From: a virus
Taxonomy: Duplodnaviria > Heunggongvirae > Uroviricota > Caudoviricetes
Direction: 5' to 3' (one strand)
IMG/VR virus record: IMGVR_UViG_2645727669_000018
DNA length: 43,235 nucleotides
Part shown: piece after piece, positions 1 to 43,235 of the stretch
Layout of the letters: every line of letters starts with the position of its first letter
Numbering within the stretch: the first letter of the stretch is position 1
The notes under the pieces: generated by a model
What the model was told of the DNA's origin: nothing
The model's input: the letters and a program-made list of their open reading frames with translations, nothing else
The model's database searches: none
Translations under genes and position numbers: made by a program

Positions 1-1209
1 ATGTCGGTTTTTCATAACTGGCTGCTTGATATCGCAAGCGGGAATTACTTTATCTACATCAAACGCCTTTCTGCAAACGACACAGGCGCAACAGGTGGCC
101 ATCAGGTCGGACTTTATATCCCCTCAAATATCGTTGAAAAGCTTTTTCCATCTATCAATCATACTCGCGAACTGAACCCTTCAGTCTTCCTTACTGCGCA
201 TGTATCATCCCATGATTGCCCTGATACCCAAGCACGCGCAATTTATTACAACAACCGTTATTTTGGTAAGACCCGAAACGAAAAAAGAATTACGCGCTGG
301 GGGAGAGGAAGTCCATTACAGAACCCTGAAAATACAGGAGCCCTCACAATTCTTGCTTTCAGGTTAAACGAACAGAACACTGACTGTTCCGAGGTAGATA
401 TATGGGTCTGCGTCAATCCCGATGAAGAGGATATCATCGAGTCTGCTATTGGCGAAATCATACCTGGAACCCTAATTTCCGGCCCTGCCGGACAAATTTT
501 GGGCGGATTGTCTCTTCAGCAAACTCCAGTAAATCATAAATATGTTATTCCTGAAGACTGGAAGAAGCGTTTTCCTTCTGGAAACGAAATTATTCAATAT
601 GCTGCTGGCCATTATGCTAAAAACTCCAAGGATCCAGATGAGCAACTGATTGACCGTCGGCGTGTCGAGTATGATATTTTTCTACTCGTCGAGGAATTAC
701 ATGTTCTTGATATTATTAAGAAAGGATTCGATTCTGTAGATGAGTTTATTGCATTAGCCAACTCTGTCAGTAATCGACGTAAATCAAGGGCAGGTAAATC
801 ACTTGAACTTCACCTAGAGAAGCTTTTTATCGAGCACGGACTACGGCATTTCTCCACTCAGGCAGTTACTGAAGGTAATAAAAAACCAGATTTCCTGTTT
901 CCTTCAGCAGAGGCATATCATAACGTTGAATTTCCTGTAGAAAACTTACGTATGCTGGCAGTAAAGACCACCTGCAAAGATCGCTGGCGTCAGATACTGA
1001 ATGAAGCAGATAAAATCCATCAGGTACATTTATTTACGCTGCAAGAAGGTGTTTCTTCAGCACAATACCGGGAAATGAAAGATGCGGGTGTCAGACTCGT
1101 TGTACCATCAACTTTACATAAAAAATACCCAGAAGCAGTTAGAGAAGAATTAATAACGCTCGGAGCATTCATTACTGAGCTGATAGAACTTTACGCTGAA
1201 CTATCATAG
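1..1209 (+). CDS. ecoRIIR: Type IIE restriction endonuclease, EcoRII-like (CCWGG-type)
   Basis: 402-aa ORF beginning at window base 1; sequence recognised from memory as very close to EcoRII along its whole length (N-terminal effector domain plus C-terminal catalytic domain); convergent with a Dcm-type cytosine methyltransferase as in the EcoRII system. Not searched. Confidence 0.8.
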   Translation: MSVFHNWLLDIASGNYFIYIKRLSANDTGATGGHQVGLYIPSNIVEKLFPSINHTRELNPSVFLTAHVSSHDCPDTQARAIYYNNRYFGKTRNEKRITRWGRGSPLQNPENTGALTILAFRLNEQNTDCSEVDIWVCVNPDEEDIIESAIGEIIPGTLISGPAGQILGGLSLQQTPVNHKYVIPEDWKKRFPSGNEIIQYAAGHYAKNSKDPDEQLIDRRRVEYDIFLLVEELHVLDIIKKGFDSVDEFIALANSVSNRRKSRAGKSLELHLEKLFIEHGLRHFSTQAVTEGNKKPDFLFPSAEAYHNVEFPVENLRMLAVKTTCKDRWRQILNEADKIHQVHLFTLQEGVSSAQYREMKDAGVRLVVPSTLHKKYPEAVREELITLGAFITELIELYAELS

Positions 1210-1214
1210 GCTGA

Positions 1215-1237
1215 CTCCCGGCTTAAAAGGCCGGGAG
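1215..1237. terminator. Stem-loop between convergent R and M genes (possible bidirectional terminator)
   Basis: 8-bp inverted repeat ctcccggc/gccgggag with 7-nt loop in the 34-bp gap between the two stop codons; no clear T-tract. Confidence 0.35.
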
Positions 1238-1243
1238 GTGTTC

Positions 1244-2677
1244 TCAAGGCTGCCCAGTCTTACCAGCATCAGCAGAAACAGCTTTGAGGATATAGGGTTC
1301 CAGAAGTCTGGCAACGGCTTCAAATACTGGCACCACAACGGAGTTACCGAACTGCCGATATGACTGAGTATCTGAAACCGGAATACGGAATGGTTTCCCT
1401 CCAGGTTTTTCAAACCCCATAAGGCGTGCGCACTCTCGGGGAGTCAGCCTGCGTGGTCGACGAGCCTGGTTACTCTCATTCATAAAGTCAGCCTCTCCCG
1501 TTGCCATATCCCAACCACGATCAATAAGAATTTCTGATCCGTCTTTGTGATATCTGGCAGAAAGTGTGCGTGCAATGCTTTCCTTATTCTCAGGATTGAC
1601 CAACCCAAAGCCAAAACCATTCCCCTTGGCTGCATGCTTTTTGGCGTAGTTATAAAGGTACTCCCATAGTTTTGGCGTAAGTATATATTTACTGTCGACT
1701 ACAGGCTCCAGCAATTCACCAAATGATGGGCGGTGTTCCGGATAAAAACGACTGATATCACGCAAGGTAAACCCCTTGTGAATATTCAGATCTCGTCTAA
1801 ATCCGACCAGAACAATGCGTTCACGATGCTGAGGCAAAAAATGCTTCCCATCGATAATCTTTGGATCGTTTTTTCCCATTTCTGCAGCATCGGCAACTTC
1901 GTAGCCCAGCTCGTCAAGGGTCTCCATAATGACTTTGAAAGTTTTACCCTTATCATGGCTCTTCAGATTTTTGACATTTTCCAGCACAAAAATTGCCGGT
2001 TTTTTTGCTCGTATAATACGTGCCACGTCAAAAAAAAGTGTTCCTTGTGCTTCACATTCAAAACCATGCGCACGACCAAGTGAGTTTTTCTTACTAACAC
2101 CAGCAAGGCTAAATGGCTGGCACGGGAACCCCGCAAGAAGCACATCATGATCCGGCACATGCTCATCAATATATGCATAAGCATCCGTTTCCAATACATC
2201 GGTTTTATCACTCAGCGTGACTTCCCGAATATCGAGATTGAATTTATGCACCTGTTCATCGTTAAACCAGTTGGCCTTGTATGTACGCACAGCATCTTTA
2301 TTCCATTCACTGGTAAAAACACACTGGCCTCCAATGGCCTCAAAACCTTTCCGTATCCCTCCAATTCCAGCAAATAAGTCAATGAAGCGGAAAGCATATT
2401 CCGGATGGTTTGCAGGTGGTTCTGGTAGCATCTTACGCAGAAGAGACTCTTCTACTGAAGTCAACGATTTTGGTAAACACTTGCCATTAATCCAGCGGTT
2501 GATGGTTTCACGGCTCCACTCATTTTTTCCGACTTTTCTCAGTAATTCAGCCACATACTTCTGATCATAGATTTCCAGCACTTTCTCGATAAGCTTTTTA
2601 TCATTTTCCTGTCGCAGCTTTTCTTCCGCCTCGGCTTCCTTCAGCAGATGCTGTGCCAACACTTCAAATTCAGACAT
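1244..2677 (-). CDS. ecoRIIM: DNA (cytosine-5)-methyltransferase, M.EcoRII/Dcm-like
   Basis: C5-MTase motifs in translation: [10 protein letters not shown] (motif I), GFPCQPFS (catalytic Cys, motif IV), FVLENV (motif VI), QFGNSV (motif X). Start moved from ORF-track 2719 to ATG 2677, which has GGAGG 5 nt upstream and gives 477 aa. Confidence 0.9.
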
Positions 2678-2984
2678 AATTCCTCCAAGGGGTCTAATGG
2701 GTGAAACTCTATCACTCATTCAACCCAGAAGGAAATGTTTTATCTGGATATTTAAACAGTGACTACAACGTAATCTAGCACTGGTGATGCTTTGTTAGGC
2801 ATAGAGAATCATTCTATATACGACTAATGACAGAAAAACAGCAGACAAGTAGTTTGTTCATAAATTAACGCATACTACGTGCCTACGGTTTTCGAGACCG
2901 GTCCAATCATCAAACGAAACATAAAATTAGCTCACATTATGAGGAAAAGTATCTTTTTTGTACTATGTAAATTCAAAGGCTTAG

Positions 2985-3854
<870 letters not shown>

Positions 3855-3911
3855 GTCTTTAAGTGATAAGCATAAACCGCAGCACGATCTTGCATACGAC
3901 GTGCTACGGTT

Positions 3912-4466
3912 TCATTTATCTCCGACCGGAAACTTCTTATACAGTGTCGATATACCAACATCATAGATGATCGCCACCTTCTGGCGAGGAACGCCTGATG
4001 CAATTAATCGCCCGGCCTGCGCCCATTGTTCTGGTGTAAGTTTGGGACGACGTCCACCAATTCGTCCCTGTGCGCGAGCAGCTTCCAGTCCAGCTTTTGT
4101 TCGTTCAACAATCAGTTCTCGTTCCATTTCAGCCAGGGCACCCATCACATGAAAGAAAAAACGCCCCATCGGTGTGCTGGTATCAATAGCATCCGTCAGG
4201 CTGCGAAAATTAACGCCACGTTCGCGCAACTCCTCAACCAGAATGACCAGATGCCGCATACTACGCCCTAGCCGATCCAGCTTCCAGACAACCAGAGTGT
4301 CACCTGCCGATAATGTCCTGAGCAGTTTTTTCAATCCCGGCCTTTCGGACTTTGTACCGCTTATCTTGTCTTCAAAAATCAGCTCGCATCCTGCACAGTT
4401 CAGCGCATTACGTTGTAGATCTGTGTTCTGGTCATTTGTTGACACACGTACATAGCCAATAAGCAT
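3912..4466 (-). CDS. pin: Serine DNA invertase, Pin/Gin/Hin/Cin family
   Basis: MLIGYVRVSTNDQ...WKLDRLGRS serine-recombinase catalytic motifs and C-terminal HTH; 184 aa from ATG 4466 with GGGAG-type SD upstream; adjacent to an invertible tail-fibre segment. Confidence 0.9.
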   Translation of the reverse strand: MLIGYVRVSTNDQNTDLQRNALNCAGCELIFEDKISGTKSERPGLKKLLRTLSAGDTLVVWKLDRLGRSMRHLVILVEELRERGVNFRSLTDAIDTSTPMGRFFFHVMGALAEMERELIVERTKAGLEAARAQGRIGGRRPKLTPEQWAQAGRLIASGVPRQKVAIIYDVGISTLYKKFPVGDK

Positions 4467-4520
4467 GGTAGATCTCCCTGACAAAAGCAGGAATGATGCC
4501 ATTTGCTCGTTATTTCTGCA

Positions 4521-4546
4521 TTTTCATAAACGTTGGTTTGGGAGAA
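4521..4546. repeat. hix/gix-like 26-bp recombination site (invertase-proximal boundary)
   Basis: Reverse complement reads ttctcccaaaccaacgtttatgaaaa, resembling hixL TTCTTGAAAACCAAGGTTTTTGATAA (from memory); central AA dinucleotide; lies in a 31-bp perfect inverted repeat (4533-4563 vs 6035-6065). Confidence 0.65.
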
Positions 4547-4900
4547 GCGGCAAAACGGAATGTAGGTAACGAGCAAAACCAAATTCCGGATATGGCGGCG
4601 TTTGCCAGTTCACTTTCATCAACGGGGTTTCAAAAACTCCCTTCAGGTCTGATTATTCAGTGGGGTATTGTCAGTGGAGCATCAAACTATACGGTGACTT
4701 ACCCGGTAACATTCCCAAATCGTTCACTTGCGCTGTTGGCTGTGCCACATACAACGTCGGTGGCTGGTATATCTGCAATGGGCATAGCGAACTGTTCTGA
4801 TATCAGCAAATCACAGTTCTATATAATTGTTGGCGGTATATCTCAGGGAGAAATTGTCAAATATGAAAGGTCCTGTTTTTGGGTAGCAATCGGTGTATAG
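4534..4900 (+). other. Alternative tail-fibre C-terminal coding segment (currently unlinked orientation)
   Basis: Plus-strand ORF encodes [23 protein letters not shown]..., sharing the first 10 residues with the expressed fibre ([23 protein letters not shown]) and then diverging; lacks its own N-terminus. Confidence 0.65.
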
Positions 4901-4908
4901 GTATATCT

Positions 4909-5304
4909 ATGATTTATTTCTCAAAATCGACTAATGGTTTTTTCTTTGATGGTATAAACAGCGACATGCCTGCTGACATTGTTGAGATAAGTACAGACTT
5001 ATACAATGAATTAATTGCCGGACAGCAGGAAGGGGGGGAATTAATCACGTCAGATGAAAATGGTTTACCGGTACTGAAATCTCCGGCGATTGATTATGTC
5101 GCACGTGCTGAAAATCAGCGAATGCAGTTACTTGCTCATGCCGATAATGTCACAGCTGACTGGCGGGTGGAATTAATGCTTGGTGATATCAGCAGTACAG
5201 ATAAAGAAAAACTATCTGCCTGGATGGACTACAAAAAAGAAGTAAAAGCCGTCGACACTTCGACGGCTCCTGAGATTAGCTGGCCTGAGTTACCGGAGGT
5301 GTAG
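4909..5304 (+). CDS. Tail-fibre assembly protein (alternate orientation)
   Basis: 131 aa from ATG 4909; C-terminus ...[16 protein letters not shown] parallels the minus-strand Tfa C-terminus (...[14 protein letters not shown]); follows the alternative fibre segment. Confidence 0.7.
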   Translation: MIYFSKSTNGFFFDGINSDMPADIVEISTDLYNELIAGQQEGGELITSDENGLPVLKSPAIDYVARAENQRMQLLAHADNVTADWRVELMLGDISSTDKEKLSAWMDYKKEVKAVDTSTAPEISWPELPEV

Positions 5305-5695
5305 GCCATTCAATATCTGGCGCACCGGAAGTATCGACCAGTTCCAGTGCGTCCAGGTAATCCAGCCACAAATTATATTGTGCCAGTTCCTCACCTTTCA
5401 GCCGGCCAATAGCCGCTTTACCAGGCCATTGTTTACTGTTCATATAATCGTTGGCCTGTTCAATAAGTATATTTTTCATTCCCTCCGCTTCAGCTATTTC
5501 CTGTTCCTGTGTCTTCGCTGGATATTCAGTAAGTATAGGGTAGTTATCCGGGCTATTGATAATAATTTTCCCCGTACTCTGACCATTCATAAGTTCATAA
5601 TAAAGAGCATCTTCAATATCGAAAGCATCATCGGGAATATCGCTGTTGTTTTCAGAGAAAAATCCCTGAACAGATGGGGACCATTTCATTTTCAT
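5276..5695 (-). CDS. Tail-fibre assembly protein (expressed orientation)
   Basis: 139 aa; start overlaps the fibre stop (ATGA); Tfa-like conserved C-terminus; convergent with and overlapping the alternate tfa gene. Confidence 0.75.
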
Positions 5696-6354
5696 AATTT
5701 CCCAATTCCTAAAATATGGACATCATCAGCCTTACGGGCATTCCAGGTGACAATTACATCGGTAGAGTGACGATTAACTGAGATTGCGTATGCTTCGTTA
5801 GTCGAGCCAGAAACTTTTGTGGCAAACACAGCAAACAGGACACCAAATGACTGGGGCCATTTATAGCCTGACAGCTGATAATTACCATTATTCAGTGTTA
5901 CAGCTTTGGCTGCTGCACTTGATGGAATCGTCAGCCACTGGAGTATCAACCCTCCTGGCAAAAGTTGTTTTCCGTAATAATCCCTCACCCCACTAAATGA
6001 AACCATGTCCGGTATCTGATTTTCCCCTGTGCCCACATTCCGTTTTGCCGCTTCTCCCAAACCAAGGTTTTCGAGAGCCGTTTTCACCGTGCCATCCGAT
6101 TTGATATCGCTAAACGGATTCTTGCGGCTTAACAGCAGCGCACGAAGCGCGGTAAGCAGCTGGTCATGCCGCCCCTTCTCCAGGCTGGCACCGGATGCCT
6201 CCACCACGCTGCAGAGTTCTTCCTGCAACATATCAAAGTAGTCATCATCAAGATCGGTGGCAGGTGTGCCGGTCTGGGGGTTACCACGGGTAAAACCGTT
6301 TTTACCCGCGCCGAACTTATCCTTCTGCGCGGTTTTCGTGTCTATACGATGCAT
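5692..6354 (-). CDS. Side tail-fibre protein (constant N-terminus plus invertible C-terminus)
   Basis: 220-aa ORF spanning the recombination site at 6064/6065; N-terminal about 100 aa outside the segment, C-terminal about 120 aa inside; resembles e14/Mu-type short fibres (from memory). Confidence 0.75.
6052..6077. repeat. hix/gix-like 26-bp recombination site (fibre-proximal boundary)
   Basis: ttctcccaaaccaaggttttcgagag; core AAACCAAGGTTTT matches the hix consensus core (from memory); inverted relative to the site at 4521-4546. Confidence 0.65.
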
Positions 6355-6357
6355 GGA

Positions 6358-6942
6358 TTACTCCGGATATTTAAAAATTACGTAGGTATGCGACGGGCAG
6401 AGTTTGTTAAGCACACACTCGACAACGGTGTCGCCCCATATACGCAGCGCGGAATCACAGGGATCGCCACATGTCATCCAGGTGGTGTTGGTGGCGGCTG
6501 GCATGTTGATCTGCCAGTAATACCGCCATTCCGGCGCATTCACCTCGTCAGTACAGGCCGATGAGCAGGTGAAGGTGCTTTTGTCGTATCGCGTGATGGT
6601 GGCATCTGGCCTGCCCAGGGCAGCAAGCTGTGCAAGATAAAAATCCTCGTTGATGCCGCCCGCCAGGTTAACCTTCGCATCCAGCCGTTGCTGACGCTGG
6701 CGAAGGGTCTGCGCTCCCGCCGGAATACATTCATCCGGCAGACCGCACAGACGCTCCCAGCGGTTTATCAGTTCAGTGGTGGTGCGCGGATCCAGCTCCC
6801 GCATCAGGGCATCCGCACGCTGATGAACGCGGGTTAATGACGGTGCCGCACCGGCAATCGCCGGATCTCTGGCTGACCACGCCGGACCGGGTGGCAACAG
6901 TGCCGACAACAGACGGATGTAATCATCGTTTGTCACGTCCAT
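6358..6942 (-). CDS. Tail protein, YmfQ/DUF2313-like (Mu gp48 family)
   Basis: 194-aa ORF immediately upstream of the fibre gene; recalled similarity to e14 YmfQ; position matches Mu-like baseplate/fibre connector. Confidence 0.6.
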
Positions 6943-7991
6943 GAAATCGTCCCCAGAACCGCCAGTTCATTTTTCGCAATGGAGATATTGTCTGCCGGTG
7001 CAAGCAACTGATGGCTATATTCCCCGTTCGCACCGGAAATCGCCTCACTGATACGCGATACCTTCAGTTCTCCCTGCGGATAACCATCACGCAGAAGAAA
7101 CGAACGCAACTCCGCGGTGATGGCGGCTCGTATTTCTGGTGTGTCCGGCGTCACGCGGATATGAAAATCCACCGTATGTGCCACCGGCCTGAATACATAC
7201 AAATCAGAGCCTGCCACCGGGGCCAGTGGCACGATATGTTGTCTTGCTGCCGTTTCCGTTGATTCTTCCGGAATGGGATTAATCAGGTCACTGCTGGCAA
7301 TCATCACACCGACAGTTCCCGTTCCCATCCAGTGACGGTATGTCCATGCGCGGGTAATGCCGGGCACTTCTTTAGCCCAGACGACATAGTCCCCGTCAGC
7401 CCCGCCCTGAGGCGTCCAGTAATACCGCTCAATGACGCGGGCGCGCCACGTTTCCAGCTCTTCAGTATCAAATCCGCCTGTAAGGGTGTCAGCCACACCG
7501 GAAGACGGCAGACCATTCACCGGCGTGACCAGGATTAATGCCGTACCGTCGTCAGCGTTACCGACCGCACCTGCACTTGAGCAGGCGATCGGCACGCGCA
7601 GGACACCACCGGAGCTGGTTGCATCGGCAGTTGCCGTGTACTGAACCAGGTCATCGCGCTGAATAACACTCCCGGCGGTCACCTTCAGGCCATCGCTGAC
7701 ACCTTCCCAGCGCATATACCCGCTGGCAGCCGTGGCCCCCTTGCGCGGACACCGTTTCATCGCAGCATGTCGCGCCAGCCAGGACTCATCGCACAGGTCA
7801 GGCAGCATGTTCATTGCCAGATAATCGATGTAACCGTAAACCGTATGCAGCGCCGCCGCATACACCTTTGCCCGCACGTCTTCATCCATGCGCCGGAGCG
7901 TGTCGCTGACGTCCAGCCTGGCGAATAAATCGTTACGGAGCATACTGATATTTTCTGCCAGCGTCGGGCGCTGAAATTCACTGTCCGCCAT
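6933..7991 (-). CDS. Baseplate J-like protein (Mu gp47 family)
   Basis: 352 aa; size, position and family pattern typical of baseplate J proteins in Mu-like tail clusters; overlaps neighbours by a few nt (operon packing). Confidence 0.7.
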
Positions 7992-8406
7992 GCGTTATCG
8001 CACTCCACAGATCATCAAAAGAAATCATTACCGGTCCGTCACGACGCCAGAGAGTGATACTGTTACCCAGTTCATTAATCCCGGTGCGGCGGATATCCAG
8101 ATCAATACGGGACACCACGCCGTCATCAATCATCCATTGCAGGCATTCGCGGATATACCCCCTTACCGTCTGCACCAGCTGATTGGTCAGTTTGCTGCGC
8201 TGAAGCAGCCACAGTCGGGAGCCGTAACGGTCATTCTGTACCGCAGGCCAGGTATCCCCCCACCATCCCATCGGGACGTCGGCGTTGTCATCAGGCTCCG
8301 CCCGCCGCCAGGTAAACAGGGAAATCACCACGGCGCGGGTCAGCGGATCCAGTTGTGCGCTGGCGCAGGTGCGTTTACCGTTCACCGTCAGCCACAGTTC
8401 CATCAT
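7978..8406 (-). CDS. Baseplate protein, GP46 family
   Basis: 142 aa, between baseplate spike and baseplate J genes as in Mu-like clusters. Confidence 0.55.
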   Translation of the reverse strand: MMELWLTVNGKRTCASAQLDPLTRAVVISLFTWRRAEPDDNADVPMGWWGDTWPAVQNDRYGSRLWLLQRSKLTNQLVQTVRGYIRECLQWMIDDGVVSRIDLDIRRTGINELGNSITLWRRDGPVMISFDDLWSAITHGGQ

Positions 8407-8951
8407 GCCTCCATCGCTTTATCAGGTTTGTCGGTGTTACTGCCCTGACCGTTCTCTCTGTGACGATGCCCGTTATAGGCAAGCCGCATCGCTGACATGG
8501 TGGTGCCGGTGGAGTCGCACAGGTCTTTCACCTGTCCGGTCACTTCTAGGTCCATTTCAAAACGTGCCTTAGGCGCATTGCGAAACGTGATCGTTTTACC
8601 TGCACCGTCCACCACGATCCCCTCCCGGGCCAGCGTCACGGACTGCCCCTGATCGTCATAGACAGCCACCTCACCCGTCTGCAGCCCTTTCAGGCGGTAG
8701 CGCCGGTCCGACACCGTAACAACCACCGCATGAGAACGGTCGCCATCCGGAAACAACACCACCGCTTCCGCACCGCTGTTTGCCCTTGCGGTAAAACCGT
8801 AGGGTTCAAGATGTTCAACCCCGGCTTTGGGTTCACCGGCAATCAGGGACACATCCACGGTCTGACATTTCGTGGCGGCACTGATGCTTTTCACCACTGC
8901 CCGCCCAATCAGGCCGAGGAGTTGTCGCTGCATGGCTTCAATCGTCCTCAT
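8403..8951 (-). CDS. Baseplate assembly/spike protein (gpV-like, Mu gp45 family)
   Basis: 182 aa; conserved position; translation consistent with gpV-type OB-fold spike proteins. Confidence 0.6.
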   Translation of the reverse strand: MRTIEAMQRQLLGLIGRAVVKSISAATKCQTVDVSLIAGEPKAGVEHLEPYGFTARANSGAEAVVLFPDGDRSHAVVVTVSDRRYRLKGLQTGEVAVYDDQGQSVTLAREGIVVDGAGKTITFRNAPKARFEMDLEVTGQVKDLCDSTGTTMSAMRLAYNGHRHRENGQGSNTDKPDKAMEA

Positions 8952-10030
8952 CAGAACGGGTCCTCCTGTACTCTGGCTTTTTTCTTTTTCCGCGCGCCGG
9001 GGGCTTCGGGTTCAGGCAGATAAGCATCAGGTGGGCCGACACGGATTTCCGTCATGGTGCCGTTCTGGTCCTGAGTGAACGTGACTTCCGAGACAAGCAG
9101 TTCGGTATTGTCGAAACCACAGACCGGATCGAAGACAATCACCCGCTGGTTGGGCTGCCACAGCGTACCGTTACCCTGTCGCCAGCCCTGCACCAAATAG
9201 GTGGTTTCATCCGTCCGCGCCGCCCGTTGTCGGGCTTCAAAGTCAGCACGCGCAATACAGCCTGCCCCCGTGGCCTGCCCTGTCTGCCTGATATACATCG
9301 GACGGTAACGGGCAATAAATGCGTCCTCTGTGCGGGCCCGCAGCGCGGTGGTGGTGGCCTCACCGAAATCATCGTCGTTCCCGGCACGCTGCCCCGCCAC
9401 CTGGTAAACAGAAAATCGCTCCCGGATACTCTTCTCCGTATCGCAGGAAAGGATGTTTTCCCCGAGTACCAGCGCAGTATGTGCCCGCGTTGAGCCAATA
9501 CCGCCAATCACCAGCCTGCCGTGCGGGTCGTCGTAAGCCAGTGCCTGCTGCTGACCGAGTATTTTGTTGATTACCTCAATCACCGTTTCACCGTGATCAG
9601 GCTGAACATCAGGAATAACACCCGACGGCGCACCGCTGTTCACCACCTCAATGCCGAAAGGCGCAGCAAGCGCCTGCGCAATCTGCACCAGCGAGCGTCC
9701 GTTAAACTGTGTCGGTTCGGCTGCACAGTCAATCAGGTCAGCCGTCAGACTACGTCCGGCAATACCGGTGCTGACCGAACGGGCATCGTAACGAACGGGA
9801 GTCGCCTCCACCCAGCCGGTGATCACCAGCTCATCACCAATCAGCACTTCCACTTTTGAACCGTTTTTAATGCGCGGCTGAAGCGTGGTGATACCCTCAT
9901 CTCCCGGCCACTGGCGAGTGATCTCCACACTGAAATCCCGCGCCAGCCGTTCAATACCGGCACCGATGCGCACCGATGTCCAGCCATTCCACTCCCGGCC
10001 ATTTACCCGTAGCGTGACATTGTCGTTCAT
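8951..10030 (-). CDS. Tail/baseplate hub protein (Mu gpP / P2 gpD-like)
   Basis: 359 aa directly downstream of the DNA-circulation gene, the position of Mu P; ends in a Lys-rich tail. Confidence 0.55.
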   Translation of the reverse strand: MNDNVTLRVNGREWNGWTSVRIGAGIERLARDFSVEITRQWPGDEGITTLQPRIKNGSKVEVLIGDELVITGWVEATPVRYDARSVSTGIAGRSLTADLIDCAAEPTQFNGRSLVQIAQALAAPFGIEVVNSGAPSGVIPDVQPDHGETVIEVINKILGQQQALAYDDPHGRLVIGGIGSTRAHTALVLGENILSCDTEKSIRERFSVYQVAGQRAGNDDDFGEATTTALRARTEDAFIARYRPMYIRQTGQATGAGCIARADFEARQRAARTDETTYLVQGWRQGNGTLWQPNQRVIVFDPVCGFDNTELLVSEVTFTQDQNGTMTEIRVGPPDAYLPEPEAPGARKKKKARVQEDPF

Positions 10031-11355
10031 TGCACTGGCACCTTCAGAGGGATCACCGGCACAAAGCCGGGATGCGTAATGGCATTACGCCGGATAATGT
10101 CCGCGTCACGCGCCGCGTTATCAAACCAGGTCGCCGCCAGCACCAGCGCGGGTAAAACCTCATCCGGTGTGCGCTGAATGATCCGTGCAGACTGTTCAAG
10201 GCGCGTGTTGATATCCGCATTCAGATCTGCTTTCACCCGGCGCAGCGCCAGAAACAGCGCATCACTGGTTGTACGGGACAACTCCTTATCAATTGCCGTA
10301 TTCAGTGTGTCGCGAATGTCAGTCAGTTCTTCCCACGTCGGCAGGTCAACCGTGTTTTTCACCGCCGGTGCATTGTTCAGTGCCGGATGCGTGACGGAAG
10401 GCCAGCCAGTGCTCTGCGCAGGTGTTGTTGCCTGCCCCACTGCGGAATTCTGCATCACCGCGGAAGTTGTTGGCGCAGGCAATCGGGTGACGGCATACGC
10501 CGCTTCACTGATTGCGGTCGTACGAAGGGTGCTGGCAACCACATTACGCTGCTGCGTAGCCGTGGCGGTGGTTTTACTGTCCGTTTTCCAGACACCGCGC
10601 GGTTGCAGATCGCTGCCGAGGCTGACACCGGAAAGCGTTTTGATCATGGTGACCAGGTCGCTGGCGTTACCATAAAGGCGTTTCCCGGTACGCCACATTT
10701 TCTGCACCTGCTCAACGAGATTTTTGCCTGACGATGGTGGCGGCAGAAGTACCGAGATATCCCCCTGCAACAGCCTGGCAGCATCCGATACGGCAGAATC
10801 CACCACTTTCATCGCATCAGAAACATACCCAAGCATTGTGCTGACATTACCAACGACGTCGTTCTGCACGAAATCCGCCACGCCATCGATACTGAAACCT
10901 CTGAAGCTGTCACTGATGCAGTCATCCAGTGCAGAACAGGATGACATCAGCGTCTGCGCCGTCGCCGCACCTGAAGTGGGGTAAGAGAGTTCTCCCGCTT
11001 CGACAAACTTCAGGTCAAAGCGGACAATACGCCCTTCACTCTTCGATGTGCTGACCCGAACTTCCCCGTCAACACAGACTTTCAGCTCACCATATGTCGG
11101 GTGGACAAGCGTGCCGGGACCGGGTTTATTCAGCGCTTCAATCAGGCGATCTCGCTGGTCAAAGCAGTCATCTCCCACCACATAAGCTGTGATGGACGGG
11201 CGGAAAGTGACTTTTCCCAGATCTTCGGTATAGGGTTTGTCGCGGTTCGGGTATTCATGTGTTTCCACACGGCGACCGGTTCCCGCACTTTCTTCTTCAA
11301 CCTTAAACGGCACACCTCGAAATGACGCATCCTGAAGCCTGTCTTTCCACGTCAT
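10027..11355 (-). CDS. DNA circulation protein (Mu gp43/N-like)
   Basis: 442 aa from ATG 11355 (GGAG 5 nt upstream) rather than the GTG at 11361; between tape-measure and baseplate genes. Confidence 0.65.
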   Translation of the reverse strand: MTWKDRLQDASFRGVPFKVEEESAGTGRRVETHEYPNRDKPYTEDLGKVTFRPSITAYVVGDDCFDQRDRLIEALNKPGPGTLVHPTYGELKVCVDGEVRVSTSKSEGRIVRFDLKFVEAGELSYPTSGAATAQTLMSSCSALDDCISDSFRGFSIDGVADFVQNDVVGNVSTMLGYVSDAMKVVDSAVSDAARLLQGDISVLLPPPSSGKNLVEQVQKMWRTGKRLYGNASDLVTMIKTLSGVSLGSDLQPRGVWKTDSKTTATATQQRNVVASTLRTTAISEAAYAVTRLPAPTTSAVMQNSAVGQATTPAQSTGWPSVTHPALNNAPAVKNTVDLPTWEELTDIRDTLNTAIDKELSRTTSDALFLALRRVKADLNADINTRLEQSARIIQRTPDEVLPALVLAATWFDNAARDADIIRRNAITHPGFVPVIPLKVPVQ

Positions 11356-11365
11356 ATACACTCCG

Positions 11366-11397
11366 AAAATAAAAAAGCCACCTATTAGAAGGTGGCC
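11366..11397 (-). terminator. Rho-independent terminator downstream of the tail-cluster moron
   Basis: Minus-strand RNA ggccaccuu-cuaau-aggugg followed by UUUUUUAUUUU; 7-bp GC-rich stem; abuts the SD of the next late gene. Confidence 0.7.
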
Positions 11398-11416
11398 TTG
11401 TAATGAATTTTATTAA

Positions 11417-11947
11417 TTAGCGAGTCAGAAACAACGAATCTTTATACTTTTGCTGTTGTTCATTTAAATACTTAGCTGTTTCATCGCTGGCAAATGGAAA
11501 TATTACCGTATTTTTAGGCATGGTAATTTCTTTTTTGTCCAGCGTCAGAGTAAACATAGGAACATACTGAGCAGAGTAACGCACCGCAGAAACGAGCTCT
11601 AGTTTAGACTCTTCAATAACACTTAAATTATCCAGGCTAACTTTCTCTTCATCTTTTTTCTTTGACGCATTTAAAGTTTTTATTACTTTATTTAATTTCT
11701 CCTGAAAATCCTCCTTAAAGTTTTCAGGATTGCCGTCGACAACAAGAATCTGTTCACCCTGATTATCTGGAAAAATAATCTTTGCACTTATCAATTTATT
11801 TTCTTTATAAACATCACCAAGTTTTATGGCTCCTCCAGATAACTGAATAATATGTTCATCTTTAAAGGAGATGTTGCCAGAGATTATGAGAGATGAAAAA
11901 ATAGCCGCTGCTCCAAGAATTACACTTGCTGTGATATAGCCTTTCAT
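11417..11947 (-). CDS. Hypothetical exported/membrane-anchored protein (moron inside tail operon)
   Basis: 176 aa, visibly AT-rich, Lys/Asn-rich; N-terminal hydrophobic segment (VILGAAAIFSSLIISG) suggests signal peptide or anchor; own candidate promoter and terminator. Confidence 0.6.
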   Translation of the reverse strand: MKGYITASVILGAAAIFSSLIISGNISFKDEHIIQLSGGAIKLGDVYKENKLISAKIIFPDNQGEQILVVDGNPENFKEDFQEKLNKVIKTLNASKKKDEEKVSLDNLSVIEESKLELVSAVRYSAQYVPMFTLTLDKKEITMPKNTVIFPFASDETAKYLNEQQQKYKDSLFLTR

Positions 11948-11982
11948 TTTTCGCCTATTAACATTTTTCTAAATGTGCATTA

Positions 11983-12010
11983 ATTCTATCACTCTATTTA
12001 TGACTTACAA
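11983..12010 (-). promoter_or_regulatory. Candidate sigma70 promoter for the tail-cluster moron
   Basis: Minus strand: TTGTAA - 16 nt - TAGAAT, about 30 nt upstream of the moron ATG, in the gap after the tape-measure gene. Confidence 0.4.
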
Positions 12011-12038
12011 CCAGCAATACATGTGAGGGGAATCCTGG

Positions 12039-13871
12039 CTACCAAAATCGGGTATAGCCAACATCGTGATTTATATCAATGCCACTGGAGCGTGTTTCCG
12101 TAACCCGCATACCTGATGGCATATTTATAAATGATACCTTGATCTCACCATCAACTTTTGGCGCGGTAGCTTTATTAATCATGAAGGGATTCGAGCCTGT
12201 GGCATCGGAGGCGTTGTTTGCCTGAGCCGGATCCACCGCCGGATAAGGAGTGTATCCCCGTGCCGGTATTCCCGTCCCATAAGCATCATAAGCACCCGCG
12301 CCCCACTGCGCAGAGTTAATGGCATCGACCGTGTCACCGGAACTGTCGGTAAACCACTCAATAATTGGCTTCAGCTTGTCCCACATATCCTGAAACCACT
12401 TAACAACCGGCCCCCAGTTATTGATCACCATCCCCAGCGGCGACCAGGCAAAAACTTTCTTAAGGAGTTCCCAGCCAGCCTCAAAATAAGGACCAATGGT
12501 TTCCCAGAGTTTCTTAAAATAAGGTCCGACAACATCCCAGTTAGTGATAATTAATCCCGCAGCCAGGGCTATCGCCGTCGCAATCATGCCAATCGGCGTC
12601 ATCGACATGATCCTGCTGACAATACTGATGGCACCGCCAACGCCCATCAATCCCAGTTTCAGAATCGCAAGACCGGCAGCAAGCCCGACGACGCCGCGAA
12701 TAACCCGGGGATTTTCATCCGCAAACTTCGTGAATTTTTCCCCCAACTCCCCCAGCCATTGCGTGATATTTTTAGCGTCACCAGAAAATGCGCCGCCAAT
12801 AGCTGCAAGACCGTTAGTTGCGGTCCCCGTCATTGCCTCCCACAGGTTGGACAGCGTACCAAGCTGAGCCTGAACACGTTTATTCAGGCTGGCCTGTTTA
12901 TTCATCTTCTGCTGGATCTGATCGTAGCCATCCTTTCCTTTATCGATCAGGGCATTGACCACCTGAAGGGTTTCGGCATCATCACCAAATATTGCCTTAA
13001 GTACGCCTGTTCGCTTAACGTCGGTCAGTTTTCGCAACTTTGCCAGTTGCCTGAACATGTTATCAAGACCGCCAAAACTTCCTTTGCCGTCAGTAAAATC
13101 GAGCTGTACCCCGAGTTTCTGGCGGGCCATGACTTTATTGACGTCCCTGATTTTCTTAACACTTAATCCGGACTGGATAACTTTTCGCAGGGCATTACCT
13201 GCCGACTCCCCGTTCATCCCCATCTGATCCATCATGACGCTGATGGGGGCAAGGCTCTGTGCAGCCTGAAGACCGTCCTTGTTCACCATCTTCAGAACAG
13301 AACTGGTTTTAGTGAAGAAGGACAACATGTTGGTATCGTCAACGCCCAGATAAAACGCCTTCTGGATAGTGTCGAACAGCCCCATCATGTCTTCTGACGC
13401 CGTTCCGGTAGCATCCTGCATCTTTGCAGCAAACTCAGCAGCCGCTTCCGGTGTTTTTTTCAGTTGTACCGCAAGATAAGCTGTCGCTTTACCCACACCA
13501 CCCAGAATGTTTTCTGCCGGGATCCCCTGCCGCACCAGCATCTGCATCATGTTCTGGAAATCAGCCGTTGTACCGGGTAGCTGGTTACCCAGGCCAATAG
13601 CCAGTTTATTGATGTCCTGAAAGCTCTTTCCAACCTCGCCGTTCGCATCCATCATGGCGACTTTCAGCCCGGTAGCGGCGTTTTCCTGATCGGCATAAGA
13701 TTTCAGGGAAAGCGTCAGCCCCGCTGCCAGTCCTCCACCAAGCGCCAGCCCACCCTGTGACGCTTCTTCCGCCTGGCGTTTAAATCCCCGGATTTTCTTT
13801 TGCATTTTCGACAGCGCGGGAGAAAGCCTGTCGACACCGGTGATCAACGCCTTAAGCTCAAATTCAGCCAT
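12039..13871 (-). CDS. Tail tape-measure protein
   Basis: 610 aa, Ala/Gly/Leu-rich with central hydrophobic segment; follows the chaperone frameshift pair. Confidence 0.85.
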   Translation of the reverse strand: MAEFELKALITGVDRLSPALSKMQKKIRGFKRQAEEASQGGLALGGGLAAGLTLSLKSYADQENAATGLKVAMMDANGEVGKSFQDINKLAIGLGNQLPGTTADFQNMMQMLVRQGIPAENILGGVGKATAYLAVQLKKTPEAAAEFAAKMQDATGTASEDMMGLFDTIQKAFYLGVDDTNMLSFFTKTSSVLKMVNKDGLQAAQSLAPISVMMDQMGMNGESAGNALRKVIQSGLSVKKIRDVNKVMARQKLGVQLDFTDGKGSFGGLDNMFRQLAKLRKLTDVKRTGVLKAIFGDDAETLQVVNALIDKGKDGYDQIQQKMNKQASLNKRVQAQLGTLSNLWEAMTGTATNGLAAIGGAFSGDAKNITQWLGELGEKFTKFADENPRVIRGVVGLAAGLAILKLGLMGVGGAISIVSRIMSMTPIGMIATAIALAAGLIITNWDVVGPYFKKLWETIGPYFEAGWELLKKVFAWSPLGMVINNWGPVVKWFQDMWDKLKPIIEWFTDSSGDTVDAINSAQWGAGAYDAYGTGIPARGYTPYPAVDPAQANNASDATGSNPFMINKATAPKVDGEIKVSFINMPSGMRVTETRSSGIDINHDVGYTRFW

Positions 13872-14046
13872 GTGTGCGTTTCTCCTGCTCTATCCTGTTT
13901 GCCTGACTGACCAGCAAGGGAATTTCACTGATCGGCATATTCAGCAATTCGAAGGGATTAATGCGCCAGTAGCTGGCGCAGTCAAAGAAGCGATCAGTGA
14001 GGTATTCAGCCGTCAGGCCTGGAGGAAAAAACCAGCCACAAGCCAC
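13864..14046 (-). CDS. Tail assembly chaperone -1 frameshift extension (gpGT-like C-terminal part)
   Basis: ORF in the -1 frame relative to the chaperone, entered at slippery heptamer T TTT TTC; its translation continues ...FFPPGLTAEYL; overlaps the tape-measure start. Confidence 0.6.
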   Translation of the reverse strand: MACGWFFPPGLTAEYLTDRFFDCASYWRINPFELLNMPISEIPLLVSQANRIEQEKRTHG

Positions 14047-14282
14047 GCCGCTGCATTCAGGTCTGCCGGAGACATCTGGTCGACAGAGCTTTGCGGCACT
14101 TTCGCCAGCCGCACAATGTATTTCGACACCACATGCGCCAGAAGTCTGACGGACTCATCCTGATTCATCTGGTAGGGATACCCCAGCTCGCGGACATCTT
14201 TCCCGGTGGGCTCATCAAACTCCAGTACGGAGAGTGTCTCGCCATGAGCGGTAATCGGTTTCTTTAACTCAAGCTCTTTCAT
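14013..14282 (-). CDS. Tail assembly chaperone (gpG-like, Mu gp41 family)
   Basis: 89 aa between tail tube and tape-measure genes; ends ...AAAWLVAGFFLQA with the slippery site in its last codons. Confidence 0.75.
   Translation of the reverse strand: MKELELKKPITAHGETLSVLEFDEPTGKDVRELGYPYQMNQDESVRLLAHVVSKYIVRLAKVPQSSVDQMSPADLNAAAWLVAGFFLQA
14025..14031 (-). promoter_or_regulatory. Programmed -1 ribosomal frameshift slippery heptamer (T TTT TTC)
   Basis: Minus-strand codons GGT TTT TTC, 4 codons before the chaperone stop; -1 frame opens into ORF 13864-14046. Confidence 0.6.
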
Positions 14283-14638
14283 TACTGGTAATCCCCTTCT
14301 TCACCGTGGAACTCAAGATCGACCGTGCCTTCTTCGGCATTATGGTTCGCTTCGCCGTGCAGCCAGGCAGACGACAGTACATAGACCTGACCGTTCGCCA
14401 GCTCGGCAGTGATGGTCATCTCATCAGACGAGGTGATTTTGCTCACCGGAAAATTCTTCGGCACCTTGAAGGTCCCTTTGACATAAGGCGCACGGTGAGT
14501 TTCCTTGCGGTCCACTGAACCGTCCAGGCCGATGATGTCATCATTGACCGTCCTGTTCATGGGCACCTCAATGCCGCCGGTCAGCGATAGCTGCTGACCG
14601 TCAATTTTGAAATAACAGGTTCCCCCGATACGGGCCAT
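14282..14638 (-). CDS. Tail tube protein (Mu gp40/M-like)
   Basis: 118 aa directly after the sheath gene (stop/start overlap). Confidence 0.75.
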   Translation of the reverse strand: MARIGGTCYFKIDGQQLSLTGGIEVPMNRTVNDDIIGLDGSVDRKETHRAPYVKGTFKVPKNFPVSKITSSDEMTITAELANGQVYVLSSAWLHGEANHNAEEGTVDLEFHGEEGDYQ

Positions 14639-16134
14639 TATGCGGACTCCTCTGAATACTGAAGACGGAACTGGTTAACCACGGCAAAGACACGCAACTG
14701 GTTAACATAGTCAGGCGGGAACAGCGTGTTCAGGCGGTTCGGATCGCTGGCATCACGCTCCACAACTAGGTACTGCTTAAACAGTGCGTAGTTTTCCACG
14801 ATCCCCGCACGCTCAAGCTGACGGTAGGTTGCCAGCAGTTCCCCTTTGATCACCGCCGGGGTGACAATCGCCTGACCGGGACCAAAGCGGGTACCGTCAC
14901 TGGCAAGCTTGTGACGCCCGTACTTACTGGTAATGACGGATTTCAGTTTGCGCAGTACATACGCGCTGGTATGCAGAGTCTCACTGTCTAGGTAGCTGTT
15001 ATCCGCAACCCCGTAAGCGTTTTTCCTGTACGTGGTGACATCACGCTGAATGCGCAGTACCCCGCTTTCGACATACGCCGTTGCCACGCCATGAGACAGC
15101 AGGGTCTGTTGTTCGGTCATCGTGAACCGTTTCCCCTTCGGCGCAGGCAGCATACCCACCAGCTCACCGGTCTGCGTGGGACGTGCCGGATCGTTGCGAA
15201 TAAACACCGCTGCGCGGGCGGTACGGCTTGCCGCCAGTTCGTCGGCAGGCGTCTGGGTCTCTTTTTCGTACCCCGCCAGGGTAATGTGCTGCTGGTTAAA
15301 CTGGTCACCTGCGGTCACCAGTTCTGACAGCGTGCCGATCTTTGCCGTATACACATGACCATACAGCTGACGCGCATAGCTCCAGCGACCGCTGGTATCG
15401 TTCATCTCGGTCACCAGCGTGTTAACGGAGGCCGTGTCGTTGAACGGCAGGCCGATATAATCAAACGGCTCATCCGCCATTGCAGCCACCGCGCCGGTGA
15501 GAACCGGAGCGCCCGTTCCGGCGGTCCCCGTCGCCACGGCAATCTGTACGCCCGCTGGCAGCACTTCGCCCCCACCAAAGCCGTAGTAATTGAGGCTGAC
15601 AGGAATTTCATTCCCGCAAAGCCCCTTATGACGCGCGGTCAGCGTGACCACGCCTGCCGAAGATGAGGCCGTAAACGGCAGGGCCGGAACGGCATTAATG
15701 GCATCTTTGATACTGCCGGCAATCGTCGTGACGTTATCGCCGTTGGTCACCGGTGCCTGCACGCGGGTACGTCCCACATAAACATTCACCGTGCCGGTTT
15801 CGGTTGCCGCCCCGGTCACCGTCAGCGTAACCGTTGCCGCCGCGCCTGTGGCTTCCGGAACGGCAATCACATACAGCTCGCCAAACGGGTCAGTCTGGCG
15901 ATAAGCCTCGACCATACGCGCCAGCTGACTTCCCGCACCACAAATCTGGCGTGCATAGTCTGCCGACGGCATCAGCACCAGACTGTTGGCAACAATCTCT
16001 GCACCGTTATTGGCATGACCAATCAGCAGCGATGCTCCGCTGTCCTGTGCAGTATTCGCCGCCGAGTTATCCATTTCCGCATAAAACAGCGGAACCAGCG
16101 TATTCGACGGAATGGTGTTAAAGCTTATCGTCAT
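14638..16134 (-). CDS. Tail sheath protein (contractile tail)
   Basis: 498 aa; size, Gly/Ala/Thr-rich composition and position upstream of tube gene. Confidence 0.85.
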   Translation of the reverse strand: MTISFNTIPSNTLVPLFYAEMDNSAANTAQDSGASLLIGHANNGAEIVANSLVLMPSADYARQICGAGSQLARMVEAYRQTDPFGELYVIAVPEATGAAATVTLTVTGAATETGTVNVYVGRTRVQAPVTNGDNVTTIAGSIKDAINAVPALPFTASSSAGVVTLTARHKGLCGNEIPVSLNYYGFGGGEVLPAGVQIAVATGTAGTGAPVLTGAVAAMADEPFDYIGLPFNDTASVNTLVTEMNDTSGRWSYARQLYGHVYTAKIGTLSELVTAGDQFNQQHITLAGYEKETQTPADELAASRTARAAVFIRNDPARPTQTGELVGMLPAPKGKRFTMTEQQTLLSHGVATAYVESGVLRIQRDVTTYRKNAYGVADNSYLDSETLHTSAYVLRKLKSVITSKYGRHKLASDGTRFGPGQAIVTPAVIKGELLATYRQLERAGIVENYALFKQYLVVERDASDPNRLNTLFPPDYVNQLRVFAVVNQFRLQYSEESA

Positions 16135-16288
16135 CGGTGTTCACCTTTTTATTCACGCGCCGGATATCACCCGCGGCTTCACGGCGCAGCCAGTAGTTGT
16201 TCTCGTCAACATTTCGCCCTTCGGCGGGCAAAAGGTCGCCGCGGGCAGGGTCAGGCACTGACCGCCCTTTAACAGGTTTCACAAACAT
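16118..16288 (-). CDS. Small hypothetical protein upstream of sheath gene
   Basis: 56-aa ORF found manually (below ORF-track cutoff): MFVKPVKGRSVPDPARGDLLPAEGRNVDENNYWLRREAAGDIRRVNKKVNTDDDKL; stop overlaps sheath start; fills an otherwise empty gap. Confidence 0.4.
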   Translation of the reverse strand: MFVKPVKGRSVPDPARGDLLPAEGRNVDENNYWLRREAAGDIRRVNKKVNTDDDKL

Positions 16289-16296
16289 GAGGATCC

Positions 16297-16857
16297 TCAG
16301 GAAGGAAGGGTTATTTCGGTGTGATGTTCGATATCGCCGTCAGGCCCGTTACCGGGCTCGAGATAATCAACATCAATCGCCAGCGTTTGCAGTTCATCCA
16401 GACTGTTCAGATCATCCTGCTGGCGGGTATCGTCTTCAGTCAGCTCGCTGATGACCGAAAAATCGAACTGATAAATCAGCTCATGACGATTCAGATCCAG
16501 CAGCGTGCCGCCGTCATAGGTAATCGGGTTACCGCACGCTTCCGGGTTCCAGCCCAGCAGGGCCTTAAAGAGCATCTGCCGGACATCGTCCACCACATCA
16601 TATGAGGCAAACTGACCGCGCTCATCACGCCCGTTACTCAGTATGACAACCACGGAGAAGCCCTCTTTCAGCTCCTGCCAGTAGTCGGTCTGGCTTTTGT
16701 TTTCTCCCGGAGAGTCATCACCCGGTACCACATACGCCGCCGGGAGTCTCAGCTTTCCGACCTCCGGCAGATTTTTGAACTGTGCCGCGCCTGCCACCCG
16801 GTTTTCAAAATACGGGCAGCGGGCACGCAGCGCAGCAATAACAGGCGTCAGTTTCAT
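16297..16857 (-). CDS. Putative tail terminator/neck protein (Mu gp37-like)
   Basis: 186-aa acidic protein between head-completion genes and sheath. Confidence 0.45.
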   Translation of the reverse strand: MKLTPVIAALRARCPYFENRVAGAAQFKNLPEVGKLRLPAAYVVPGDDSPGENKSQTDYWQELKEGFSVVVILSNGRDERGQFASYDVVDDVRQMLFKALLGWNPEACGNPITYDGGTLLDLNRHELIYQFDFSVISELTEDDTRQQDDLNSLDELQTLAIDVDYLEPGNGPDGDIEHHTEITLPS

Positions 16858-17360
16858 CTGTGTCGTCGCTCCGGCTTCAGTGATTTACGCAATTCCCGCG
16901 CCAGAAAATAGCGTGTCCAGCTGCGGTTCTTTTCAAGAGTTTCCACCATGAAGTTATTACGTGGAGCCAGTCGCCAGCCGCTGCCACCGGATGCGCCACG
17001 ATGATGACTACGACGACGTTTTGCTCCTCCCCGGACACCAAAAAACAGAAACGCCGGATAGAAGTCACCAGAGATCATCCGGTTCCCCTTCCCGTTGCGC
17101 TGGTTAGGGGCAATGCGTGTCATAAAACCGGCTCGCTTTTTACTGGCTCTCGGCACCATATAACCAATCGAACGAGCCAGGCGTCCGGTCTGATAACCGG
17201 GGTTTTCACCCGGTGCCGACCGCGCACGGCGCATCACCAGCCGACGGGCATCACGCATATGACGCTGCCCAATCGTGACAAACGCCCGCCGGACACGGGC
17301 GCGGTTAAAGCGCATCTCGGCGGGCTGCTGAACATCAACGTGAAAAAAGGGAGTCGCCAT
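16854..17360 (-). CDS. Putative virion morphogenesis / head-tail joining protein
   Basis: 168 aa, Arg-rich; in the head-tail junction block. Confidence 0.45.
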   Translation of the reverse strand: MATPFFHVDVQQPAEMRFNRARVRRAFVTIGQRHMRDARRLVMRRARSAPGENPGYQTGRLARSIGYMVPRASKKRAGFMTRIAPNQRNGKGNRMISGDFYPAFLFFGVRGGAKRRRSHHRGASGGSGWRLAPRNNFMVETLEKNRSWTRYFLARELRKSLKPERRHR

Positions 17361-17745
17361 TGCTGCCTCCGTGACTCTGCCTACATTCGCCCAGCTCCGT
17401 ACACTCCAGCAGCAGAAAGCGCCGCGCCCCGTTCAGATCACGCTGACGTTTCACCCGGTACACACTGTCATCACAGACCACCTCATAATCAGCGGTGATC
17501 CCCCGGCGGTAACGAATGGTGATGTAATGGGTGATGGCGTCCCCGGTCTGCGCGGTTTCCTGCCAGGTGGTGGCACTGGTCTGGATAACCTTCGCCCATG
17601 TCCGGAACGTAACCGGGTATTGAGGCTCCACGCCAAAGTTATCCGCGGGCATATCCACCCGCTGGCGGATCAGGACGCGTTTATTCAGTTCACCGGGGTC
17701 CGGCAGAATGTAGGTTGCGCTGGTCTGCGCCTGACGAATTTTCAT
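17335..17745 (-). CDS. Head-tail adaptor (head closure) protein
   Basis: 136 aa; pattern typical of SPP1 gp16-type head closure proteins; downstream of connector protein. Confidence 0.6.
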   Translation of the reverse strand: MKIRQAQTSATYILPDPGELNKRVLIRQRVDMPADNFGVEPQYPVTFRTWAKVIQTSATTWQETAQTGDAITHYITIRYRRGITADYEVVCDDSVYRVKRQRDLNGARRFLLLECTELGECRQSHGGSNGDSLFSR

Positions 17746-18065
17746 TGCGGAAAGTACCTGTACGGGCCGACAAGCCAGCCAAAACTCTGCGGCATGTCGA
17801 GTTTCTCCACTTCCGTAACCGACGAGCGGTTTTCGTAAAAATGGCTGATAAGCATCAGCATCCCCAGACGAATATCATCCGGCAGGTGCAGCCCGTCCGG
17901 ATCGCTGTCCGGAATGGTTTCATCCGGTGCATAGAGCTTCCGGTTCAGATACGTTTCCGTCCGCTTTTGTGCCGCACAGGCCAGCAGTTGCAGATGGCGG
18001 TCATCAGCATCGAAATCCTCATCCAGCCGGAGTTGGGCTTTAATCTCTTCCATTGTCAGAAGCAT
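17742..18065 (-). CDS. Head-tail connector protein (gp6-like)
   Basis: 107 aa; conserved position after capsid gene in HK97-type modules. Confidence 0.6.
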   Translation of the reverse strand: MLLTMEEIKAQLRLDEDFDADDRHLQLLACAAQKRTETYLNRKLYAPDETIPDSDPDGLHLPDDIRLGMLMLISHFYENRSSVTEVEKLDMPQSFGWLVGPYRYFPQ

Positions 18066-18067
18066 AC

Positions 18068-18268
18068 TCAGCCCTCTTTACTGGTCGTGGCTTTTTTCTC
18101 TTTTGTCGCTTTACTGCTTTTTGCACTGGTTCCGCGCTCTGCTAACCCGGCCTGAAGTGCAATCTCCTGCACCCGGGCAGGAAGCGCCCCGTCGTCATAC
18201 TCACCGGCCCGAATGACCTCAACACGCATACCGTCCGGTGACCATTTCAGATCTTGTTTCAGGATCAT
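18068..18268 (-). CDS. Small hypothetical protein (head module)
   Basis: 66 aa with Lys-rich C-terminus; tightly packed between capsid and connector genes. Confidence 0.4.
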   Translation of the reverse strand: MILKQDLKWSPDGMRVEVIRAGEYDDGALPARVQEIALQAGLAERGTSAKSSKATKEKKATTSKEG

Positions 18269-18288
18269 GATTCTTCACCCGTCAGAAC

Positions 18289-18310
18289 AGGGGCGCGGTT
18301 CCGCGCCCCT
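18289..18310 (-). terminator. GC-rich hairpin immediately after major capsid gene
   Basis: aggggcgcgg / ccgcgcccct 9-10 bp stem 7 nt after the capsid stop; no T-tract, so more likely partial terminator or stability element. Confidence 0.35.
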
Positions 18311-18316
18311 GAGTGA

Positions 18317-19522
18317 TTACGCCACTGCAATCTTCAGCAGTTTGATGGCCTGCGAATCGACCAGCATGCCGCCGGTGCGTTTGGTGGTATAAAAACCGAC
18401 AAACGGTTTATTGGTGTACGGGTCACGCAGAATGCGGGTGCCGATACGGTCAACGATGGTGTAACCCCGTTTGAAGTTACCAAATGCAATGGCTTTCGCA
18501 TCAGCGGCGATATCCGGCATCTGTTCGTTTTCAGCGATACCGTAACCCGCCAGAGAGGACGGCTGCCCCAGCTCCAGCCCCGGACGCCACAGATAGTTAC
18601 CCTCGCTGTCTTTCAGCAGACGGATGGCAAACAGGCTATTGTTGTTCATCATGAACTTCGCGCCTGTGCGGTGTGCCTTACGCAGCGTGTAAATCAGTTT
18701 GATAATGGCGTCTGCGGTCACCGCCGTCGCGTCGCCGGATACAATATGCTGAAGTTTGCCGAACGCCCGGACCTTATCGGTTTCATCCGTGGATTCATAC
18801 GCCAGGAACCCTTTCGGCTTCTTGGTACCATCGCCGGTGGTAAAGGCAATTTCTTCCTGTTCGGCAAATTCGGTTGCCAGCTCGCTGTTGATCCATGCTT
18901 CCACGTTGAAAAAGGCATCATCCAGCATTTTCTGGGTGGCCTGCGGGTTACCGTAGATTTCCCCCATGAAAGGTTCAATCAGGCCCAGTTTTGAGGTGGC
19001 AGTCTGGGAGCGCGCGTCAGTCTCACCAACCCATCCGGAAGCCGTGCCGCCCAGATTCACCAGTTTTTTGTAGTCGGAACCACCAACGGTGATCACCGTG
19101 GCTTCCTGGCGCATCACCACTTCATCTTTCAGCAGGGTGAGAATGTTGCGATCCAGTGCTTCCGGCATGGCATAGCCGCCGTCTTCATCGGTGCCCACCT
19201 GTAATGCCTTGCGCTCCAGATCGCGCAGACCATCTTCACGGCCTTTACGCAGGAAGCCCACAAACGCTTCTTTATGCTCGGTGGCCAGTTTATTTTGCGC
19301 ACCACCTGCCGGACGTTTCAGCTCAAGCAGCTCTTTTTCAAGATCGCTTTTGAGGTTTTCCAGCTCGCTGAGTTTCCCGTTCAGGGTTTCCACCTGCCCG
19401 GCAAGCTTGCCTTTTTCCTGCTCAATCGCATCCACGCGCTTGTCGTTCTTTGCTTTGAAGTCGTCAAACTTCTGCTGCAGCTCCTGCGCGACCTGTTCGA
19501 CATCTTTAATATCAACCGCCAT
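18317..19522 (-). CDS. Major capsid protein, HK97 family
   Basis: 401 aa; N-terminal coiled-coil delta/scaffold-like region followed by HK97-fold-like body; follows prohead protease. Confidence 0.85.
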   Translation of the reverse strand: MAVDIKDVEQVAQELQQKFDDFKAKNDKRVDAIEQEKGKLAGQVETLNGKLSELENLKSDLEKELLELKRPAGGAQNKLATEHKEAFVGFLRKGREDGLRDLERKALQVGTDEDGGYAMPEALDRNILTLLKDEVVMRQEATVITVGGSDYKKLVNLGGTASGWVGETDARSQTATSKLGLIEPFMGEIYGNPQATQKMLDDAFFNVEAWINSELATEFAEQEEIAFTTGDGTKKPKGFLAYESTDETDKVRAFGKLQHIVSGDATAVTADAIIKLIYTLRKAHRTGAKFMMNNNSLFAIRLLKDSEGNYLWRPGLELGQPSSLAGYGIAENEQMPDIAADAKAIAFGNFKRGYTIVDRIGTRILRDPYTNKPFVGFYTTKRTGGMLVDSQAIKLLKIAVA

Positions 19523-19536
19523 CGTATTTCTCCTGA

Positions 19537-20187
19537 TTAGAAGTTCAGATTTTTCAGTGCATTCAGTGCAGAGCCCACATCCTCAGCGTCGCGCAGGGAC
19601 AGTGCGCCATAGCCCCCGGCCATGAATGCTTTGGCCTGGGTACGGGAGAGTCCGACATCACGCAGGACTCTTTCGATTTTTTTCTGTTCGGGGATTTCCC
19701 CGCGGGCCAGTGCGTTCTTGACGTCGCTGATCCGCGCCTCGTCGTTAGACGGGAACGTCACCAGGCTGACTTCCCAGAGGTCAATTTCTTTCAGCAGAAA
19801 GGCTTCTTTGCTCCGGTCGTATTCCCAGTCTTTCAGGACGTACCCAATAGAAAGGCCGGTTAACGAACCGGCCTTCATGTGTGCATGTGCGCGTTTTGCG
19901 AGGGGATCATCATCAATAAGCAACCGTCCCCTGACGTAAAGCCCGACATCGTCTTCCTTCATTTCAGTGTAAACACCGATGGGTTCATCCATGCGGTGCT
20001 GCCAGAGCAGCGCAGGTAACGCTTTTCTGTCACTCCACGCCCGCAGGGAAGCAGCAAATGCCCCGGACATCACCACATCATCGTGGCTGTCCTTTACACC
20101 AAAGACGGAGCCATACCCTTCAAACTCACCGGAGTCACTGACAGATTTCAGACTCAGCGGTACATCAAGACGTTGTTTCGTCTGCAT
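19537..20187 (-). CDS. Prohead protease, HK97 family
   Basis: Between portal and capsid; start moved to ATG 20187 (AAGGA SD about 8 nt upstream), removing the overlap with the portal gene given by the ORF-track start 20223. Confidence 0.8.
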   Translation of the reverse strand: MQTKQRLDVPLSLKSVSDSGEFEGYGSVFGVKDSHDDVVMSGAFAASLRAWSDRKALPALLWQHRMDEPIGVYTEMKEDDVGLYVRGRLLIDDDPLAKRAHAHMKAGSLTGLSIGYVLKDWEYDRSKEAFLLKEIDLWEVSLVTFPSNDEARISDVKNALARGEIPEQKKIERVLRDVGLSRTQAKAFMAGGYGALSLRDAEDVGSALNALKNLNF

Positions 20188-21406
20188 TGGCGTTATCCTT
20201 CTGCTTACCGGCTTTACTGCCATCGGAGGGTTCCGTGGTCATGTTCATCGGTGTGAGATAGACATCACCACCGGGTCGTGGATTCATATCTTCCAGGTCG
20301 CGGCAGTCATTGGGAGAGTAAATTCCCCAGTTGATCCCGGTGGCGTAGGCTTCAAAACGGGACTTCATATCCCCGCGCAGTAACGCCCCGGCGTTAAATT
20401 TGGCGTAATAAACGCCCTGCTTACTTTTTCGTACCAGTCCGGTGTTGATCCGCTGTTCGATGCGGGTCAGATACGGCACCAGTGAATAGTTGATAAATCC
20501 CAGCCCCAGCTCTTCGATATTGTTGAAGGTGGCGCGATCGGTGTTCTGCACCATGTGCAACGGCACCCGGAACAGACGACAGATTTCTTCAAGCTGAAAC
20601 TTGCGGGTTTCCAGGAACTGGCTGTCCTCGGCGTTCAGCGCCATCGACTTCCAGTCCAGCCCCATCTCAAGGATCATCGGGCGGTGAGCATTGCCAAGCC
20701 CGGTGTGACGCTCCTCAAAATCTTTCTTCAGGCGCTCATAAGCCTGATCTGACAGCGTCTGCTCTGTACGCAACACACCCGACGTCACCGCGCCATTGCT
20801 GAACAGTCTGGCCCCGTGCTCTTCGGTCGCTGCCGCCAGCGATATTGCCTCGCGGGCATAGGCGATGGGATTCAGCCCCACCAGTCCGTCCAGCGTCAGC
20901 GTGCGCACATGCCAGATATCCTCCTGGCTCAGTACATCCGTGGAGCCATCCGGGAATGTGACCTGATAGACCGGCTCCCAGCTACTGTTAAGCTTCGGTA
21001 CCACACAGCCGGGATCGACGGGCAGCAGTTCAGCCACTTCGCCAAATGCTTTCACTTTGTAGGCGTAAAAGTTTCCCCGCAGGCACAGACAGGTGACCAC
21101 CAGCTCCCAGAACTCCTGCGGCGTCATATAGCCATTGGGATGCGTGGAGATCAGCTTATGCAGACGTTCGCCAGCGGCTCTCTGCTTCAGACTGCCGTTC
21201 AGGTGATACAGGTTGCAGGGCAACATCCCGACCGACTCCGCCAGCACCCTGACACAGGAAAAAACCGCCGTCAGTCGCATGGCCCGCTGGCTGCTGATCT
21301 GCTTTCCGGTATAGGTGTCGTAGGACAACCCGATAGCATCCGCCAGCTCTGCTGGCGTGGTCATCGGTGCGTCACTTTTTCGTTGAAATAATCCCGAAAA
21401 GAACAC
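20165..21406 (-). CDS. Portal protein, HK97 family
   Basis: 413 aa following terminase large subunit; acidic C-terminus. Confidence 0.85.
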   Translation of the reverse strand: MFFSGLFQRKSDAPMTTPAELADAIGLSYDTYTGKQISSQRAMRLTAVFSCVRVLAESVGMLPCNLYHLNGSLKQRAAGERLHKLISTHPNGYMTPQEFWELVVTCLCLRGNFYAYKVKAFGEVAELLPVDPGCVVPKLNSSWEPVYQVTFPDGSTDVLSQEDIWHVRTLTLDGLVGLNPIAYAREAISLAAATEEHGARLFSNGAVTSGVLRTEQTLSDQAYERLKKDFEERHTGLGNAHRPMILEMGLDWKSMALNAEDSQFLETRKFQLEEICRLFRVPLHMVQNTDRATFNNIEELGLGFINYSLVPYLTRIEQRINTGLVRKSKQGVYYAKFNAGALLRGDMKSRFEAYATGINWGIYSPNDCRDLEDMNPRPGGDVYLTPMNMTTEPSDGSKAGKQKDNANADETTS

Positions 21407-21588
21407 TATTTACCTCCGCCGACAGACGACTGTGTACGGTCAAGATATCGCGCCACCAGCCACGACCAGAACAGGCACAACGCCCCGGCAACAACAAACC
21501 CCGCCGGGGGATAAATCAGCCAGGCACCATACGCCAGCAAAAGCGCCCCCAGCACGCCCACCAGAGGCGCGAGAATCAGCATGATCAT
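21406..21588 (-). CDS. Small membrane protein
   Basis: 60 aa with two hydrophobic helices; ATG 21588 has GAGGT SD; wedged between TerL and portal genes. Confidence 0.45.
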
Positions 21589-21599
21589 AATTACCTCAG

Positions 21600-23333
21600 T
21601 TAAAGCGAGCGGATCCCATAGGACTCAATGTGGTCAGACAACGTGTCTTCTTTCTCGTACAGCATGGCTCTGCCAACCGCCATAATCAGCGCAACTGCAC
21701 CATCGATTTTGTTTTCCGCCTGCTCTTTGACGGGCTTCACCACATCATCGTTACCCGGAATGGTTTTGCCGACCACGTTGCCGATACACCAGGTCATGAT
21801 GGGATTGCCATCATGATGAAAGCGCCCCGATTCAATTGCCGCTTCCAGCTCTTTCATCGGGTCGGACATGTTGGTGTAGTTCTGAATGATAGTGATGGGG
21901 TTCAGGTCTTCATCAGCAAGGTCATGTGACAACCCGGTCGCCCCGAAGGGGTCGATGGGTGACTCACTGACCGGGCTGATTTTGTTCGCCGCTTTGGCCT
22001 CCTCGAGGATGTAGCGATAATCCACCTCCGCACCATCGGTAACGGTCAGAACGCCCATTTCCACCCATTTCTGAAAGCGTTCGGCTGTCCGGCGATCTTC
22101 ATTTTTCTCGACGCTGTACACCGTGTCATACGGTACCCAGAAACGCGGGGCCACACTGTAGTAATGCGTTTTACCATCAATCTCGCGGGTATAAAGTCGC
22201 GCCATGCTGTTCATATCCAGCTTACGCGCCAGGTCAAAGGCCAGAATGCACGGCTGCCCCTCGAACTGCTCAAGGGTCAGTGATTTATCCTCGCAGCTCT
22301 GCCAGCTCACCAGGTTGAAATACGCCGAACGCGCCGACACCCAGATATTGAGGTGTTTTGTTTTAAAGACGTTTGCCAGACGGGCGTTATTTTTCGCACG
22401 CTGCTGCTGACTTAACAAAAATTCGCGATAAACCGACACGCCAATATTTGGATTGGCTTTTTCCAGCACCTGCGGGTCGGTCCAGTCGTCACCTTCATCA
22501 ACGGTATAGATGATCCCGAACAGTTCATCGTTAGGCACCGAGCCGTTGAGCATCTCGATGACTTCCCGCCGTTTGTCGTAGCACGGCCCCTCAATGTTGT
22601 ACCCGGCGGTAGTGATAGCCCACATCAGTGGCTGACGTCGCGCCCCCATCCCGGTAAGCATCGTGGTGTAAAGCGCATCTGTGGCGTGCTCGTGATATTC
22701 ATCCACCACCGCACAGTGGGGTGATGAACCATCACCGGGGTTACCGATCAGCGGTTCAAAACGCGCACCATCCTCCGGACGGTTCATGTTTGAGGCGTTA
22801 ACCTCAATCCCGAACGCTTCCGTCAGCATGGGTGTGCGTTTACACATCAGTCTTGCCGGACGAAAGACTTCCCATGCCTGTTTCTCCGTCGTGGCACCGG
22901 AATACACTTCCGCGCCGAACTCGTTATCACAGGCAAAACAATACAGGGCGACACCGGCAGAGATTGCCGATTTGCCGTTCTTACGGGGGATTTCGGTATA
23001 CACCTCACGGAAGCGGCGCAGCCGGGAGCCTTTATTGACCCAGCCAAACGCGCAGCAGATCACAAAGAGCTGCCACGGCTCCAGCGTGATGGGCATCCTC
23101 TTAAATGCCCACTCACCCTTGGTGTGCGGCAACAGCTGAATAAATTTCGCGGCCCGTTCAGCCAGGTCCTTGTCGAAGCGGTAACGAAACGACTTACTTT
23201 TTTCCTCCATCAGGTCATCAAGATGGCGCTGGCAGGCCTGAATCACAAACTGGCAGGCCACAATCTTTCCGCGCACGACATCACGGGCATACTGATTGGC
23301 AGCATTTACGTTGGGGTAAGATTTCCGGCTCAT
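21600..23333 (-). CDS. Terminase large subunit
   Basis: 577 aa; Walker-A-like IPRKNGKS and C-terminal nuclease region; overlaps TerS stop. Confidence 0.9.
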
Positions 23334-23833
23334 GATTCGATGATTTTCAGAAACGGGTTAGTGGCTTTCTTCTGCCCCGCCAGGCCAATCAGACGCTGGC
23401 GGCTGCTGGGGTCGAGTCCGAGCATTGCCCCCGTACTGCTCATCTCGGACTCCTGTTCTTTTTTGGCGGTCAGCTCCGGATTTTTGACCATACCGCCCAT
23501 TGCACCGGTGATGGTGTTGCCCTGTCTGGCAATATTTTTCACGGCACGTCGCCAGAACTCGTAGGCCACGCACCACCGCTCAAGCACCGCGAGGTCAGTC
23601 ACGCACAGCAGGCCCTGACCGCAGAGTTCTTTAGTTGTCAGTTGCCACATGATCGTAGCGAGAGGGAGATCTTCTTCAGCGAACCACTCCGGTGGCTCAA
23701 CACCTTTGATGGGCGTAAAAACAGGTTCATCTTTATTCAGGGCTCGCTTGCCGGGGTTTCCGGCCTGCGCCTTGCGCGCCGTTGGCTTGGGGCGACGCCC
23801 GGAACGCCCCGCCGTTCCAGCCATATGCGGCAC
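23330..23833 (-). CDS. Terminase small subunit (P27 family)
   Basis: 167 aa with basic N-terminus; immediately upstream of TerL and downstream of HNH gene. Confidence 0.8.
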
Positions 23834-23949
23834 TCCTGGTTAAATTTCATTTTTCGCGGGTATAAAAAAACGATGGGGCGGGCAGTCCGGAAGACGTCAG
23901 GTCACAGGGATGTGACCCGCCCCTCCCCTCAGACAGTTGAGAGTTATTA
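23834..23949. other. Candidate cos site region
   Basis: 116-bp GC-rich gap between HNH and TerS genes containing nested inverted repeats ggggcggg...cccgcccc and gtcaca-ggga-tgtgac. Confidence 0.35.
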
Positions 23950-24300
23950 TCACTTTAACCGTTCACGGGCCGTCTTCGCCTTATGACACGGCCAACACAG
24001 ACTCTGCAGATTACAGTCGGCATCAGTGCCGCCATGCGCTTTAGGGATGATGTGGTCAACGGTTTTCGCCTCACGCACCACACCGGCACGCAGACATAAC
24101 TGACATAAACCTTTGTCACGCTTCAGCACACGCGCGCGGATAGCGTCCCACTTCGAACCATAACCGCGCTGATGACGGGACTGACCTGGCTTGTATTGCT
24201 TCCAGCCTTCGCTTTTGTGGCTTTCGCAGTAGCCTGACGGGTCTGTGGTTGTAGAGCGGCAGCCGCGAACACGGCAGGCTTTTGGGGTTCGTGGTGGCAT
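23950..24300 (-). CDS. HNH endonuclease (packaging-associated)
   Basis: 116 aa with Cys-rich zinc-finger pairs and HNH core (VDHIIPKAHGG...N...H); GGAG SD; positioned before TerS. Confidence 0.85.
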   Translation of the reverse strand: MPPRTPKACRVRGCRSTTTDPSGYCESHKSEGWKQYKPGQSRHQRGYGSKWDAIRARVLKRDKGLCQLCLRAGVVREAKTVDHIIPKAHGGTDADCNLQSLCWPCHKAKTARERLK

Positions 24301-24311
24301 TGGTAAGCTCC

Positions 24312-24343
24312 AATAAAAAAGCCACCATCGATTGCTAGTGGCT
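24312..24343 (-). terminator. Rho-independent terminator downstream of lysis-packaging moron
   Basis: Minus-strand RNA agccac-(12-nt loop)-guggcu followed by UUUUUUAUU, ending 4 nt before the HNH SD. Confidence 0.55.
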
Positions 24344-24379
24344 TAGCATCTACTAATGTTACTAATGTGAAGAGTAGGT

Positions 24380-25162
24380 TTATTTTTTCTTCTTATTTAA
24401 CTTATCTAAATTGACGGGATCTTTCCCTGTGGCAGCTAAACACCAAAAAGAATAACTCTTTTGCATGACATAGGTTCTAATTCTCTCTAATGTTTCATTA
24501 TATTTTTTCTCAACAACCTGTATCGCATGTTCAAATAAATTAATCATATCAACATGCTCGTCCTCGACACCAATCATGCTCAGTTGTTTTCTATCTGTCA
24601 CTGCTTGATAAAATGTTTTCCCATTTTTCCTTATTAGTAACAATGAAGTTTCTGCTGACTCATAGTCTTGGTTGCCGCTATGTGCTGCAAAATTATGCCT
24701 GTAGTTAATAATACAGTCATGCAACCCAAAATATTCAGAATCAAGCCAATCACGCTCCATCTTTAACTTTCTCCCTTTAGCTTCAGAGAAAGCTTTACCA
24801 TAAAACGTTAGGCTTGCCACAAATAACGCTCTAATTTCACTTGATAAATCTAGATCAAGTATATTCCCGTATAACTTGCCATCTGTCCTTAATTCGTTTC
24901 TCCCTGCCAGTTCATTAGCTATTTGGTACCACTCTTTAGCACTTTTTAAGTCCCTATGAATTAGGGACAGTGAAGATGCTCTATCGGCAATACGCCCACT
25001 CAATTTTATGCGATCTACAATTTCATTATTGAATGTATAAACCGCTTTAAATTCCCCCGTTTCGGAATCAATATAATATTCAACATCTAACCCTTCATAT
25101 GATTCACACCCGGGACCTTCTAATTTTTTTCTTTTCATATAGAATATCCATATACGTTTCAA
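24380..25162 (-). CDS. Hypothetical protein (AT-rich moron between Rz and HNH)
   Basis: 260-aa ORF (TTG at 25162; first ATG at 25138 gives 252 aa); Lys/Asn/Tyr-rich, visibly AT-rich; no recognisable motifs; own terminator. Confidence 0.6.
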   Translation of the reverse strand: MKRIWIFYMKRKKLEGPGCESYEGLDVEYYIDSETGEFKAVYTFNNEIVDRIKLSGRIADRASSLSLIHRDLKSAKEWYQIANELAGRNELRTDGKLYGNILDLDLSSEIRALFVASLTFYGKAFSEAKGRKLKMERDWLDSEYFGLHDCIINYRHNFAAHSGNQDYESAETSLLLIRKNGKTFYQAVTDRKQLSMIGVEDEHVDMINLFEHAIQVVEKKYNETLERIRTYVMQKSYSFWCLAATGKDPVNLDKLNKKKK

Positions 25163-25219
25163 TTCTCAGTCAGCATAGTAGAAAAAAAAGATGTCCAGAT
25201 CCATACATCGAAAGCAATT

Positions 25220-25684
25220 TTATTTTTCACACTGACTAGAGATATAGTCCTGCAATGCTCTTATCTGTTTATAACTGATTTCAATTCTCTCTCTGAGGGT
25301 GAAATAATCCCGTTGAGCGGTGTCAGTAAGTCGGGGGGCGGTAGCATCATCCAGGCTGGTGGTAATGGTCGTTGATTGCACTCTCGGGCAACTAGCGGCG
25401 AGGAACAGCCGCTTAGTGCCAACAGCAACATCACGCTGAAGCTGTTCAATAGTTGCTTTAGCATTTGCAAGTTCTCCGGTGTATTTCGCATCGAGCGCAG
25501 AAACATCACGCTGGCGCTGCTGCATCTCAGTAATGGTGGCGTTCGCCTGGCTGAGTTTTTCCTTCGCTTTATCGCGCTGTTCTTTGTAGGCGATGGCGTT
25601 ATCACGATAATGATTAACAGCCCATGATAGGCAGACGATGGTGCAGATAACCAGAGAGGACAGAATCGCAGTTACTCTACTCAT
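25220..25684 (-). CDS. Rz: i-spanin Rz
   Basis: From internal ATG: [30 protein letters not shown]..., close to lambda Rz (from memory); contains embedded Rz1 in +1 frame. Confidence 0.9.
25261..25464 (-). CDS. Rz1: o-spanin Rz1 (embedded in Rz)
   Basis: 67 aa: MLKQLL...LLALSGCSS (lipobox LSGC) then Pro-rich [22 protein letters not shown], as lambda Rz1. Confidence 0.8.
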
Positions 25685-26159
25685 ATAGCTGAATTTCTCT
25701 GACCGCTCCGCCCGATTCTTTGAATTTTTCAATCAGGCTGTCAACCTTATGTTCGAACTGACCATAACCAGCGCCCGGCAATGACGCCCAGATATTGCTG
25801 CAACGATCAATAGCCTGACGGATATCGCCGCGATCAATCATCGGTAAAGCACCACGCTCTTTAATCTGCTGCAATGCCACAGCATCCTGGCTTTTTGGAG
25901 AGAAGTCTTTCAGCCCAAGCTGCTTACGGTAAGCATCCCACCAGCGTGAAAGAAGCTGATAACGTCCTGCGGCTGTTGATTTAAGTTTCGGGTTTAGCGT
26001 GACAAGTTTGCGAGGGTGATCGGAGTAATCAGTGAACAGTTCACCTCCGACAATAACGTCATAACCGTGGTTACGTGTCGGTTGTCGCCCGTTATCCGTT
26101 CCTTCTGACCATGCCACCATATCGAGGAAAGCTTTACGCTGGGAATTTAGTACCTGCAT
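25677..26159 (-). CDS. R: Endolysin, lambda R-like lytic transglycosylase
   Basis: 160 aa nearly identical over long stretches to lambda R as recalled ([43 protein letters not shown]...). Confidence 0.9.
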
Positions 26160-26162
26160 AAA

Positions 26163-26489
26163 TTACTCCTTAGAGCCACCAAACTTATTACCGATTACTC
26201 TCATTGCAGCCCCACGAATAGCATCGACCCCGATCAGCCCAACGCCGCCACCAATGGCAACAGAAAGAGATTTAGGCCATCCGACATACTCAAGAGCGGA
26301 TGCAAAAGTCAGCGTCAGAGCACCACAGAGCAAAATCTCGAGCGTTTTTCGTTTCCAGCCACCACCACCGCCAAAATAGGCAATGCGCAAGCCAGCCATA
26401 ACGATCGACATAATCACTGCGCCCAGCGGTGTGTCTCCACGCCACCAGCTCTGGACCAACTCCAGCCAGGTATTTGGGTTATGAGGCAT
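26163..26489 (-). CDS. Holin
   Basis: 108 aa with three hydrophobic helices and charged C-terminus, immediately upstream of endolysin. Confidence 0.7.
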   Translation of the reverse strand: MPHNPNTWLELVQSWWRGDTPLGAVIMSIVMAGLRIAYFGGGGGWKRKTLEILLCGALTLTFASALEYVGWPKSLSVAIGGGVGLIGVDAIRGAAMRVIGNKFGGSKE

Positions 26490-26627
26490 TTGTAGTTATC
26501 TCTCACCTCGCTGATACAGCAGGTGCAAATTGAGGGAACATCATGTACCGCAAATCAGAAGCGGAAACATCAAAGAAGCCGAACCGATGGAGAACTGCGG
26601 AATAGGCCAGGACCAACGAATCCCCAG

Positions 26628-26665
26628 CCACAGAAACGACAAAACCCGCTCGACGGCGGGTTTAA
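26628..26665 (-). terminator. tR'-like intrinsic terminator upstream of the lysis genes
   Basis: Minus-strand RNA aaacccgc-cgucga-gcggguuu followed by UGUCGUUUCUG; 8-bp GC stem; about 140 nt upstream of holin start. Confidence 0.55.
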
Positions 26666-26695
26666 GCTGTGTGGCGAAGTAACCACTCTTAACAG

Positions 26696-26724
26696 ATTAC
26701 AATGTTTTTTGCGGACCGCGCTAA
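26696..26724 (-). promoter_or_regulatory. Candidate late promoter (PR'-like)
   Basis: Minus strand TTAGCG - 17 nt - TGTAAT just upstream of the tR'-like hairpin; weak -35. Confidence 0.25.
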
Positions 26725-26785
26725 TGATTTCCTCTTTTTTTTGTTGTATTTTTCACACGGTTGCTAAAATTATTTCGGATCGATA

Positions 26786-27727
26786 ATGAGTACAGAAAAT
26801 AAGAATAAAACCAGGCGAGTGAGAGTTGGTTTTTTCACTGGTAATGGAAGCAAAAAAGATGGCACATCTGCTGCAAAACTAGCCTTTGAGCAAATGACCA
26901 CAGCAGATACTGTAACTTTTCCAATAACTTACACAACAGACACCCCAAGTCGAGGGTTAAAGTTAGTTATTCTTCAAAAAGATACCACACTGCAATGTTA
27001 CTTTGGTTACGTATCGTGGAGAAGGGAATGCCTACTACCGTTCATCGAGGATGCTACAGGTAGTGAGAGAACAATTCCTTTAAATGATAAAGATTCTGTA
27101 GTTGAAAGAACATATTTTATCTATTACTACGAAACGGACTTATTAGCTATGACCCTCAACCATATAGGGCCCAAAGTAAATGATCTGGCATTCATTTTGT
27201 ATAACAAAACTGATTTAAAAAGCGTCACTTTTGAAGCCATTTGGAAACAAGAGAGCATGAAGGAACTGCTTGAGGACGGAAATATCCTACGTAGTTTCGA
27301 TCTTATAGTTGCTGCTCCAAGAAACTTTAACAAAGCTAATTATAAGATTAAAAACCCTTTAGCTAATGAAATTATTGACATGGTTGTTGGTATGGGCGGG
27401 TCGCATCTAAGATTAAATATGCGAGGTCGGATTCGCCCGAAAAAACAAGGGTTTAACTATCTAAAAACTTCTGTCACCGATGCTATTAAGGAACTACTTG
27501 AACTTTTTCCAAAAGGTTCTGGAGGTCTAAAAATTAAAAAAATTGATGTAACAGAGCCATCCAATAGAACGCCCAAAAGTCTACTTGACCAAGTATTGGT
27601 CAGTACAAAGACAATCATTGTCAAAAGCGGTTATCCATCCGATTCTGATATCAGAACGGCGATGATATCTGCTAAAATTGATAACGCGAACTATCTTGCA
27701 CAGTATGAGCTCGCTAGCAGAGACTAA
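26786..27727 (+). CDS. Hypothetical protein, first gene of a two-gene Q-S cassette
   Basis: 313 aa, AT-rich, on the strand opposite to the late genes; no recognisable motifs; stop 21 nt before the partner gene start. Confidence 0.7.
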   Translation: MSTENKNKTRRVRVGFFTGNGSKKDGTSAAKLAFEQMTTADTVTFPITYTTDTPSRGLKLVILQKDTTLQCYFGYVSWRRECLLPFIEDATGSERTIPLNDKDSVVERTYFIYYYETDLLAMTLNHIGPKVNDLAFILYNKTDLKSVTFEAIWKQESMKELLEDGNILRSFDLIVAAPRNFNKANYKIKNPLANEIIDMVVGMGGSHLRLNMRGRIRPKKQGFNYLKTSVTDAIKELLELFPKGSGGLKIKKIDVTEPSNRTPKSLLDQVLVSTKTIIVKSGYPSDSDIRTAMISAKIDNANYLAQYELASRD

Positions 27728-27748
27728 TAACCAAGCATGGAGGACACA

Positions 27749-28198
27749 ATGAGAGAATTAGCCACTTTTCTCTGGAAATGCGTCCTCTGGATTCTGTTGA
27801 CCTATGCAGCGACAAAACTGTTTAAACCGATGAAGCATGCTGACGTACTCACAACAGCGGGGGTGCTCTCGACTATATCAGGCATCCTGTTTGGTTTTGT
27901 TCTGGCTGCAATATCTATATTTAGTAGTGCAAACAGCGATAAGGAAGGAGCAATTAATGCCCTTAAGCAAAACAACGTGTTACCAACTCTGGTAAATAGA
28001 TTACTTTCAACAGGGTTAACTCTCATCGTCGCATGTATATTTCCATTGATAGCGATGTTTCTACCTGATGATGTTATTGTTGCGGGCAAACCTATTGATT
28101 TCCTGTTCATACTGTTAGGCTTATCCTCCCTTATAATTTCGCTATATACCTTCGGAAGGTGTTGGTTAGTGTTACGAAAAATCTTCCCCCACTTGTGA
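27749..28198 (+). CDS. Small polytopic membrane protein, second gene of Q-S cassette
   Basis: 149 aa from ATG 27749 (GGAGG 5 nt upstream; ORF track starts at 27737); about four hydrophobic helices. Confidence 0.7.
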   Translation: MRELATFLWKCVLWILLTYAATKLFKPMKHADVLTTAGVLSTISGILFGFVLAAISIFSSANSDKEGAINALKQNNVLPTLVNRLLSTGLTLIVACIFPLIAMFLPDDVIVAGKPIDFLFILLGLSSLIISLYTFGRCWLVLRKIFPHL

Positions 28199-28226
28199 CA
28201 GGTTGGCCTCATATGGGGCCAACCTG
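28199..28226. terminator. Stem-loop between cassette and convergent Q gene
   Basis: 10-bp perfect inverted repeat caggttggcc/ggccaacctg with 8-nt loop, right after the cassette stop. Confidence 0.45.
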
Positions 28227-28233
28227 TGCAACC

Positions 28234-28602
28234 CTAAGCGTCCATTTCAAGGTTAAAATCCAACATTGAAAGGCAACCATCAATAAATCCTTCGGCTAGT
28301 TGTATTTCTATGCGTACCAATTTTTCATCCTTTCCACGCACCTTTGCAATCTTACGCTTGGATATTCTGTATAAATAATGTGCCACAAGCAGCGAGTGCT
28401 CATCTGGCTTTTTTTGCTTTAGACGAGCAAGACAACCTTCAATAATTAATGCATCACTATCTGAACAAGCCTGACGTGTTTTGCTTGTGTAGGGAAGAAG
28501 CCCCTTAAACCCAGCAGCTATAGGCGAATAGTCTACTCCAGAACTATCACTCGCCGCCCATGCTCCCCAACGCTCCAGAACCATCTGAATATCACGCATC
28601 AA
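28234..28602 (-). CDS. Late-gene antiterminator Q (small Q family)
   Basis: 122 aa, MMRDIQMVLERWGAWAA... recalled as the N-terminus of lambdoid prophage Q proteins; sits upstream of the lysis cassette. Confidence 0.7.
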   Translation of the reverse strand: MMRDIQMVLERWGAWAASDSSGVDYSPIAAGFKGLLPYTSKTRQACSDSDALIIEGCLARLKQKKPDEHSLLVAHYLYRISKRKIAKVRGKDEKLVRIEIQLAEGFIDGCLSMLDFNLEMDA

Positions 28603-28616
28603 CTTTCTCCACCAAA

Positions 28617-29612
28617 TCAGGCCAACACCCCAATCGCCAGCGCGCGATCGATAAAACGAAATATCAGCTCCAGTTGGGAGCCATACTTCTCTTCAAATGC
28701 CACGGTATCCGCATGCAGCTCGTCGTGATGCTTTCTGCACAAAGGCAACACAAAGAGGTCATGCGCTTTTGTACCCATTCCACCCTGACCGTGACCTATC
28801 AGGTGGTGGGGATCATCAGCAGGCTTTCCACAACATGCACACGGCTGTGTCTTAACCCAGCGCGTGTACTTTTCATTAACCCAGCGGCGGCGTTTTGGGC
28901 GTAACATAAAAGACTCCAGCGACTCCGGATCCACTTTCAGCGCCAGCACCTTTTTCGCTTTATCCTGGATAATGCTGGTGGCAGGAACCGAAGGCACAAG
29001 GTCACTTTCCCGGGTGACCGCCTGCACAACAGGCTTCGGTAATCTCAGTGCCTTACGGGCTGCACTTTCCGGTAAGGCATCCGCCAGGTCATTACGAATC
29101 AGCCACCAGCACAGTTCCGGTATTGTCACAACGTGACTATCATCAAAACCGAGATCCCGACGCACAACAGACAACACCCAGCGGGCACAGTTATCCGTTG
29201 CCATTGATTCCAGCCGTTCCGTGAACTGATCGCGCAGCTGGTTATCGCAGTGCCAGCACAAACGGATTGCGCCCGGAGCGTGTCGCATTGTTGTCATGTT
29301 CTCGCTGTGCCAGTCGGAATGAGGCCACTGGCAGCCTTTTTCACGAAGTAACCAGCTTTCAAGACATTCCACGCCACCAGCACGACGGATCACTGCCTCA
29401 TTGCGGAACACGGCCCGAACGGCAGGATCATCCGCCAGCGGTTGTGATGCCGCCGGAACGGCACCACTGGCGAAAGATGAATAACGTTCCGGCTCAGGCT
29501 CCAGCAGGACACGCCCCTGCATAAACAGGGGCATCAACTCTGAACCTGGCCTGAACAATACGATCCCCATACGCGGGGCAATTTCAGGGGTCAGTAGTGC
29601 TCTCACGGTCAC
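28617..29612 (-). CDS. DUF968-family phage protein (YdfU-like)
   Basis: 331 aa with C-terminal Cys/His cluster (CACCGKP...HHLIGHG...CRKHHDELH); found in nin-like regions of lambdoid prophages. Confidence 0.6.
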   Translation of the reverse strand: MTVRALLTPEIAPRMGIVLFRPGSELMPLFMQGRVLLEPEPERYSSFASGAVPAASQPLADDPAVRAVFRNEAVIRRAGGVECLESWLLREKGCQWPHSDWHSENMTTMRHAPGAIRLCWHCDNQLRDQFTERLESMATDNCARWVLSVVRRDLGFDDSHVVTIPELCWWLIRNDLADALPESAARKALRLPKPVVQAVTRESDLVPSVPATSIIQDKAKKVLALKVDPESLESFMLRPKRRRWVNEKYTRWVKTQPCACCGKPADDPHHLIGHGQGGMGTKAHDLFVLPLCRKHHDELHADTVAFEEKYGSQLELIFRFIDRALAIGVLA

Positions 29613-29613
29613 C

Positions 29614-30411
29614 TCAATGAACGGTATCGAGCAGCTTTAACAGCTCAGAGAATCGGGATTCGAAGAAATGCGGCTGCGTCTCGCGCGGATTTGCGGGACT
29701 GGTGATGTTCTTGCCGAACATGCAGCCTTTCGCTGTCAGCGACCAGAATTTTTTGATGTTGTTAATCGCGGTACGGCTGTATCGTTCGCGCTGCTCGACG
29801 ATCCCCAGCTTCACCATCTGGTGATATGCCTGATTAGCCGTCAGGCGGATACCATACTGTTTCAGCAGTGCACTCAGTGACAGCGTAGGGCGACTTGAGC
29901 CATCGTGTGCATCAGCAGGAGCATCAATGGCATAGCGCGGTGCCAGATTCGGTAAGCCAACAGCCTCCTGAAGTTTCTGACAGGCTCCAAGCACTGAAGA
30001 GTTAGACAGATTTAACTCCCGGCGCATAAAGTCCAGCAGAATCACGCCAGCCTGCATCTTGTCAGCAGCCTGTCCGGATAATTTTTCAGGTGCGCTGGTT
30101 ACCATGTCGAAAGTACGGATCACCTTCAGATGGAATGACGGGCTGATCCACATTGCATAGGCATACACCAGTTCTTTGCAGACATACGTCCCCTGGTTAT
30201 TTCCACCACGAATAACGTTAACTGGCTCTATATTGACCGAGTTGCAAATCTGCAACTCGCTTATTAAACGTTCAGTTTGCTCATTGCGGAGCCAGAATGC
30301 AGGCTTATGCTTATCCAGAGAACCGGCAGCCCTGTGCAGATCGTTCAGGCTGTAACGCCCATAAGCATCACGACGAACTTCAATACCATCAATGACCATC
30401 AGATTATTCAT
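29614..30411 (-). CDS. KilA-N domain protein
   Basis: N-terminal MVIDGIEVRRDAYGRYSLNDLHRAAG...FWLRNEQT pattern typical of KilA-N domains. Confidence 0.65.
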   Translation of the reverse strand: MNNLMVIDGIEVRRDAYGRYSLNDLHRAAGSLDKHKPAFWLRNEQTERLISELQICNSVNIEPVNVIRGGNNQGTYVCKELVYAYAMWISPSFHLKVIRTFDMVTSAPEKLSGQAADKMQAGVILLDFMRRELNLSNSSVLGACQKLQEAVGLPNLAPRYAIDAPADAHDGSSRPTLSLSALLKQYGIRLTANQAYHQMVKLGIVEQRERYSRTAINNIKKFWSLTAKGCMFGKNITSPANPRETQPHFFESRFSELLKLLDTVH

Positions 30412-30430
30412 ACTTCGTTTCTCCTCTTAA

Positions 30431-30820
30431 TCAGGCGGCTGCACCCGCCGGTTTCTCGTACTTACTGATAGCGATCTCGACCTTCCCTTCCGGGATAACC
30501 GGTCCCCACTCCACCAGCATTCTTTTCACCTGACTGTCGTCTTCCCACACACCCGCGTGGGTCAGGGCGTCAAACAGCGCCTTGTTATAGTTGTCCAGAT
30601 CGCGGATCCGGTTATCCGGAGGAAACAACACGATCTCCACTGAAGCAGGTGCCGACGTTGGTTTCGGCAGACGACGTAACTGCTCAACTATTGCTGCGCA
30701 CGCCGCGCTCTGGAATTTTCGCCCCGCCGCGCTTATCAGGCTCTTACCAGCAAACGCCCCTTTGTTGGGGTGTCGCCAGTACGTGTTCACGCTGGGCGGA
30801 AAAGGCAGGATCAGCTTCAT
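30431..30820 (-). CDS. rusA: Holliday junction resolvase RusA
   Basis: 129 aa; LPFPPSVN..YWR N-terminus and DLDNY.KA.FDALT acidic catalytic motif. Confidence 0.8.
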   Translation of the reverse strand: MKLILPFPPSVNTYWRHPNKGAFAGKSLISAAGRKFQSAACAAIVEQLRRLPKPTSAPASVEIVLFPPDNRIRDLDNYNKALFDALTHAGVWEDDSQVKRMLVEWGPVIPEGKVEIAISKYEKPAGAAA

Positions 30821-31143
30821 GCTTTCAGGCCTCTCTCATGTAACCAGTGGGTTGCACGCAGCCTTGCGTTTTCCTCACCGGCAAGCAGTGAGCGGATAAT
30901 CCCGACCGCCTCGCTGTCGTCGTCCTTCACCGCGGTATGAAGCGTTATCCCCCGGGCCACGCCACGCTTTATCGTGATGACGCCTTTTTTCTCCAGTGCG
31001 CGAAGATGCTCCACCGCTGCATTCACTGAACGGTATCCCAGCATGGTTGCCACCTCCTGATTGGTTGGCGGGAAGCCACGTTCTTTCTGGTAAGAAATCA
31101 GCATATCCAGCACCTGCTGCTGGCATTGAGTTAATGTCGTCAT
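30817..31143 (-). CDS. LexA-like winged-helix DNA-binding protein
   Basis: 108 aa; N-terminal LTQCQQQVLDMLISYQKERGFPPTNQEVATMLGYRSVNAAVEHLRALEKKGVI resembles the LexA DNA-binding domain; no peptidase domain. Confidence 0.55.
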   Translation of the reverse strand: MTTLTQCQQQVLDMLISYQKERGFPPTNQEVATMLGYRSVNAAVEHLRALEKKGVITIKRGVARGITLHTAVKDDDSEAVGIIRSLLAGEENARLRATHWLHERGLKA

Positions 31144-31793
31144 GCCGCCATCTCCCTGACCAGTTTTTCTGCCTGCTGGCGAACCTGCGCCAGAAACGCC
31201 TCACCACATGCCTCAAGTTCATCGCGCCCGATGTAGCTGATTGCCGGTCCCTTCCAGGTCTTGTCGAAAACAGCAATAGCACCAGCGAAGAAAGCGCCTG
31301 TCGGCACCTGCTTCTCATCTTTCGGGATAAACCAGGCAGGCAGTTCAAAACCAATACGCCCGCGAATAAAAGCAATATGATCTGCATCTTCCGGCCACCA
31401 CACTTCGCTGGTGGCAGCTTTGATCAGGAAAACATAGCGCCCGCCTTTATCACGCATGGCACTGGCATGTTTCATGATGTAACGCATGCCGGTGATGTAT
31501 TGCCCCTCATGCTGACTGGCGCGGCTGTATGGGGGATTACCAAAGGCAGCACCTTTAAGCTCCGCAAGACGTTCTGACCAGTCATGCGCCAGCGCATTGT
31601 CTTCCGCCGTGTAATACGCGGTACATTTGGCGTTATCACCGTCAGTAAACAGATCCAGAACAAACGGGCCAAACAGAGTGTTAATTCCCCAGAAAATGTT
31701 ATCCGGCGTGCGCCACTGATCGCCCACTTCCTTCAGTTCATGGGCTGGTTTGTTCCGTAGTTCCACCAGCGCCTGGCAATATTTATTACTCAT
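31140..31793 (-). CDS. Phage-type DNA N6-adenine methyltransferase (orphan)
   Basis: NPPY catalytic motif (FGNPPYSR); 217 aa from ATG 31793, which overlaps the upstream stop (TAATG). Confidence 0.8.
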   Translation of the reverse strand: MSNKYCQALVELRNKPAHELKEVGDQWRTPDNIFWGINTLFGPFVLDLFTDGDNAKCTAYYTAEDNALAHDWSERLAELKGAAFGNPPYSRASQHEGQYITGMRYIMKHASAMRDKGGRYVFLIKAATSEVWWPEDADHIAFIRGRIGFELPAWFIPKDEKQVPTGAFFAGAIAVFDKTWKGPAISYIGRDELEACGEAFLAQVRQQAEKLVREMAA

Positions 31794-32287
31794 TAAGCCC
31801 CCACGTAATTCCCTGACAGATACCACTCATCACTCGATACAGCGCGCTTGCTGCTTTTCCGTAAACACTGCTCACGACGCGCCAGAAAATTGTTTCGTTC
31901 TGGCTGGGAGTGGCTTTCACGGAATGCCGCCATCCACACCGTTGCAGCACGACGGTATAAGCCCCTGGACTCCAGTTCTTCCGCCTGGCGGGTCAGGCAC
32001 AAAATCTCCCGCGGGTCGTTAGTGCCGACATAGAAATTGCGCACAGGTCTGGTTTCACGAACTGGTTGCGGTTCCGCCTCCTGCGCTCTCTCAGTCAGGC
32101 GCGGGAAATGTCTGCGTGTATCCCCTTCACAACGGTGAGCCACACGACCACTCTGACGTAACTTGCTTGCTGACTGCAGAACGCGCTGCCGTGAGTAACC
32201 TGCAAAAGCATCCGCAATGTCTCCGGAAGTACACCCCGGATGGGCTTCAATGTATTTCTGAACTTCATTCAAAAGACTCATGATCAC
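31793..32287 (-). CDS. Hypothetical protein (possible small regulator)
   Basis: 164 aa, Arg-rich; ATGA overlap with O-like gene stop; weak recollection of PerC/ANR-like regulators. Confidence 0.45.
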   Translation of the reverse strand: MIMSLLNEVQKYIEAHPGCTSGDIADAFAGYSRQRVLQSASKLRQSGRVAHRCEGDTRRHFPRLTERAQEAEPQPVRETRPVRNFYVGTNDPREILCLTRQAEELESRGLYRRAATVWMAAFRESHSQPERNNFLARREQCLRKSSKRAVSSDEWYLSGNYVGA

Positions 32288-33225
32288 CCCCTGAATCCTG
32301 CCGGGATCTGGCTGTAGTCCACGTTGTCGTAACTGGCTTTGAAGTACGGGTCTTCGCGTTTTTCGGTGTACGTGCTGACGGACGGCGATAAGCGCAGGGA
32401 AAGCTCATCCCATTTTTCCCGCAGCTTCGACGGGCTGAGCACGTTACGGCACCAGAACGGATCGCGGCTGACGCGGCTGTACATCTCGCAGATTTGTTTG
32501 TGAGTACGACCATCCTGCACACACATCAGGCGAATTTCGTTTGCCCAGGCTGTCCAGTTCGGTTCTTTGGGACGAACCACCTCGCCGTCACATTCGGCGG
32601 CCTGCTCGTACAGGGCGATGATTTTTTTCCAGAGCCACTGTGCGCAGGTCAAATCATCCTGCGTTCCCCACTGGCGCTTTTTAGGGCTGAATACAACCGC
32701 ATCAGGATGGCGAGTTAAAAACTCCTGTTCAGCCGTCTGCGTGTCCGGTTGCGAAGCGTCCGGACGAGAAGTTTTTTTATCTGACGGATCATGTTTTGAT
32801 TTTACTGACGGATCCCCGCCAGATTCTGACGGGTGAAAACCCGCTTTTTTGCCAGATTTCGACGCATCAAATTTTGACGGGTCAGATTTTGATGCGTCAG
32901 ATTTTGACGGGTCAGAATCTGACAATTGAGAAAATGCCGCTGCCTGAAGCTTCGCAACGTTAAGCTGATAAACATTCGACGCATTGCGGTTACCCTGGCG
33001 ACGCGCCTTACGCGTTAACCAGCCTTCTGCTTCCAGCCGTGCGATAGCCGTTCTGACGGTACTCATCCCCGCGCCAATCTGACGGGCAATGGTTTCAATT
33101 GATGGCCAGCACACACCTTCGTCATTACTGAAATCAGCCAGGCGGGCCATAATTGCCACGCTGGATAATTTCATGCCTGACGCAGCGCAACCATCCCATA
33201 CATAGCCGGTTAATTTAGTGCTCAT
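32284..33225 (-). CDS. Replication initiator (lambda O-like, N-terminal HTH)
   Basis: 313 aa; N-terminal winged-helix region, central repetitive linker (DPSKSDASKSDPSKFDASKS) encoded by tandem DNA repeats, distinct C-terminal domain; position after cro/CII-like genes. Confidence 0.7.
   Translation of the reverse strand: MSTKLTGYVWDGCAASGMKLSSVAIMARLADFSNDEGVCWPSIETIARQIGAGMSTVRTAIARLEAEGWLTRKARRQGNRNASNVYQLNVAKLQAAAFSQLSDSDPSKSDASKSDPSKFDASKSGKKAGFHPSESGGDPSVKSKHDPSDKKTSRPDASQPDTQTAEQEFLTRHPDAVVFSPKKRQWGTQDDLTCAQWLWKKIIALYEQAAECDGEVVRPKEPNWTAWANEIRLMCVQDGRTHKQICEMYSRVSRDPFWCRNVLSPSKLREKWDELSLRLSPSVSTYTEKREDPYFKASYDNVDYSQIPAGFRG
32780..32930. repeat. Iteron-like tandem repeats (candidate replication origin) inside the initiator gene
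   Basis: About 8 copies of (a)tttTGACGG(g/a)TC-like units spaced 16-18 bp, read directly from the sequence; analogous to ori-lambda iterons within O. Confidence 0.6.
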
Positions 33226-33573
33226 GACCGACCTCTATTTCCCTGAATTTACGACGAAACTGTTCGAGCGGACTGAAGCATTCATGCTCATAGCCTTCGC
33301 GGAGGTAGATAACCCGTTGTGTTTCCGGCTCCCAACGAATGACTCTGACGGGCACTCCGTAGTGATCTTTGAACCAGCGGTTAACTTGTCGCAAAGGACT
33401 GTCTCCTTCTGCCGGTTGAAATCACCCACAGCCCACTCTGCAAAGCTGTGGGTTACAATTTCCCTGTCACCTGGTACATTTACTGCATAGCAATACTCCA
33501 CCTTCGCTTTTCCACCCGGTACAGGAAGCGCAATCAGTTGCGAGCGACGGTAGTGTGTTGTTAAACTGTTCAT
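33215..33573 (-). pseudogene. Hypothetical gene with apparent frameshift
   Basis: Frame A starts ATG 33573 (ATGA-coupled to upstream gene); a second frame, open from 33421, reads ...[44 protein letters not shown]... and ends TAA 33215-33217, coupled to the O-like start; span 359 nt is not a multiple of 3. Confidence 0.4.
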
Positions 33574-34121
33574 GCGTTAGTTTCTCCACAGTCACGACAC
33601 GCCACGGCGCCCGGAGCTGCACACTCGCGGGCGTCATTACTTTCTGAAATGCAAAAAATTTTGTAGACCAGTGCTGCATGCTCCTGCAGCTTCGAAATTG
33701 AGAGGTACAGCTCGTCGTTAATTGCTGTCTTCTCATGCGGTTCCACTACACCGTCTTCAATTGCTGAACGAATCTGTTTTGAATAACTGCCGATCTGTTC
33801 AATGACCTCCAGCAGGCGTTGGTTGATATCGGCGTTGTCCACATCCTCGACATCAGGAAGAGACACAAAGACGCCATTTGCAGACTGCGCCACAGCGTCA
33901 GCAATGAAGTGAGTTCCACCAGCACGTTGCAAAATCATTGCCCATCCCAGCGGGAAAATCTGATCGCCATCTACACGAAGGCGGTTAAATAATGCGTTCT
34001 CTGTTACATCCAGCCAGTCAGCAGCTTCAGCGTACCCCCCCGGCAACGCTGCGATAGTTTTTCTGACAGCTTTCACGTACCACTCAGGCTGTTTTTCTAC
34101 TTTCCAGTGATGCTTACCCAC
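33570..34121 (-). CDS. Putative CII-like early regulatory protein
   Basis: 183 aa directly downstream of cro, overlapping it by 8 nt; weak recollection of phage CII (CP76-type) family. Confidence 0.45.
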
Positions 34122-34374
34122 GGTTCACCTCCTGTTCCTGTGGTTTAAACCCATTCTGGTTTTGGCTAGATTGAAAACGTGCCGGATAAAGAATCTGCAT
34201 TTCGCTGACTTCACCCTTAAAAAAATTGGCTAAACGTTCTGCAAGCTCGATAGATGGAATCTGCTCCAGCCTCTCAATACGACTCAACGTCGCTGGATTG
34301 ACTTGAACACCCGCAGCAACATGCTGCAAAGTGAAACCATGCGCCTTACGCACATTTCGTAATGGTGATTGCAT
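34114..34374 (-). CDS. cro: Cro-like HTH repressor
   Basis: 86 aa HTH protein (HGFTLQHVAAGVQVNPATLSRIE) divergent from cI; GGAGG SD 5 nt upstream. Confidence 0.8.
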   Translation of the reverse strand: MQSPLRNVRKAHGFTLQHVAAGVQVNPATLSRIERLEQIPSIELAERLANFFKGEVSEMQILYPARFQSSQNQNGFKPQEQEVNRG

Positions 34375-34471
34375 ATGCCCTCCAAATATTGCGCGTTATG
34401 CATGTTATTTCACGCAATTATTTTGCGCAAGTTGATTTGCTTATCACGCAATAAAGAAATGTAATAAACGC
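34375..34471. promoter_or_regulatory. Immunity control region (divergent promoters and operators)
   Basis: 97-bp cI-cro gap with at least three TTGCGC/GCGCAA-type dyad motifs (attgcgcgtta, cacgcaattattttgcgcaa, tcacgcaataaa); candidate PR TTGCGC-17-TAACAT on minus strand. Confidence 0.6.
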
Positions 34472-35164
34472 ATGAACATAGGAAACCGAGTCAGACAACT
34501 TCGCCAAGCGAAGAACATGAAAATCGCCGATCTCGCTGAAGCGATAGGAGTAGATGCGGCGAACATCTCGCGCTTAGAAACGGGTAAGCAAAAACAATTT
34601 ACCGAACAAACACTGAGTAATATTGCCAAGAGCTTAGGTGTTGATATTGCTGATCTCTTTACCTCTGCCCACAAAAGTAATACTGTATATAAAAACAGTA
34701 ATAATGAGGATGTTGCGCAGGTGAAGGATGTGTTCCGTATTGAAATGCTGGATATCAGTGCCAGTGCGGGAAATGGCCTTATCCAGGGCGGTGATGTCAT
34801 TGATGTGATTCATGCCATCGAATACAGAACTGATAATGCTGTATCAATGTTCGGCGGACGACCAGCCAATCACATCAAAGTTATCAACGTTCGTGGGGAC
34901 AGTATGTGTCCAACCATTGAGCCAGGAGATCTCATCTTCGTTGATGTCAGCATCAATCAGTTTGATGGTGATGGTATATATGTCTTTGGTTTTGATGATA
35001 AAATATACGTTAAAAGACTTCAAATGATTCCTGACAAACTGCTGGTGATTTCTGATAACCAGATTTACCGTGAATGGGGAATTACTAGCGAAAACGAACA
35101 CCGATTCATGGTCTTTGGAAAGGTCTTAATCAGTCAGTCGCAAACCCTTAAGAGACATAATTAA
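34472..35164 (+). CDS. cI: cI-type repressor (HTH plus S24 LexA-like peptidase domain)
   Basis: N-terminal HTH; C-terminal GDSMCPTIEPGDLIFVD with catalytic Ser and downstream VKRL Lys (Ser-Lys dyad). Confidence 0.9.
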   Translation: MNIGNRVRQLRQAKNMKIADLAEAIGVDAANISRLETGKQKQFTEQTLSNIAKSLGVDIADLFTSAHKSNTVYKNSNNEDVAQVKDVFRIEMLDISASAGNGLIQGGDVIDVIHAIEYRTDNAVSMFGGRPANHIKVINVRGDSMCPTIEPGDLIFVDVSINQFDGDGIYVFGFDDKIYVKRLQMIPDKLLVISDNQIYREWGITSENEHRFMVFGKVLISQSQTLKRHN

Positions 35165-35183
35165 CCTCAATATCCCATCCATC

Positions 35184-35208
35184 GGCCACCGAAAGGTGGC
35201 TTTTTATT
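35184..35208 (+). terminator. Rho-independent terminator after cI
   Basis: ggccacc-gaaa-ggtggc followed by ttttt, 20 nt after the cI stop. Confidence 0.65.
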
Positions 35209-35218
35209 ACCTATAAAT

Positions 35219-35255
35219 TTGCATATCTCGCAAATATCACTTGCATATCTCGCAA
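35219..35255. repeat. Two 15-bp direct repeats TTGCATATCTCGCAA (candidate operator/PL-type sites)
   Basis: Identical copies at 35219-35233 and 35241-35255; each an imperfect dyad TTGC-N7-GCAA; at the start of the leftward operon. Confidence 0.45.
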
Positions 35256-35462
35256 TTTAATTTTATCTTTTGTTCCAGACCAACTACAGGATTACAACAA
35301 AATCTGGTTGCAACACGGTGCATGTGTCGTAAGCAGTCAGTAAATGTCAAAAACGAACAGGCAGGACGCCCACGAAGTAGCCGCCTGGGGCATATGAAGT
35401 CCAGGATGATTCGTTGAGTCATGTTGTGCCACTAGGCACTCATGTTAAAGCAGGTGTATGAA

Positions 35463-35738
35463 ATGAAAGTCCAGATTTTAAACAATAACTGTGAAGTCGT
35501 TTGGTCATACGACATAGCCGCCCCTGTAGATCAGAGCGGCGATAGCTGGACCAATGGGAAACATCAGATTATGGCTGGAGTTGTGTTCTCTTTACGCCGT
35601 GCTTTGGAACAGGCTGAAGTATTTCCATCAGACCCTGAATGGAAATGGCCTTTTTCTATTTGTCCAAATTCGGAGAGCACATTTCAGAAAATTGGTCAGA
35701 AAGTCGCACTCGAAGAGCATCAGCCAACTGTTTCCTGA
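35463..35738 (+). CDS. Hypothetical protein (first gene of leftward operon)
   Basis: 91 aa from ATG 35463 with AGGTG SD; overlaps a convergent minus-strand ORF. Confidence 0.4.
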   Translation: MKVQILNNNCEVVWSYDIAAPVDQSGDSWTNGKHQIMAGVVFSLRRALEQAEVFPSDPEWKWPFSICPNSESTFQKIGQKVALEEHQPTVS

Positions 35739-35901
35739 TTTTTTCAGGTAACTCGTCGGCATCGCAGAAACAACAACGCTCGATCATGTTGAAAGCCGAT
35801 TCGTAGAACTGTTTCTGCTGAGTGTCGCTGAGACAGGAAAAGAGCGACGTTACGATGATTTTATTAATTGCATTATCAAGTTCTTTTTCATCAAAAGTCA
35901 T
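35656..35901 (-). CDS. Hypothetical protein (antisense to leftward operon)
   Basis: 81 aa; AGGAA SD 5 nt upstream; contains CCFC motif; convergent overlap of 83 nt with 35463-35738. Confidence 0.3.
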   Translation of the reverse strand: MTFDEKELDNAINKIIVTSLFSCLSDTQQKQFYESAFNMIERCCFCDADELPEKIRKQLADALRVRLSDQFSEMCSPNLDK

Positions 35902-36156
35902 TTGATTTTCCTTTTATGTATACGGGCTTAAAAGGATACCACCGAGCCTGAAGTGGTGAAAAGACAGGCACATAACAGCTAAGTATTTTCAACCAGAGAG
36001 AATCCTTAGCGTTGTGGTGAATGCGGCTCAGCGCACGCGGGTTAAGGTTGAGGCTGACAGTCGACCTTCTGTGGATACCCACCCGTCTGGTGTGCAACCT
36101 TCGCCAGGCACCGGGAGGCACCCGGCACCACAACTTTATGCTGTGTGTAGTCCTGG

Positions 36157-36289
36157 CGGTACCAGTTTGTACCCTTGCTTCCGGCTGGTACCGTCCTTTT
36201 TACAAAACAGAGAAGAGCATCACCGGACGACGGGCTCATAACCCAATCCATCCGGGCGGCTGCCACCGCAGGTGTTCTTCTCTGTTTTG
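36157..36289. other. Highly structured GC-rich non-coding region (two long inverted repeats)
   Basis: 9-bp IR cggtaccag/ctggtaccg (36157-36193) and 14-bp perfect IR caaaacagagaaga/tcttctctgttttg (36203-36216 / 36276-36289); local ORFs are Arg/Pro/Cys-rich and look non-coding. Confidence 0.45.
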
Positions 36290-36338
36290 TGGAGAAACTA
36301 ATCGGCCTTGCAGGGTCGATATGATGAGGAGCAGCAAA

Positions 36339-36701
36339 ATGGCTAGCGAACGCAGTACTGATGTGCAGGCATTTATCGGGGAGCTGGACGGCGGCGTATT
36401 TGAAACCAAAATCGGCGCAGTTCTCAGTGAAGTCGCTTCCGGTGTGATGAACACGAAAACCAAAGGTAAGGTCTCACTCAACCTAGAAATCGAACCATTT
36501 GATGAGAACCGTGTGAAAATCAAACACAAACTCTCATATGTTCGCCCGACTAACCGCGGGAAAATTTCCGAAGAAGACACCACCGAAACGCCGATGTATG
36601 TCAATCGCGGTGGTCGCCTGACTATTCTGCAGGAAGACCAGGGACAATTACTGACTCTTGCCGGTGAACCTGACGGAAAACTCCGCGCAGCAGGTCATTA
36701 A
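36339..36701 (+). CDS. Hypothetical protein
   Basis: 120 aa from ATG 36339 (GAGGAG SD); the longer ORF-track version 36021-36701 is rejected because its N-terminal 106 codons lie in the structured GC-rich region. Confidence 0.55.
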   Translation: MASERSTDVQAFIGELDGGVFETKIGAVLSEVASGVMNTKTKGKVSLNLEIEPFDENRVKIKHKLSYVRPTNRGKISEEDTTETPMYVNRGGRLTILQEDQGQLLTLAGEPDGKLRAAGH

Positions 36702-36766
36702 TATCGTTATTAATTAACTGATTATTTATCTCATCACTGAATATCTTTATATAGTGAGGACTTATT

Positions 36767-37591
36767 ATGTCTCAGAACTTAGACGCAACCGCAATTAATC
36801 AAATCCATGCCCTTATTTCTGCTCAGGGTGTTAATGAAATTATCAGTAAGATTGGTGCCGATGCTGTGGCATTGCCTGAGAATTTCCGCATTCATGATCT
36901 GGAAAAATTTAATTTAAATCGTTTCCGTTTCCGTGGTGCGCTTTCCACTGCCAGCATCGATGACTTTACCCGTTATTCTAAAGATCTTGCAGATGAAGGC
37001 ACCCGCTGCTTTATCGATGCCGATAATATGCGTGCCGTCAGTGTGCTTAACCTGGGTACTATTGATGAACCAGGTCACGCAGATAACACCGCCACTCTCA
37101 AACTGAAAAAGACAGCACCGTTCTCTGCTCTGTTGTCTGTTAATGGCGAGCGTAACTCCCAGAAATCACTGGCAGAATGGATTGAAGACTGGGCCGACTA
37201 CCTTGTGGGCTTTGATGCTAATGGTGACACCATTCAGGCAACAAAAGCGGCTGCGGCGGTCCGTAAAATCACGATTGAAGCAAACCAGACTGCTGATTTT
37301 GAAGATAATGACTTCAGCGGCAAACGCTCCCTGATGGAGTCTGTCGAAGCGAAGACCAAAGACATTATGCCAGTGGCATTTGAGTTTAAATGCGTTCCGT
37401 TTGAAGGTCTGAAAGAACGTCCGTTTAAATTACGCCTCAGCATTATCACTGGCGATCGTCCGGTACTGGTTCTGCGCATTATTCAGCTGGAAGCGGTGCA
37501 GGAAGATATGGCTAACGAATTTCGTGATCTGCTTGTTGAGAAATTCAAGGACAGCAAAGTAGAAACCTTTATTGGGACTTTCACCGCCTGA
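36767..37591 (+). CDS. YfdQ-like protein (DUF2303)
   Basis: 274 aa; recalled similarity to CPS-53 prophage YfdQ; followed by a hairpin terminator. Confidence 0.6.
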
Positions 37592-37603
37592 TTTCATTAC
37601 TGC

Positions 37604-37625
37604 AAATGCCCCTGCGGGGGCATTT
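37604..37625 (+). terminator. Stem-loop after YfdQ-like gene
   Basis: aaatgcccc-tgcg-ggggcattt 9-bp stem; weak T-tract. Confidence 0.4.
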
Positions 37626-37719
37626 ATGGAAACGTAATTGACTCAATAATCGCCTGAAGGCGAGGGTTTTCTTTAACCAAAATTCAGCGCGGTGCAGCGC
37701 ATATAACGTGGAGAACAAA

Positions 37720-38256
37720 ATGTCATTTATTAAAACTTTTTCCGGGAAGCATTTTTATTATGACAGGATAAATAAAGACAACATCGATATTAACGATATC
37801 GCGGTTTCCCTTTCAAATATCTGTCGCTTTGCCGGCCATCTTTCACACTTCTACAGCGTCGCCCAACATGCGGTGCTTTGCAGCCAGCTGGTACCGCAGG
37901 AATTTGCTTTTGAAGCGTTAATGCATGATGCAACAGAAGCGTATTGCCAGGACATCCCGGCTCCACTGAAACGCCTTCTTCCTGACTATAAACGGATGGA
38001 AGAAAAAATAGACGCCGTAATCCGTGAGAAATACGGGTTACCCCCGGTTATGAGTACACCCGTGAAATATGCCGATCTCATCATGCTGGCAACCGAACGC
38101 CGCGATCTCGGGCTTGATGATGGCTCTTTCTGGCCTGTGCTGGAAGGTATCCCGGCAACAGAGATGTTCAACGTGATTCCACTGGCTCCAGGCCATGCCT
38201 ACGGGATGTTTATGGAACGCTTTAACGAATTATCGGAGTTACGCAAATGCGCATAA
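37720..38256 (+). CDS. HD-domain 5'-deoxynucleotidase (YfdR-like)
   Basis: 178 aa from ATG 37720 (GGAG SD); HD motif region ...HLSHFYSVAQHAVL...ALMHDATEAY; same size as CPS-53 YfdR as recalled. Confidence 0.7.
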   Translation: MSFIKTFSGKHFYYDRINKDNIDINDIAVSLSNICRFAGHLSHFYSVAQHAVLCSQLVPQEFAFEALMHDATEAYCQDIPAPLKRLLPDYKRMEEKIDAVIREKYGLPPVMSTPVKYADLIMLATERRDLGLDDGSFWPVLEGIPATEMFNVIPLAPGHAYGMFMERFNELSELRKCA

Positions 38257-38609
38257 ATGTTTTCGAAATGGAAGGGTTTCTTCGCGGGAAATGTGTACCG
38301 CAAGATCTGAAAGTGAACGAAACAAATGCTGAGTACCTGGTACGTAAATTCGACGCGCTTGAAGCTAAATGTGCGGCACTGGAAAGCAAAATAATACCAG
38401 TGTCAGCTGAACTGCCACCAGCAAATGAAAGTGTTCTGTTATTTGATGCTAACGGAGAAGGCTGGCTGATTGGCTGGCGTTCTCTCTGGTACACCTGGGG
38501 ACAAAAAGAAACCGGAGAATGGCAGTGGACATTTCAGGTCGGGGACCTTGAAAACGTCAATATCACTCACTGGGCAGTAATGCCGAAAGCACCAGAGACT
38601 AAGAAATGA
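38247..38609 (+). CDS. YfdS-like protein (DUF551)
   Basis: 120 aa, Trp-rich C-terminal half; overlaps neighbours at both ends. Confidence 0.55.
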   Translation: MRINVFEMEGFLRGKCVPQDLKVNETNAEYLVRKFDALEAKCAALESKIIPVSAELPPANESVLLFDANGEGWLIGWRSLWYTWGQKETGEWQWTFQVGDLENVNITHWAVMPKAPETKK

Positions 38610-38821
38610 GCGTGATAAAAACTCATACAGGAATTGTTATCACCCGAGACGGTGAAAAGCGGATGAAATTACATTCCACTGAAACGTCCTGGGTTGCCGG
38701 ACGTTGTGAATCCTACGACAAAAAGACTGGTTACCGTTGGGGGGCACCTAACATGCGTCGCCGTCTGCTACTGGACAGCATCAGGCCAATAAAACAGGTA
38801 GCAACCAGGGAACAAAATTAA
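38606..38821 (+). CDS. Small hypothetical protein
   Basis: 71 aa; ATGA overlap with upstream gene. Confidence 0.45.
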   Translation: MSVIKTHTGIVITRDGEKRMKLHSTETSWVAGRCESYDKKTGYRWGAPNMRRRLLLDSIRPIKQVATREQN

Positions 38822-38880
38822 TTATCAGGACTGGAATTTGATATTACTGCCCGTGTGCAGCGGGCTAAGTGGAGAAACAT

Positions 38881-39087
38881 ATGCTGAACCTCGATTGTGT
38901 TCCAATCTCAACTTATTGCAAAGAAACTGGCGAAACTCCTGAAGCAATAAACAAACGTGTACAGCGCGGTGTTTGGCGTGAAGGTGTTCAGGTTTTAAAG
39001 GTTGAAGGCGTTAAGGAGAGGTGGATTGATCTTAGTGAGGTTGCAAAATGGGCCAGACAAAACTGCTCAAACTACCGCGCGGCGTAA
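38881..39087 (+). CDS. xis: Excisionase-like protein
   Basis: 68 aa from ATG 38881 (GGAG SD); small basic protein overlapping the integrase start as in lambda xis-int. Confidence 0.55.
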   Translation: MLNLDCVPISTYCKETGETPEAINKRVQRGVWREGVQVLKVEGVKERWIDLSEVAKWARQNCSNYRAA

Positions 39088-40220
39088 CAATCAGGAAACA
39101 CCGCCTGGGCGAAACGATCAATATAACTTTCACCTATAAAGGAGTTAAATGTCGTGAGCCTCTTTCCAATCTGGAAGTAATACCAAAGAACATAAAATAC
39201 GCCGAGCGCACACTCGGCGAAATTCATAATAAGATCGAAAGGGGAACATTCATTTATGCGGAATATTTTCCCCGTTCTGCTCGTTTGAAAATTTTTGGTA
39301 ATGCTGCTGCAGGCAAAACGGTAAAAATGTACCTGGACGAATACCTTGAAATCTGCGAAACGAGAAAACTTTCACCCTCTACGATTGGTGGTTATAAAAA
39401 ATGCCGTAGTGCGTTAGCCTCACTCCACATTTGCCCTGCAAGTGAATTAACACCAGCAATCCTGAAAGCGTGGATTCAAAGCCAGAAAACGACCTTAAAA
39501 ACAATTCGCAACCAGTTATCTTTCCTGCGGTCAGCACTTGATGAAGCCGTAACCGATGGGGTACTTCAAATTAACCCCGTATCGTTGGTAACTGCTTCGC
39601 GCTACCAAAGTGATAAGTCAGAAGCAGAAAGCAGCTACGTGGTTGATCCGCTATCACCAGCAGAAGTTGATGCATTACTAGCAGCAGCCGGAAACAAACA
39701 ATGGGAAAATCTGTTCCGGTTCGCTATACATACAGGCCTGCGTAGTTCTGAATTATGTGCCCTTCGATGGCGTGATATCGACTTTGTTGGAAAAACTGCC
39801 CATGTCCAGAGCGCAAGTGTTGTCGGTGTTATCAAAGGGACAAAGACAAAAGCAGGTACTCGGAAAGTTGAACTGACAGAAGAGGCAATGTTGGCGCTGA
39901 TAAATCAGAAGCCATTTACATTCATGAAGGATGCTACTGTCTTTGAAGATCCAAAGACCAATAAGCCTTGGGCAAGTGCTGATGCAATTAGGAAAAAAGC
40001 ATGGGTGCCAACATTGCGAAAAGCAGGTATTCGTTACAGAAACCCATATCAAACCAGGCATACATTCGCCACCAGCCATATCAGCCGAGGAGCAAACCTG
40101 TTTTGGCTTGCAGCTCAAATGGGGCATAAAGGGCCGGAGATGCTTTTCAGGCACTATGGTTCGTATCTTAAAGAGTATGATAACTTTACATCGATAAATC
40201 ATTTGCATAATCATAATTAA
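39048..40220 (+). CDS. int: Tyrosine integrase (lambda Int family)
   Basis: 390 aa; C-terminal catalytic region with conserved Arg, HxxR-like and terminal Tyr context (RHTFATSH...LFRHYGSY). Confidence 0.9.
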   Translation: MGQTKLLKLPRGVTIRKHRLGETINITFTYKGVKCREPLSNLEVIPKNIKYAERTLGEIHNKIERGTFIYAEYFPRSARLKIFGNAAAGKTVKMYLDEYLEICETRKLSPSTIGGYKKCRSALASLHICPASELTPAILKAWIQSQKTTLKTIRNQLSFLRSALDEAVTDGVLQINPVSLVTASRYQSDKSEAESSYVVDPLSPAEVDALLAAAGNKQWENLFRFAIHTGLRSSELCALRWRDIDFVGKTAHVQSASVVGVIKGTKTKAGTRKVELTEEAMLALINQKPFTFMKDATVFEDPKTNKPWASADAIRKKAWVPTLRKAGIRYRNPYQTRHTFATSHISRGANLFWLAAQMGHKGPEMLFRHYGSYLKEYDNFTSINHLHNHN

Positions 40221-40229
40221 TATTTAATA

Positions 40230-40258
40230 ATCCCCGCATTTTTAAAATCGGGGATTTA
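40230..40258 (+). terminator. Stem-loop after integrase
   Basis: atccccg-(12-nt AT loop)-cggggat, 10 nt after the int stop; T-rich loop but no 3' T-tract. Confidence 0.35.
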
Positions 40259-40261
40259 AAG

Positions 40262-41041
40262 TTGATTACAATTACATTCGACAAACTAATCACCTACATA
40301 TCTTCAGTTGGTACTTTCATTTCAGCAATTGCTGCATTATATGCAATATGGTTAACGATATTTCAAAGAAGGCTCTCTTATAAACCCAATTTAGTGATAG
40401 ACACTTTAAATGTCAAGATGAATGTTAACGATTTCAACGGTTTTCATGTTGATATCTTACAAGCCCCTACGCTTCCACAAACAAAATTTTCAAACATAGG
40501 ATTGGGGGCGGCAATTTCACTTAGATATCATTGGGATTTTAATTATAAAAAAAACATAAATCTATACTTAGAGTTGTTTTCGAAAAAATTCAAAAAAGAA
40601 GATAAATCTTTTACAACCGACTCCCAGTATGGAATGTTCAAAATAATAAAAGAAAGAAAAGTATATATGTACAATACTTTATCGACACCTTACGATATTG
40701 ATTTTTCGTTACCATATAGTATAGATAAGAAGTCAAAAAACATTTTTGTACCAACCGCGGCAATTGATATTCTATTGAATATAGCATATCTTTCACATAG
40801 ACTTAAATTAGTCGGTTCTTCATCATTCACTGGTCCAAAATTAATTATTGAATATCAAGATATAGAGGGTAAAACTAAAAAAGTCACTTGGCAAACAAAA
40901 TTGGAACGTGGAGTGGCACGTTTCAGTGGTGATAATATGGAGGCAGATTTTGCACTACGGTTTACACCTGTACCAGAGAAATGGACTACAAAAGGTCTAG
41001 AGAAGATACGCAAAAGCGCCGCAAACGCCATGTTCAGATAA
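40262..41041 (+). CDS. Hypothetical membrane-anchored protein (AT-rich cargo between int and att)
   Basis: 259-aa ORF from TTG 40262 with N-terminal hydrophobic helix (ITYISSVGTFISAIAALYAIWLTIF); Lys/Asn/Ile-rich; no recognisable motifs. Confidence 0.55.
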   Translation: MITITFDKLITYISSVGTFISAIAALYAIWLTIFQRRLSYKPNLVIDTLNVKMNVNDFNGFHVDILQAPTLPQTKFSNIGLGAAISLRYHWDFNYKKNINLYLELFSKKFKKEDKSFTTDSQYGMFKIIKERKVYMYNTLSTPYDIDFSLPYSIDKKSKNIFVPTAAIDILLNIAYLSHRLKLVGSSSFTGPKLIIEYQDIEGKTKKVTWQTKLERGVARFSGDNMEADFALRFTPVPEKWTTKGLEKIRKSAANAMFR

Positions 41042-41071
41042 ATATATAATTAAAACAACAGGTTAATATTT

Positions 41072-41106
41072 TTCAGACACGGGTTCAACTCCCGCCAGCT
41101 CCACCA
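41072..41106 (+). other. ssrA: ssrA (tmRNA) 3'-terminal fragment / prophage attachment-site core
   Basis: 41081-41106 GGGTTCAACTCCCGCCAGCTCCACCA matches the tmRNA 3' acceptor/T-arm end as recalled; upstream similarity decays within about 10 nt into AT-rich phage DNA. Confidence 0.8.
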
Positions 41107-41152
41107 AAATTCTCCATCGGTGATTACCAGAGTCATCCGATGAAGTCCTAAG

Positions 41153-41186
41153 AGCCCGCACGGCGCAAGCCCTGCGGGCTTTTTTG
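41153..41186 (+). terminator. Rho-independent terminator (native ssrA terminator)
   Basis: agcccgca-(12 nt)-tgcgggct followed by tttttt, about 47 nt after the CCA end. Confidence 0.75.
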
Positions 41187-41310
41187 TGCCTTGAATTTGT
41201 CCCGCGAAGTCTGATGCCAACTAATTAAATCCGAACCTTTTAGGCACCTTGTTAGGCACCTCATAAAGCTTTATTGTTTTTGAGGTGCCTAAAACTATGG
41301 AAACCCGGCA

Positions 41311-41367
41311 ATGGCAAGACAAACCAAACCTCTATCCGTTAAAGAAATCGAATCTGCTAAACCCAAG
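41311..41367 (+). pseudogene. 5' remnant of a P4/CP4-57-type integrase gene, cut by IS insertion
   Basis: ATG 41311 encodes MARQTKPLSVKEIESAKPK, a typical P4-family integrase N-terminus; the frame then runs into IS sequence and stops after 18 unrelated codons. Confidence 0.6.

Positions 41368-43235
<1,868 letters not shown>

Follow-up and report, generated by a model that had tools for sequence, protein, structure and literature searches.

The EcoRII restriction–modification (R-M) system was described on IncN-type plasmids, where a two-domain endonuclease (R.EcoRII, PDB 1NA6/3HQF/3HQG) is paired with M.EcoRII, a 477-aa methylase with an N-terminal domain. In E. coli, Dcm belongs to the same NCBIfam subfamily as this methylase and shares with it the predicted target CCWGG; it is a solitary chromosomal enzyme whose gene is overlapped by vsr. 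A precedent for an EcoRII-type module in a temperate phage, also with predicted CCWGG specificity, is the P2-like Burkholderia phage KL3, in which the genes are co-oriented, vsr is included and the endonuclease is an EcoRII-C domain protein (pfam09019 only, with no N-terminal effector domain reported; PMC3091744). The e14 prophage, integrated in icd, carries another restriction function, the type IV HNH enzyme McrA directed against methylated cytosine, and its gene lies between pinE and the end of the element. CMoRE, also called PD-T4-3 (PDB 9U75, from E. coli O157:H7), is a single-gene type IV modification-dependent GIY-YIG nuclease which cuts DNA containing hydroxymethyl- or glucosyl-hydroxymethyl-cytosine and ignores 5-methylcytosine (PMC12923530). 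Our literature searches found no specific description of a prophage-borne EcoRII in a phage of the SfV/e14 family.

The stretch of DNA analysed here (the window, 43,235 nucleotides) very probably carries such a system: an intact type IIE R-M cassette of the EcoRII family with predicted CCWGG specificity, which is cargo of an SfV/SfII/e14-family phage and forms a two-layer defence with CMoRE. The endonuclease gene R occupies positions 1–1209 on the plus strand and the methylase gene M positions 1244–2677 on the minus strand, in the convergent arrangement given in the preliminary description.

The 402-aa R protein possesses an N-terminal effector-DNA-binding domain of the B3-like pseudobarrel type (Pfam EcoRII-N, PF09217, residues 16–163, E=4e-61) and a C-terminal PD-(D/E)XK catalytic domain (EcoRII-C, PF09019, residues 227–391, E=2e-71), and was recognized by PADLOC as REase_II with 772 bits. 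It aligned end-to-end and gap-free with the crystallised EcoRII (PDB 1na6, E=1e-242) with an identity of 86.3%. All 26 catalytic and DNA-recognition residues listed in PMC2770665 were kept. The four active-site residues Glu271, Asp299, Lys324 and Glu337 were identical, as were Lys328-Asp329-Arg330, which read CC:GG, the pocket of the flipped base (R222, E225, Y226, F229, R265, A266) and the base contacts of the N-domain (N28, H36, Q37, Y85, R94, E96, R98). No lesion was found in R, which is full length. By homology, R is thus confirmed as a full-length type IIE endonuclease of the EcoRII family, and the assignment to this family, and not to one of another specificity, was borne out. The enzyme is predicted to cleave CC^WGG only once a second site is bound and to be inhibited when the inner cytosine carries a C5 methyl group, the CCWGG specificity of the pair being deduced from the residues conserved at 86% identity. 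The dN/dS ratio relative to the plasmid allele, with which the DNA is approximately 80% identical, was about 0.04 for R and 0.04 in each of its two domains; among four independent relatives the protein was 99.5–100% identical. The window begins exactly at the first base of the R ATG, so that the promoter, the ribosome-binding site and any alternative start lie outside it, and the promoter was inspected in relatives only. There, a further start is present two codons upstream (ATG TAT ATG); the annotated start is two codons shorter than that of plasmid EcoRII.

The M protein (477 aa) is a C5 cytosine methyltransferase with an N-terminal DNA_meth_N domain (PF18284, E=7e-27) followed by a DNA_methylase domain (PF00145) whose match spans positions 1–320 of the 324 of the profile. 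It scored 927 bits against NCBIfam PRK10458 (NF007772, “DNA cytosine methylase”), for a cut-off of 710. The canonical motifs announced for it were readable as FAGIGG (I), PCQPFS (IV), ENV (VI), QHRER (VIII) and GNSV (X), and the GGAGG Shine–Dalgarno sequence was found at 2686–2682, 4 nt ahead of the ATG at 2677. M showed 91.4% identity to a plasmid EcoRII-type methylase and 66.3% to Dcm of K-12, which suggests that it methylates the inner cytosine of CCWGG. Unlike dcm, the gene has a partner endonuclease, and its cassette contains no vsr. Its dN/dS relative to the plasmid allele was about 0.03, and the protein was 99.8–100% identical among the four independent relatives. These data agree with the earlier statement that both genes look intact.

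The similarity to the plasmid system extends to the layout. The convergent order is the same, the published catalytic and recognition residues are all identical, and the leaders are conserved over approximately 65 bp before R and 85 bp before M, the latter corresponding to the leader and promoter region of M at 2678–2760 (minus strand), which is part of the R-M cassette. The two stop codons are 34 nt apart, and the spacer contains a GC-rich hairpin (CTCCCGGC-loop-GCCGGGAG, positions 1215–1237) of which the stem is conserved in the plasmid allele and the loop differs. This hairpin is probably a bidirectional terminator. It was not called by a simple terminator scan, as it is devoid of a T-run; in simple promoter and terminator scans over positions 1–4600, hits were no more numerous than in shuffled sequence and were not used. 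The junction between the cassette and the phage backbone lies in the segment 2761–2882, since relatives free of the R-M pair (L009, L010 and L011) align only from 2883 rightwards. The KL3 module differs from the present pair by its co-oriented genes, its vsr and its P2-like phage.

Between M and the pin-type serine DNA invertase (3912–4466, minus strand; Pfam Resolvase and HTH_7; named pinE in relatives) lies a gene encoding a 257-aa protein (3081–3854, plus strand) which corresponds to CMoRE. It matched PADLOC PD-T4-3 over positions 1–255 of 256 (E=3e-139) and PDB 9u75 over residues 1–257 (E=2e-171), with 252 of 257 residues identical in the alignment (approximately 98%) and no notable difference. 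The GIYxY-YIG motif retains its tyrosines Y17, Y19 and Y31, and the full-length match includes the C-terminal modification-sensing domain. The preliminary description placed the R-M pair next to Pin; pin is indeed at the same end, but the CMoRE gene intervenes. The comparison made there with e14 stood: the backbone is the same (ymfQ, tfa, pinE) and mcrA occupies the same slot, from pin to the attachment site. Instead of an HNH enzyme, this slot contains here the GIY-YIG type IV nuclease and the type II R-M pair, and the phage is integrated in ssrA, not in icd. CMoRE is the closer counterpart of mcrA, with the R-M pair lying outboard of it. On the outboard side of CMoRE, an AraC-type regulator takes the place of the R-M pair in O157:H7 and H10407. 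CMoRE and the R-M pair make up, as judged from their sequences, a small defence island in the cargo slot of the phage. Five other candidate cargo ORFs (11417–11947, 24380–25162, 26786–27727, 27737–28198 and 40262–41041) gave no PADLOC, Pfam or NCBIfam match.

The structural genes share 97% nucleotide identity with those of SfII, SfI, SfIV and SfV, which identifies the phage, by similarity, as a temperate myophage of the SfV/SfII/e14 family and the R-M pair as accessory (“moron”) cargo at its ssrA-proximal end. SfV-type phages carry O-antigen conversion genes in the slot matching the position of the R-M pair and CMoRE. About 260 records of complete E. coli genomes, roughly 5% of the total, contained the R-M allele. 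EcoRII had been introduced as classically plasmid-borne, an accurate account of its history; yet among complete E. coli genomes the prophage-type allele, which is chromosomal, was found at 268 chromosomal places and the plasmid allele at 153 plasmid places.

The preliminary description left open whether the pair lies inside the prophage boundary and guessed at an att core derived from ssrA. Such a core exists. The terminal 25 nt of ssrA are repeated exactly at 41082–41106 (plus strand), beyond the tyrosine integrase gene (39048–40220, plus strand; Pfam Arm-DNA-bind_2 and Phage_integrase), at the opposite end of the phage from the R-M pair. This copy is the only match in the window, with 0 expected by chance, and marks attR, the right prophage boundary. 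As the window contains no tRNA or tmRNA gene and does not include the left junction, the latter was taken from relatives. In RM13322, R12 and VTB96816v, the end of ssrA lies 234 bp ahead of the R ATG, and this 3′ end matches the attR core of the window. A repeat of approximately 200 bp is common to both prophage ends in R12, and 709 E. coli genomes have an empty, uninterrupted ssrA site. In a relative integrated at thrW (1916D18), the same cassette lies approximately 650 bp inside the thrW att repeat, and in a circular phage-sized record of 43,680 bp (NZ_CP081704.1) it is found between int-dinI and the tail genes, although such 43.7-kb circles may have arisen during assembly and not be true episomes. 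Taken together, these comparisons place the R-M pair inside the prophage, between attL and attR. Among the sequenced phages of INPHARED, no record carried R-M or CMoRE, only the pin part being matched, and no virion-derived genome with the cassette was found. A 30-kb “plasmid” (NZ_CP104634.1) was rejected as evidence of mobility, as it contains ecp and pao, which are chromosomal genes, and seems to be a wrongly labelled piece of chromosome; a 379-aa ORF to the left of its cassette, considered as an integrase, showed no Pfam domain. In the window, attR is followed by a CP4-57-like element.

We propose that M, which is presumably expressed in the lysogen, would modify host and prophage DNA at the inner cytosine of CCWGG. 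As reported for M.EcoRII, its promoter is probably under autoregulatory control by the N-terminal domain of the protein. The endonuclease would be autoinhibited by its N-terminal effector domain and would cut only while binding at least two unmethylated CCWGG sites, with cleavage of incoming unmethylated DNA as the result. DNA with hydroxymethyl- or glucosyl-hydroxymethyl-cytosine, which evades EcoRII, would be cut by CMoRE, and since CMoRE ignores 5-methylcytosine, the two activities would be compatible and complementary. The lysogen would thereby gain with the phage a two-layer, cytosine-centred defence island, predicted to be protective. Its value is likely limited by the host: dcm was present in 5368 of 5426 complete E. 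coli genomes (98.9%), and as Dcm methylates the same site, most coliphages grown in E. coli would be at least partly protected on arrival.

The prophage-borne EcoRII pair is a real but ordinary finding, defence cargo from a known enzyme family, and existing knowledge of the workings of EcoRII, Dcm and CMoRE is unchanged. A classic “plasmid” enzyme appears here as a diverged allele under strong purifying selection, carried by SfV/e14-family prophages. Through its pairing with CMoRE, one end of the phage may defend against cytosine DNA whether unmodified or hypermodified. The locus neatly illustrates how defences can be stacked in the cargo slot of a prophage, and also how a restriction system can reside in a host whose solitary methylase has the same specificity.

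Other readings of the locus were considered. There is a slim chance that the R-M and CMoRE block is a discrete mobile defence cassette, captured from an ssrA junction and moved from one SfV-family phage to another by recombination that is integrase-mediated or guided by att. The R-M pair is always accompanied by approximately 360 bp upstream, comprising an ssrA-like att core and a look-alike of the ssrA downstream sequence. A hairpin element overlapping the pin stop codon (3875–3914) has a second copy beyond the far side of the cassette in the thrW-integrated and circular relatives; in some relatives the block is bracketed by direct copies of this 41-nt hairpin, and homology ends inside the core. 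These features are what suggest a captured cassette, and the block would then bear its own recombination scar instead of being passively inherited cargo.

The preliminary description spoke of defence or addiction cargo. The defence part gained from the presence of CMoRE, a dedicated anti-phage nuclease, alongside the pair. It is improbable that the pair is mainly a selfish addiction module, in which the methylase would be diluted once the prophage is lost, leaving residual EcoRII to cut the chromosome, and the prophage would be stabilised. In favour of this, EcoRII is cited in PMC3424554 as a textbook case of post-segregational killing, the convergent arrangement has been preserved together with its own promoters, and the position of the cassette at the very end of the prophage would penalise deletion. 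Dcm, however, protects against exactly this post-segregational attack by EcoRII (PMC3424554), and with dcm in nearly every complete E. coli genome, the killing would be neutralised in nearly every host.

Defence by an active pair, as proposed above, also accounts better for the state of R than the supposition that in the lysogen R is not expressed or its product does not work, and that the methylase alone matters, for example in guarding phage DNA from hosts bearing EcoRII plasmids. Dcm does make the pair partly redundant, and phages often bear orphan methylases, the window itself encoding a Dam-type methylase at 31140–31826; yet a decaying gene would look different from R, with its full length, its complete set of functional residues, the low dN/dS in both domains and its near-identity in four relatives, and this supposition is therefore very unlikely. 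Least probable of all is a separate small island that entered ssrA in tandem with the phage, made up of the R-M pair and perhaps also CMoRE, with the prophage boundary between R-M/CMoRE and pin: tandem arrays at ssrA occur, as with the CP4-57-like element, and the recurrence in some relatives of the hairpin just past pin beyond the cassette, beside the ssrA-like core, can be read as old junctions, but the interval from ssrA to pin is free of integrase and other mobility genes, no second copy of the core that would separate the cargo from the phage was found in the window at up to three mismatches, the hairpin copy at 3875–3914 has GGTTTCA alone in common with the core, and the cassette travels with the phage both at thrW and in the circular record.

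The R gene (window 1-1209, plus strand) encoded an EcoRII-family endonuclease of 402 aa with the Pfam domains EcoRII-N and EcoRII-C. The protein aligned without gaps and over its full length with the crystallised EcoRII (PDB 1na6, E=1e-242, 86.3% identity), the 55 substitutions being scattered across both domains. Golovenko et al. (PMC2770665) described in EcoRII the active site (Glu271, Asp299, Lys324 and Glu337), the triad reading CC:GG (Lys328, Asp329 and Arg330), the pocket that receives the central base when it is flipped out (Arg222, Glu225, Tyr226, Phe229, Arg265 and Ala266) and the residues with which the N-terminal effector domain contacts bases and phosphates. At the positions listed in that work, 26 out of 26 functional residues were identical in the R protein. 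The dN/dS ratio was approximately 0.04 against the plasmid allele, approximately 80% identical, a qualitative value as dS was saturated. Identity reached 99.5-100% in four independent relatives. The window starts at the ATG of R, and the R promoter and an alternative start two codons upstream fall outside it.

The M gene (window 1244-2677, minus strand) encoded a C5 cytosine methyltransferase of 477 aa with the Pfam domains DNA_meth_N and C5 DNA_methylase. It scored 927 bits with the NCBIfam Dcm-subfamily model (cut-off 710), and shared 91.4% identity with an EcoRII-type methylase of plasmid origin, compared with 66.3% for the K-12 Dcm. The dN/dS ratio, again only qualitative owing to the saturation of dS, was approximately 0.03 against the same plasmid allele, and M was 99.8-100% identical in the four relatives. 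The two genes are convergent, with 34 nt between the stops spanning a GC-rich hairpin, the stem of which is conserved in the plasmid allele while the loop differs. The preliminary description had presented the pair as intact and EcoRII-like. Its open reading frame coordinates were exact, the GGAGG Shine-Dalgarno sequence that it assigned to M was present 4 nt upstream of the ATG, and both the integrity of R and the family membership were borne out. The system belongs to the EcoRII family by every testable feature, and from its sequence is predicted to be a functional type IIE system with CCWGG specificity.

Homology with the plasmid allele extended from approximately 65 bp upstream of R as far as window position 2760. 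In O157:H7, H10407 and WCHEC020031, in which an AraC-type regulator fills the position of the R-M pair, homology with the window began only at 2883. These limits delimit an R-M cassette of approximately 2.8 kb with its own leaders.

The leftmost 4.6 kb of the window were compared with 5426 complete E. coli genomes, and were covered over at least 80% of their length in 239 of them. In strains RM13322, R12 and VTB96816v, which carry related prophages, R started 234 bp past the 3' end of ssrA; VTB96816v was 100% identical to window 1-2700. The last 25 nt of ssrA were present as a single copy in the window, at 41082-41106 (none expected by chance), just past the integrase (39048-40220) and a hypothetical gene, and no further copy with up to three mismatches was found in the window. 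The ssrA-proximal att core anticipated by the preliminary description was thus located, with ssrA to the left of R in the relatives and the core recurring at the far end. R12 matched window 30000-41108 at 100% identity and has a single, clean insertion, the ends of which share a repeat of approximately 200 bp made of the core and a look-alike of the ssrA-downstream sequence, including the terminator. At the R12 attL (L006) and at 17108-17270 in the locus of another relative (L003), a phage copy, approximately 94% identical, of the approximately 170 bp natively following ssrA was visible, terminator included. Since the phage carries this copy after the core, integration restores the ssrA terminator and the att repeats measure approximately 200 bp. 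An 800-nt query joining ssrA to the right flank of R12 was used to search for empty sites, counting matches that spanned 80% or more of the query without a break. An empty ssrA site was found in 709 genomes, the best matches being 100% identical across all 800 nt.

In the related prophage of strain 1916D18, a thrW-type integrase adjoined tRNA-Thr at one end, and a 64-nt thrW repeat marked the opposite end. Approximately 650 bp inside this repeat was the R-M pair, with an ssrA-like core still before it. The circular record NZ_CP081704.1 (43,680 bp; a sister record has 43,671 bp) corresponded to a whole phage genome, with R, M and the GIY-YIG gene placed between int-dinI and the tail genes. The left ssrA flank, the far-end core, the empty site, the thrW relative and the circular record together place the R-M pair within the mobile unit. 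A prophage boundary between pin (3912-4466, minus strand) and the R-M genes is at odds with the flank, the core and both types of relatives, and was rejected.

The structural genes were 97% identical to those of Shigella phages SfII, SfI, SfIV and SfV and of Escherichia phage vB_EcoM-689R6, and the backbone genes ymfL, ymfQ, ymfR, tfaE and pinE were common with e14. The slot of mcrA in that cryptic prophage is the interval from pinE to the prophage end, in agreement with the preliminary description. The pair was said to be next to pin: it does lie at the same end of the prophage, but a CMoRE gene (3081-3854, plus strand) intervenes. CMoRE is the closer counterpart of mcrA here, the EcoRII pair being outboard of it. 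The gene encodes a GIY-YIG protein of 257 aa that matches the PADLOC model of the single-gene system PD-T4-3 along its entire length (E=3e-139) and is approximately 98% identical to PDB 9u75. Biochemical and structural work established CMoRE as a modification-dependent nuclease of type IV that degrades 5hmC and glucosyl-5hmC DNA, without binding or cutting 5mC or plain DNA (PMC12923530), and it protects native and heterologous hosts against T-even phages (bioRxiv 10.1101/2024.12.20.629700). It was the more widespread, in 839 of the 5426 genomes versus 263 records of the R-M pair at ≥99% identity. A 41-nt hairpin (3875-3914) overlapping the pin stop codon recurred beyond the cassette beside the ssrA-like core in the thrW-integrated and circular relatives (L002 11707-11747 and L004 19400-19440), thus bracketing the R-M and CMoRE block. 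The homology of the two copies ended at GGTTTCA, within the core. This duplication may be the scar of cassette capture, or may only be a shared terminator.

By analogy with the known enzymes, M would mark the inner C of CCWGG, and R, autoinhibited by its N-terminal domain until additional sites are bound, would cleave incoming unmethylated DNA with at least two sites. CMoRE would deal with phages escaping through cytosine hypermodification, while tolerating the 5mC produced by M.EcoRII and Dcm. As dcm was found in 5368 of the 5426 genomes, E. coli-derived phages and plasmids should be at least partly pre-methylated. Dcm gives only partial protection to lambda. The near-universality of dcm also speaks against a primarily addictive role; Dcm has been described as a shield of the genome from EcoRII post-segregational attack (PMC3424554). 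The phage-borne EcoRII-type module of Burkholderia phage KL3 is a precedent, but its enzyme was described as an EcoRII-C domain only, the N-terminal effector domain being unreported, and the module includes vsr (PMC3091744). The present prophage allele is routinely annotated in RefSeq, and no description of it was found in the literature.

A Dam-type N6-adenine methyltransferase (31140-31826, minus strand; PF05869, E=1e-45) constitutes a second DNA-modification function on the phage genome. In window 1-41106, 88 CCWGG sites were observed, fewer than the approximately 131 expected from a third-order Markov estimate on the window only. Two low-GC open reading frames of 313 and 153 aa (26786-28198, plus strand), between the holin and the Q antiterminator, had no Pfam, NCBIfam or PADLOC match. 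Relatives hold different genes there (serine protease, NYN-domain protein), which suggests a second slot for variable cargo. A low-GC frame of 176 aa (11417-11947, minus strand), between the DNA circularisation and tape measure genes, had no family match; it was annotated as an OB-fold protein in one relative and was absent from this place in L001 and L004, two relatives' loci. Between the integrase and attR, a frame of 259 aa (40262-41041, plus strand), likewise unmatched in Pfam, NCBIfam and PADLOC, may represent additional cargo at the opposite end of the prophage.

Inverted repeats of 68 nt, 84% complementary, at 4528-4595 and 6003-6070 flanked a segment of approximately 1.4 kb, both strands of which carry alternative tail-fibre C-termini and genes for tail-fibre assembly; this is the pin-invertible host-range segment. 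To the right of attR (window 41107-43235), another ssrA-type element similar to CP4-57 (87.5% identity to K-12) was represented by its left end, and forms with the prophage a tandem array at ssrA. An IS21-family element, with istB at 41434-42168 and istA running from 42213 to the end of the window, interrupted the intA gene of the CP4-57-like element after codon 19, at 41367.

Follow-up and report, generated by a model that had tools for sequence, protein, structure and literature searches.

A pin gene and a P-type invertible segment with alternative tail-fibre cassettes in an e14-family prophage

The window, by which we mean the whole 43,235-nucleotide stretch of viral DNA that was analysed, contains a locus that is almost certainly the Pin/P-segment DNA inversion switch of an e14-family prophage, and the prophage itself is full length and lambdoid, with a Mu-like contractile tail. 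The mechanism is already known from textbook accounts of e14, Mu, and P1, and RefSeq labels the gene pinE in near-identical loci. As a discovery the locus matters little, because it belongs to the textbook Pin/Gin/Cin/Hin mechanism. Its practical value is that of a clean and apparently intact e14 switch in a complete prophage, whereas the e14 of K-12 is defective. The role of the P segment in host range was never testable in K-12, and phage induced from a comparable strain could allow the test.

Invertase and recombination sites

The recombinase gene, the two recombination sites, and the arms of the inverted repeat are located as follows.

3912-4466, minus strand: pin, encoding a 184-amino-acid serine DNA invertase orthologous to PinE (Pfam, PHROG, and Gin structure matches)
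4521-4546, minus strand: left 26-bp recombination site, equal to e14 pixR; minus-strand reading TTCTCCCAAACC AA CGTTTATGAAAA, crossover dinucleotide at 4533-4534
4533-4563: left arm of a perfect 31-bp inverted repeat, sequence TTGGTTTGGGAGAAGCGGCAAAACGGAATGT (direct comparison)
6035-6065: right arm of the perfect 31-bp inverted repeat, the reverse complement of TTGGTTTGGGAGAAGCGGCAAAACGGAATGT
6052-6077, plus strand: right 26-bp recombination site, equal to e14 pixL; TTCTCCCAAACC AA GGTTTTCGAGAG, crossover dinucleotide at 6064-6065

The pin open reading frame was listed as 3912-4502, and the conserved start, MLIGYVRVS, lies at 4466. The encoded protein contains a Pfam Resolvase domain at residues 3 to 135 (E 9e-52) and an HTH_7 domain at residues 138 to 180 (E 5e-13), matches PHROG 125, "DNA invertase" (E 6e-97), and aligns end to end with the Gin structures 3UJ3 and 4M6F (E 1e-93). 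Amino acid identity was 95.1% to K-12 PinE, 80.4% to P1 Cin, and 76.6% to Mu Gin. Moreover, Pin has the build of the Din family, which comprises a length of roughly 185 to 190 residues, an N-terminal resolvase domain, a C-terminal helix-turn-helix, and a serine at position 9 or 10, here Ser9. Neither Pin nor the fibre and chaperone proteins described below reached the cut-off of any NCBIfam model. We conclude that the gene encodes a Pin-type invertase, as originally predicted, and that the identity to PinE and the match to the Gin structure 3UJ3 place it firmly.

Fis-dependent invertases uniquely conserve residues equivalent to Q151, R154, and L155 of Hin, together with basic residues at positions 47, 48, and 51 (PMC3798978). 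The Pin counterparts of these Fis- and enhancer-contacting residues, namely, Q150, R153, L154, K46, K47, and R50, are all conserved, and Pin also has R42. Between the pin start codon and the centre of the left site there are 67 bp, and transcription of pin is directed away from the segment. The stretch upstream of pin contained no match in a scan for sigma-70 promoters, and the total number of sites was not above that in shuffled sequences; therefore, we claim no promoter for pin.

The perfect 31-bp inverted repeats were found at exactly the coordinates predicted for them, and the longest repeat in 200 mononucleotide shuffles of positions 3000 to 8000 was only 20 bp. A repeat search extended the pair to 68 nucleotides with 84% complementarity (4528-4595 and 6003-6070). 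The left and right 26-bp sites match pixR and pixL, respectively, at 26 of 26 bases each when compared with the published sequences (PMC3241671, Table 3), are also identical in the K-12 genome sequence, and both carry a central AA. The sites had been predicted to resemble hix and gix; the identity goes beyond resemblance, and the alignment with pix is perfect. The prediction had also placed the repeats inside the sites. Both sites are present with their central AA, but the repeats overlap the sites and are not nested within them: each repeat combines the core dinucleotide and the 12-bp inner half-site with 17 bp that extend further into the segment, and the outer half-sites of the left and right sites are unlike each other.

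The invertible segment measures approximately 1,531 to 1,533 bp. A third pix-like site, as might indicate a multi-segment shufflon of the p15B Min kind, was absent from the 43-kb window, in which there were just two exact matches, and matches with three mismatches occurred at chance level. We conclude that the segment is bounded by the two pix sites of e14.

A candidate Fis enhancer within pin

One further feature was sought within the invertase gene, in the 5′ part of which a Fis-binding enhancer had been anticipated.

4377-4448, no strand assigned: homologue of the recombinational (Fis) enhancer, nucleotides 19 to 90 of pin (homology to the P1 cin annotation and synonymous conservation)

The P1 record NC_005856 labels nucleotides 19 to 90 of cin as "enhancer of Cin-mediated C-segment inversion," and the equivalent stretch of pin is identical to that of cin at 55 of 72 positions and to that of K-12 pinE at 70 of 72. 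A synonymous-site test that took in 75 unique invertase genes gave a synonymous-codon identity of 0.59 for codons 7 to 30 versus 0.38 for codons 31 to 135 (Mann-Whitney p 3e-5). Synonymous conservation at the 5′ end of a gene can also reflect constraint on translation initiation, but conservation here peaked at nucleotides 27 to 36 and 75 to 90, as two blocks about 49 bp apart, and the two-peak pattern speaks against that explanation.

Two candidate 15-bp Fis cores of the form G-N13-C lie within the enhancer homologue, at 4431-4445 (GTGTCAACAAATGAC) and 4382-4396 (GTGCAGGATGCGAGC), and their centres are 49 bp apart, which departs from the 48-bp spacing of the Fis sites of the Hin system. The left crossover and the centre of the proximal candidate core are separated by about 96 bp, comparable to the distance of roughly 100 bp given for hixL (PMC3798978). 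The distal candidate core has a G+C-rich centre and is a poor fit to the Fis motif, which is described as A/T-rich (PMC4784862). A plain scan with the Fis consensus (GNNYRWWWWWYRNNC, up to two mismatches) yielded ambiguous matches 60 bp apart, and the synonymous-site test was used in its place. We infer that pin probably retains the predicted enhancer, given the homology to P1 cin and the constraint across relatives, and that Fis may bind there, with the distal core as the weaker part of the case.

Fibre cassettes and their two orientations

The genes within and adjoining the segment are as follows.

4535-4900, plus strand: Sv′, silent alternative fibre C-terminus, 121 amino acids (Pfam Gp53-like_C, E 1.7e-15; PHROG tail-fibre families)
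4909-5304, plus strand: tfa′, alternative tail-fibre assembly chaperone, 131 amino acids (Pfam Caudo_TAP, E 3e-24; PHROG 188, E 8e-41)
5244-5271, minus strand: terminator-like hairpin with a 12-pair stem and a T run, just 3′ of the expressed tfa (consensus scan alone)
5276-5695, minus strand: tfa, tail-fibre assembly chaperone of the expressed cassette, 139 amino acids (Pfam Caudo_TAP, E 3e-22)
5692-6354, minus strand: expressed tail fibre, 220 amino acids (open reading frame; PHROG tail-fibre families, E 1e-63)
5692-6065, minus strand: Sv, variable C-terminal part of the fibre, about 123 amino acids, within the segment
6066-6354, minus strand: Sc, constant N-terminal part of the fibre, about 97 amino acids, outside the segment

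The layout is that of a tail-fibre switch, with a constant N-terminus outside the segment and two opposed cassettes inside it, each consisting of a fibre C-terminus and a chaperone gene. The segment had been predicted to carry a fibre C-terminus and assembly gene on the minus strand and alternatives to both on the plus strand, and the open reading frames and the fibre and Caudo_TAP matches agree with that content. The chaperone of the expressed cassette is 49% identical to TfaP of K-12, and the convergent tfa and tfa′ genes overlap by 29 bp at the 3′ end of tfa. PGAP-style calling lengthens the Sv′ open reading frame to an ATG at 4493, which is outside the segment.

The left repeat arm at 4533-4563 codes for an 11-residue peptide in the fibre reading frame. 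The same repeat-coded peptide is present in both cassettes, and therefore either cassette joins the constant 97-residue N-terminus in frame, as read from the sequence of the junctions. A local alignment of Sv and Sv′ covers only 56 columns, 32 of them identical, and is confined to the conserved junction region. With in-frame fusion to either cassette, a lysogen population would be expected to release virions with two different receptor-binding tips.

Both orientations of the locus occur in nature. The Escherichia coli strains DAM and ANT come from Lebanese seawater, are near-isogenic (genomes of 4,603,072 and 4,603,065 bp, respectively), and carry a locus 98% identical to the window. The two are identical to each other over 8.9 kb apart from one exact inversion, and all 27 possible breakpoint pairs fall within the repeats, at the window equivalents of 4533-4559 and 6039-6065. 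RefSeq annotates a fibre of 220 amino acids in DAM and one of 218 amino acids in the inverted ANT, the C-terminus of which is Sv′. A second pair, Cartapus and FDAARGOS_1372, gave the same picture, and in P2-like prophages the segment is found both ways round. Moreover, the K-12 P segment has been inverted experimentally at the same repeat (PMC4272514, PMC12529663). A locus fixed in a single orientation, the outcome that the original prediction had set against itself, is thus not what was found at the 98%-identical locus of DAM and ANT.

We propose the following course for inversion. Pin dimers would bind the two 26-bp pix sites in inverted orientation, host Fis would bind two enhancer sites in pin codons 7 to 30, about 96 to 145 bp from the left site, and the three DNA segments would come together on supercoiled DNA as an invertasome. 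Each Pin subunit would then use its Ser9 to cut at the central AA/TT (4533-4534 and 6064-6065), one pair of Pin subunits would rotate by 180 degrees, and religation of the ends would leave the 1,531-bp segment inverted. Expression of the constant fibre N-terminus would come from the upstream late tail operon, on the ymfQ side, such that Sc, Sv, and tfa would be expressed together in the present orientation and Sc, Sv′, and tfa′ in the other.

One way in which strains could come to differ in orientation is by RecA-dependent homologous recombination at the 31- to 68-bp repeats instead of by Pin. The breakpoints can be placed only somewhere in an identical stretch of 26 to 31 bp, and thus a crossover at the AA core is indistinguishable from one elsewhere in the repeat. 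We nonetheless give this explanation hardly any credence, as stretches of 26 to 31 bp are at or below the length of an efficient RecA substrate and assemblies break right at the site in 21 of 73 related loci of other genera, a pattern that suggests frequent switching. It is also very improbable that Pin no longer inverts the segment and that the repeats are kept just for the conserved fibre motif. Many fibres do conserve the repeat-coded motif, among them SfV-type fibres without an invertase-gene match. Against such a relic, however, stand a full-length Pin with all catalytic and Fis-contact residues, two sites that are identical to functional pix sites, the non-coding outer half-site on the left included, and the two orientations among near-isogenic strains.

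Alternatively, the main selected role of the switch could be host defence, in which case inversion would change the C-terminus joined to a pin-proximal leader open reading frame, and the product would block other phages. Inversion of the K-12 P segment is reported to yield StfE2 and to confer protection against T2 (PMC12529663), the in-frame ATG leader of K-12 is retained in the window (ATG 4493, MMPFARYFCIFINV...), and the switch adjoins defence-type genes, namely, an EcoRII restriction-modification system and a GIY-YIG protein. We consider this role unlikely. The leader ATG is present in just 8 of 36 related loci and is missing from Mu, and therefore it is not a feature of the family. As read from the sequence, an AGGA abuts the first leader ATG and lies 3 nucleotides before the second, which is poor spacing, and the cassettes of the window show no relationship to the C-terminus of K-12 StfP, which is reported to act on T2. 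Moreover, the complement of head, tail, and lysis genes is complete in this prophage, unlike in K-12 e14, and thus the classical function in the virion is available to it. We favour a Pin-driven switch of the virion tail fibre.

Related switches and possible exchange of segments

The locus is most readily compared with e14 of K-12, which has the same gene order (ymfQ, fibre, tfa, tfa′, Sv′, pin) and the same 29-bp tfa overlap. Fibre residues 1 to 109 are identical to those of K-12 StfP at 103 of 109 positions, and YmfQ is identical at 187 of 194. In contrast, the fibre C-terminus is unrelated to that of StfP, both fibre C-termini being other alleles than those of K-12, and the alignable part of the segment is a stretch of about 175 bp at the 3′ end of tfa with 81% identity. 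The P segment of K-12 (pinE, stfP-tfaP / tfaE-stfE) is 1,797 bp long, compared to 1,531 bp here; e14 is defective whereas the present prophage is full length; and mcrA, which lies beside pin in K-12, is replaced by the EcoRII restriction-modification system and the GIY-YIG gene.

The Gin/G system of Mu resembles the locus in that the invertase gene adjoins the segment and points away from it, both start codons lying 67 bp downstream of the centre of the site, and in that Sc lies outside the segment with Sv-U and U′-Sv′ inside. The tail module of the present prophage is likewise Mu-like (Gp48/YmfQ, baseplate J). Mu differs in having GA instead of AA as the gix core, a G segment of about 3 kb, a fibre of 488 rather than 220 amino acids, and no pin-proximal ATG leader. 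The Cin/C system of P1 shares the AA core and the enhancer at nucleotides 19 to 90 of the invertase gene, as annotated in NC_005856, but its 4.2-kb C segment is located on the 3′ side of cin, the end of which overlaps cixL. In consequence, about 0.5 kb separates the P1 enhancer from the nearest site.

A near-identical segment was found in prophages of another kind. The P2-like phage Cartapus and a prophage of E. coli LF82 carry a 1,533-bp segment that is 99.0% identical to that of the window and occurs in both orientations in nature. Cartapus differs, however, in that it belongs to the Peduoviridae, its invertase gene is 81.6% identical, and the constant part of its fibre is a 473-amino-acid P2 gpH-type protein without DNA similarity. 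Identity between Cartapus and the window breaks at most a few bases away from the crossover points. Conversely, in the R12 prophage pin is 99.5% identical and 16 kb of early genes match at 100%, yet the segment is unrelated. A segment that is 99% identical beside an invertase gene that is only about 82% identical suggests that whole segments are swapped at the sites, and such invertible segments may pass between unrelated prophages as cassettes bounded exactly by recombination sites. The mosaic would then be a sharp example of trade in fibre tips between Mu-tailed lambdoid and P2-like prophages. Cross-reacting Din invertases, as opposed to homologous recombination in the 30- to 70-bp junction motif, might catalyse such swapping between co-resident prophages, a possibility that we regard as doubtful.

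The Pin invertase, its sites and a candidate enhancer

The switch is the e14 Pin system itself, already known from E. coli K-12: sites are identical, the recombinase is 95% identical and gene order is the same, whereas the fibre-tip alleles differ from those of K-12. RefSeq and phage Cartapus already contain annotated copies of the window's alleles.

3912-4466, minus strand: pin, serine invertase of 184 amino acids, conserved start MLIGYVRVS
4521-4546: left 26-bp site, TTTTCATAAACG TT GGTTTGGGAGAA (reverse complement TTCTCCCAAACC AA CGTTTATGAAAA)
6052-6077: right 26-bp site, TTCTCCCAAACC AA GGTTTTCGAGAG
4533-4563: left arm of a perfect 31-bp inverted repeat, TTGGTTTGGGAGAAGCGGCAAAACGGAATGT; reverse complement at 6035-6065

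The original prediction of a Pin-type invertase was borne out. Pin has Pfam Resolvase and HTH_7 domains, matches PHROG 125 ("DNA invertase"), is 95.1% identical to K-12 PinE, 80.4% to P1 Cin and 76.6% to Mu Gin, and can be aligned over its whole length with the crystal structure of Mu Gin (3UJ3, E 1e-93). Moreover, Pin retains counterparts of Hin residues Q151, R154 and L155 and of basic residues 47, 48 and 51, which are reported to be conserved only in Fis-dependent invertases (PMC3798978).

Sequence comparison placed the perfect 31-bp repeats exactly where they had been predicted, and the longest inverted repeat among 200 shuffles of window 3000-8000 was 20 bp. With mismatches allowed, the repeat grows to 68 nt at 84% complementarity (4528-4595 / 6003-6070). 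The repeats had been described as lying inside the 26-bp sites, a wording that needs correction: each arm takes in the 2-bp core, the adjoining inner half-site and 17 more bases of the segment, and leaves out the outer half-site, which is not the same at the two sites. The predicted central AA was read from both sites, and their assignment to the hix/gix kind was upheld by alignment, as the right site is identical at 26/26 positions to the e14 site pixL (TTCTCCCAAACC AA GGTTTTCGAGAG) and the left site likewise to pixR (TTCTCCCAAACC AA CGTTTATGAAAA) (Table 3, PMC3241671). Direct reading of the K-12 MG1655 sequence gave these same two sequences. A scan of the whole 43-kb window for sites of the pix type returned none beyond these two. 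In 73 related loci of other Enterobacterales, the invertase start codon is preceded by a dix-type site at a distance of 58-129 bp, most often 67 or 78 bp; the window has 67 bp.

An enhancer had been proposed for the 5′ part of the invertase gene. Nucleotides 19-90 of P1 cin are annotated as the enhancer of C-segment inversion in the curated P1 record, and the same nucleotides of pin (window 4377-4448) are identical at 55/72 positions to P1 and at 70/72 to K-12 pinE. Because protein conservation confounds DNA identity, synonymous-codon identity was computed over 75 unique invertase genes; it was 0.59 in codons 7-30 versus 0.38 in codons 31-135 (Mann-Whitney p 3e-5), and codons 7-30 ranked third among 112 equally sized sliding windows. 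Conservation peaks twice, at third positions of nt 27-36 and of nt 75-90, and each peak contains a candidate Fis core of the form G-N13-C.

4431-4445: candidate proximal Fis core, 15-mer, GTGTCAACAAATGAC
4382-4396: candidate distal Fis core, 15-mer, GTGCAGGATGCGAGC

The two cores are centred 49 bp apart. From the left crossover to the centre of the proximal core the distance is ~96 bp, similar to the spacing of roughly 100 bp reported for hixL and its proximal Fis site (PMC3798978). Fis sites do not typically have a G+C-rich centre like that of the distal core. We infer that Fis binds this homologue of the P1 enhancer.

Fibre cassettes

5692-6354, minus strand: expressed tail fibre, 220 amino acids (PHROG match)
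5276-5695, minus strand: tail-fibre chaperone gene, next after the fibre (Caudo_TAP)
5244-5271: terminator-like hairpin after that chaperone gene
4535-4900, plus strand: alternative fibre C-terminus (Pfam Gp53-like_C)
4909-5304, plus strand: second chaperone gene (Caudo_TAP)

Open reading frames, Pfam and PHROG agree with the predicted layout, in which the segment carries the expressed fibre C-terminus and its assembly gene on the minus strand and an alternative pair on the plus strand. Fibre residues 1-109 are identical to K-12 StfP at 103/109 positions, and the C-terminus is unrelated to both K-12 cassettes. The chaperone genes converge with a 29-bp overlap (5276-5304), the same as tfaP/tfaE in K-12. 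The repeat encodes the same 11-residue peptide in both cassettes, and thus crossover at the central dinucleotide preserves the reading frame.

Upstream of the fibre lie ymfQ (Mu Gp48 family) and the remaining genes of a Mu-like contractile tail module, among them baseplate J, gp46 and gpV; beyond this module come genes for an HK97-type head and for lysis, and lambdoid early genes. With this full gene set, the element is related to the K-12 prophage e14 but is full-length, where e14 is defective. A near-identical prophage in E. coli R12 is inserted beside ssrA.

Natural inversion and its proposed mechanism

Two queries were run against complete E. coli genomes, the window sequence as it stands and the same sequence with 4533-6065 inverted in silico. 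The first matched strain DAM in one piece (100% coverage, 97.9% identity), and the second matched strain ANT with an equal score. DAM and ANT both come from Lebanese seawater; their chromosomes measure 4,603,072 and 4,603,065 bp, and their 8.9-kb loci are identical but for one exact inversion. All 27 of 27 breakpoint pairs that convert one locus into the other fall inside the repeat (window-equivalent 4533-4559 / 6039-6065), and the RefSeq fibres, of 220 amino acids in DAM and 218 in ANT, share an N-terminus. A second, independent pair in opposite orientations is formed by phage Cartapus (with strain LF82) and strain FDAARGOS_1372. Occurrence of a single orientation in deep read data had been named as grounds for rejecting the switch; both orientations were found among these related loci. 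The anatomy of the switch, the sequence identities and the natural inversions between related loci are direct observations.

In 21/73 related Enterobacterales loci the contig ends ~63-204 bp upstream of the invertase start (most at 63-130 bp), at or beside the invertase-proximal recombination site (including L012, L014, L015, L017, L024, L026, L028, L035, L036, L039, L040, L043, L054, L060, L062, L066, L069 and L072-L074). Since mixed orientations in a sequenced culture would give such assembly breaks, this suggests active switching in many genera.

In K-12, both orientations coexist in clonal cultures (PMC4272514), and inversion at the same repeat depends on PinE and PinQ (PMC12529663). RecA-mediated inversion between the repeats is a weak explanation, as in pinE mutants of K-12 the segment stays in one orientation (PMC12529663). 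The locus is also a poor candidate for a frozen relic that has lost inversion, with Pin and both sites intact. A defence role via the pin-proximal leader ORF (4493-4900), as claimed for K-12 StfE2, is likewise weakly placed: its leader ATG is absent in Mu and occurs in just 8/36 related loci, and the window cassettes are unlike the tip of K-12 StfP, for which an action on T2 is reported. The in-frame ATG leader itself (MMPFARYFCIFINV, 4493-4534), which bears on the StfE2 phage-defence claim (PMC12529663), lies on the pin side outside the segment, and its reading frame continues across the left site into the cassette that happens to face pin; its K-12 counterpart is near-identical (MMPFACYFFIFINV).

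The classical invertasome account is the best supported. Pin dimers would bind pixL and pixR, Fis would bind the candidate enhancer within pin, and in the resulting invertasome Ser9 would cut at the AA/TT cores, with rotation of subunits before the ends are rejoined. This would flip the segment, and the late tail operon would read the constant fibre N-terminus (Sc) with either tip and its chaperone, as Sc-Sv-tfa or Sc-Sv'-tfa'. We infer cleavage chemistry, Fis dependence and an effect on host range from other members of the invertase family.

Histories of segment, flanks and prophage ends

Judged by sequence similarity, the invertible segment and its flanks differ in history. Window 4533-6070 was compared with Cartapus (L087) and FDAARGOS_1372 (L088). 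The P2-like (Peduoviridae) phage Cartapus shares 99.0% identity with the window over the 1,533-bp segment, but just 81.6% in the invertase gene and no DNA similarity in the constant part of the fibre. The R12 prophage (NZ_CP066740.1), by contrast, is 99.5% identical in pin, 97.1% in Sc plus ymfQ and 100.0% over the 16,107-bp early/regulatory/integrase region (window 25001-41107), and its segment interior is unrelated save for a 179-bp tfa 3′ stretch. Homology stops within a few bases of the crossover points. Segments have evidently been swapped as units at the recombination sites, and the route may have been homologous recombination in the conserved junction motif or the invertases themselves.

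The R12 cassettes (L006 16492-18684) contain three truncated tfa pseudogene fragments, and the 179-bp stretch occurs there in both orientations. As the tfa 3′ region (5280-5458) is the sole part of the segment interior still alignable to K-12 (81%) and R12 (93%), recombination at this internal point could shuffle half-cassettes.

Three defence-type genes open the window (1-3854), before pin, at the prophage end.

1-1209, plus strand: EcoRII-type endonuclease (EcoRII-N and EcoRII-C domains)
1244-2719, minus strand: C5 cytosine methyltransferase, completing an EcoRII-type restriction-modification pair
3081-3854, plus strand: LEM-3-like GIY-YIG protein

In K-12 e14, mcrA occupies the position of this EcoRII/GIY-YIG block, and in R12 the block adjoins ssrA; the position appears to be a slot in which defence genes vary. 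Neither tRNA nor tmRNA genes were detected anywhere in the window. The last ~2.1 kb (41108-43235) fall outside the otherwise identical R12 match and are covered piecewise by strain GN4143, with AAA ATPase, integrase and IS3 annotations; they probably represent the opposite boundary of the prophage or a neighbouring island.

Follow-up and report, generated by a model that had tools for sequence, protein, structure and literature searches.

The DNA between the tape-measure and baseplate-hub genes of an SfV/e14-like, Q-regulated myovirus prophage of Escherichia coli is an accessory, exchangeable and AT-rich cassette that ends in a strong terminator, and the cassette is dispensable. Its 176-aa ORF encodes a protein predicted to be anchored in the inner membrane, for which we tentatively propose a role in the exclusion of incoming phages. 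The cassette lies in a 43,235-nt sequence (IMGVR_UViG_2645727669_000018), hereafter the window, to which all coordinates refer.

Genomic setting of the cassette

Slot comparison and divergence analysis delimit the cassette from the stop codon of the tape-measure gene to a T-tract shared with related sites (11377..12038, minus strand). It contains a CDS of 176 codons with an ATG start (11417..11947, minus strand), identified by ORF scan and by its match to phrog_5485; the same scan found no plus-strand ORF of at least 40 aa within the cassette. The upstream neighbour encodes a 610-aa tape-measure protein (12039..13871, minus strand; PF10145, 9.8e-27; phrog_28/17727) and the downstream one a Mu N-like DNA-circulation/baseplate-hub protein (10027..11355, alternative end 11361, minus strand; PF07157 DNA_circ_N, 3.7e-34; phrog_184, 8.1e-146), which is 442 aa long when counted from the ATG at 11355, the type of start used in the RefSeq annotation. 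A previous sequence-only reading had placed an AT-rich gene between tape-measure and DNA-circulation genes, and both statements were confirmed, the position by the PF10145 and PF07157 neighbours and the composition by a windowed GC profile. The CDS has a GC content of 0.343, and positions 11366-12038 one of 0.337, whereas the tape-measure gene reaches 0.513 and the hub gene 0.556; the cassette is the deepest GC dip of the structural operon, the other 600-bp bins from 6000 to 24000 ranging from 0.50 to 0.61.

Elsewhere, the same prophage encodes a Q antiterminator (28234..28602, minus strand; PF06530, 4.1e-51), Rz (25220-25732), a holin (26163-26489) and an integrase (39048..40220). A Pin-type invertase is also encoded in the window. 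No Rfam family reached its gathering score across the whole window.

Empty sites and alternative cargoes at the same junction

The flanks of the cassette match phages SfI, SfII, SfV, SfIV and SKA5 at 93-96%. For SfI, SfII, SfV and vB_EcoM-689R6, both flanks aligned at ~93% identity and the cassette was absent, the match spanning 781 bp versus the 1401 bp of the query, with ~620 bp missing. The SfII junction, read directly, has ~40 nt in place of the cassette and retains the terminator alone. In phage SKA5, the same junction is occupied by the gene for an unrelated protein of 170 aa with a signal peptide.

The flanks were found in 1093 of 5426 complete E. coli genomes and this cargo, at 99% identity or more, in 173-179 of the 5426 (about 3%). 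The contents of the junction were tallied for 60 hits, sampled across the complete E. coli genomes. The slot was empty in about 30 and held the phrog_5485 cargo in 10; the remainder comprised the SKA5 type (about 4, judged by span), a 125-aa bPH_1 protein (2), a 225-aa lipoprotein with the lipobox LLGGC (2), a 148-aa TM-anchored OB-fold protein encoded on the opposite strand (1) and sites with a different tape-measure end (about 10). At least four cargoes other than the phrog_5485 type are thus found at this junction in E. coli prophages. Every cargo has a low GC content (0.31-0.42), and the products of four of the five types are directed to the envelope. The OB-fold allele (GC 0.37) matches the Pfam family tRNA_anti-like (PF12869) and also phrog_8545, 'superinfection exclusion Sie-like' (1.5e-49), a label that is a PHROG annotation not traced to experiment. 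It resembles our cassette in its junction, its AT-richness, the comparable length of its product and the N-terminal TM helix of that product, but differs from it in fold, sequence and strand. None of the four alternative cargoes matched a PADLOC model at E <= 0.01.

In a five-way slot alignment, the left breakpoint falls within the final codons of the tape-measure gene, homology ending at GATGTTGGCTATAC.CG.TT.GG, and the right one falls at the T-tract, TTTTTTAT….GGAGT.TATATGACGTGG. The variable cargo hotspots of temperate phages, such as those of P2/P4 (Rousset et al. 2022, cited in PMC10884400), are comparable, in that alternative, unrelated accessory genes occupy a fixed junction between conserved genes. 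The slot described here differs from them in lying within the tail operon, in its very small size, in holding one gene at a resident junction of terminator, T-tract and Shine-Dalgarno sequence, and in that no slot cargo matches a PADLOC defence model.

The history of the cassette is also distinct from that of its flanks. Among 78 IMG/VR copies, the per-site divergence from the window is 0.04-0.34% inside the cassette versus 2-4% in the adjacent tape-measure and hub genes, which makes the cassette 10-50 times less diverged, the change occurring inside the 100-bp bins in which the cassette begins and ends. The coalescence of the cassette is far younger than that of the flanks, with sharp boundaries. 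The CDS is intact in 75 of 80 IMG/VR copies, with conservative substitutions only. The most economical interpretation is that the cassette arose in E. coli once and recently, its flanks continuing to recombine with a large pool that lacks it; the same divergence picture would result if the cassette had been transferred repeatedly.

Terminator and candidate promoter

An intrinsic terminator (11366..11399, minus strand) closes the region. It consists of a 10-bp stem (11399-11374) and a T-tract (11376-11366), with a free energy of -15.6 kcal/mol (z = -4.73), and none of 200 shuffled sequences folded as well. The T-tract is followed by the GGAG of the hub gene at 11364-11361 and by its ATG at 11355, so that the coordinates bear out a T-tract abutting the Shine-Dalgarno sequence of the next gene, as they do the strength of the terminator. 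The idea that this terminator belongs to the cassette itself stands only in part: it is present and strong, but slots without this cassette have one too. In the empty site of SfII and with the other cargo types, a terminator likewise runs into the common T-tract and Shine-Dalgarno sequence, and in the five-way alignment the stems vary among slot variants while the T-tract and Shine-Dalgarno block is invariant, which makes the terminator a property of the slot and not of this moron alone. The same arrangement is repeated in seven of the ten same-strand relatives checked. Antitermination by Q is a known mechanism of lambdoid phages, and on this basis late transcription could read through a terminator inside the tail operon; since a Q antiterminator is encoded in the window, an internal terminator would be tolerable.

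A consensus scan located a candidate sigma-70 promoter, TTGTAA-16-TAGAAT (11983..12010, minus strand), matching 9 of 12 consensus positions and carrying a TG extension. The -35 element TTGTAA lies at 12010-12005, the TG-extended -10 element TAGAAT at 11988-11983, and the ATG ~35 nt downstream. The match to the consensus that had been read as the gene's own promoter is therefore real, but it is not statistically distinctive: promoter-like sites in the stretch number 3, versus 3.1 expected from shuffles, and for this reason we treat TTGTAA-16-TAGAAT as a candidate only. With the same scan, promoter-like sites were present at the analogous place in two relatives of the gene (L007 and L008) and not in a third (L003).

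Taken together, the empty sibling sites, the replacement cargoes, the younger coalescence, the AT-richness and a product with an N-terminal membrane helix but no recognised domain support the view of the region as a moron. Three of the five features in the Juhala/Hendrix definition of a moron, as restated in PMC3594210, are found here, namely position-specific absence in relatives, composition and a terminator; the other two features of that definition are a promoter of the moron's own, for which the cassette has the candidate described above, and expression from the repressed prophage. We consider it very probable that the region is a moron encoding an anchored protein.

The protein family and the contexts of its members

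The 176-aa protein corresponds to WP_000679479.1, annotated in RefSeq as a hypothetical protein, and matches the unknown-function family phrog_5485 over its entire length (E 3.8e-108, residues 1-176 on positions 1-176 of a 176-position profile); its PHROG matches are to unknown-function families only. Searches of Pfam, NCBIfam, PADLOC and PDB sequences with the single protein returned no relative, with no family of PADLOC-DB 2.0 at E <= 10, in keeping with the earlier statement that the product has no recognisable domain. The picture was the same for the family, none of the 62 aligned members having a Pfam, NCBIfam or PADLOC hit and their profile matching nothing in the PDB. None of 50,697 deposited phage genomes was matched in a tblastn search, even at E = 10; this was taken to mean that the gene is absent from that collection, although a wholly empty result is odd and possibly reflects filtering. 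We found no paper on WP_000679479 or on this tape-measure|hub junction, the SfIV and SfII papers discussing morons elsewhere in the genome (Q-lysis region) and not at this junction.

A word-indexed search retrieved homologues of 173-174 aa, 52-58% identical, in Leclercia, Lelliottia and metagenomes, and an exhaustive profile search gave about 77 clusters at 50% identity, 48 of them at E <= 1e-10; with few exceptions, the full-length members measure 165-205 aa. A narrow alignment against GTDB representative genomes returned one locus only. Comparison of two Leclercia-type copies (L003 and L008) gave a dN/dS of 0.078 for a dS of about 1.1, which shows strong purifying selection on the protein.

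The informative relatives are located within phage tail modules or next to them, at least six occupying the same slot; the contexts of P0052, P0066 and P0088 were uninformative, their contigs being too short. The gene stands between tape-measure and hub genes in L003-L006 and L008 (53-56% identity to the window protein), L088 (59%), L009 from Edwardsiella (41%), L090 (38%) and L092 (30%). These same-slot relatives, 30-59% identical, belong to prophages assigned to Leclercia and Edwardsiella and also to genome and metagenome contigs. In L102/L103 (30%), the baseplate is an unrelated one of the E217/Pam3 type and the gene separates its hub gene from its spike gene; in L093 (23%), the gene is convergent with another tape-measure gene cluster. 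One relative, 22% identical, neighbours a TRAP transporter, and no phage genes are visible around it.

Between the window and Leclercia, the hub proteins share 68% identity, the moron proteins 53% and the tape-measure proteins 36% overall, the C-terminal third of the tape measure being much more conserved than the whole. By these values, the gene is an old resident of the lineage. In all relatives examined, the gene has a GC content of 0.35-0.42 versus 0.47-0.58 for its flanks, and the low GC of this old resident is a maintained property and not a sign of recent arrival.

In Lelliottia amnigena, the gene stands alone just downstream of icd, the integration site of e14, and is the one intact gene left of a prophage that has otherwise decayed. 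A relic of the 3' end of the tape-measure gene lies upstream (…SEIDVNHHVSYTP) and its terminator downstream, and the copy is still under purifying selection.

Predicted structure and membrane topology

The N-terminus of the protein contains a hydrophobic segment at residues about 4-23 (mean Kyte-Doolittle value of 1.85 over 19 residues), in agreement with the signal or anchor of the sequence-only reading. Almost all of the 62 aligned members have a long, uncharged hydrophobic stretch at this place, with a median length of 22 residues. A lipobox-like motif occurs in one of the 62, and the window protein has neither a lipobox nor any Cys. Positions 7/8, 12, 14, 18/19 and 23 are Gly, Ala or Ser in 74-95% of these sequences, which are about 20-58% identical; on the evidence of the alignment, they form a predicted small-xxx-small packing face that is better conserved than most of the soluble domain. 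In view of these features, the N-terminal segment is more likely to be a TM anchor that stays on the protein than a signal peptide that is removed.

AlphaFold2, run with the 62-sequence alignment, produced a confident model (pLDDT 90.8, pTM 0.75) with a helix at residues 3-22, strands at 32-36, 39-44, 46-59 and 66-72, a helix at 74-94, a long hairpin at 114-126/132-143 and a helix at 149-171. The most conserved, nearly invariant residues of the family are G39, L43, G44, Y47 and E49, which lie 15-25 residues beyond the N-terminal helix and would consequently be placed beside the periplasmic face of the inner membrane. These features strongly suggest a bitopic inner-membrane protein with its N-terminus inside, a single TM helix and a periplasmic alpha/beta domain of ~150 aa (residues 30-171).

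No solved structure resembling this periplasmic domain was found. The sole significant Foldseek neighbour is the BFVD model of UniProt A0A2H4P829 (E 1.2e-6, probability 1.00; TM-score 0.53/0.63 over 157 columns), a 'lipoprotein' of Pseudomonas phage ventosus. The two proteins are alike in being phage-encoded and exported, but their anchors differ (lipid versus TM) and they share 15% identity. The i-spanins combine an N-terminal TM segment with a periplasmic coiled coil and are encoded, with an o-spanin partner, in the lysis cassette. An identification as an i-spanin (Rz) was rejected on account of the missing PF03245 match, the mixed beta/alpha periplasmic domain, the location of the gene and the presence of a separate Rz.

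Comparison with known exclusion proteins

HK97 gp15, as presented in PMC3594210 after Cumby et al. (2012), is a small moron product of the YebO family that inserts into the inner membrane and prevents the entry of DNA, an effect that depends on the tail of the incoming phage. Its cassette lies in the tail operon beside the tape-measure gene, with an aberrant GC content and its own promoter and terminator (PMC3594210). Our region resembles it as a tail-operon cassette that adjoins a tape-measure gene, differs in GC from its neighbours and encodes a predicted inner-membrane protein. However, the proteins have no sequence relationship, ours having 176 aa with a folded periplasmic domain of ~150 aa in the model, and the slot of gp15 lies between chaperone and tape-measure genes in a siphovirus, whereas ours lies between tape-measure and hub genes in a contractile-tail phage. 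The function of gp15 has been demonstrated, whereas exclusion is suggested by analogy for the protein described here. P22 SieA and T4 Imm are likewise superinfection-exclusion proteins of the inner membrane. Homology to HK97 gp15/YebO, P22 SieA or T4 Imm was found neither by sequence nor by profile among the 62 members.

A second kind of precedent, which resembles our case more distantly, acts at the outer membrane. T5 Llp is a lipoprotein that blocks the outer-membrane receptor FhuA and is carried beside a tail component. Cor of phi80/N15 is a tail-linked blocker that also acts on FhuA (PMC3594210). As would be so in our case, the blocker gene stands beside a tail component of the entry route that is shut and its product goes to the envelope; the difference is that Cor and Llp target FhuA at the outer membrane, whereas the 176-aa protein lacks a lipobox, has a predicted inner-membrane location and shares no homology with either. 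The comparison with lom and cor that had been drawn from the sequence is accordingly one of architecture, in which it holds, and not of homology, as the protein has no Pfam match. The Ail/Lom beta-barrel in particular was not matched, the predicted fold being a TM helix followed by an alpha/beta sandwich. The protein is a member of phrog_5485 and falls outside the gp15, Cor and Llp families, with no homology to them, another fold and another anchor.

A possible role in entry exclusion

The role that we favour, tentatively and with slightly less than even confidence, is that of an inner-membrane superinfection- or entry-exclusion protein. The gene's own promoter would drive its production in the lysogen, with a further contribution from the late transcript, and the protein would interfere at the inner membrane with the opening of the DNA channel by the tape measure and hub that a contractile-tail phage brings in, much as HK97 gp15 acts against siphophages. 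Because the gene is tightly linked to those for tape measure and hub, the blocker would travel with the entry apparatus that it recognises. We infer this role from the recurrent association of the family with the genes for tape measure, hub and spike in two kinds of tail architecture, from the match of a same-slot allele to the 'Sie-like' phrog_8545, from the envelope targeting of most slot alleles and, by analogy, from HK97 gp15. Several points weigh against it. A promoter match of 9/12 is expected by chance in AT-rich DNA, and the scan gave none in L003; homology to a characterised exclusion protein or defence system was not detected at the sequence level; the linkage to tail genes fits a role in the lytic cycle equally well; and the relative beside the TRAP transporter has no phage genes in its surroundings.

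More doubtful is a broader version of this proposal, in which the family constitutes a new class of tail-module-linked entry-exclusion proteins directed at contractile-tail phages. The TM face and the juxtamembrane beta-hairpin would then engage the incoming tape measure or hub, or the host membrane protein that it uses, and the junction would be a 'landing pad' on which SfV/e14-like phages swap envelope-targeted exclusion genes, the pad being the resident terminator with its fixed T-tract and Shine-Dalgarno edge.

The gene could instead be a factor of lysogenic conversion or host fitness unrelated to exclusion, which would alter the physiology of the envelope (stress tolerance, transport, signalling or colonisation). 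We judge this unlikely, although moron architecture and envelope targeting are equally expected of such a factor. The Lelliottia copy next to icd, as sole intact survivor of a decayed prophage whose other genes have gone from its surroundings, argues for a host benefit that may be independent of the phage, and the 22%-identical relative in a non-phage context points in the same direction. Lom and Bor are proteins that benefit the lysogen at the outer membrane, and the predicted inner-membrane anchor rules out the surface-exposed roles that are typical of them. A fitness role also leaves unexplained why relatives of 23-59% identity stay within the tape-measure/hub/spike block in two unrelated tail architectures, and no domain hints at an enzymatic or transport activity.

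Slightly less probable still is a late accessory factor of the lytic cycle, made solely by Q-antiterminated read-through and acting in the envelope of the dying cell, where it could keep the tails of newly made virions from being triggered by membrane debris, or could tune lysis or exit. T5 Llp, which protects progeny at the receptor level, is the model for such a factor. The gene does lie in the late operon in the same orientation, its promoter has no statistical support, its conserved synteny with tail genes means co-regulation, and the prophage encodes Q. Yet the gene is missing from isolated phages, one slot allele lies on the opposite strand and is thus not a product of late-operon read-through, and the Lelliottia remnant is under purifying selection in the absence of any late operon; a holin and Rz are, moreover, already encoded elsewhere in the window. 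Persistent low GC and a terminator are also hallmarks of independently transcribed morons (PMC3594210).

Finally, a core tail-assembly or structural gene whose low GC is incidental, a reading that has in its favour the position kept in relatives down to 30% identity, is very improbable and effectively refuted, since the site is empty in the isolated phages SfI, SfII and SfV and in most same-flank E. coli prophages, unrelated genes replace the cassette, the gene is AT-rich in all relatives, and a membrane anchor would remove the protein from the cytoplasm, where tails are assembled.

Biological significance

Morons of tail operons are a known source of exclusion and fitness factors in prophages, few of which have an assigned mechanism. 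To these, the present analysis adds a one-gene cargo slot with a resident terminator, a protein family whose breadth and association with tail modules could be traced, and a confident structural model without a solved structural neighbour. The gene is common in E. coli and has relatives in other Enterobacterales; its protein is strongly conserved, and it is repeatedly tied to the genes for the part of contractile tails that penetrates the membrane. If the protein blocks DNA entry, it would offer a handle on the poorly understood crossing of the inner membrane by the tape-measure and hub proteins of myoviruses, and it would matter for predictions of whether lysogens of E. coli and Shigella resist a given temperate or therapeutic phage. 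With five or more alternative alleles, most of them envelope-targeted, the slot represents a compact natural library of candidate exclusion genes.

A one-gene cargo slot between the tape-measure and hub genes

The junction between the tape-measure gene and the hub gene (window 11366-12041), compared with the corresponding junctions at loci L001, L002 and L096-L099, is a one-gene cargo slot. It is either empty or occupied by a gene whose product is the 176-aa protein of the window cassette, a secreted protein of 170 aa, a bPH_1 protein, a 'Sie-like' protein with an OB fold and a TM anchor (encoded on the opposite strand), or a lipoprotein of 225 aa. The edge of the slot formed by the T-tract and the Shine-Dalgarno sequence does not vary between these states; the terminator stems differ among them. 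One stem is common to the lipoprotein allele and, within the 176-aa family, the Leclercia-type allele.

A second moron slot and an AT-rich island within the prophage

The interval bounded by the genes for the Q antiterminator and holin (window 26786-28198) is a classic second moron slot. It carries two plus-strand ORFs of 313 and 153 aa, with a GC content of about 0.37-0.44 and no match in Pfam, and the same slot in Escherichia coli MS 69-1 holds other genes, encoding a nucleoid-associated protein and two hypothetical proteins. Directly downstream of Rz lies an AT-rich island (24380-25200, GC 0.36) with a minus-strand ORF of 260 aa that starts with TTG and likewise returned no Pfam match.

Probable ends of the prophage

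Genes for an EcoRII-type restriction endonuclease (1-1209, plus strand) and a C-5 cytosine methylase containing a DNA_meth_N domain (1244-2719, minus strand) are located just outside the prophage, at its invertase/tail-fibre end. GC ranges from 0.40 to 0.48 across this pair (1-2719), which may represent prophage-border cargo. The tail-fibre genes are flanked by a Pin-type invertase (3912-4502, minus strand), adjoined by a gene with a LEM-3-like GIY-YIG domain (3030-3854, plus strand); the annotation of E. coli MS 69-1 shows these two genes together as well. The region following the integrase (40201-43235) is probably the border between prophage and chromosome. Its first part is highly AT-rich, with a GC content of 0.295 over 40201-40800, and is followed by an ORF of 259 aa with no Pfam match and by an IS21-type element made up of IstB (41434-42168) and an rve transposase (42213-43235).

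Occurrence of the 176-aa gene outside the window

The claim that isolated phages lack the 176-aa gene is based on megablast as well as on tblastn of the protein against the phage collection. The tblastn search reported 'No match' even with the E-value limit set to 10, a level at which chance matches would be expected. An entire copy of the prophage, including the cassette, is found in E. coli MS 69-1, deposited as the 64-kb 'plasmid unnamed3' (NZ_CP146678.1). This record also holds genes of chromosomal appearance (ykgR, AraC and LysR regulators) and may be a misassigned chromosomal contig.

In Lelliottia amnigena, a stand-alone homologue sharing 54% identity with the window protein lies downstream of icd (L007, 7633-8700). 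Upstream of it, the 3' end of the tape-measure gene persists as a relic, and the terminator has been kept. Of the e14/SfV-like prophage that decayed at the icd site, this homologue alone has stayed intact, and purifying selection is still acting on it.

Follow-up and report, generated by a model that had tools for sequence, protein, structure and literature searches.

A horizontally acquired single-gene cargo in the lysis-to-packaging slot of an SfI-like E. coli prophage carries an invariant HEPN-type motif and may encode an abortive-infection RNase

Introduction

What does a single AT-rich gene encode when it is lodged in a prophage with the lysis cassette on one side and the packaging genes on the other? 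We addressed this question for positions 24312-25162 of IMG/VR record IMGVR_UViG_2645727669_000018, whose whole stretch of 43,235 nucleotides is called the window below; the gene of interest is called the cargo. A sequence-only reading of the locus had proposed a horizontally acquired gene for a protein without recognisable motifs, followed by a terminator of its own and possibly serving abortive infection or exclusion. The observation behind this proposal is partly confirmed by our analysis, and its interpretation is supported.

Results

Organization of the locus

The cargo had been placed between Rz and HNH, and the Pfam matches obtained on its two sides agree with this placement. The terminase genes come after the HNH gene (Pfam, PGAP). 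The features of the locus are as follows:

25220..25684, minus strand: Rz-type spanin gene, the last of the lysis cassette (Pfam Phage_lysis, 2e-40; PGAP 'lysis protein')
25139..25219, minus strand: upstream intergenic region of 81 nt, with a weak GGA before the ATG (sequence; promoter scan)
25160..25162, minus strand: in-frame alternative TTG start, giving a 260-aa product (ORF 24380..25162; ORF list)
24380..25138, minus strand: cargo coding sequence, 252 aa plus stop, ATG start (ORF list; PGAP; PHROG 8440)
24312..24344, minus strand: terminator-like hairpin and T-tract abutting the HNH ribosome-binding site (scan, fold, sequence)
23950..24300, minus strand: HNH endonuclease gene, the first of the packaging module, with its ATG at 24300 (Pfam HNH, 5e-15; PGAP)

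The cargo is the single long minus-strand ORF of 24312-25162 in the ORF list. PGAP, in a genome 100% identical across the cargo stretch, calls the ATG form as WP_001407090.1, and phrog_8440 matches the protein at 2e-117 with an alignment beginning at residue 9 of the TTG form. The TTG start is probably not the one used, because the homologues and the PGAP call both begin at MKRKK. The length of roughly 250 aa given for the protein was accurate, but its description as Lys/Asn/Tyr-rich holds only mildly (K 9.5%, N 5.2%, Y 5.6%). The N-terminus, MKRKKLEGPGCESYE, is not hydrophobic, and the product is cytoplasmic.

A foreign gene in a variable slot

The cargo departs strongly in composition from the genes around it, with a GC content of 0.354 and a GC3 of 0.308 versus 0.48-0.59 and 0.46-0.65, respectively, in the neighbouring genes; along the DNA, this appears as a fall from ~55% GC in the flanks to 35% within the ORF. 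It is also rare, being found in 23 of 5,426 complete E. coli genomes, and in a tblastn search of plasmids nothing but this prophage came up, on a record of 100 kb. In related prophages sharing the HNH/terminase and lysis flanks, the slot is occupied by Iss (a Bor homologue), by DUF6979 together with KilA-N, by DUF6236, by other hypothetical genes, or by nothing, as at locus L027 where no additional annotated gene is present. Homology among these prophages is lost at two points, the Rz stop codon and a position shortly before HNH begins. Horizontal acquisition, as had been suggested from composition and placement, follows from the foreign composition, the rarity and the differing occupants of the slot.

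Morons, in the sense of Hendrix and colleagues, are extra phage genes inserted between two genes that in related phages are adjacent or have other genes between them; they differ in composition from their surroundings, are followed by a terminator and have a promoter of their own from which the repressed prophage can express them. The variable slot, the distinct composition and a downstream terminator, the last belonging to the slot, are all found here. The cargo is thus a single-gene, horizontally acquired moron in the variable spanin-HNH/terminase slot of an SfI-like E. coli prophage. The same prophage holds a known defence gene, PD-T4-3, in a different slot.

Could the cargo instead be a lysis accessory protein, or a virion or packaging protein, of the core phage programme? 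Its location, with lysis genes on one side and packaging genes on the other, is the one point in favour. We consider it highly improbable, since almost every related prophage with these modules lacks the gene and has unrelated genes in its place, the composition of the cargo is foreign, early regions and an inovirus also harbour homologues (see below), and no similarity to lysis or structural families was found in Pfam or PHROG. The search for a lysis or structural homologue shared by all relatives was negative, and an accessory role of this kind is effectively refuted by the presence/absence pattern.

The terminator belongs to the slot

The hairpin spans 24344..24319 with a 9-bp stem, and its T-tract continues to 24312, where it directly meets the HNH Shine-Dalgarno sequence (GGAG, 24308-24311). 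The fold is just modestly above that of shuffled sequences (z = -1.9). Phage SfI and an Iss-carrying prophage whose cargo differs both have this hairpin/T-tract/GGAG junction ahead of HNH; because the junction recurs with other cargo, the terminator is a feature of the slot boundary and not of the cargo. The hairpin and T-tract described previously do exist, but they are not specific to this gene. The likeness drawn at the same time to the layout of the tail-cluster insertion is borne out, as one 15-mer, GGTGGCTTTTTTATT, is found without mismatch in the terminators of both the cargo slot and the tail slot (chance expectation, 0); in each, GGAG and then the next start codon come after it.

Upstream of the cargo, a consensus scan of the 81-nt region returned no sigma-70-like promoter, and one upstream of the Citrobacter homologue returned a 9/12 match to the sigma-70 consensus; such scans are weak evidence either way. 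In alignments, the cargo upstream region displays no conservation with those of the homologues.

The cargo family carries an invariant HEPN-type motif

The cargo protein belongs to a large unannotated family, from which a word-indexed search recovered 197 homologues and an exhaustive profile search recovered 882 clusters at 50% identity. These occur in Enterobacteriaceae, Pseudomonas, Burkholderia, Vibrio and many metagenomes, and the aligned members, 217-273 aa long, are devoid of fused domains. The protein of the window has zero matches in Pfam, NCBIfam or PADLOC (PADLOC-DB v2.0.0, E up to 1), whether to known or to candidate defence protein models, and no Pfam, NCBIfam or PADLOC model exists for the family.

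Alignment of 56 and of 114 members and a confident AlphaFold monomer model (pLDDT 87, pTM 0.83) delineate the following regions of the protein:

24998..25138, minus strand: variable N-terminal beta-strand region, residues 1-47, strands E3-7, E13-23 and E30-36 (model; low conservation)
24674..24853, minus strand: most conserved core, residues 96-155, comprising helix 2, an 18-residue insert and helix 3 (AlphaFold, per-region conservation)
24680..24700, minus strand: codons of R147-H-N-F-A-A-H153, an HEPN-type Rx5H motif (read from sequence)
24578..24673, minus strand: beta-hairpin between helix 3 and helix 4, residues 156-187, strands E160-171 and E174-185 (model)

The statement that the protein is without recognisable motifs was therefore wrong. 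R147 and H153 are invariant in both alignments, and the spacing from R to H is 5 in 114/114 members. The motif arginine is followed by His in 58 of the 114 members, by Asn in 50 and by Asp in the other 6, in agreement with the rule given for the HEPN superfamily (PMC3710099). In this superfamily, a conserved Rx4-6H motif is accompanied in many families, not all, by a second acidic residue in helix 2, typically within Ex3[K/R], and metal-independent RNase activity comes from a composite site of two HEPN domains (PMC3710099). Helix 2 of the cargo family has no conserved acidic residue and no evident Ex3[K/R]; a near-invariant Asp, D63, sits in helix 1.

Conservation is concentrated in the core, where the invariant residues Y113, R123, H140, R147 and H153 all lie and where positional entropy is ~2.0 bits; entropy reaches or exceeds ~3 bits in the N-terminal strands, the hairpin and the C-terminus. 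The modelled helices span residues 49-81, 96-115, 134-151 and 198-225, so that R147 falls within helix 3 and H153 two residues beyond its end, and residues 116-133, non-helical in the model, are conserved (G122, R123). The conserved core is predicted to form an HEPN-like four-helix bundle; a Foldseek search of PDB and BFVD with the model had no match with E under 0.1. The beta-hairpin is variable save for E160 and Q185, invariant in the 56-member alignment, and together with the N-terminal strands it offers the best candidate for a sensing or assembly (oligomerisation) surface.

Note that conserved residues in a helical protein may also be read otherwise. A non-HEPN protein could use H140, D141, H148, H153, R123 and Y113 for another enzymatic activity, e.g. 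as a metal-dependent phosphohydrolase or a nucleotide-modifying enzyme, or could be a non-catalytic binding protein with another role in lysogenic conversion. We regard either as unlikely.

Homologues are solitary genes in lysogeny-type and late-operon positions

The homologues stand by themselves, each in an accessory slot, in temperate phages that are unrelated. Citrobacter and another phage have one in the lysis-to-terminase slot, and this identical late-operon slot is used in three different phage backbones; at locus L018, HNH begins 10 nt after the homologue with no terminator between them. The cargo itself is co-directional with the late genes from Rz to HNH and has 81 nt upstream with no sigma-70-like promoter. 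These features favour a nuclease made for the benefit of the phage, which would be expressed from the Q-dependent late operon only. Its targets during lytic growth would be the RNA of the host or of competitors, serving host shut-off, counter-defence or the exclusion of co-infecting phages, and the lysogen would be left unprotected. Other contexts argue against this possibility, to which we give little credence. In Pseudomonas prophages the homologues lie on the strand opposite to the flanking early-region genes, in coliphage 2H10 the homologue is inserted between int and xis, and a Vibrio inovirus, which is filamentous and lacks a lytic late operon, also encodes one; antisense-early, int-xis and inovirus placements are typical of genes expressed in lysogeny. 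Moreover, nearly all related prophages do without the gene.

No conserved small partner gene accompanies the family members in any context examined, and a two-gene toxin-antitoxin pair is rejected on this ground. The gaps that flank the cargo in the window measure 79 nt on the HNH side, from stop to HNH start, and 81 nt on the Rz side, ahead of its own start. The lack of a partner also weighs against a solitary toxin or addiction gene stabilising the prophage, and against a selfish toxin regulated post-translationally, neither having a role in phage defence; we hold both to be quite improbable.

Discussion

A candidate abortive-infection RNase

The explanation that we favour, with a probability of about 0.5, is that the cargo encodes a stand-alone HEPN-type, metal-independent endoribonuclease acting as an abortive-infection or exclusion protein. 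The earlier suggestion of such a function becomes more specific and likelier with the motif, the HEPN-like fold, the solitary-cargo homologues and an independent machine-learning prediction, and is still a proposal. In Table S10 of DefensePredictor (2026), cluster WP_001407090.1 is listed as a predicted novel defence gene, unvalidated, with a log-odds of 8.2 for a cutoff of 4 and with blank HHblits and Foldseek columns; the overall experimental validation rate of DefensePredictor is 45%. Full-text literature searches for the cargo accession and its PHROG number returned no match, and the listing was found in a supplement only. The DefensePredictor supplements searched, including the table of validated proteins, contain none of the strings AAHSG, TAHSG, RHNFA, YGKCF and YGKAF. 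FYGK occurs in them just twice, in Table S4, in proteins that are unrelated.

On the model of HepS, Tha and AbiV, the cargo protein would be kept inactive, probably as an oligomer, until a component of an infecting phage switches it on. Once activated, it would cut tRNA or mRNA, translation would stop and no phage would be produced. It counts against this reading that a defence gene is expected to be expressed in the lysogen, whereas the cargo runs in the direction of the late operon and no promoter was found upstream of it.

A further-reaching possibility, more tentative than the RNase reading as such, is that the cargo protein is the founder of a new family of the HEPN superfamily and a self-contained sensor-effector. 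Its active site would be built in two layers, the Rx5H motif and H140, R123 and Y113; its variable beta-sheet sensor would consist of the N-terminal strands and the hairpin inserted between helices 3 and 4; and its trigger would be a late protein of foreign phages. Because its gene sits inside the late operon, the protein would be made both in the lysogen and during lytic growth of its own prophage. It would therefore have to respond to a foreign late protein yet ignore the version of its own phage.

If the cargo protein is an active defence RNase, a sizeable new family would be added to the anti-phage repertoire, and a defence hotspot would have been demonstrated in the lysis-to-terminase (bor/iss) slot of lambdoid prophages. 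The cargo would also provide a simple one-gene model for how prophages avoid self-triggered abortive infection, to which it is suited because it sits inside the late operon. If inactive, it would be one more uncharacterised moron. A gene flagged by a published predictor without any functional clue now has a catalytic hypothesis, centred on R147, H153 and H140.

Comparison with known systems

In terms of location, the nearest counterpart is Bor/Iss, which confers serum resistance and uses the same lysis-packaging slot, iss being found there in E. coli prophages whose HNH/terminase flanks are nearly identical. Iss in this slot is a small lipoprotein of 97 aa encoded on the opposite strand; the cargo protein, in contrast, is cytoplasmic, 252 aa long, encoded in the late-gene direction and unrelated in sequence. 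A Bor/Iss-like lipoprotein is rejected, there being no signal sequence, no homology and no Pfam match.

Among HEPN families, AbiU2, a lactococcal Abi-type HEPN protein with a conserved Rx4-6H motif, is the sole Pfam family recurrently matched by members of the cargo family. HEPN_AbiU2 (PF18734) is the most recurrent weak match (4 of 114 members, E 0.036-0.1), with helix 3 and its R-N-x4-H aligned and, in member P0129, a match spanning exactly helix 3 and the motif; the score is 12.6 bits versus a Pfam gathering score of 26.8, ~28 profile positions are aligned, and the protein of the window is itself unmatched. This weak signal was the only one obtained when the 56 and the 114 members were compared with the family libraries, and no PADLOC match recurred among the 114. 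Sequence-profile searches of PDB with two family alignments returned no relevant chain, and the RiboL-PSP-HEPN seed behaved as an orphan in the homology search.

With hhalign, the best of ~10 seeds tried was HEPN_pEK499_p136 (PF18736, 52 members; 'HEPN family nuclease'), with P 0.0044, a probability of 7.9% and 30 columns aligned, in which the invariant R of RxSVAH falls on R147 and the preceding helices coincide. None of 120 shuffles in 7-column blocks attained this score, which supports a real local similarity; in single-sequence hhalign comparisons the signal was too weak to decide. Overall, the link to any HEPN family by profile is not statistically solid. HEPN_pEK499_p136 proteins are ~160 aa long, have an Rx4H motif and a partner gene and are a component of the validated DefensePredictor system DS-28, whereas the members of the cargo family are ~240 aa long, solitary and have Rx5H.

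The closest functional parallels would be the single-protein HEPN defences of prophages, for which sensing of phage structural proteins and tRNA cleavage have only recently been shown. HepS of the Salmonella prophage Gifsy-1 (STM14_3211) is an abortive-infection anticodon nuclease with R100-x4-H105 (PMC13043305). The Gifsy-1 record of strain LT2 does not contain hepS, as none of its ORFs has R100/H105, and the candidate ORF had no PDB match. Tha, an HEPN RNase of S. aureus prophages, is activated by a structural (tail) protein of the incoming phage (PMC11087260). It comes from another host and phage group and is a mechanistic analogue only, but it raises the same problem of self-activation during induction of its host prophage. 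If the trigger of the cargo protein is indeed a foreign late protein, the HepS/Tha logic would have a second, independent case, in another family and in another prophage slot.

Cargo in a variable slot between lysis and packaging genes

The ORF listing gives two forms of the reading frame that lies between the Rz-type spanin gene and the HNH gene:

24380..25162, minus strand: target ORF from a TTG start, 260 aa
24380..25138, minus strand: target ORF from an ATG start, 252 aa

The ATG form is the one to use, because the PGAP annotation, the PHROG match and the homologues all start at MKRKK; in E. coli R12, which matches the window at 100% DNA identity across the locus, PGAP annotates this form as a 'hypothetical protein' under WP_001407090.1. 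With GC 0.354 and GC3 0.308, against 0.48-0.59 and 0.46-0.65 for its neighbours, the ORF is foreign in composition. The sequence-only reading had placed an AT-rich ORF of ~250 aa exactly here, as we found, and had called its product Lys/Asn/Tyr-rich; this bias exists but is only mild (K 9.5%, N 5.2%, Y 5.6%). On the 5′ side, on the minus strand, lies the lysis cassette (lambda-family holin, GH24 endolysin, Rz-type spanin), and on the 3′ side the genes for HNH endonuclease, P27-family small terminase, large terminase, portal, HK97-type protease and capsid. The prophage tail has a sheath and Shigella phage SfI is the nearest sequenced phage at this locus; the prophage is therefore SfI-like lambdoid.

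The target gene is carried by 23 of 5,426 complete E. coli genomes, in single copy and at 98.7-100% identity, one copy being on a plasmid record, and the three contexts inspected have the same arrangement as the window; the flanking lysis or HNH/terminase genes have matches in thousands of genomes. Among prophages with closely related flanks, some hold iss (the bor homologue) in this slot, on the opposite strand; in others the slot contains DUF6979 plus a KilA-N protein, a DUF6236 protein, a pair of hypothetical genes, or next to nothing. In alignments, the stop codon of Rz marks one limit of the homology, and the other falls a few bases upstream of where HNH starts. These comparisons show that the gene is cargo, and the foreign GC, the sparse carriage and the changing slot content bear out its proposed horizontal acquisition. 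They rule out the refuting condition that the sequence-only reading had set itself, a lysis or structural accessory protein shared by every relative, because the gene is rare, the slot holds other genes and homology breaks at the borders.

The E. coli record NZ_CP104632.1 (locus L003; plasmid pHNAH212872-2, 100,861 bp), deposited as a 100-kb circular plasmid, is annotated with the same prophage module, from Q, lysis genes, target gene and HNH to terminase and capsid. Possible explanations are a phage-plasmid, insertion of the prophage into a plasmid, or a faulty assembly.

The terminator belongs to the slot boundary

The ORF is followed by a terminator-like element:

24344..24319, minus strand: 9-bp hairpin, then TTTTTTATT

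The GGAG of the HNH gene comes directly afterwards, with the ATG seven bases further; the folding energy of the hairpin is a modest gain over shuffles (z = -1.9). The layout had been likened to that of the tail-cluster insertion, and the likeness is stronger than claimed: both terminators have a hairpin, a T-tract, GGAG and the start codon of the next late gene, and they share exactly the 15-mer GGTGGCTTTTTTATT (24312-24326 and 11368-11382, both minus strand), for which the chance expectation is 0. The tail insertion itself (ORF 11417-11947, minus strand, 176 aa, GC about 0.31) has no Pfam or PADLOC match, and carries a promoter-like site with an extended -10 at 12010-11983.

The terminator had also been taken as the target gene's own. 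However, phage SfI and an Iss-carrying E. coli prophage, both with different cargo, show the same hairpin/T-tract/GGAG junction ahead of HNH, though with differing stem sequences (window 24308-24344, SfI L001, Iss-type L023). Because it recurs beside other cargo, the hairpin is, on this comparison, a property of the slot boundary. That the junction is kept despite different cargo and stems suggests that termination here within the late operon is selected for; presumably Q-modified polymerase reads through the terminator.

Homologues in accessory regions of unrelated phages

A 50% identical homologue in Citrobacter prophages lies between lysis genes and a lambda-type terminase, and a 60% identical one, in a prophage with different lysis genes, between LysC and HNH/terminase. 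Elsewhere, homologues stand alone and run against the early genes around them (Pseudomonas prophages), or lie between int and xis (coliphage 2H10), next to a Tlde1 toxin gene on the Burkholderia gladioli chromosome, and in the accessory region of the filamentous Vibrio phage 10N.286.54.E4_PE002 (Tubulavirales, inovirus; 33% identical, L014 6001-6717). The Vibrio phage homologue shows that the family passes between tailed and filamentous temperate phages. No conserved partner gene was found across the contexts examined; moving solo among the accessory slots of temperate phages that are not related to each other is how lysogenic-conversion or defence cargo behaves.

The depositors labelled the Vibrio phage homologue 'endonuclease'. 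In most Pseudomonas loci (L009-L013) the homologue is followed on its own strand, ~90-1300 nt further on, by two small ORFs of 77-81 aa and 63-89 aa, L012 having only the first; neither the E. coli and Citrobacter contexts nor the other Pseudomonas ones (L019) have them.

An invariant HEPN-type motif

Pfam, NCBIfam and PADLOC models gave no match to the target protein, and its sole family match is PHROG 8440, of unknown function. A word-indexed search returned 197 relatives. An exhaustive profile search gave 882 clusters at 50% identity, of which 162 lay below 1e-30. Citrobacter, Paraburkholderia, Burkholderia, Pseudomonas and Vibrio are among the named sources. The 114 members aligned (217-273 aa, 19-41% identical to the query, none with a fused domain) share invariant Y113, R123, H140, R147 and H153. 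Five residues always separate R147 from H153, and the residue after R147 is H in 58 members, N in 50 and D in 6, with no other. The HEPN signature is Rx4-6H, the residue after R being 'typically polar (mostly N, D or H)' (Anantharaman et al., PMC3710099), and the family motif, Rx5H with H, N or D after R, fits it. The sequence-only reading, which saw no recognisable motifs, overlooked this invariant R147-x5-H153.

AlphaFold2, run on the family alignment, gives a confident model (pLDDT 87.3, pTM 0.83) with three N-terminal strands and four helices at 49-81, 96-115, 134-151 and 198-225, the last two separated by a beta-hairpin (160-185). In this model R147 lies within helix 3 and H153 two residues beyond its end, where PMC3710099 locates the HEPN motif. 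The most conserved stretch runs from helix 2 through the insert behind it to helix 3; variation is concentrated in the N-terminal strands, the hairpin and the C-terminus. Foldseek of the model against PDB and BFVD returned no match; as a whole, with its beta elements, the predicted fold has no close solved or viral counterpart.

Scanning the 114 members one by one at relaxed thresholds, the most recurrent Pfam match was HEPN_AbiU2 (4/114, best E 0.036), which in member P0129 spans residues 122-148, that is helix 3 with RNNYTAH; NCBIfam and PADLOC gave no recurrent family. HEPN proteins whose sequences appear in the DefensePredictor supplement served as seeds: in three of ten, the seed's R-N-x3-H motif fell in register with the family motif, which happened with none of five non-HEPN controls. 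The profile of Pfam PF18736 (HEPN_pEK499_p136, 52 members) aligned over 30 columns, R on R, with P 0.0044 (reversed-template control, E 0.73), as the best of about ten seeds and with an hhalign probability of 7.9%. Its score of 24.7 was reached by 0/120 shuffles of 7-column blocks (mean 15.6, sd 2.6) and by 6/120 of 15-column blocks, as expected if the similarity resides in the motif helix. These profile links are consistent but weak, and we therefore regard membership of the HEPN superfamily as probable.

Other known and candidate cargo in the prophage

Further genes of note in the window:

1244-2719, minus strand: C5 cytosine DNA methylase
3030-3854, plus strand: PD-T4-3 homologue
3912-4502: resolvase/invertase gene
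26786-27727, plus strand: 313-aa protein, GC 0.38
27737-28198, plus strand: 153-aa protein, GC 0.42
40262-41041, plus strand: most AT-rich ORF of the window, 259 aa, GC about 0.30

Near the left end, the PD-T4-3 homologue is full-length (PADLOC E 3.4e-139, Pfam GIY-YIG), adjoins the methylase (Pfam 4.7e-78) and has the resolvase/invertase gene nearby; by homology to this known single-gene defence, it gives the prophage a second defence cargo, one that can be recognised as such. The AT-rich pair, located in the interval from the Q antiterminator gene to the holin gene, runs against the late genes and was kept alongside the target gene in 3/3 E. coli loci examined. Neither protein has a Pfam or PADLOC match; they belong to PHROG 7651 and, for the hydrophobic 153-aa protein, PHROG 8552 (functions unknown), the latter having weak sub-threshold matches only, to membrane-protein families. 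Together the two genes may form a further cargo system. A strong terminator-like hairpin (8 bp, 5 GC; 26642-26663, minus strand), ~150 nt upstream of the holin gene, lies where the tR′-type terminator of a Q-dependent late promoter is expected, and would set that promoter downstream of the pair. The ORF at 40262-41041, which closely follows the integrase gene (39048-40220) and precedes an IS21 IstB gene (41434-42168), has no Pfam or PADLOC match and is a candidate cargo gene at the prophage end.

A putative single-protein defence

DefensePredictor (Science 2026, PMC13092281) lists a 252-aa E. coli protein, cluster representative WP_001407090.1, as 'Putative novel defense gene', with a mean log-odds of 8.2, where the authors set their strict cutoff at 4; validation succeeded at a rate of 45% overall and more often at higher scores. 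The cluster is solely in Table S10 (clusters with a predicted, uncharacterised defence protein), not in the tested-system tables, and its HHblits/Foldseek columns for similarity to known defence proteins are empty. The defence candidacy is thus already published, but apparently neither the HEPN assignment nor the set of catalytic residues. The family strings AAHSG, TAHSG, RHNFA, YGKCF and YGKAF are absent from the supplements searched, validated-protein table included, and FYGK occurs there only in two unrelated proteins (Table S4).

The target protein most likely acts as a stand-alone HEPN-type endoribonuclease in abortive infection or exclusion. We take as its model HepS of Gifsy-1, a single HEPN protein held as an inactive tetramer, which the tail-tip protein of incoming siphoviruses opens and which then cleaves tRNA anticodon loops (PMC13043305). 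The analysis shows the gene, that it is cargo, its family, its motif and its predicted fold, and we infer catalysis, regulation, trigger, phenotype and lysogen expression along these lines; the variable N-terminal strands and hairpin would be natural candidates for a sensing or assembly surface. A promoter scan found no sigma-70-like promoter in the 81-nt spacer upstream of the ORF, and the spacer shows no conservation against those of the homologues. The missing promoter, together with co-orientation with the late operon, is the main weakness of the defence reading and keeps alive a nuclease made late only and serving the phage itself.

As a defence HEPN nuclease, the protein would join a known kind, the prophage-borne single-protein systems HepS and, in staphylococcal prophages, Tha (PMC11087260), and would not surprise a specialist; the gene is a good and cheap experimental subject. 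The protein falls in no defined family and has no sequence-level homology to HepS, AbiV or RnlA as far as they could be compared. What would set it apart from the known prophage HEPN defences is the Rx5H motif, the extra invariant His, Arg and Tyr, the beta insertions and the bor/iss slot; among them it would be a new family with a different architecture.

What the first reader, a model, noticed from the sequence alone, without database searches (positions are those of the whole stretch)
26490..28232. Opposite-strand two-gene cassette (313-aa soluble protein plus 149-aa four-helix membrane protein) at the Q-holin moron hotspot
The Q-to-holin interval, where Stx phages carry toxin genes, is occupied here by a 1.4-kb AT-rich cassette on the strand opposite to the late operon. 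Gene A (313 aa) has no recognisable motifs; gene B starts 21 nt after it with a strong GGAGG SD and encodes a small polytopic membrane protein. The pairing mirrors the RexA/RexB sensor-plus-membrane-effector layout without obvious sequence similarity, so it is a prime candidate for an uncharacterised lysogen-expressed defence or exclusion system. A 10-bp hairpin separates it from Q, and a PR'-like promoter and tR'-like terminator lie on the holin side.
Basis: partly seen in the sequence, partly recalled or inferred. Interest (0 to 1): 0.85.

Follow-up and report, generated by a model that had tools for sequence, protein, structure and literature searches.

The report
Rex-like two-gene phage exclusion cassette
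Between the late-gene activator Q and the lysis genes of this E. coli prophage sits a two-gene operon that is a distant, previously unnamed relative of phage lambda's RexA/RexB abortive-infection system, so it is most likely a lysogen-expressed anti-phage defence of a known kind, not a new kind of system.

Summary
Two + strand genes, A (26786-27727, 313 aa, soluble) and B (27749-28198, 149 aa, four membrane helices), form an AT-rich operon between Q and the holin, opposite to the late genes.

A is followed by B in 79 of 80 viral contigs. In phages AUS531phi and Aaphi23 the same pair sits directly after cI, the rexA-rexB position. Both genes are under purifying selection.

Most likely function: a Rex-type sensor plus membrane effector that aborts superinfection. 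It is a new member of a known kind. No paper names DUF6731 and PADLOC misses the pair. Whether it equals the RexAB-like "Sucellos" system could not be tested. No expression or phenotype data exist.

The parts
26786..27727 (+). Gene A: 313-aa cytoplasmic protein of the DUF6731 family with a RexA-like two-domain fold. Proposed infection sensor and activator.
27749..28198 (+). Gene B: 149-aa membrane protein with four transmembrane helices, RexB-like. Proposed membrane-damaging effector.
   Evidence: Hydropathy. AF2 gives four helices. Foldseek hit to Sbash gp31. The Vibrio homologue hits PADLOC RexB at E 1.6e-4. hhalign of A8 against the RexB family gives E 7.8e-5. B follows A in 79 of 80 loci. 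dN/dS is 0.11.
27739..27743 (+). GGAGG ribosome-binding site of gene B, 5 nt before the ATG.
   Evidence: Sequence. AGGAGG is conserved in homologues at 74-100% identity. More distant homologues have a gap of 4-14 nt or an overlap between A and B, which fits translational coupling.
26721..26770 (+). Candidate promoter region of the cassette. Two candidates: CTAATG (26721-26726), 17 nt, TTGTAT (26744-26749); and an extended -10 TGcTAAAAT (26762-26770). Inferred only.
   Evidence: Read from the sequence. The CTAATG-17-T(A/T)GTA(T/A) arrangement recurs in the 75-100% identity group. The consensus scanner found no promoter at its threshold.
28198..28227 (.). Strong hairpin between the convergent stop codons of B and Q. 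Possible bidirectional insulator or RNA-stabilising element.
   Evidence: dG -27.3 kcal/mol, z -5.1, no U tract.
26641..26724 (-). Phage backbone, not part of the cassette. Probable late promoter PR' with a Q-binding region (-35 TTAGCG 26724-26719, palindrome GCGGTCCGC, -10 TGTAAT 26701-26696), followed by a tR'-like terminator (26663-26642).
   Evidence: Terminator scan. The segment is 94% identical to SfII and 93% identical to many lambdoid phages in the same position upstream of the holin. The palindrome lies 70-99 nt upstream of A in 71 of 76 loci.
28234..28602 (-). Antiterminator Q, the convergent neighbour. It is linked to the cassette in 75 of 80 related loci.
   Evidence: PF06530 E 4e-51.

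Best explanation
The cassette is a two-gene operon encoding a Rex-type abortive-infection or exclusion system. Gene A is a cytoplasmic protein with the RexA fold, probably a DNA-binding dimer. Gene B is a small four-helix inner-membrane protein related to RexB.

By analogy with lambda RexAB, Sbash gp30/31, CarolAnn gp44/43, P. putida RexABpp and V. cholerae Sucellos, the proposed course of events is as follows. The operon is transcribed from its own promoter in the lysogen. When another phage infects, A senses a phage product or a replication or recombination intermediate. A then activates B, which forms a pore or channel. Membrane potential and ATP fall, growth stops, and the infection aborts.

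Shown here: gene structure, operon organisation, purifying selection, the RexA-like fold of A, the four-helix membrane character of B, remote sequence similarity of both proteins to their Rex counterparts, strict pairing, and occurrence of the same pair in the cI-rexA-rexB position of other phages.

Inferred: expression in lysogens, DNA binding, A-to-B activation, membrane depolarisation, and protection against phages.
For: Evidence on A:
- The order of secondary-structure elements in the model is six strands plus helices, then a beta-alpha insert at 149-256, then a seventh strand and a C-terminal helix. This matches the split globular domain plus inserted dimerisation domain described for RexA (PMC11077077).
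- hhalign of DUF6731 (71 sequences) against RexA (22 sequences) is collinear and full-length, E 3e-4. It aligns the most conserved motif of each family: GPxxxDL (A G128/P129/D133 with RexA G109/P110/D114) and FEAIWK with IEPLMR at the hinge.
- The signal grows with alignment diversity: E 0.12, then 0.026, then 3e-4.

Evidence on B:
- hhalign against RexB also improves with diversity: E 0.64, then 0.017, then 7.8e-5, probability 61%. The aligned stretch is TM2 plus the central loop, the region where Sbash gp31 R70A and D73A abolish defence (PMC6426596).
- The Vibrio B homologue (hhalign probability 99.4 to the B family) hits only the RexB model among 5027 PADLOC models, E 1.6e-4.
- The second-best viral fold match of B is a 165-aa Sbash protein, the length of gp31.
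- The best viral fold matches of A and of B come from the same uncultured phage, ctylc9.

Evidence from context:
- A is followed by B in 79 of 80 IMG/VR loci.
- A polytopic membrane partner follows the DUF6731 gene in Pseudomonas, Aggregatibacter, Streptococcus, Listeria and Vibrio phages.
- In AUS531phi and Aaphi23 the pair lies directly downstream of cI on the same strand.
- The same slot in SfII holds PADLOC candidate PDC-M53.

Against: - No direct sequence hit links A or B to the Pfam, PADLOC or NCBIfam Rex models.
- The profile-profile probabilities are only 40% and 61%, and membrane-protein profiles are prone to compositional matches.
- Lambda RexB is not among B's top 50 viral fold matches, and lambda RexA is not among A's top 50 Foldseek matches.
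- No sigma-70 promoter reaches the scanner's threshold upstream of A.
- Nothing here shows expression in the lysogen, toxicity, or protection.
- Even for lambda Rex the trigger and the channel activity are not fully established.
Confidence: 0.65

Rival explanations
1. The parts are Rex-like but the logic is reversed, as in mycobacteriophage Butters gp30/gp31. The cytoplasmic A protein would be the toxic antiviral effector, and membrane protein B would only sequester it until infection releases it.
For: Butters is an accepted Rex-like system with this logic (PMC12894663 discussion). The fold and pairing evidence does not discriminate between the two logics.
Against: Four of the five systems listed in PMC12894663, and Sucellos as well, use the membrane protein as effector and need both genes. 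B is more conserved in its TM2 and loop core than a simple anchor would need to be.
Confidence: 0.1
2. The pair mainly serves the prophage's own life cycle rather than defence. Lambda RexA biases the lysis-lysogeny switch and RexB modulates proteolysis. Here the pair might tune late-gene or lysis timing, given its fixed position between Q and Q's target promoter.
For: A-B is convergent with Q in 75 of 80 loci. The PR'-like block lies 70-99 nt upstream of A in 71 of 76 loci, and the candidate -35 elements are back-to-back. RexA has a documented role in the bistable switch that is independent of RexB (PMC11077077 abstract).
Against: The same pair occurs in quite different contexts: next to an integrase in a PM2-like Vibrio prophage, next to cI in AUS531phi and Aaphi23, and before the terminase in Javan1. 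The function therefore does not depend on Q. Other cargo in the slot is defence-like or a porin. This reading can coexist with defence.
Confidence: 0.12
3. The resemblance to Rex is convergent or spurious. A would be an unrelated DUF6731 protein and B a generic small membrane protein, such as a superinfection-exclusion factor that blocks DNA entry, a holin or antiholin accessory, or an addiction-type toxin.
For: No significant direct HMM hits exist, and the hhalign probabilities are moderate. Four-helix membrane proteins give many weak matches, for example to DUF4064 and MotA_ExbB.
Confidence: 0.1

Closest known systems
Phage lambda RexA/RexB exclusion system (Pfam PF15969/PF15968; PDB 8TWQ)
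   Different: No direct sequence or HMM match; identity is about 14-16%. In this prophage the pair lies between Q and PR'/holin, opposite to the late operon, not downstream of cI in the PRM transcript. The trigger and phenotype are unknown.
Sucellos (SclA/SclB), Vibrio cholerae superintegron cassette (bioRxiv 10.1101/2024.07.02.601686; in DefenseFinder)
   Same: It is described as structurally RexAB-like but not matched by the Rex Pfam families. It has two genes, both required, with its own promoter, and kills or arrests infected cells. Homologues are 'preferentially in prophages' of Enterobacteria. The A/B family here also has Vibrio members.
   Different: The SclA/SclB sequences could not be obtained (supplement truncated), so identity or relatedness is untested. 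Sucellos is reported as frequent in Salmonella, whereas this family's close members are mainly from E. coli, Citrobacter, Yersinia and Serratia.
Actinobacteriophage Rex-like systems: Sbash gp30/gp31 and CarolAnn gp44/gp43
   Same: A soluble RexA-like protein plus a four-helix membrane protein, both required for defence, and prophage-expressed. The B model matches a 165-aa Sbash protein of gp31's length (Foldseek probability 1.0, TM 0.53). In Sbash the pair lies just downstream of the lysis cassette.
   Different: No detectable sequence similarity (hhalign E 0.08-0.26 with single sequences). The hosts are actinobacteria. gp30 is reported to carry DUF4747 rather than DUF6731.
Pseudomonas putida RexABpp (PP_5643/PP_5644; PMC12894663)
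   Different: The proteins are larger (about 37 kDa, and a membrane protein of more than 181 aa). The pair lies near the CI-like repressor.
Kiwa (KwaA membrane protein plus KwaB DUF4868)
   Same: A small polytopic membrane protein paired with a soluble protein of about 310 aa, acting in anti-phage defence.

Membership tests
RexAB-type (Rex-like) two-component phage exclusion systems | The soluble component has the RexA fold: a split globular domain with an inserted dimerisation domain, related to RdgC. | tested here: met
RexAB-type (Rex-like) two-component phage exclusion systems | The partner is a small inner-membrane protein with four transmembrane helices, encoded immediately downstream in the same operon. 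| tested here: met
   Hydropathy and AF2 give four helices. The gap is 21 nt with a GGAGG site. A is followed by B in 79 of 80 loci.
RexAB-type (Rex-like) two-component phage exclusion systems | Sequence homology of the two proteins to RexA (PF15969) and RexB (PF15968). | tested here: inconclusive
   There are no direct HMM hits. Profile-profile comparison gives A E 3e-4 (probability 40%, full length) and B E 7.8e-5 (probability 61%, 64 columns). The Vibrio B homologue hits PADLOC RexB at E 1.6e-4. As a control, the proven Rex-like Sbash gp30/31 also miss these HMMs.
RexAB-type (Rex-like) two-component phage exclusion systems | Carried by a temperate phage and expressed in the lysogen, classically from the immunity region next to cI. 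| tested here: inconclusive
   Prophage carriage is shown. Distant family members lie directly after cI. In this window the pair is in the Q-PR' slot instead. Expression in the lysogen was not testable.
RexAB-type (Rex-like) two-component phage exclusion systems | Both genes are required for protection against heterologous phages through membrane depolarisation or growth arrest. | not testable with these tools
   This needs plaque assays, growth curves and membrane-potential dyes.
RexAB-type (Rex-like) two-component phage exclusion systems | The RexA-like protein dimerises and binds DNA non-specifically. | not testable with these tools
   Only a monomer prediction was available. No multimer or DNA modelling tool was on hand.
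Pfam DUF6731 (PF20505) | Score above the gathering threshold (27 bits) for PF20505. | tested here: not met
   The window protein itself gives no hit at E<=1. Its homologues at 44-62% identity do pass: cdtI orf54 scores 41.4 bits and P0022 32.7 bits. A profile of the window family recovers DUF6731 proteins. It is therefore a divergent member by transitivity, not by direct score.
Sucellos (SclA/SclB) | Match to the DefenseFinder SclA and SclB profiles. | not tested
Kiwa (KwaA/KwaB) | KwaB DUF4868 domain and the KwaA-then-KwaB gene order. | tested here: not met

The most novel reading that the evidence does not exclude
DUF6731 plus its four-helix partner would be a large, so far unrecognised branch of the Rex superfamily. 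It is spread through temperate phages of both Gram-negative and Gram-positive bacteria and is distinct from every named Rex-like system, including Sucellos. In enterobacterial lambdoid prophages it has moved from the immunity region to a fixed position between Q and Q's own target promoter. Its promoter there lies back-to-back with PR', so Rex-type defence would be switched by the late-gene antitermination machinery rather than by the repressor.
Probability: 0.15. Interest if true: 0.6.

Novelty: new member of a known kind. Interest (0 to 1): 0.45.

Why it matters
Rex was the first abortive-infection system found, about 70 years ago, and its trigger and activation step are still unknown. Only a handful of Rex-like systems have been described; PMC12894663 lists five, and Sucellos makes six.

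Linking a Pfam family of unknown function (DUF6731) and its unnamed membrane partner to RexA/RexB has three consequences:
- It assigns a probable function to genes that RefSeq calls hypothetical. These are present in about 1-2% of complete E. coli genomes and in many other Enterobacterales, Vibrio, Pseudomonas, Aggregatibacter, Listeria and Streptococcus phages.
- It gives a much more diverse alignment for finding the residues that matter in both proteins.
- It shows that current defence finders (PADLOC 2.0) miss this branch.

The finding also documents the Q-PR' interval of SfII/e14-like prophages as a slot for defence cargo on the opposite strand.

Tried and rejected
Searches that gave nothing useful:
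- Direct family searches of A and B (Pfam, PADLOC, NCBIfam, PDB sequences): only PHROG families of unknown function.
- Literature search for DUF6731 and PF20505: no paper.
- The genome-contig scan gave only 3 loci.
- The viral-contig scan with the broad alignment failed for lack of a conserved stretch, and scans with single distant members found nothing.
- The afdb50 fold library was unavailable, so B could not be compared with bacterial RexB models.
- Rfam and tRNA scans of the region were empty.

Comparisons that failed for lack of power:
- Single-sequence hhalign against lambda RexA/RexB and Sbash gp30/gp31 was not significant. Signal appeared only with family profiles on both sides.
- BLASTP of the Vibrio B homologue against lambda RexB found nothing.

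Sequences that could not be obtained:
- SclA/SclB (Sucellos): the stored supplement is cut inside Table S1 and no locus tags are in the text.
- P. putida RexABpp: not in any collection available here.

Rejected readings:
- Kiwa: wrong gene order and no hits.
- Pseudogene or chance ORFs: rejected because dN/dS is 0.05-0.11 and the genes are conserved down to 43% identity.
- The hairpin between B and Q as a canonical intrinsic terminator: rejected because it has no U tract on either strand.
- An intermediate idea that the 70-nt block shared with lambda-like phages came from the bor region: dropped after the hit context showed it lies upstream of the holin and next to variable cargo.

Full report
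**1. What is there.** The window is an E. coli prophage with a lambdoid early and lysis region, an HK97-type head and a Mu-like tail. Over the cassette (window 26700-28232) it is 100% identical to the chromosome of strain R12, whose annotation around that stretch shows this prophage layout. The phage genes around the finding are on the - strand: Q (28234..28602, PF06530, E 4e-51), a lambda-type holin (26163..26489), an endolysin and a spanin.

Two + strand ORFs lie between Q and the holin. A is 26786..27727 (313 aa). B is 27749..28198 (149 aa). They are 21 nt apart, with GGAGG 5 nt before B's ATG. GC falls to 0.35-0.44 here from 0.47-0.58 in the flanks. A has no hydrophobic segment. B has four, and AlphaFold2 gives four long helices.

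A 13-bp hairpin (28198-28227, dG -27.3 kcal/mol, z -5.1) separates the convergent stops of B and Q, but it has no U tract. Against an 84%-identical homologue, dN/dS is 0.05 for A and 0.11 for B, so both are functional genes.

**2. The surroundings.** The 233 bp upstream of the holin (26490-26723) are 94% identical to Shigella phage SfII. A 70-nt core (26641-26709) is 93% identical to many lambdoid phages, always just upstream of a holin and next to variable cargo.

This block contains a terminator-like hairpin with a T tract on the - strand (26663-26642). Upstream of that lie a weak promoter match (-35 TTAGCG, 17 nt, -10 TGTAAT) and the palindrome GCGGTCCGC between the two hexamers. The palindrome lies 70-99 nt upstream of gene A in 71 of 76 related viral loci. 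It is also present in SfII, cdtI and vB_EcoS-733R5.

I read this block as the phage's PR'/Q-binding/tR' module. That is an inference from position and conservation, not a demonstration. The cassette would therefore sit between Q and Q's own target promoter, outside the late transcript.

The same slot holds other opposite-strand cargo in related phages. SfII_50/49 are the PADLOC candidate defence system PDC-M53 (E 2e-32 and 3e-54). Lambda_4C10 has an OmpD-like porin there. The 'moron hotspot' description is therefore supported. No tRNA and no Rfam family is present.

**3. Distribution and pairing.** Pfam, PADLOC and NCBIfam give nothing for A or B. PHROGs places them in phrog_7651 and phrog_8552, both of unknown function. 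Homologues of A down to 43% identity are annotated DUF6731 (PF20505). No paper in the library mentions DUF6731 or PF20505.

A profile search of 1.84 billion representatives finds 171 family representatives, most of them about 290-aa DUF6731 proteins. The window allele occurs in 73 of 5426 complete E. coli genomes and the cdtI allele in 25.

In 80 IMG/VR contigs carrying an A homologue (43-100% identity), B follows A in 79. A PF06530-type Q gene is convergent with B in 75. The usual order is R- S- A+ B+ Q-.

Outside this context the pair appears in several other places:
- next to the integrase of a PM2-like Vibrio prophage;
- directly downstream of cI, on the same strand, in Pseudomonas phage AUS531phi and Aggregatibacter phage Aaphi23;
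- with a polytopic membrane ORF downstream, in Streptococcus phage Javan1 and a Listeria phage.

The cI-adjacent position is exactly that of lambda cI-rexA-rexB.

The model's element order is six strands with helices, a beta-alpha insert at about 149-256, then a seventh strand and C-terminal helices. This matches the published split globular domain with an inserted four-stranded dimerisation domain.

At sequence level the signal rises as the alignments broaden. The family against single RexA gives E 0.12. The close family against the RexA family gives 0.026. The broad DUF6731 alignment (71 sequences) against the RexA family (22 sequences) gives E 3e-4, with 254 collinear columns covering both proteins almost end to end.

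The two most conserved motifs of each family fall on each other. The first is NHxGPKxxDL with xxFGPTTxDL. The second is FEAIWK with IEPLMR, at the hinge between the two domains. Foldseek against viral models finds five further uncharacterised phage proteins with this fold (E 8e-15 to 2e-7) but not lambda RexA.

**5. What B is.**
- B has the size and topology of RexB: 149 aa against 144 aa, each with four helices.
- Direct HMM searches fail. The same PADLOC models also miss Sbash gp30/gp31, an experimentally proven Rex-like pair, so those models are narrow.
- The Vibrio B homologue is unambiguously a family member (hhalign probability 99.4). Among 5027 PADLOC models it hits RexB alone, E 1.6e-4.
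- Profile-profile comparison with a six-member RexB alignment, built from loci next to RexA homologues, improves with diversity. E goes from 0.64 to 0.017 to 7.8e-5 (probability 61%) once the partners from AUS531phi, Aaphi23, Javan1, Listeria and Vibrio are added.
- The aligned stretch is the end of TM1, TM2 and the central loop, with the shared pattern L-[AI]-K-x-[MIL]-[RK]-x-x-G-x-M. This loop is where R70A and D73A inactivate Sbash gp31 (PMC6426596).
- By fold, B's second-best viral match is a 165-aa Sbash protein (probability 1.0, TM 0.53). gp31 is annotated at 165 aa, and no other gene in the 14-kb stretch of the Sbash genome I read has that length.
- B's best viral match comes from the same uncultured phage (ctylc9) as A's best match.
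- Lambda RexB itself is not in B's top 50, so the link is probable rather than proven.

**6. Mechanism.** Taken together, the cassette is best explained as a Rex-type sensor-effector pair. In the systems studied so far, the RexA-like protein is a DNA-binding dimer and the membrane protein is the effector. These systems are lambda, Sbash, CarolAnn, P. putida RexABpp and V. cholerae Sucellos. Activation of the effector collapses membrane integrity or potential and arrests or kills the infected cell (PMC11077077, PMC6426596, PMC12894663, bioRxiv 10.1101/2024.07.02.601686).

I propose the same here, with confidence 0.65. Everything beyond fold, topology, pairing and context is inference. Candidate promoters exist but none is strong. 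They are CTAATG-17-TTGTAT, conserved in arrangement in the 75-100% identity group, and an extended -10 TGcTAAAAT specific to this allele.

The rivals are:
- the reversed Butters logic (0.10);
- a mainly prophage-internal regulatory role, suggested by the fixed Q-PR' position (0.12, and not exclusive of defence);
- a spurious or convergent resemblance (0.10).

The nearest possibly identical system is Sucellos. It is described as RexAB-like by structure, invisible to the Rex Pfam models, and found in enterobacterial prophages. I could not obtain its sequences, so this remains open and is the first thing to check. Kiwa was considered and rejected.

I rate the finding a new member of a known kind. 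It is useful and moderately interesting (0.45) because it annotates DUF6731 and its partner and greatly widens the Rex family. It also exposes a gap in defence finders. It is not a new kind of system.

Noticed in passing
window 24380-25162 (- strand): A second AT-rich (GC about 0.36) 260-aa ORF lies between the spanin genes and the HNH/terminase genes. It belongs to phrog_8440 (unknown function) and has no Pfam, PADLOC or NCBIfam hit. It looks like another moron at the junction between the lysis and packaging genes.
   Followed up: partly
L018 (Shigella phage SfII KC736978) 2082-3696; equivalent slot to window 26724-28233: SfII carries a different opposite-strand two-gene cargo, SfII_50/49, in the same Q-PR' slot. 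It matches PADLOC candidate defence system PDC-M53 A/B (E 2e-32 and 3e-54). Lambda_4C10 (L017) carries an OmpD-like porin there.
   Followed up: partly
window 26696-26726: The palindrome GCGGACCGC (26711-26719) lies between a -35-like TTAGCG and a -10-like TGTAAT on the - strand. It is conserved 70-99 nt upstream of gene A in 71 of 76 related loci and in phages with other cargo, so it is probably the Q-binding/PR' region. Its -35 is back-to-back with a candidate -35 (CTAATG) for gene A on the + strand, which hints at coupled or competing divergent promoters.
   Followed up: partly
L003 (vB_EcoS-733R5 ON470608) 3477-4418: The gene A homologue is annotated 'portal (connector) protein' in vB_EcoS-733R5 and vB_EcoS-716R3. 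This is almost certainly a mis-annotation.
   Followed up: no
L106 (Streptococcus phage Javan1 MK448665) 4233-4730; L104 (Pseudomonas phage AUS531phi) 4126/4165-4611: Javan1 has an unannotated 165-aa ORF with four hydrophobic segments right after its DUF6731 gene. The annotated start of the AUS531phi partner (118 aa) cuts off the first membrane helix. A start overlapping the upstream gene, giving 148-161 aa, fits the family better.
   Followed up: partly
window 34472-35738 (from L004 27773-29039): The slot downstream of the prophage's own cI-like S24 repressor holds only a small hypothetical gene and no Rex-like pair. In this phage lineage the Rex-like module is at Q-PR' rather than in the immunity region.
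   Followed up: no
L014 (Mycobacterium phage Sbash KP027201) 5301-10509: In Sbash the proven Rex-like pair gp30/gp31 lies just downstream of the lysis cassette (lysin A, lysin B, holin). This echoes the lysis-adjacent position of the cassette in this window.
   Followed up: no

Follow-up and report, generated by a model that had tools for sequence, protein, structure and literature searches.

The question raised by this locus is whether a short array of repeats inside a phage replication initiator gene serves the phage as its replication origin, or whether the repeats exist for some other reason, such as the protein sequence that they encode. The window analyzed here is the whole stretch of 43,235 nucleotides from the virus IMGVR_UViG_2645727669_000018, and a preliminary description of it had placed an iteron array of the ori-lambda kind within an O-like gene at 32780-32930. 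The comparisons described below point to the array being the replication origin of an SfII/SfIV-type prophage, laid out on the lambda plan inside its own initiator gene, and we put the probability of this reading at roughly 80%. The lambda-type origin is a known arrangement; it is predicted here in a family for which no description of the origin was found in the literature searched, and the SfIV genome paper is silent on an origin or repeats.

The array lies in a 942-bp open reading frame on the minus strand (32284-33225), which encodes a 313-residue O-like replication initiator of the 'primosomal protein' type of phages SfII and SfIV. The gene was 99.7% identical at the nucleotide level to SfIV gp41 and 98.9% identical to its SfII equivalent, and the prophage around it was an SfII/SfIV-type lambdoid. 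Database names for the initiator vary, and include 'replication protein', 'primosomal protein', and 'DNA replication protein O'; one homolog was named 'Replication protein 15' by its source. The classification of the gene as O-like in the preliminary description was borne out by profile comparison, in which residues 1-313 aligned to positions 1-298 of the 298 in phrog_391, 'replication initiation O-like', with an E-value of 1.6e-135. The C-domain also matched lambda O directly (BLASTP E 1e-25, 30% identity over 216 residues), and the alignment included PDA..WGT..DLT.A.W...PN...WAN.IRLM..DGR.H...C......D.FW..NVLSP.KLR.KW.

An AlphaFold2 run with 30 homologs divided the protein into four segments: an N-domain, a disordered segment, a C-domain, and a disordered tail. 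The winged-helix N-domain (codons 1-99, 32929-33225, minus strand) matched Pfam HTH_36 with an E-value of 4e-11, was modeled as a helix-turn-helix with a beta wing, and had MarR-like winged-helix proteins as its Foldseek matches; it is the presumed iteron-binding domain. In a Pfam search with E-values up to 0.01, PF04492 (Phage_rep_O) was not found in the initiator, which matched HTH_36 and related winged-helix models instead, whereas lambda O itself matched PF04492 with an E-value of 5.7e-36. The inter-domain linker (residues 103-161, 32743-32919, minus strand) was predicted to be disordered, with pLDDT below 50. It is followed on the same strand by the helical C-domain (residues 162-278, 32377-32742), which is a homolog of the lambda O C-terminal domain.

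The genes around the initiator are those of a lambdoid early-right operon. A CI-like S24 repressor is encoded divergently on the plus strand (34472-35164), and the minus strand encodes a cro-like HTH protein (34114-34374), a CII/YmfL-like regulator (33570-34121), and then, between this regulator and the initiator, one or more small unknown genes. Directly downstream of the initiator is a PerC/ANR-type regulator gene (31793-32287, minus strand), followed on the same strand by genes for a Dam methylase, a LexA-N-like protein, RusA, and a KilA-N protein, which places the phage dam gene two genes downstream of the initiator. No relative of P, DnaC, or DnaB was found among these neighbors in searches of Pfam, NCBIfam, and PHROGs, and no helicase, loader, or primase is annotated in the complete SfIV and SfII genomes, where the initiator is the only annotated replication gene. 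This agrees with the earlier remark that no DnaC- or P-like loader gene was evident nearby. The lack of a loader is noteworthy, as P is engaged in lambda by the C-terminal domain of O, the counterpart of the C-domain here.

Within the initiator gene the repeat array extends from 32770 to 32925. Tandem Repeats Finder reported a 15-bp period with 4.3 copies and 81% matches at 32853-32916, as well as a 30-bp period with 88% matches, and a second repeat search returned five in-register copies at 15-bp spacing from 32853 to 32927 and one further copy at 32805. The five tandem iterons (I1-I5, 32851-32922, minus strand) have the coding consensus nnn TCA AAA TCT GAC, a near-palindrome, and their 12-bp cores are at 32911-32922, 32896-32907, 32881-32892, 32866-32877, and 32851-32862, respectively. 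This core reads GTCAGATTTTGA on the plus strand and TCAAAATCTGAC on the coding strand. With two or fewer mismatches allowed, GTCAGATTTTGA was found at six plus-strand sites (32818, 32851, 32866, 32881, 32896, and 32911), the first of which is a sixth core, I6 (TCA GAA TCT GGC, 32818-32829, minus strand), located 33 bp downstream of I5 in gene orientation. Owing to its near-palindromic form, the core also matched twice on the minus strand. Eight of the 16 core matches in the window were in the cluster, compared to a chance expectation of 4.4 for the whole window.

The hexamer TGACGG, which had been proposed as the element common to the units, was found in exact form five times on the plus strand within 129 bp (32782, 32806, 32827, 32875, and 32905), while the whole window contained 46 copies on both strands and about 0.07 would be expected in a 129-bp stretch of one strand. 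The proposed cluster of repeats is thus present far beyond chance, but its spacing is not the 16-18 bp originally given: between tandem units it is 15 bp, or five codons (DPSKS/DASKS), and beyond them the gaps are 33, 21, and 24 bp. The original count of about eight copies can be reached only by including degenerate and dispersed (D/H)(P/A)S units; otherwise there are five tandem units and the sixth core. TGACGG itself had to be given up as the conserved core, as the CCG codon of its coding-strand form, CCGTCA, was the variable part of the unit in orthologs and TCA-AAA-TCT-GAC was the constant part. The DPSKS/DASKS linker that the array was said to encode corresponds to codons 103-152, in the segment modeled as disordered between the two folded domains, and the repeats themselves cover codons 102-148 of 313. 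They therefore fall between the winged-helix domain and the C-domain, in the lambda-like position that had been proposed for them.

Each core is dyad-symmetric, and the skeleton TCA-N5-TGA-N4 is repeated through the array and common to all three HTH_36 subtypes. The 15-bp period corresponds to approximately 1.4 helical turns and is shorter than the 20-24 bp between lambda iterons, which counts against the origin reading. The half-sites are inverted copies of GTCA/TGAC, which suits a dimeric winged-helix binder, and the dyad center of the putative dimer site may be either N5 or N4.

Downstream of the tandem units in gene orientation is a conserved distal block of 60 bp (32782-32841, minus strand), which contains I6 and a further TCA-N5-TGA-N4-TCA unit, and which has the coding sequence ggT TTT CAC CCG TCA GAA TCT GGC GGG GAT CCG TCA GTA AAA TCA AAA CAT GAT CCG TCA. 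The block is part of the array and is not itself tandemly repeated, and this is important for evaluating one alternative explanation, that the repeats are a low-complexity DPSKS protein linker generated and homogenized through slippage during replication, that they do nothing as DNA, and that the origin is elsewhere. In this subtype every unit is in frame, the encoded linker is disordered and rich in Ser, Asp, Lys, and Pro, and the copy number changes by whole units, as this explanation would have it. In 80 prophage contigs from E. coli with an identical N-domain there were 3 to 6 of the 15-bp units, giving proteins of 308, 313, 318, and 323 amino acids, and in other genera the number of units ranged from 2 to 11.

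Selection at the nucleotide level was evaluated in orthologs of the N-domain, taking one genome per species. This set contained 76 loci with 69-100% amino acid identity, from Citrobacter, Kosakonia, Enterobacter, Kluyvera, Buttiauxella, Yersinia, Pantoea, Erwinia, Rahnella, Providencia, Proteus, and other genera. A protein search with the 98-residue N-domain yielded for the most part fragments and deletion fusions and contributed little. An array of like kind was found directly after the N-domain in every full-length ortholog. Two open reading frames that overlap the array (32796-32963 on the plus strand and 32802-32984 on the minus strand) were considered as a source of constraint and were rejected as artifacts, the repeat unit being without stops in those frames.

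Codon usage in the linker differed from that in the rest of the gene. Across 65 orthologs, TCA and TCT accounted for 52% and 33% of the linker serine codons, compared to 11% and 9% in the N-domain and 22% and 10% in the C-domain, and lysine was encoded by AAA in 98% of linker cases, compared to 58-63% elsewhere in the same genes (58% in the N-domain). When pairs of genes with N-domains less than 80% identical in amino acid sequence were compared, only at residues with the same amino acid, the fraction of identical codons was 0.873 in the distal block and 0.384 in the N-domain. Position by position, drift within the block was near neutral only at the two glycine codons of the GGn-GGn spacer, where the identical-codon fractions were 0.30 and 0.42; some variation (0.74-0.89) was seen at the third position of CCn codons, and the TCA, GTA, GAT, and TTT positions were kept at or near 100%. 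The synonymous sites of I6 were invariant in the orthologs, and conservation collapsed a few codons beyond the block. A position weight matrix picks units by their likeness to the core, which is partly circular, and weight was therefore put on the codon-usage and aligned-block tests; all three tests of selection (codon usage, identical codons, and per-position conservation) are independent of how the units are picked.

These results are difficult to reconcile with a repeated protein linker as the sole explanation. Synonymous sites in the array were nearly frozen across genera, whereas those in the N-domain were close to saturation, and the freezing extended to the non-repeated distal block, where slippage has nothing to homogenize. 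Slippage could homogenize tandem units within one lineage, but it would not yield identical codons across genera or in a single-copy block. Furthermore, the nucleotide pattern survived changes in the amino acid sequence, such as serine to proline by TCA to CCA, aspartate to valine by GAC to GTC, and lysine to asparagine by AAA to AAT, and the equivalent repeats of mEp460_4F5, described below, cross reading frames. The codon analysis thus largely refutes the protein-linker explanation, which we regard as extremely improbable for the array as a whole. For the tandem part alone, in this subtype with all units in frame, protein-level selection together with slippage may apply.

Comparison with related phages showed that the repeats change when the N-domain changes. 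In mEp460_4F5 the C-terminal half of the initiator gene was 97.4% identical at the nucleotide level, with the match ending at 32780, just after the array, and with an unrelated N-domain on the other side. The 15-bp units were replaced there by four 23-bp copies of approximately CATyrGGyCAyTTTGACCyGATG (plus strand), at spacings of 23-24 and 46 bp, which put the copies in different reading frames. SfV orf39 had a third type of N-domain with repeats of its own, and the Citrobacter phage phiNP had the same N-domain and array with a different C-domain, of the Phg_2220_C type. The junctions of these mosaics, located just after the array, indicate that the N-domain and the array travel as one module that has been joined to varied C-domains.

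A similar relationship was apparent among more closely related initiators. Two sister HTH_36 subtypes kept the 15-bp lattice and the 15, 15, 15, 33 spacing and had a changed unit, which was GAC CCG TCA AAT/ACG GTT in one and CCA GAA (A/T)CT GAA CGT in the other. The recognition helix STVRTAI and the wing RRxGNRNASNVYQLN were nearly constant in 68 orthologs, as was the iteron consensus TCAAAATCTGAC. The sole ortholog with STVIT in place of STVRT in this helix carried TCAGAWTCCGAA units. The combination of frozen synonymous sites with different repeats beside other N-domains indicates selection at the DNA level and fits iterons bound by the initiator.

The distal block behaved differently from the tandem units. 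It was common to the three N-domain subtypes and is therefore not specific to one initiator, and its role may involve a host factor, unwinding, or methylation-dependent control rather than initiator binding. It contains two GATC sites (32787 and 32811), both invariant in the orthologs. No enrichment of GATC was found in the window as a whole. The least stable and most AT-rich stretch of the gene, which includes an A7 tract, was at 32770-32813 and is a candidate unwinding region. In a nearest-neighbor profile the least stable 30-mer was at 32774-32804 (74% AT, z 1.9) and the least stable 50-mer was at 32763-32813 (65% AT). This stretch overlaps the synonymously frozen block and adjoins the tandem units downstream in gene orientation, on the same side of the array as the AT-rich stretch of lambda. 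This stretch is a candidate for the AT-rich region to be expected beside a lambda-type array; it is on the right side, but it is weaker than that of lambda, in which the corresponding values are 81% for the 30-mer and 75% for the 50-mer.

The properties of the distal block are also those that would be expected if the repeats were regulatory sites, whether for autoregulation or titration of the initiator or for the binding of a CII-like, PerC-like, or LexA-like protein, SeqA, or IHF. A block shared by three N-domain subtypes, with two invariant GATC sites and with dam encoded two genes downstream, would suit such a role, and plasmid iterons also take part in copy-number control. On the other hand, the tandem units change together with the N-domain and recognition helix of the initiator itself, and the placement of the array with an AT-richer block downstream matches the lambda origin. 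There is no other candidate origin or replication gene in SfII or SfIV, and no DnaA box was found in the array. Regulation in place of an origin is therefore considered unlikely, although the distal block may have a regulatory role.

It was also considered whether the conserved nucleotides might function as RNA, either as an mRNA hairpin affecting translation or stability of the initiator message or as part of an antisense transcript. The coding-strand RNA of 32760-32935 was predicted to fold as a long hairpin (-54.5 kcal/mol, z -5.55 compared to shuffled sequences), and there was a small terminator-like hairpin on the antisense strand at 32830-32843. However, a long hairpin is the automatic result of tandem palindromic units, and the variation in copy number from 2 to 11 units would alter any such fold. 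The half-site sequences were themselves conserved, whereas an RNA stem would show compensatory changes in pairing. A promoter scan identified no promoter-like site, and no Rfam family scored above its threshold, the only match being a microRNA hairpin model at 30.7 bits compared to a cut-off of 97. We consider an RNA function to be very improbable.

The origin reading is thus supported by several lines of comparative evidence, which is strong as regards both DNA-level function and initiator specificity. From it we infer a mechanism in which the N-domain, probably in dimeric form, would occupy six or seven near-palindromic sites, which follow the skeleton TCA-N5-TGA-N4 at a period of 15 bp and lie where the gene codes for the disordered linker between the domains. 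The nucleoprotein complex formed in this way, assisted by rightward early transcription across the gene, would melt the conserved AT-richer block next to it so that the origin could fire. The lambda-O-like C-domain, together with a DnaT-like peptide at the C-terminus, would recruit the host DnaB-DnaC machinery directly, a step that is proposed because no phage loader exists. A search of plasmids for a minimal replicon built on the initiator gene returned prophage-like or misassigned records. One 16-kb plasmid record considered as such a replicon was rejected because it turned out to be a fragment from a lambdoid of a different subtype, one carrying a DnaC-like gene.

If correct, this reading predicts precisely where the origin lies in SfII and SfIV, which are serotype-converting phages of Shigella, and in a family of prophages that is very common in E. 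coli and other Enterobacterales; a single protein cluster of the initiator family at 90% identity had 5414 member sequences. The array is also a clean example of a DNA element hidden in coding sequence that is detectable from synonymous-site conservation alone.

The C-terminal tail of the initiator, which ends in NVDYSQIPAGFRG (32287-32325, minus strand), is shared with the C-terminus of host DnaT, which in K-12 ends in SEPDSQIPPGFRG. In both proteins the motif is at the extreme C-terminus, where eight of the last nine residues match (SQIPPGFRG in DnaT and SQIPAGFRG in the initiator), and local alignment of the tail with DnaT by hhalign gave a P-value of 1e-4. IPxGFRG was nearly invariant in 105 DnaT orthologs, some of which add AK, while the DNA-binding domain of DnaT (PF17948) was absent from the initiator. 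Several phage initiators had approximately 20 residues in common with DnaT (RERDINAISQPNDTIPPGFRG compared to PKRDINAFSQPDREIPQGFRG, and RCVNHISEPDTEIPPGFRG compared to RDVNTVSEPDSQIPPGFRG), with the shared pattern in some relatives being (K/E)RD(I/V)NAxS(E/Q)PDxxIPxGFRG. Database names such as 'primosomal protein I' probably derive from this DnaT-like C-terminus.

The tail appears to have been maintained as protein sequence and to have moved among phages. When the final 60 bases of dnaT were compared with those of one such phage gene, they were only 65% identical, which indicates that the likeness is kept at the protein level and that host DNA was not recently captured. The 76 bases at the 3' end of the initiator gene recurred at 97-99% identity in SfV, mEp460, cdtI, and Stx2a/2c phages, and as the initiators of these phages are otherwise unrelated, the tail appears to move as a module. 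A GFR(G/S/T/V) ending, sometimes with one to three further residues, was found in 43 of 68 orthologs. None of these 43 genes had P or DnaC next door; most were followed by PerC-like genes or DNA methyltransferases. Among the other orthologs, one (L124) was followed by a P-family gene (E 7e-62) and another (L130) by a gene for an IstB/DnaC-like ATPase, and neither ended in GFRG. Three or more kinds of ending thus accompany the module of N-domain and iterons in nature: a lambda-O tail with P, a DnaT-like tail with no loader, and others with a DnaC-like gene.

This natural swap of endings points to the last 10-20 residues as the part that chooses the route of helicase loading, and it also suggests what the conserved DnaT tail may do. 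It is possible, though we would put it at somewhat less than an even chance, that loader-less initiators recruit the host helicase-loading machinery through a C-terminal docking peptide copied from the DnaT C-terminus, of the form (K/E)RD(I/V)NAxSxPDxxIPxGFRG, which is reduced in this initiator to DYSQIPAGFRG. If so, it would be through its tail that DnaT delivers DnaB-DnaC, or a different primosome partner, to the loading site, and the phage proteins would provide a simple handle on how DnaT recruits DnaB-DnaC, which a 2026 structural paper stated was still unknown (PMC13377028). In the DnaT literature found, no role was described for the extreme C-terminus, and the literature searched contained nothing relevant on 'initiator-solo' or DnaT-like phage initiators. 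The DnaT-like tail of the initiator is the most novel lead to come from this locus.

The closest parallel to the arrangement described here is ori-lambda. In both, the initiator gene contains repeats that are bound, or here predicted to be bound, by its own product, and these repeats code for the linker that joins the DNA-binding domain at the N-terminus to the partner-binding domain at the C-terminus. In both, the initiator gene also comes after cro and cII in the rightward early operon and encodes a homologous C-domain. The iterons correspond to codons 117-145 of 299 in lambda O and to codons 102-148 of 313 here. The two systems differ in the N-domain, which is Phage_rep_O in lambda O and HTH_36 here, and in the repeats, which in lambda are four 18-bp iterons spaced 20-24 bp apart, whereas here there are five tandem 15-bp units with a 12-bp core, and one or two that are dispersed. 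They also differ at the end of the gene and beyond it. Lambda O ends in TDWIYGVDL and is accompanied by the P gene, whereas the initiator described here ends in the DnaT-like peptide and is followed by a PerC/ANR-type gene and then dam, with no P gene.

Repeats bound by the initiator within its own gene are also present in P22 gene 18, in phi80 gene 15, and at oriL in SPP1 gene 38. These phages encode a helicase or loader of their own, and their protein families and repeat sequences differ from those of the initiator described here. In lambdoid phages the origin is in the middle of O and consists of iterons and an AT-rich tract, with four iterons in lambda and six in Stx phages, and in 933W and P27, which are Stx phages, the initiator linker is lengthened by the additional iterons (PMC7466680). 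The number of iterons therefore differs between related phages in that group, as it does here. However, 933W and P27 have true lambda O/P systems in which binding and origin function have been proven experimentally, whereas the present system is known from sequence and has no P gene. The Pantoea prophage homologs P0165 and P0188 (70-75% identity) have the same type of N-domain, the same repeat-encoded linker, and the same lambda-O-like C-domain, and they differ in having a lambda-O-like tail, DFDNTDWIYGIEE (TDWIYGIEE), with a Phage_lambda_P gene directly after it.

The final residues of the 313-aa O-like initiator, SQIPAGFRG (window 32287-32325, minus strand), matched the extreme C-terminus of the host primosomal protein DnaT, SQIPPGFRG (E. 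coli dnaT, L085:2479-3018), and up to about 20 residues were common to DnaT and relatives of the initiator (loci L087-L155). This DnaT-like tail also terminated initiators with unrelated N- and C-domains. Among the same loci, neither P, the lambda helicase-loader gene, nor a gene for the host-type loader DnaC was ever found beside an initiator with the DnaT-like tail, and lambda P directly followed sister proteins bearing a lambda-O-like tail.

Other endings were found on related initiators. Two loci, a metagenome-assembled Serratia sp. contig (L130) and Lonsdalea quercina (L124), encoded an orthologous N-domain and iteron module joined to a C-domain of the Phg_2220_C type. The next gene at L130 encoded a DnaC/IstB-like ATPase, and at L124 it was a homologue of lambda P. 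The end of the protein at L130, ...GGTDDDFI, may resemble the acidic C-terminal tip of SSB. The orthologues without GFRG at L094, L142, L146 and similar loci had about 70 additional residues at the C-terminus (..ERDEAF...W..IW.Q..), for which there was no Pfam match, and no loader gene adjoined them. This segment may be another type of adaptor.

Truncated or fused derivatives of the initiator gene were numerous (proteins P0045-P0055 from E. coli, and loci L137, L158, L160, and L161). One derivative, a 138-aa protein in which residues 1-80 of the N-domain are fused to RusA, was present on dozens of contigs, and in some strains a rearrangement had broken the gene at codon 79. These truncated, fused, and split genes look like the remains of decayed prophages.

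Directly upstream of the initiator were two overlapping ORFs, both on the minus strand. The 59-aa ORF (window 33215-33394), which overlaps the initiator start by 11 nt, clearly matched DUF4222 proteins (E 9e-19). The 112-aa ORF (window 33235-33573) lies in a different frame and is annotated as a "hypothetical protein" in SfIV and SfII, and its residues 1-63 constituted a separate PHROG family. In RefSeq plasmid annotations of identical DNA, the DUF4222 ORF was called instead of the 112-aa ORF. Probably either one of these annotations is wrong or two genes have been fused by a frameshift.

Within the AT-richer block there were two GATC sites 24 bp apart (window 32787-32790 and 32811-32814), both of which were unchanged across about 65 orthologues, synonymous positions included. 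The phage also has its own dam gene (31140-31826), two genes downstream of the initiator. With invariant sites and a phage-borne dam, the predicted origin might be regulated through methylation or SeqA. The interval separating iterons I5 and I6 holds a small GC-rich hairpin and, after it, a T-run on the plus strand (CGGGTGAAAACCCG CTTTTTTGCC; window 32830-32852). This terminator-like element is antisense to the initiator gene, and its segment T TTT sAC CC was kept in orthologues.

In lambda (L164:660-690), just to the right of the AT-rich region, GTCAGAGAATTCTGGCGAATCCTCTGAC is similar to the TCAGAATCTGGC core of the window array, a likeness that may be coincidence. The initiator of phage mEp460_4F5 (L002) shares the C-domain of the window initiator and has a different N-domain. 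Its gene contained four copies of a 23-bp repeat (L002:3034-3149). The spacing of 23-24 and 46 bp shifts the copies into different frames, making them a clean example of DNA-level repeats inside a coding region.

Follow-up and report, generated by a model that had tools for sequence, protein, structure and literature searches.

Nested phage genes that are read in different frames are known from lambda, where both frames of the Rz/Rz1 pair encode functional, conserved proteins. Two consecutive coding segments in frames 0 and -1 are found in genes expressed through programmed -1 ribosomal frameshifting, such as dnaX, the IS3-family transposases and the phage tail assembly genes G/GT. In dnaX, frameshifting is stimulated by an internal Shine-Dalgarno sequence. 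A chain of coupled ORFs is formed by the icd-ant genes of the P1 immI operon. Finally, the e14 prophage of E. coli K-12 contains ymfM (b1148), annotated as 'cell division inhibitor YmfM' or SfiC and treated as the gene of a single 112-aa protein.

The locus considered here lies in a 43,235-nt stretch of DNA (the window) from a virus of the class Caudoviricetes (IMG/VR record IMGVR_UViG_2645727669_000018), and its genes are on the minus strand. Its DNA is essentially that of K-12 e14 ymfM, with which it shares the 112-codon ORF and the neighbouring genes; mean column identity is 99% in an alignment of four sequences. The gene order in both is ymfL, the 112-codon ORF and an O-like gene (ymfN/oweE in K-12). 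The 183-aa CII-like regulator gene ymfL (33570..34121) matches Pfam Phage_CP76 (E 1.3e-13) and NCBIfam NF041471 phage_reg_YmfL (168 bits, cut-off 90). Its TGA overlaps the ATG at 33573-33571 as ATGA (33573-33570). From this ATG, frame A runs through 112 codons to a TAG at 33237-33235; by the ORF list, the alignment with K-12 e14 and a match to phrog_1170 over positions 1-112 (E 3.9e-70), this ORF (33235..33573) is ymfM as annotated in K-12. Frame B, shifted by -1 from frame A, has no stop from 33421 onwards until a TAA at 33217-33215. The ATG of the 313-aa O-like replication initiator gene (32284..33225; Pfam HTH_36, E 4.2e-11) lies between the two stops, with the frame-A TAG 9 nt upstream and the frame-B TAA 8 nt downstream. 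This gene is labelled 'DNA replication protein O' or 'primosomal protein' in phage records. The whole two-frame span is 359 nt (359 mod 3 = 2). No relevant promoter or terminator was found between the two halves, and a scan of positions 32000-35500 against Rfam (E at most 1) gave no known RNA family for the overlap; its only match, mir-5880 on iteron repeats, was judged spurious.

An earlier sequence-only reading of this DNA had described the ATG coupled to the CII-like gene, the C-terminal half in another frame with its TAA at the O-like start, and the span of 359 nt. All of this holds. That reading went on to suggest a frame error or a pseudogene, with a single-base indel or slip required somewhere in 33238-33421. 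Comparison of related loci points instead to two genes in overlapping, different reading frames, each initiated on its own, and this is the probable explanation. In the same explanation, the run-on of the first frame over the second gene would be selected for the transit of ribosomes to O.

The first gene would encode a module of about 60 amino acids (the N-module, frame-A codons 1-59, 33397..33573), delimited by synonymous polymorphism, invariant columns, a phrog match and model confidence. The family phrog_20047 (63 aa) matches frame-A residues 1-63. An alignment of 24 homologues has 19 invariant columns, all within residues 1-50. One further residue of frame A, C61, is nearly invariant because the start codon NTG of the downstream gene plus the next base are situated there. 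In a structure model of frame A (pLDDT 57), pLDDT is 62-80 at residues 1-66 and below 50 at residues 68-112, where no amino-acid conservation is seen either; thus the C-terminus of the 112-aa product is as implausible as the sequence-only reading had found it. Frame A continues for another 52 codons beyond the conserved part and spans nearly all of the second gene. Judged by these comparisons, codons 1 to about 60 are the only part of frame A that appears to evolve as protein. Searches of Pfam and NCBIfam gave no family for frame A.

The second gene lies in frame B (33215..33394) and is defined by its Pfam family, a conserved start and polymorphism. It begins with a TTG at 33394, has 59 codons followed by the TAA, and shares its last 11 nt with the O-like gene. 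The Shine-Dalgarno box AAGGAG (33403..33408) ends 8 nt before the TTG. The product matches Pfam DUF4222 (PF13973) over profile positions 1-52 of 53 (69 bits, cut-off 27; E 2.6e-19), and its 59 residues are within the typical range of the family, 59-70 aa. Its homologues carry the DUF4222 label at NCBI, and in a 100% identical genome RefSeq PGAP calls the gene as WP_001250269.1. An AlphaFold2 model (pLDDT 84) predicts that the protein folds as a small Tudor/SH3-like beta-barrel. Searches of NCBIfam and of PDB sequences gave neither a name nor a solved structure for the frame-A or the DUF4222 product.

The start of frame B is conserved. In 21 of the 22 overlapped loci, the same place in the alignment holds TTG, ATG or GTG; among the first set of 11 lineages, ATG occurs in five, GTG in five and TTG in the remaining one. 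Such interchange at a fixed place is the pattern expected of an initiation codon. All 11 of these lineages have a GGAG-type or G-rich motif about 7-13 nt upstream, and a GGAG-type Shine-Dalgarno box was seen in most of the 17 loci read for it, being weak or absent in L109 and L110. Thus no indel or slip is required to enter frame B, which has its own conserved start codon, usually with a Shine-Dalgarno box.

The frame under selection changes at this codon. Polymorphism was considered among 83 near-identical copies (44 haplotypes). The 12 variable sites of nt 1-179 are all silent in frame A. Of the 16 variable sites of the overlap, 12 fall on third codon positions of frame B and are synonymous there, and each of these 12 alters the amino acid of frame A (radical examples being E>V, C>Y, G>E/V, S>L). 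The constrained frame switches between 33400 and 33390, i.e. at the start codon 33394: constraint falls on frame A over 33573 to about 33397 and on frame B over 33394-33215. This two-frame coding signal is far beyond chance. Together with the Pfam match, the switch bears out the claim that the coding frame changes within 33215-33573. Conversely, the result that would have spoken for a single frame, a 112-aa protein conserved to its C-terminus beside an unconserved second frame, was not obtained; in the 3' half the pattern is the opposite. Between lineages, the third codon position is the most variable one in the N-half (46-95% amino-acid identity). Divergence at the four-fold sites of frame B is 0.35-0.90 in comparisons of lineages and at least 0.44 where these belong to different clusters.

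The overlap of the two frames (33235..33394, 160 nt) was characterised by tests of substitutions and of stop avoidance. Purifying selection on amino acids was found in frame B only; frame A is kept stop-free, with an unconstrained sequence. Unexpectedly, frame A is open across the DUF4222 gene in all 22 overlapped loci (14 clusters at less than 85% nucleotide identity), in simulations that keep the DUF4222 protein and local codon usage a chance event of 0.03-0.15 per lineage. In stand-alone members of the family the +1 frame usually has 2-6 stops; however, it is largely open in 3 of 10 stand-alone clusters (L114, L116, L120), so that background openness may exceed the simulated rate. A more direct signal comes from codon choice. 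Where a leucine, isoleucine or valine codon of DUF4222 precedes a codon starting with A, it ends with A or G in none of 42 cases in the representatives of the overlapped clusters, compared to 24 of 63 in harmless contexts (Fisher 6e-7) and 22 of 48 in the stand-alone genes (1e-7). The lineages are a sample of database hits rather than a complete census. Within this sample, the comparison shows a frame-A run-on that is kept stop-free by selection wherever the two genes abut, with the encoded amino acids changing freely. A tail required merely for its length or disorder would give the identical signature.

The two modules are separable. Additional DUF4222 loci were found by tblastn against phage records and by a scan with a single protein, and the gene stands alone in phiNP, in an Elizabethkingia phage and in IMG/VR contigs. 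The members in the window and in 14 related lineages, overprinted by the frame of the upstream gene, are unlike the stand-alone members, although the window copy has the full profile and the usual length of the family. On the other side, the N-module occurs without DUF4222 directly downstream in three loci. L010 and L012 retain no more than a short remnant of DUF4222, and L101 has a 73-aa N-module gene followed by a KilA-N/ANT gene and then by a separate 61-aa DUF4222 gene. All three have short, unrelated ends in place of the frame-A tail. In SfV, ST64B and Stx phages, frame A simply continues into the next gene. In these phages and in Hafnia yong2, C4 and isrK RNA genes are situated between DUF4222 and the Ant/Rha gene; the window has neither a C4 or isrK RNA (Rfam, 32000-35500) nor an ant gene, the O-like gene being the one downstream. 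The N-module starts within an ATGA at the ymfL stop in the window and most lineages, with GTG in two Atlantibacter loci and a short gap in place of ATGA in L093-L096 and L104.

One possibility is that a frameshift mutation or a sequencing error has split a single gene and left a pseudogene. Seen in a single sequence, such an event would leave its halves in two frames inside 359 nt. However, this explanation is hardly credible, and sequencing error and pseudogene were rejected because the arrangement is conserved: it is identical in the K-12 reference and in 82 of the 83 close copies, and it is common to 14 diverged lineages, in which each half is under purifying selection in its own frame. About 1,900 complete E. 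coli genomes match at least 80% of the 601-nt query (a count of matches irrespective of frame status), and the segment is carried by viable phages, among them the inducible SfII and SfIV. The existence of the modules as separate genes elsewhere also speaks against it. Another possibility is a programmed -1 frameshift that fuses the N-module to DUF4222 in a product of about 118 aa, made beside or instead of the separate ones. The direction of the frame change and the AAGGAG just upstream of the junction agree with it, as do rare database variants with in-frame fusions (P0031, P0053, P0060, P0065). However, each fusion is represented by 1-14 member sequences, compared to more than 1,800 for the 112-aa form, and there are four distinct junctions among them, a pattern that resembles sporadic indels or assembly errors. 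In frame A, the window lacks an X_XXY_YYZ heptamer throughout the permitted zone. Slippery heptamers and N_NNX tetramers were sought in 17 loci and none is conserved, GGGGGGC being present in L100 and L105 only. Four of these loci (L008, L096, L106, L108) have a frame-B stop one codon upstream of the DUF4222 start, and thus no room for a fusion. The 101-nt junction RNA has no unusual folding potential (z = -0.85; 40 of 200 shuffles fold as well), and the interchange of start codons at one position marks initiation rather than a slip. Comparison thus appears to have largely refuted a programmed frameshift, which we consider very improbable. Two consecutive segments in frames 0 and -1 are shared with dnaX and similar genes, whereas the slippery heptamer, a conserved stimulator and a conserved open -1 window are not, and the downstream segment has a conserved start codon of its own.

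The other two alternatives concern the reality of each frame. The 112-aa YmfM might be a true dual-coding product with a functional tail, for instance a disordered Ser/Thr-rich extension used in division inhibition, and frame A would be open for that reason. Stop avoidance in all 14 clusters is consistent with this, a function of length or composition needs no sequence conservation, and the 112-codon ORF of K-12 does cause filamentation (Ansari et al., bioRxiv 10.1101/2020.11.19.390815). Still, such a tail is unlikely. It is altered by all 12 polymorphisms that are synonymous in frame B, in some cases radically; it would have to tolerate the divergence of four-fold sites between clusters; it is exchanged for unrelated ends in L010, L012 and L101 and runs into the next gene in SfV, ST64B and Stx phages; and its predicted structure has the low confidence given above. 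Alternatively, only DUF4222 might be real, the frame-A ORF with its N-half being spurious in a 175-nt untranslated spacer. PGAP, which annotates nothing between ymfL and DUF4222, implies as much, and the lack of Pfam and NCBIfam matches to frame A fits. However, this can scarcely be right given the N-half polymorphisms, every one synonymous in frame A, the excess of third-position variation between lineages, the 19 invariant residues, the start overlapping the ymfL stop in most lineages, and the persistence of the N-module where DUF4222 has been deleted.

The preferred explanation of two overlapping genes would work as follows. Translation of the first gene would start at the ATG 33573, coupled to that of ymfL via the ATGA, and its product would be the conserved N-module. 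The second would be initiated at the TTG 33394 behind the AAGGAG box, giving the 59-aa DUF4222 protein. This start codon is weak and would lie within a translated stretch, and the level of the protein would be set separately and probably be lower. Ribosomes handed on from ymfL would be carried in frame A up to the start of O, where termination and reinitiation may couple O to the upstream genes; their transit may also shield the mRNA from polarity. At both the ymfL/frame A and the frame A/O junctions, the upstream stop lies at the downstream start or a few nucleotides from it. Relative to the ATG of the next gene, the end of frame A falls at about -12 to +23 nt in 11 lineages as well as in L010 (where the two overlap as ATGA), L012 and L101. 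From geometry alone, we infer that selection may act on ribosome transit rather than on the tail peptide. The frame-B stop is situated at the O start as well, and translation of DUF4222 alone could in principle provide the coupling. A search of the literature on ymfM and ribosome profiling found no profiling or proteomics for the repressed prophage operon.

As in lambda Rz/Rz1, a complete small gene with its own conserved start and ribosome-binding site is situated within a longer ORF of the same strand, in another frame. Unlike in Rz/Rz1, the outer frame shows only stop avoidance over the overlap, and no constraint on amino acids. The chain of coupled ORFs, with coupling here read from geometry, resembles icd-ant of P1; however, the gene downstream in the window is O-like and not ant, and comparison with Icd by hhalign showed no homology (probability 0.2% with the frame-A alignment, 0.04% with the DUF4222 alignment).

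A further pair of linked suggestions is tentative and rather doubtful. Frame A over DUF4222 may be a sequence-agnostic 'ribosome conveyor', selected solely as a stop-free frame that delivers ribosomes from the CII-like gene to the replication gene O. In phages of the SfV/ST64B/Stx type, such a conveyor would lead ribosomes over the isrK and C4 RNA genes and on into the antirepressor gene. The linked suggestion is that SfiC may be the DUF4222 protein or the N-module, and not the 112-aa YmfM.

Expression of the 112-codon ymfM ORF of K-12 blocks formation of the Z-ring and causes filamentation (Ansari et al.). By the coordinates, the cloned ORF includes codons 1-53 of DUF4222 together with the native Shine-Dalgarno box, and the library clone D1-8E contains the whole DUF4222 gene (PMC3614548). 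The published ymfM constructs carry both coding frames, and only codons 1 to about 60 of frame A seem to evolve as protein; the active division inhibitor is thus not fixed to the 112-aa polypeptide. No frame-specific mutant or data were found in the literature on DUF4222, on ymfM with ribosome profiling and on filamentation screens.

Each of two annotation traditions misses one of the genes. The curated K-12 annotation has one 112-aa protein and omits the nested DUF4222 gene, and PGAP in the top-listed matching genomes has DUF4222 only, with a gap of 175 nt where the N-module is situated. If the 112-aa protein is indeed a real 60-aa module with an unconstrained run-on over a second gene, the blocker of the FtsZ ring need not be the protein on record, and pull-downs, structure determination and mapping of suppressors may target the wrong polypeptide. 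The locus is a clean natural case of anti-stop selection without amino-acid selection. Its repetition in 14 lineages makes the coupling of translation across an embedded gene directly testable.

On the minus strand of the window the early genes follow in the order cro-like gene (34114-34374), ymfL (33570-34121), a locus read in two frames and the O-like replication gene (32284-33225); the cI-like repressor gene (34472-35164) is on the plus strand. The product of ymfL is CII-like and matches both Pfam Phage_CP76 and NCBIfam YmfL. Frame A, the equivalent of K-12 ymfM, has 112 codons. Its ATG (33573) overlaps the ymfL stop codon as ATGA, and its TAG (33237-33235) overlaps the GAGG of the O-like gene and is followed after 9 nt by the ATG of that gene (33225). 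Frame B, -1 relative to frame A, has no stop from 33421 to its TAA (33217-33215), which lies 8 nt beyond the same ATG; from the TTG at 33394 it encodes the 59-codon DUF4222 gene. The frames were re-read from the window sequence. The use of two frames was confirmed, and the coordinates, the quoted peptide and the 359-nt arithmetic of the sequence-only reading are all correct. However, its interpretation of the locus as one early gene split by a frameshift, or a pseudogene, is rejected: these are two real genes in a conserved out-of-frame overlap. Overlapping phage genes and coupled operons are a known kind of feature, and no description of this ymfM/DUF4222 overlap was found in the literature searched.

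Within the O-like gene, five to seven copies of a 15-nt iteron-like repeat, CAGATTTTGACGGGT or a variant of it, stand in tandem (32776-32927, minus strand), as expected of a lambdoid origin within O. The sub-threshold Rfam match to mir-5880 in this region is spurious and is produced by the repeats.

Of 5,426 complete E. coli genomes, 2,701 match a 601-nt segment, and in about 1,900 the match spans at least 80% of the segment. Matches at 97-99% were also obtained in phages, among them SfII, SfIV, Kati and PhiR49. The e14 prophage of E. coli K-12 is 99% identical to the locus (mean column identity in a four-sequence alignment), and its 112-codon ORF is ymfM (b1148), "cell division inhibitor YmfM". 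The 112-aa "YmfM" is annotated and DUF4222 omitted in K-12 NC_000913.3 and in several phage records. The RefSeq PGAP annotation of a 100% identical genome has only the frame-B ORF of 59 codons, as "DUF4222 domain-containing protein", and leaves 175 nt after ymfL blank. Thus each annotation tradition misses one of two real genes. The conserved N-module, frame-A codons 1 to about 60, lies in the blank stretch (33395-33569 in the window; 1632-1806 in L001, a RefSeq E. coli locus). Pfam DUF4222 matches frame B (E 2.6e-19), and no Pfam or NCBIfam family matches frame A. Three PHROGs families cover the locus: one of 112 aa, one of 63 aa for the N-terminal part and one of 59 aa for DUF4222.

The near-identical set comprised 83 collinear copies, giving 44 haplotypes. 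Among these, nt 1-179 vary at 12 sites, every one of them synonymous in frame A; nt 180-336 vary at 16 sites, of which 12 are frame-B third positions, synonymous in B. Each of the latter 12 changes alters the frame-A residue, the radical ones including E>V, C>Y, G>E/V and S>L. A-synonymous variation ends at 33400 and B-type variation begins at 33390, which places the switch at the frame-B start codon, 33394. Both lengths, 112 and 59 aa, are retained in 82 of the 83 copies. In diverged lineages the N-half shows protein-like substitution in frame A (46-95% amino-acid identity). In the overlap, frame-B four-fold sites differ by 0.35-0.90, and by at least 0.44 across different clusters. Since these sites are near saturation, the frame-A tail carries no amino-acid constraint of its own. 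The AlphaFold2 model agrees with this: in the frame-A product pLDDT is 62-80 for residues 1-66 and below 50 for residues 68-112. DUF4222 is confidently predicted as a small beta-barrel (pLDDT 84). Only one frame-A tail residue, C61, is nearly invariant; it is simply the DUF4222 start codon in the other frame.

Nevertheless, frame A runs free of stops in each of the 22 overlapped loci. These fall into 14 clusters at <85% nucleotide identity and carry at least four unrelated N-modules (among them MNSLTANNRLSQ..., MNSVNRFRPAKQ... and MTSLTAFNRLPQ...). The third frame has 2-9 stops over the same stretch. When synonymous codons were drawn at random, given the DUF4222 protein of each lineage and local codon usage, the chance of a stop-free frame A across the overlap was 3-15% per lineage. 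A frame-A stop can arise only where a frame-B codon ends in TA and the next base is A or G, or ends in TG and the next base is A. Leucine, isoleucine and valine codons preceding an A-starting codon were counted in one representative per cluster. In this risky context, 0 of 42 codons of overlapped genes end in A or G, compared with 24 of 63 in harmless contexts of the same genes (Fisher 6e-7) and 22 of 48 in stand-alone DUF4222 genes (Fisher 1e-7). In all overlapped clusters the first +1-frame stop is at DUF4222 codon 52 or later; in 7 of 10 stand-alone clusters it is at codon 0-31, although three others (L114, L116, L120) are also mostly open, and the lineage set is a sample, not a census. Shared ancestry alone is insufficient to explain the open frame, because frame-B synonymous sites are near saturation between clusters. 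The sequences point to clear avoidance of stop codons without amino-acid constraint.

In L114 (Providencia phage), L116 (Yersinia phage YeP2) and L120-L123 (IMG/VR) the +1 frame is almost stop-free, with 67-89 open codons, and no upstream ORF enters the DUF4222 gene. The open frame may point to one more overlapping ORF or to an overlap lost recently.

Diverged loci were sampled from Phytobacter, Atlantibacter, Entomohabitans, Klebsiella and Pantoea and from phages mEp390, Eeyore, SfV, ST64B, Stx phages, Hafnia phage yong2 and others. In 21 of 22 loci entered by an upstream ORF the DUF4222 start codon occupies one aligned position, five codons before a conserved R-x-[FY]; E. coli has TTG there and the others ATG or GTG. 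The exception is yong2, where the start is further upstream. The stretch upstream of the start was read in 17 loci. All 11 lineages of one aligned set have a motif there, of GGAG type or rich in G, at a distance of about 7-13 nt; in L109 and L110 such a motif is weak or absent. In L008, L096, L106 and L108 a frame-B stop stands one codon ahead of the start, making fusion impossible there. No X_XXY_YYZ heptamer is conserved among the 17 loci or present in the permitted zone of the window, and the RNA fold at the junction is not unusual (z = -0.85). The two modules are also separable. In L101 a 73-aa N-module gene is followed by a KilA-N/ANT gene and then by a separate 61-aa DUF4222 gene; L010 and L012 retain the N-module (75-78 aa), DUF4222 being reduced by deletion to a few C-terminal codons; and in phiNP, an Elizabethkingia phage and several IMG/VR contigs a stand-alone DUF4222 gene is preceded by unrelated genes. 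In-frame fusions are rare: database proteins P0031, P0053, P0060 and P0065 (102-119 aa; Logan and ENA assemblies) differ from one another in junction (four in all) and comprise 1-14 member sequences each, compared with more than 1,800 for the 112-aa form, and look like sporadic indels or assembly errors. Given the separate start codon, the upstream frame-B stops, the lack of a conserved heptamer, the ordinary fold and the separable modules, a frameshift joining the N-module to DUF4222 is not needed.

A hairpin predicted at 33392-33410 (minus strand) pairs the DUF4222 Shine-Dalgarno box AAGGAG with a UCCUUU that takes in part of the TTG start, so that DUF4222 initiation could need frame-A ribosomes to open it. 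Statistically the fold is nothing out of the ordinary, and inspection of one further lineage (L008) suggests that it is not conserved. In L008 (Phytobacter sp. V91) a TGA at about 1698-1700 replaces the conserved Trp codon of DUF4222 (R*F for RWF), which is either an assembly error or a nonsense mutation that arose recently; frame A stays open there for 113 codons.

Frame A ends close to the start of the next gene. In the 11 lineages of the aligned set the distance of its stop from the next ATG ranges from about 12 nt before to 11 nt after. Where DUF4222 is missing, frame A ends in an ATGA overlap (L010) or 8 nt beyond the next ATG (L012), and in L101, where DUF4222 does not lie in between, 20 nt beyond it. 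In SfV, ST64B, PhiR63_1, Stx phages and yong2 frame A runs on without a stop for 227-405 codons into a Rha/Ant-type gene, and its path takes in isrK and C4 antisense RNA genes that are significant in Rfam. Read most simply, what selection maintains is ribosome transit. The ORFs of the operon would then be coupled in translation, each to the next, and wherever DUF4222 separates the N-module from the following gene, the N-module frame would be held open so that coupling and protection from polarity survive. If so, a frame-A nonsense mutation silent in DUF4222 would lower expression of O.

The isrK and C4 genes (57-84 bits) directly follow DUF4222 at 1412-1600 in L105 (SfV) and L106 (ST64B), 1012-1200 in L112 and L119, and 997-1181 in L113. 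They sit within long annotated proteins (SfV orf37 'transcriptional regulator', ST64B Sb41, 'Ant', 'Rha', 'Ash family protein'). By coordinate arithmetic, the Pfam Phage_ASH match to residues 117-210 of SfV orf37 covers the stretch with both RNA genes. The true antirepressor start in these phages is probably the internal ...EAAIMAT... site.

When cloned in pBAD24, the K-12 ymfM ORF makes cells filamentous and devoid of Z-rings, an effect independent of SulA, SlmA and MinC (bioRxiv 10.1101/2020.11.19.390815); an earlier library clone carried ymfL(142-185)-ymfM-ymfN(1-92) (PMC3614548). By coordinate arithmetic, the 339-nt ymfM ORF includes DUF4222 codons 1-53, with the whole Pfam domain and the native Shine-Dalgarno box and TTG. 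The P1 division inhibitor Icd occupies an analogous coupled position, before ant; no homology of Icd to the frame-A product or DUF4222 was found. Since the clones carry DUF4222 with its native initiation signals, the inhibitor could be the N-module, the 112-aa product or DUF4222. Thus the locus matters chiefly by reopening the question of which product is SfiC.
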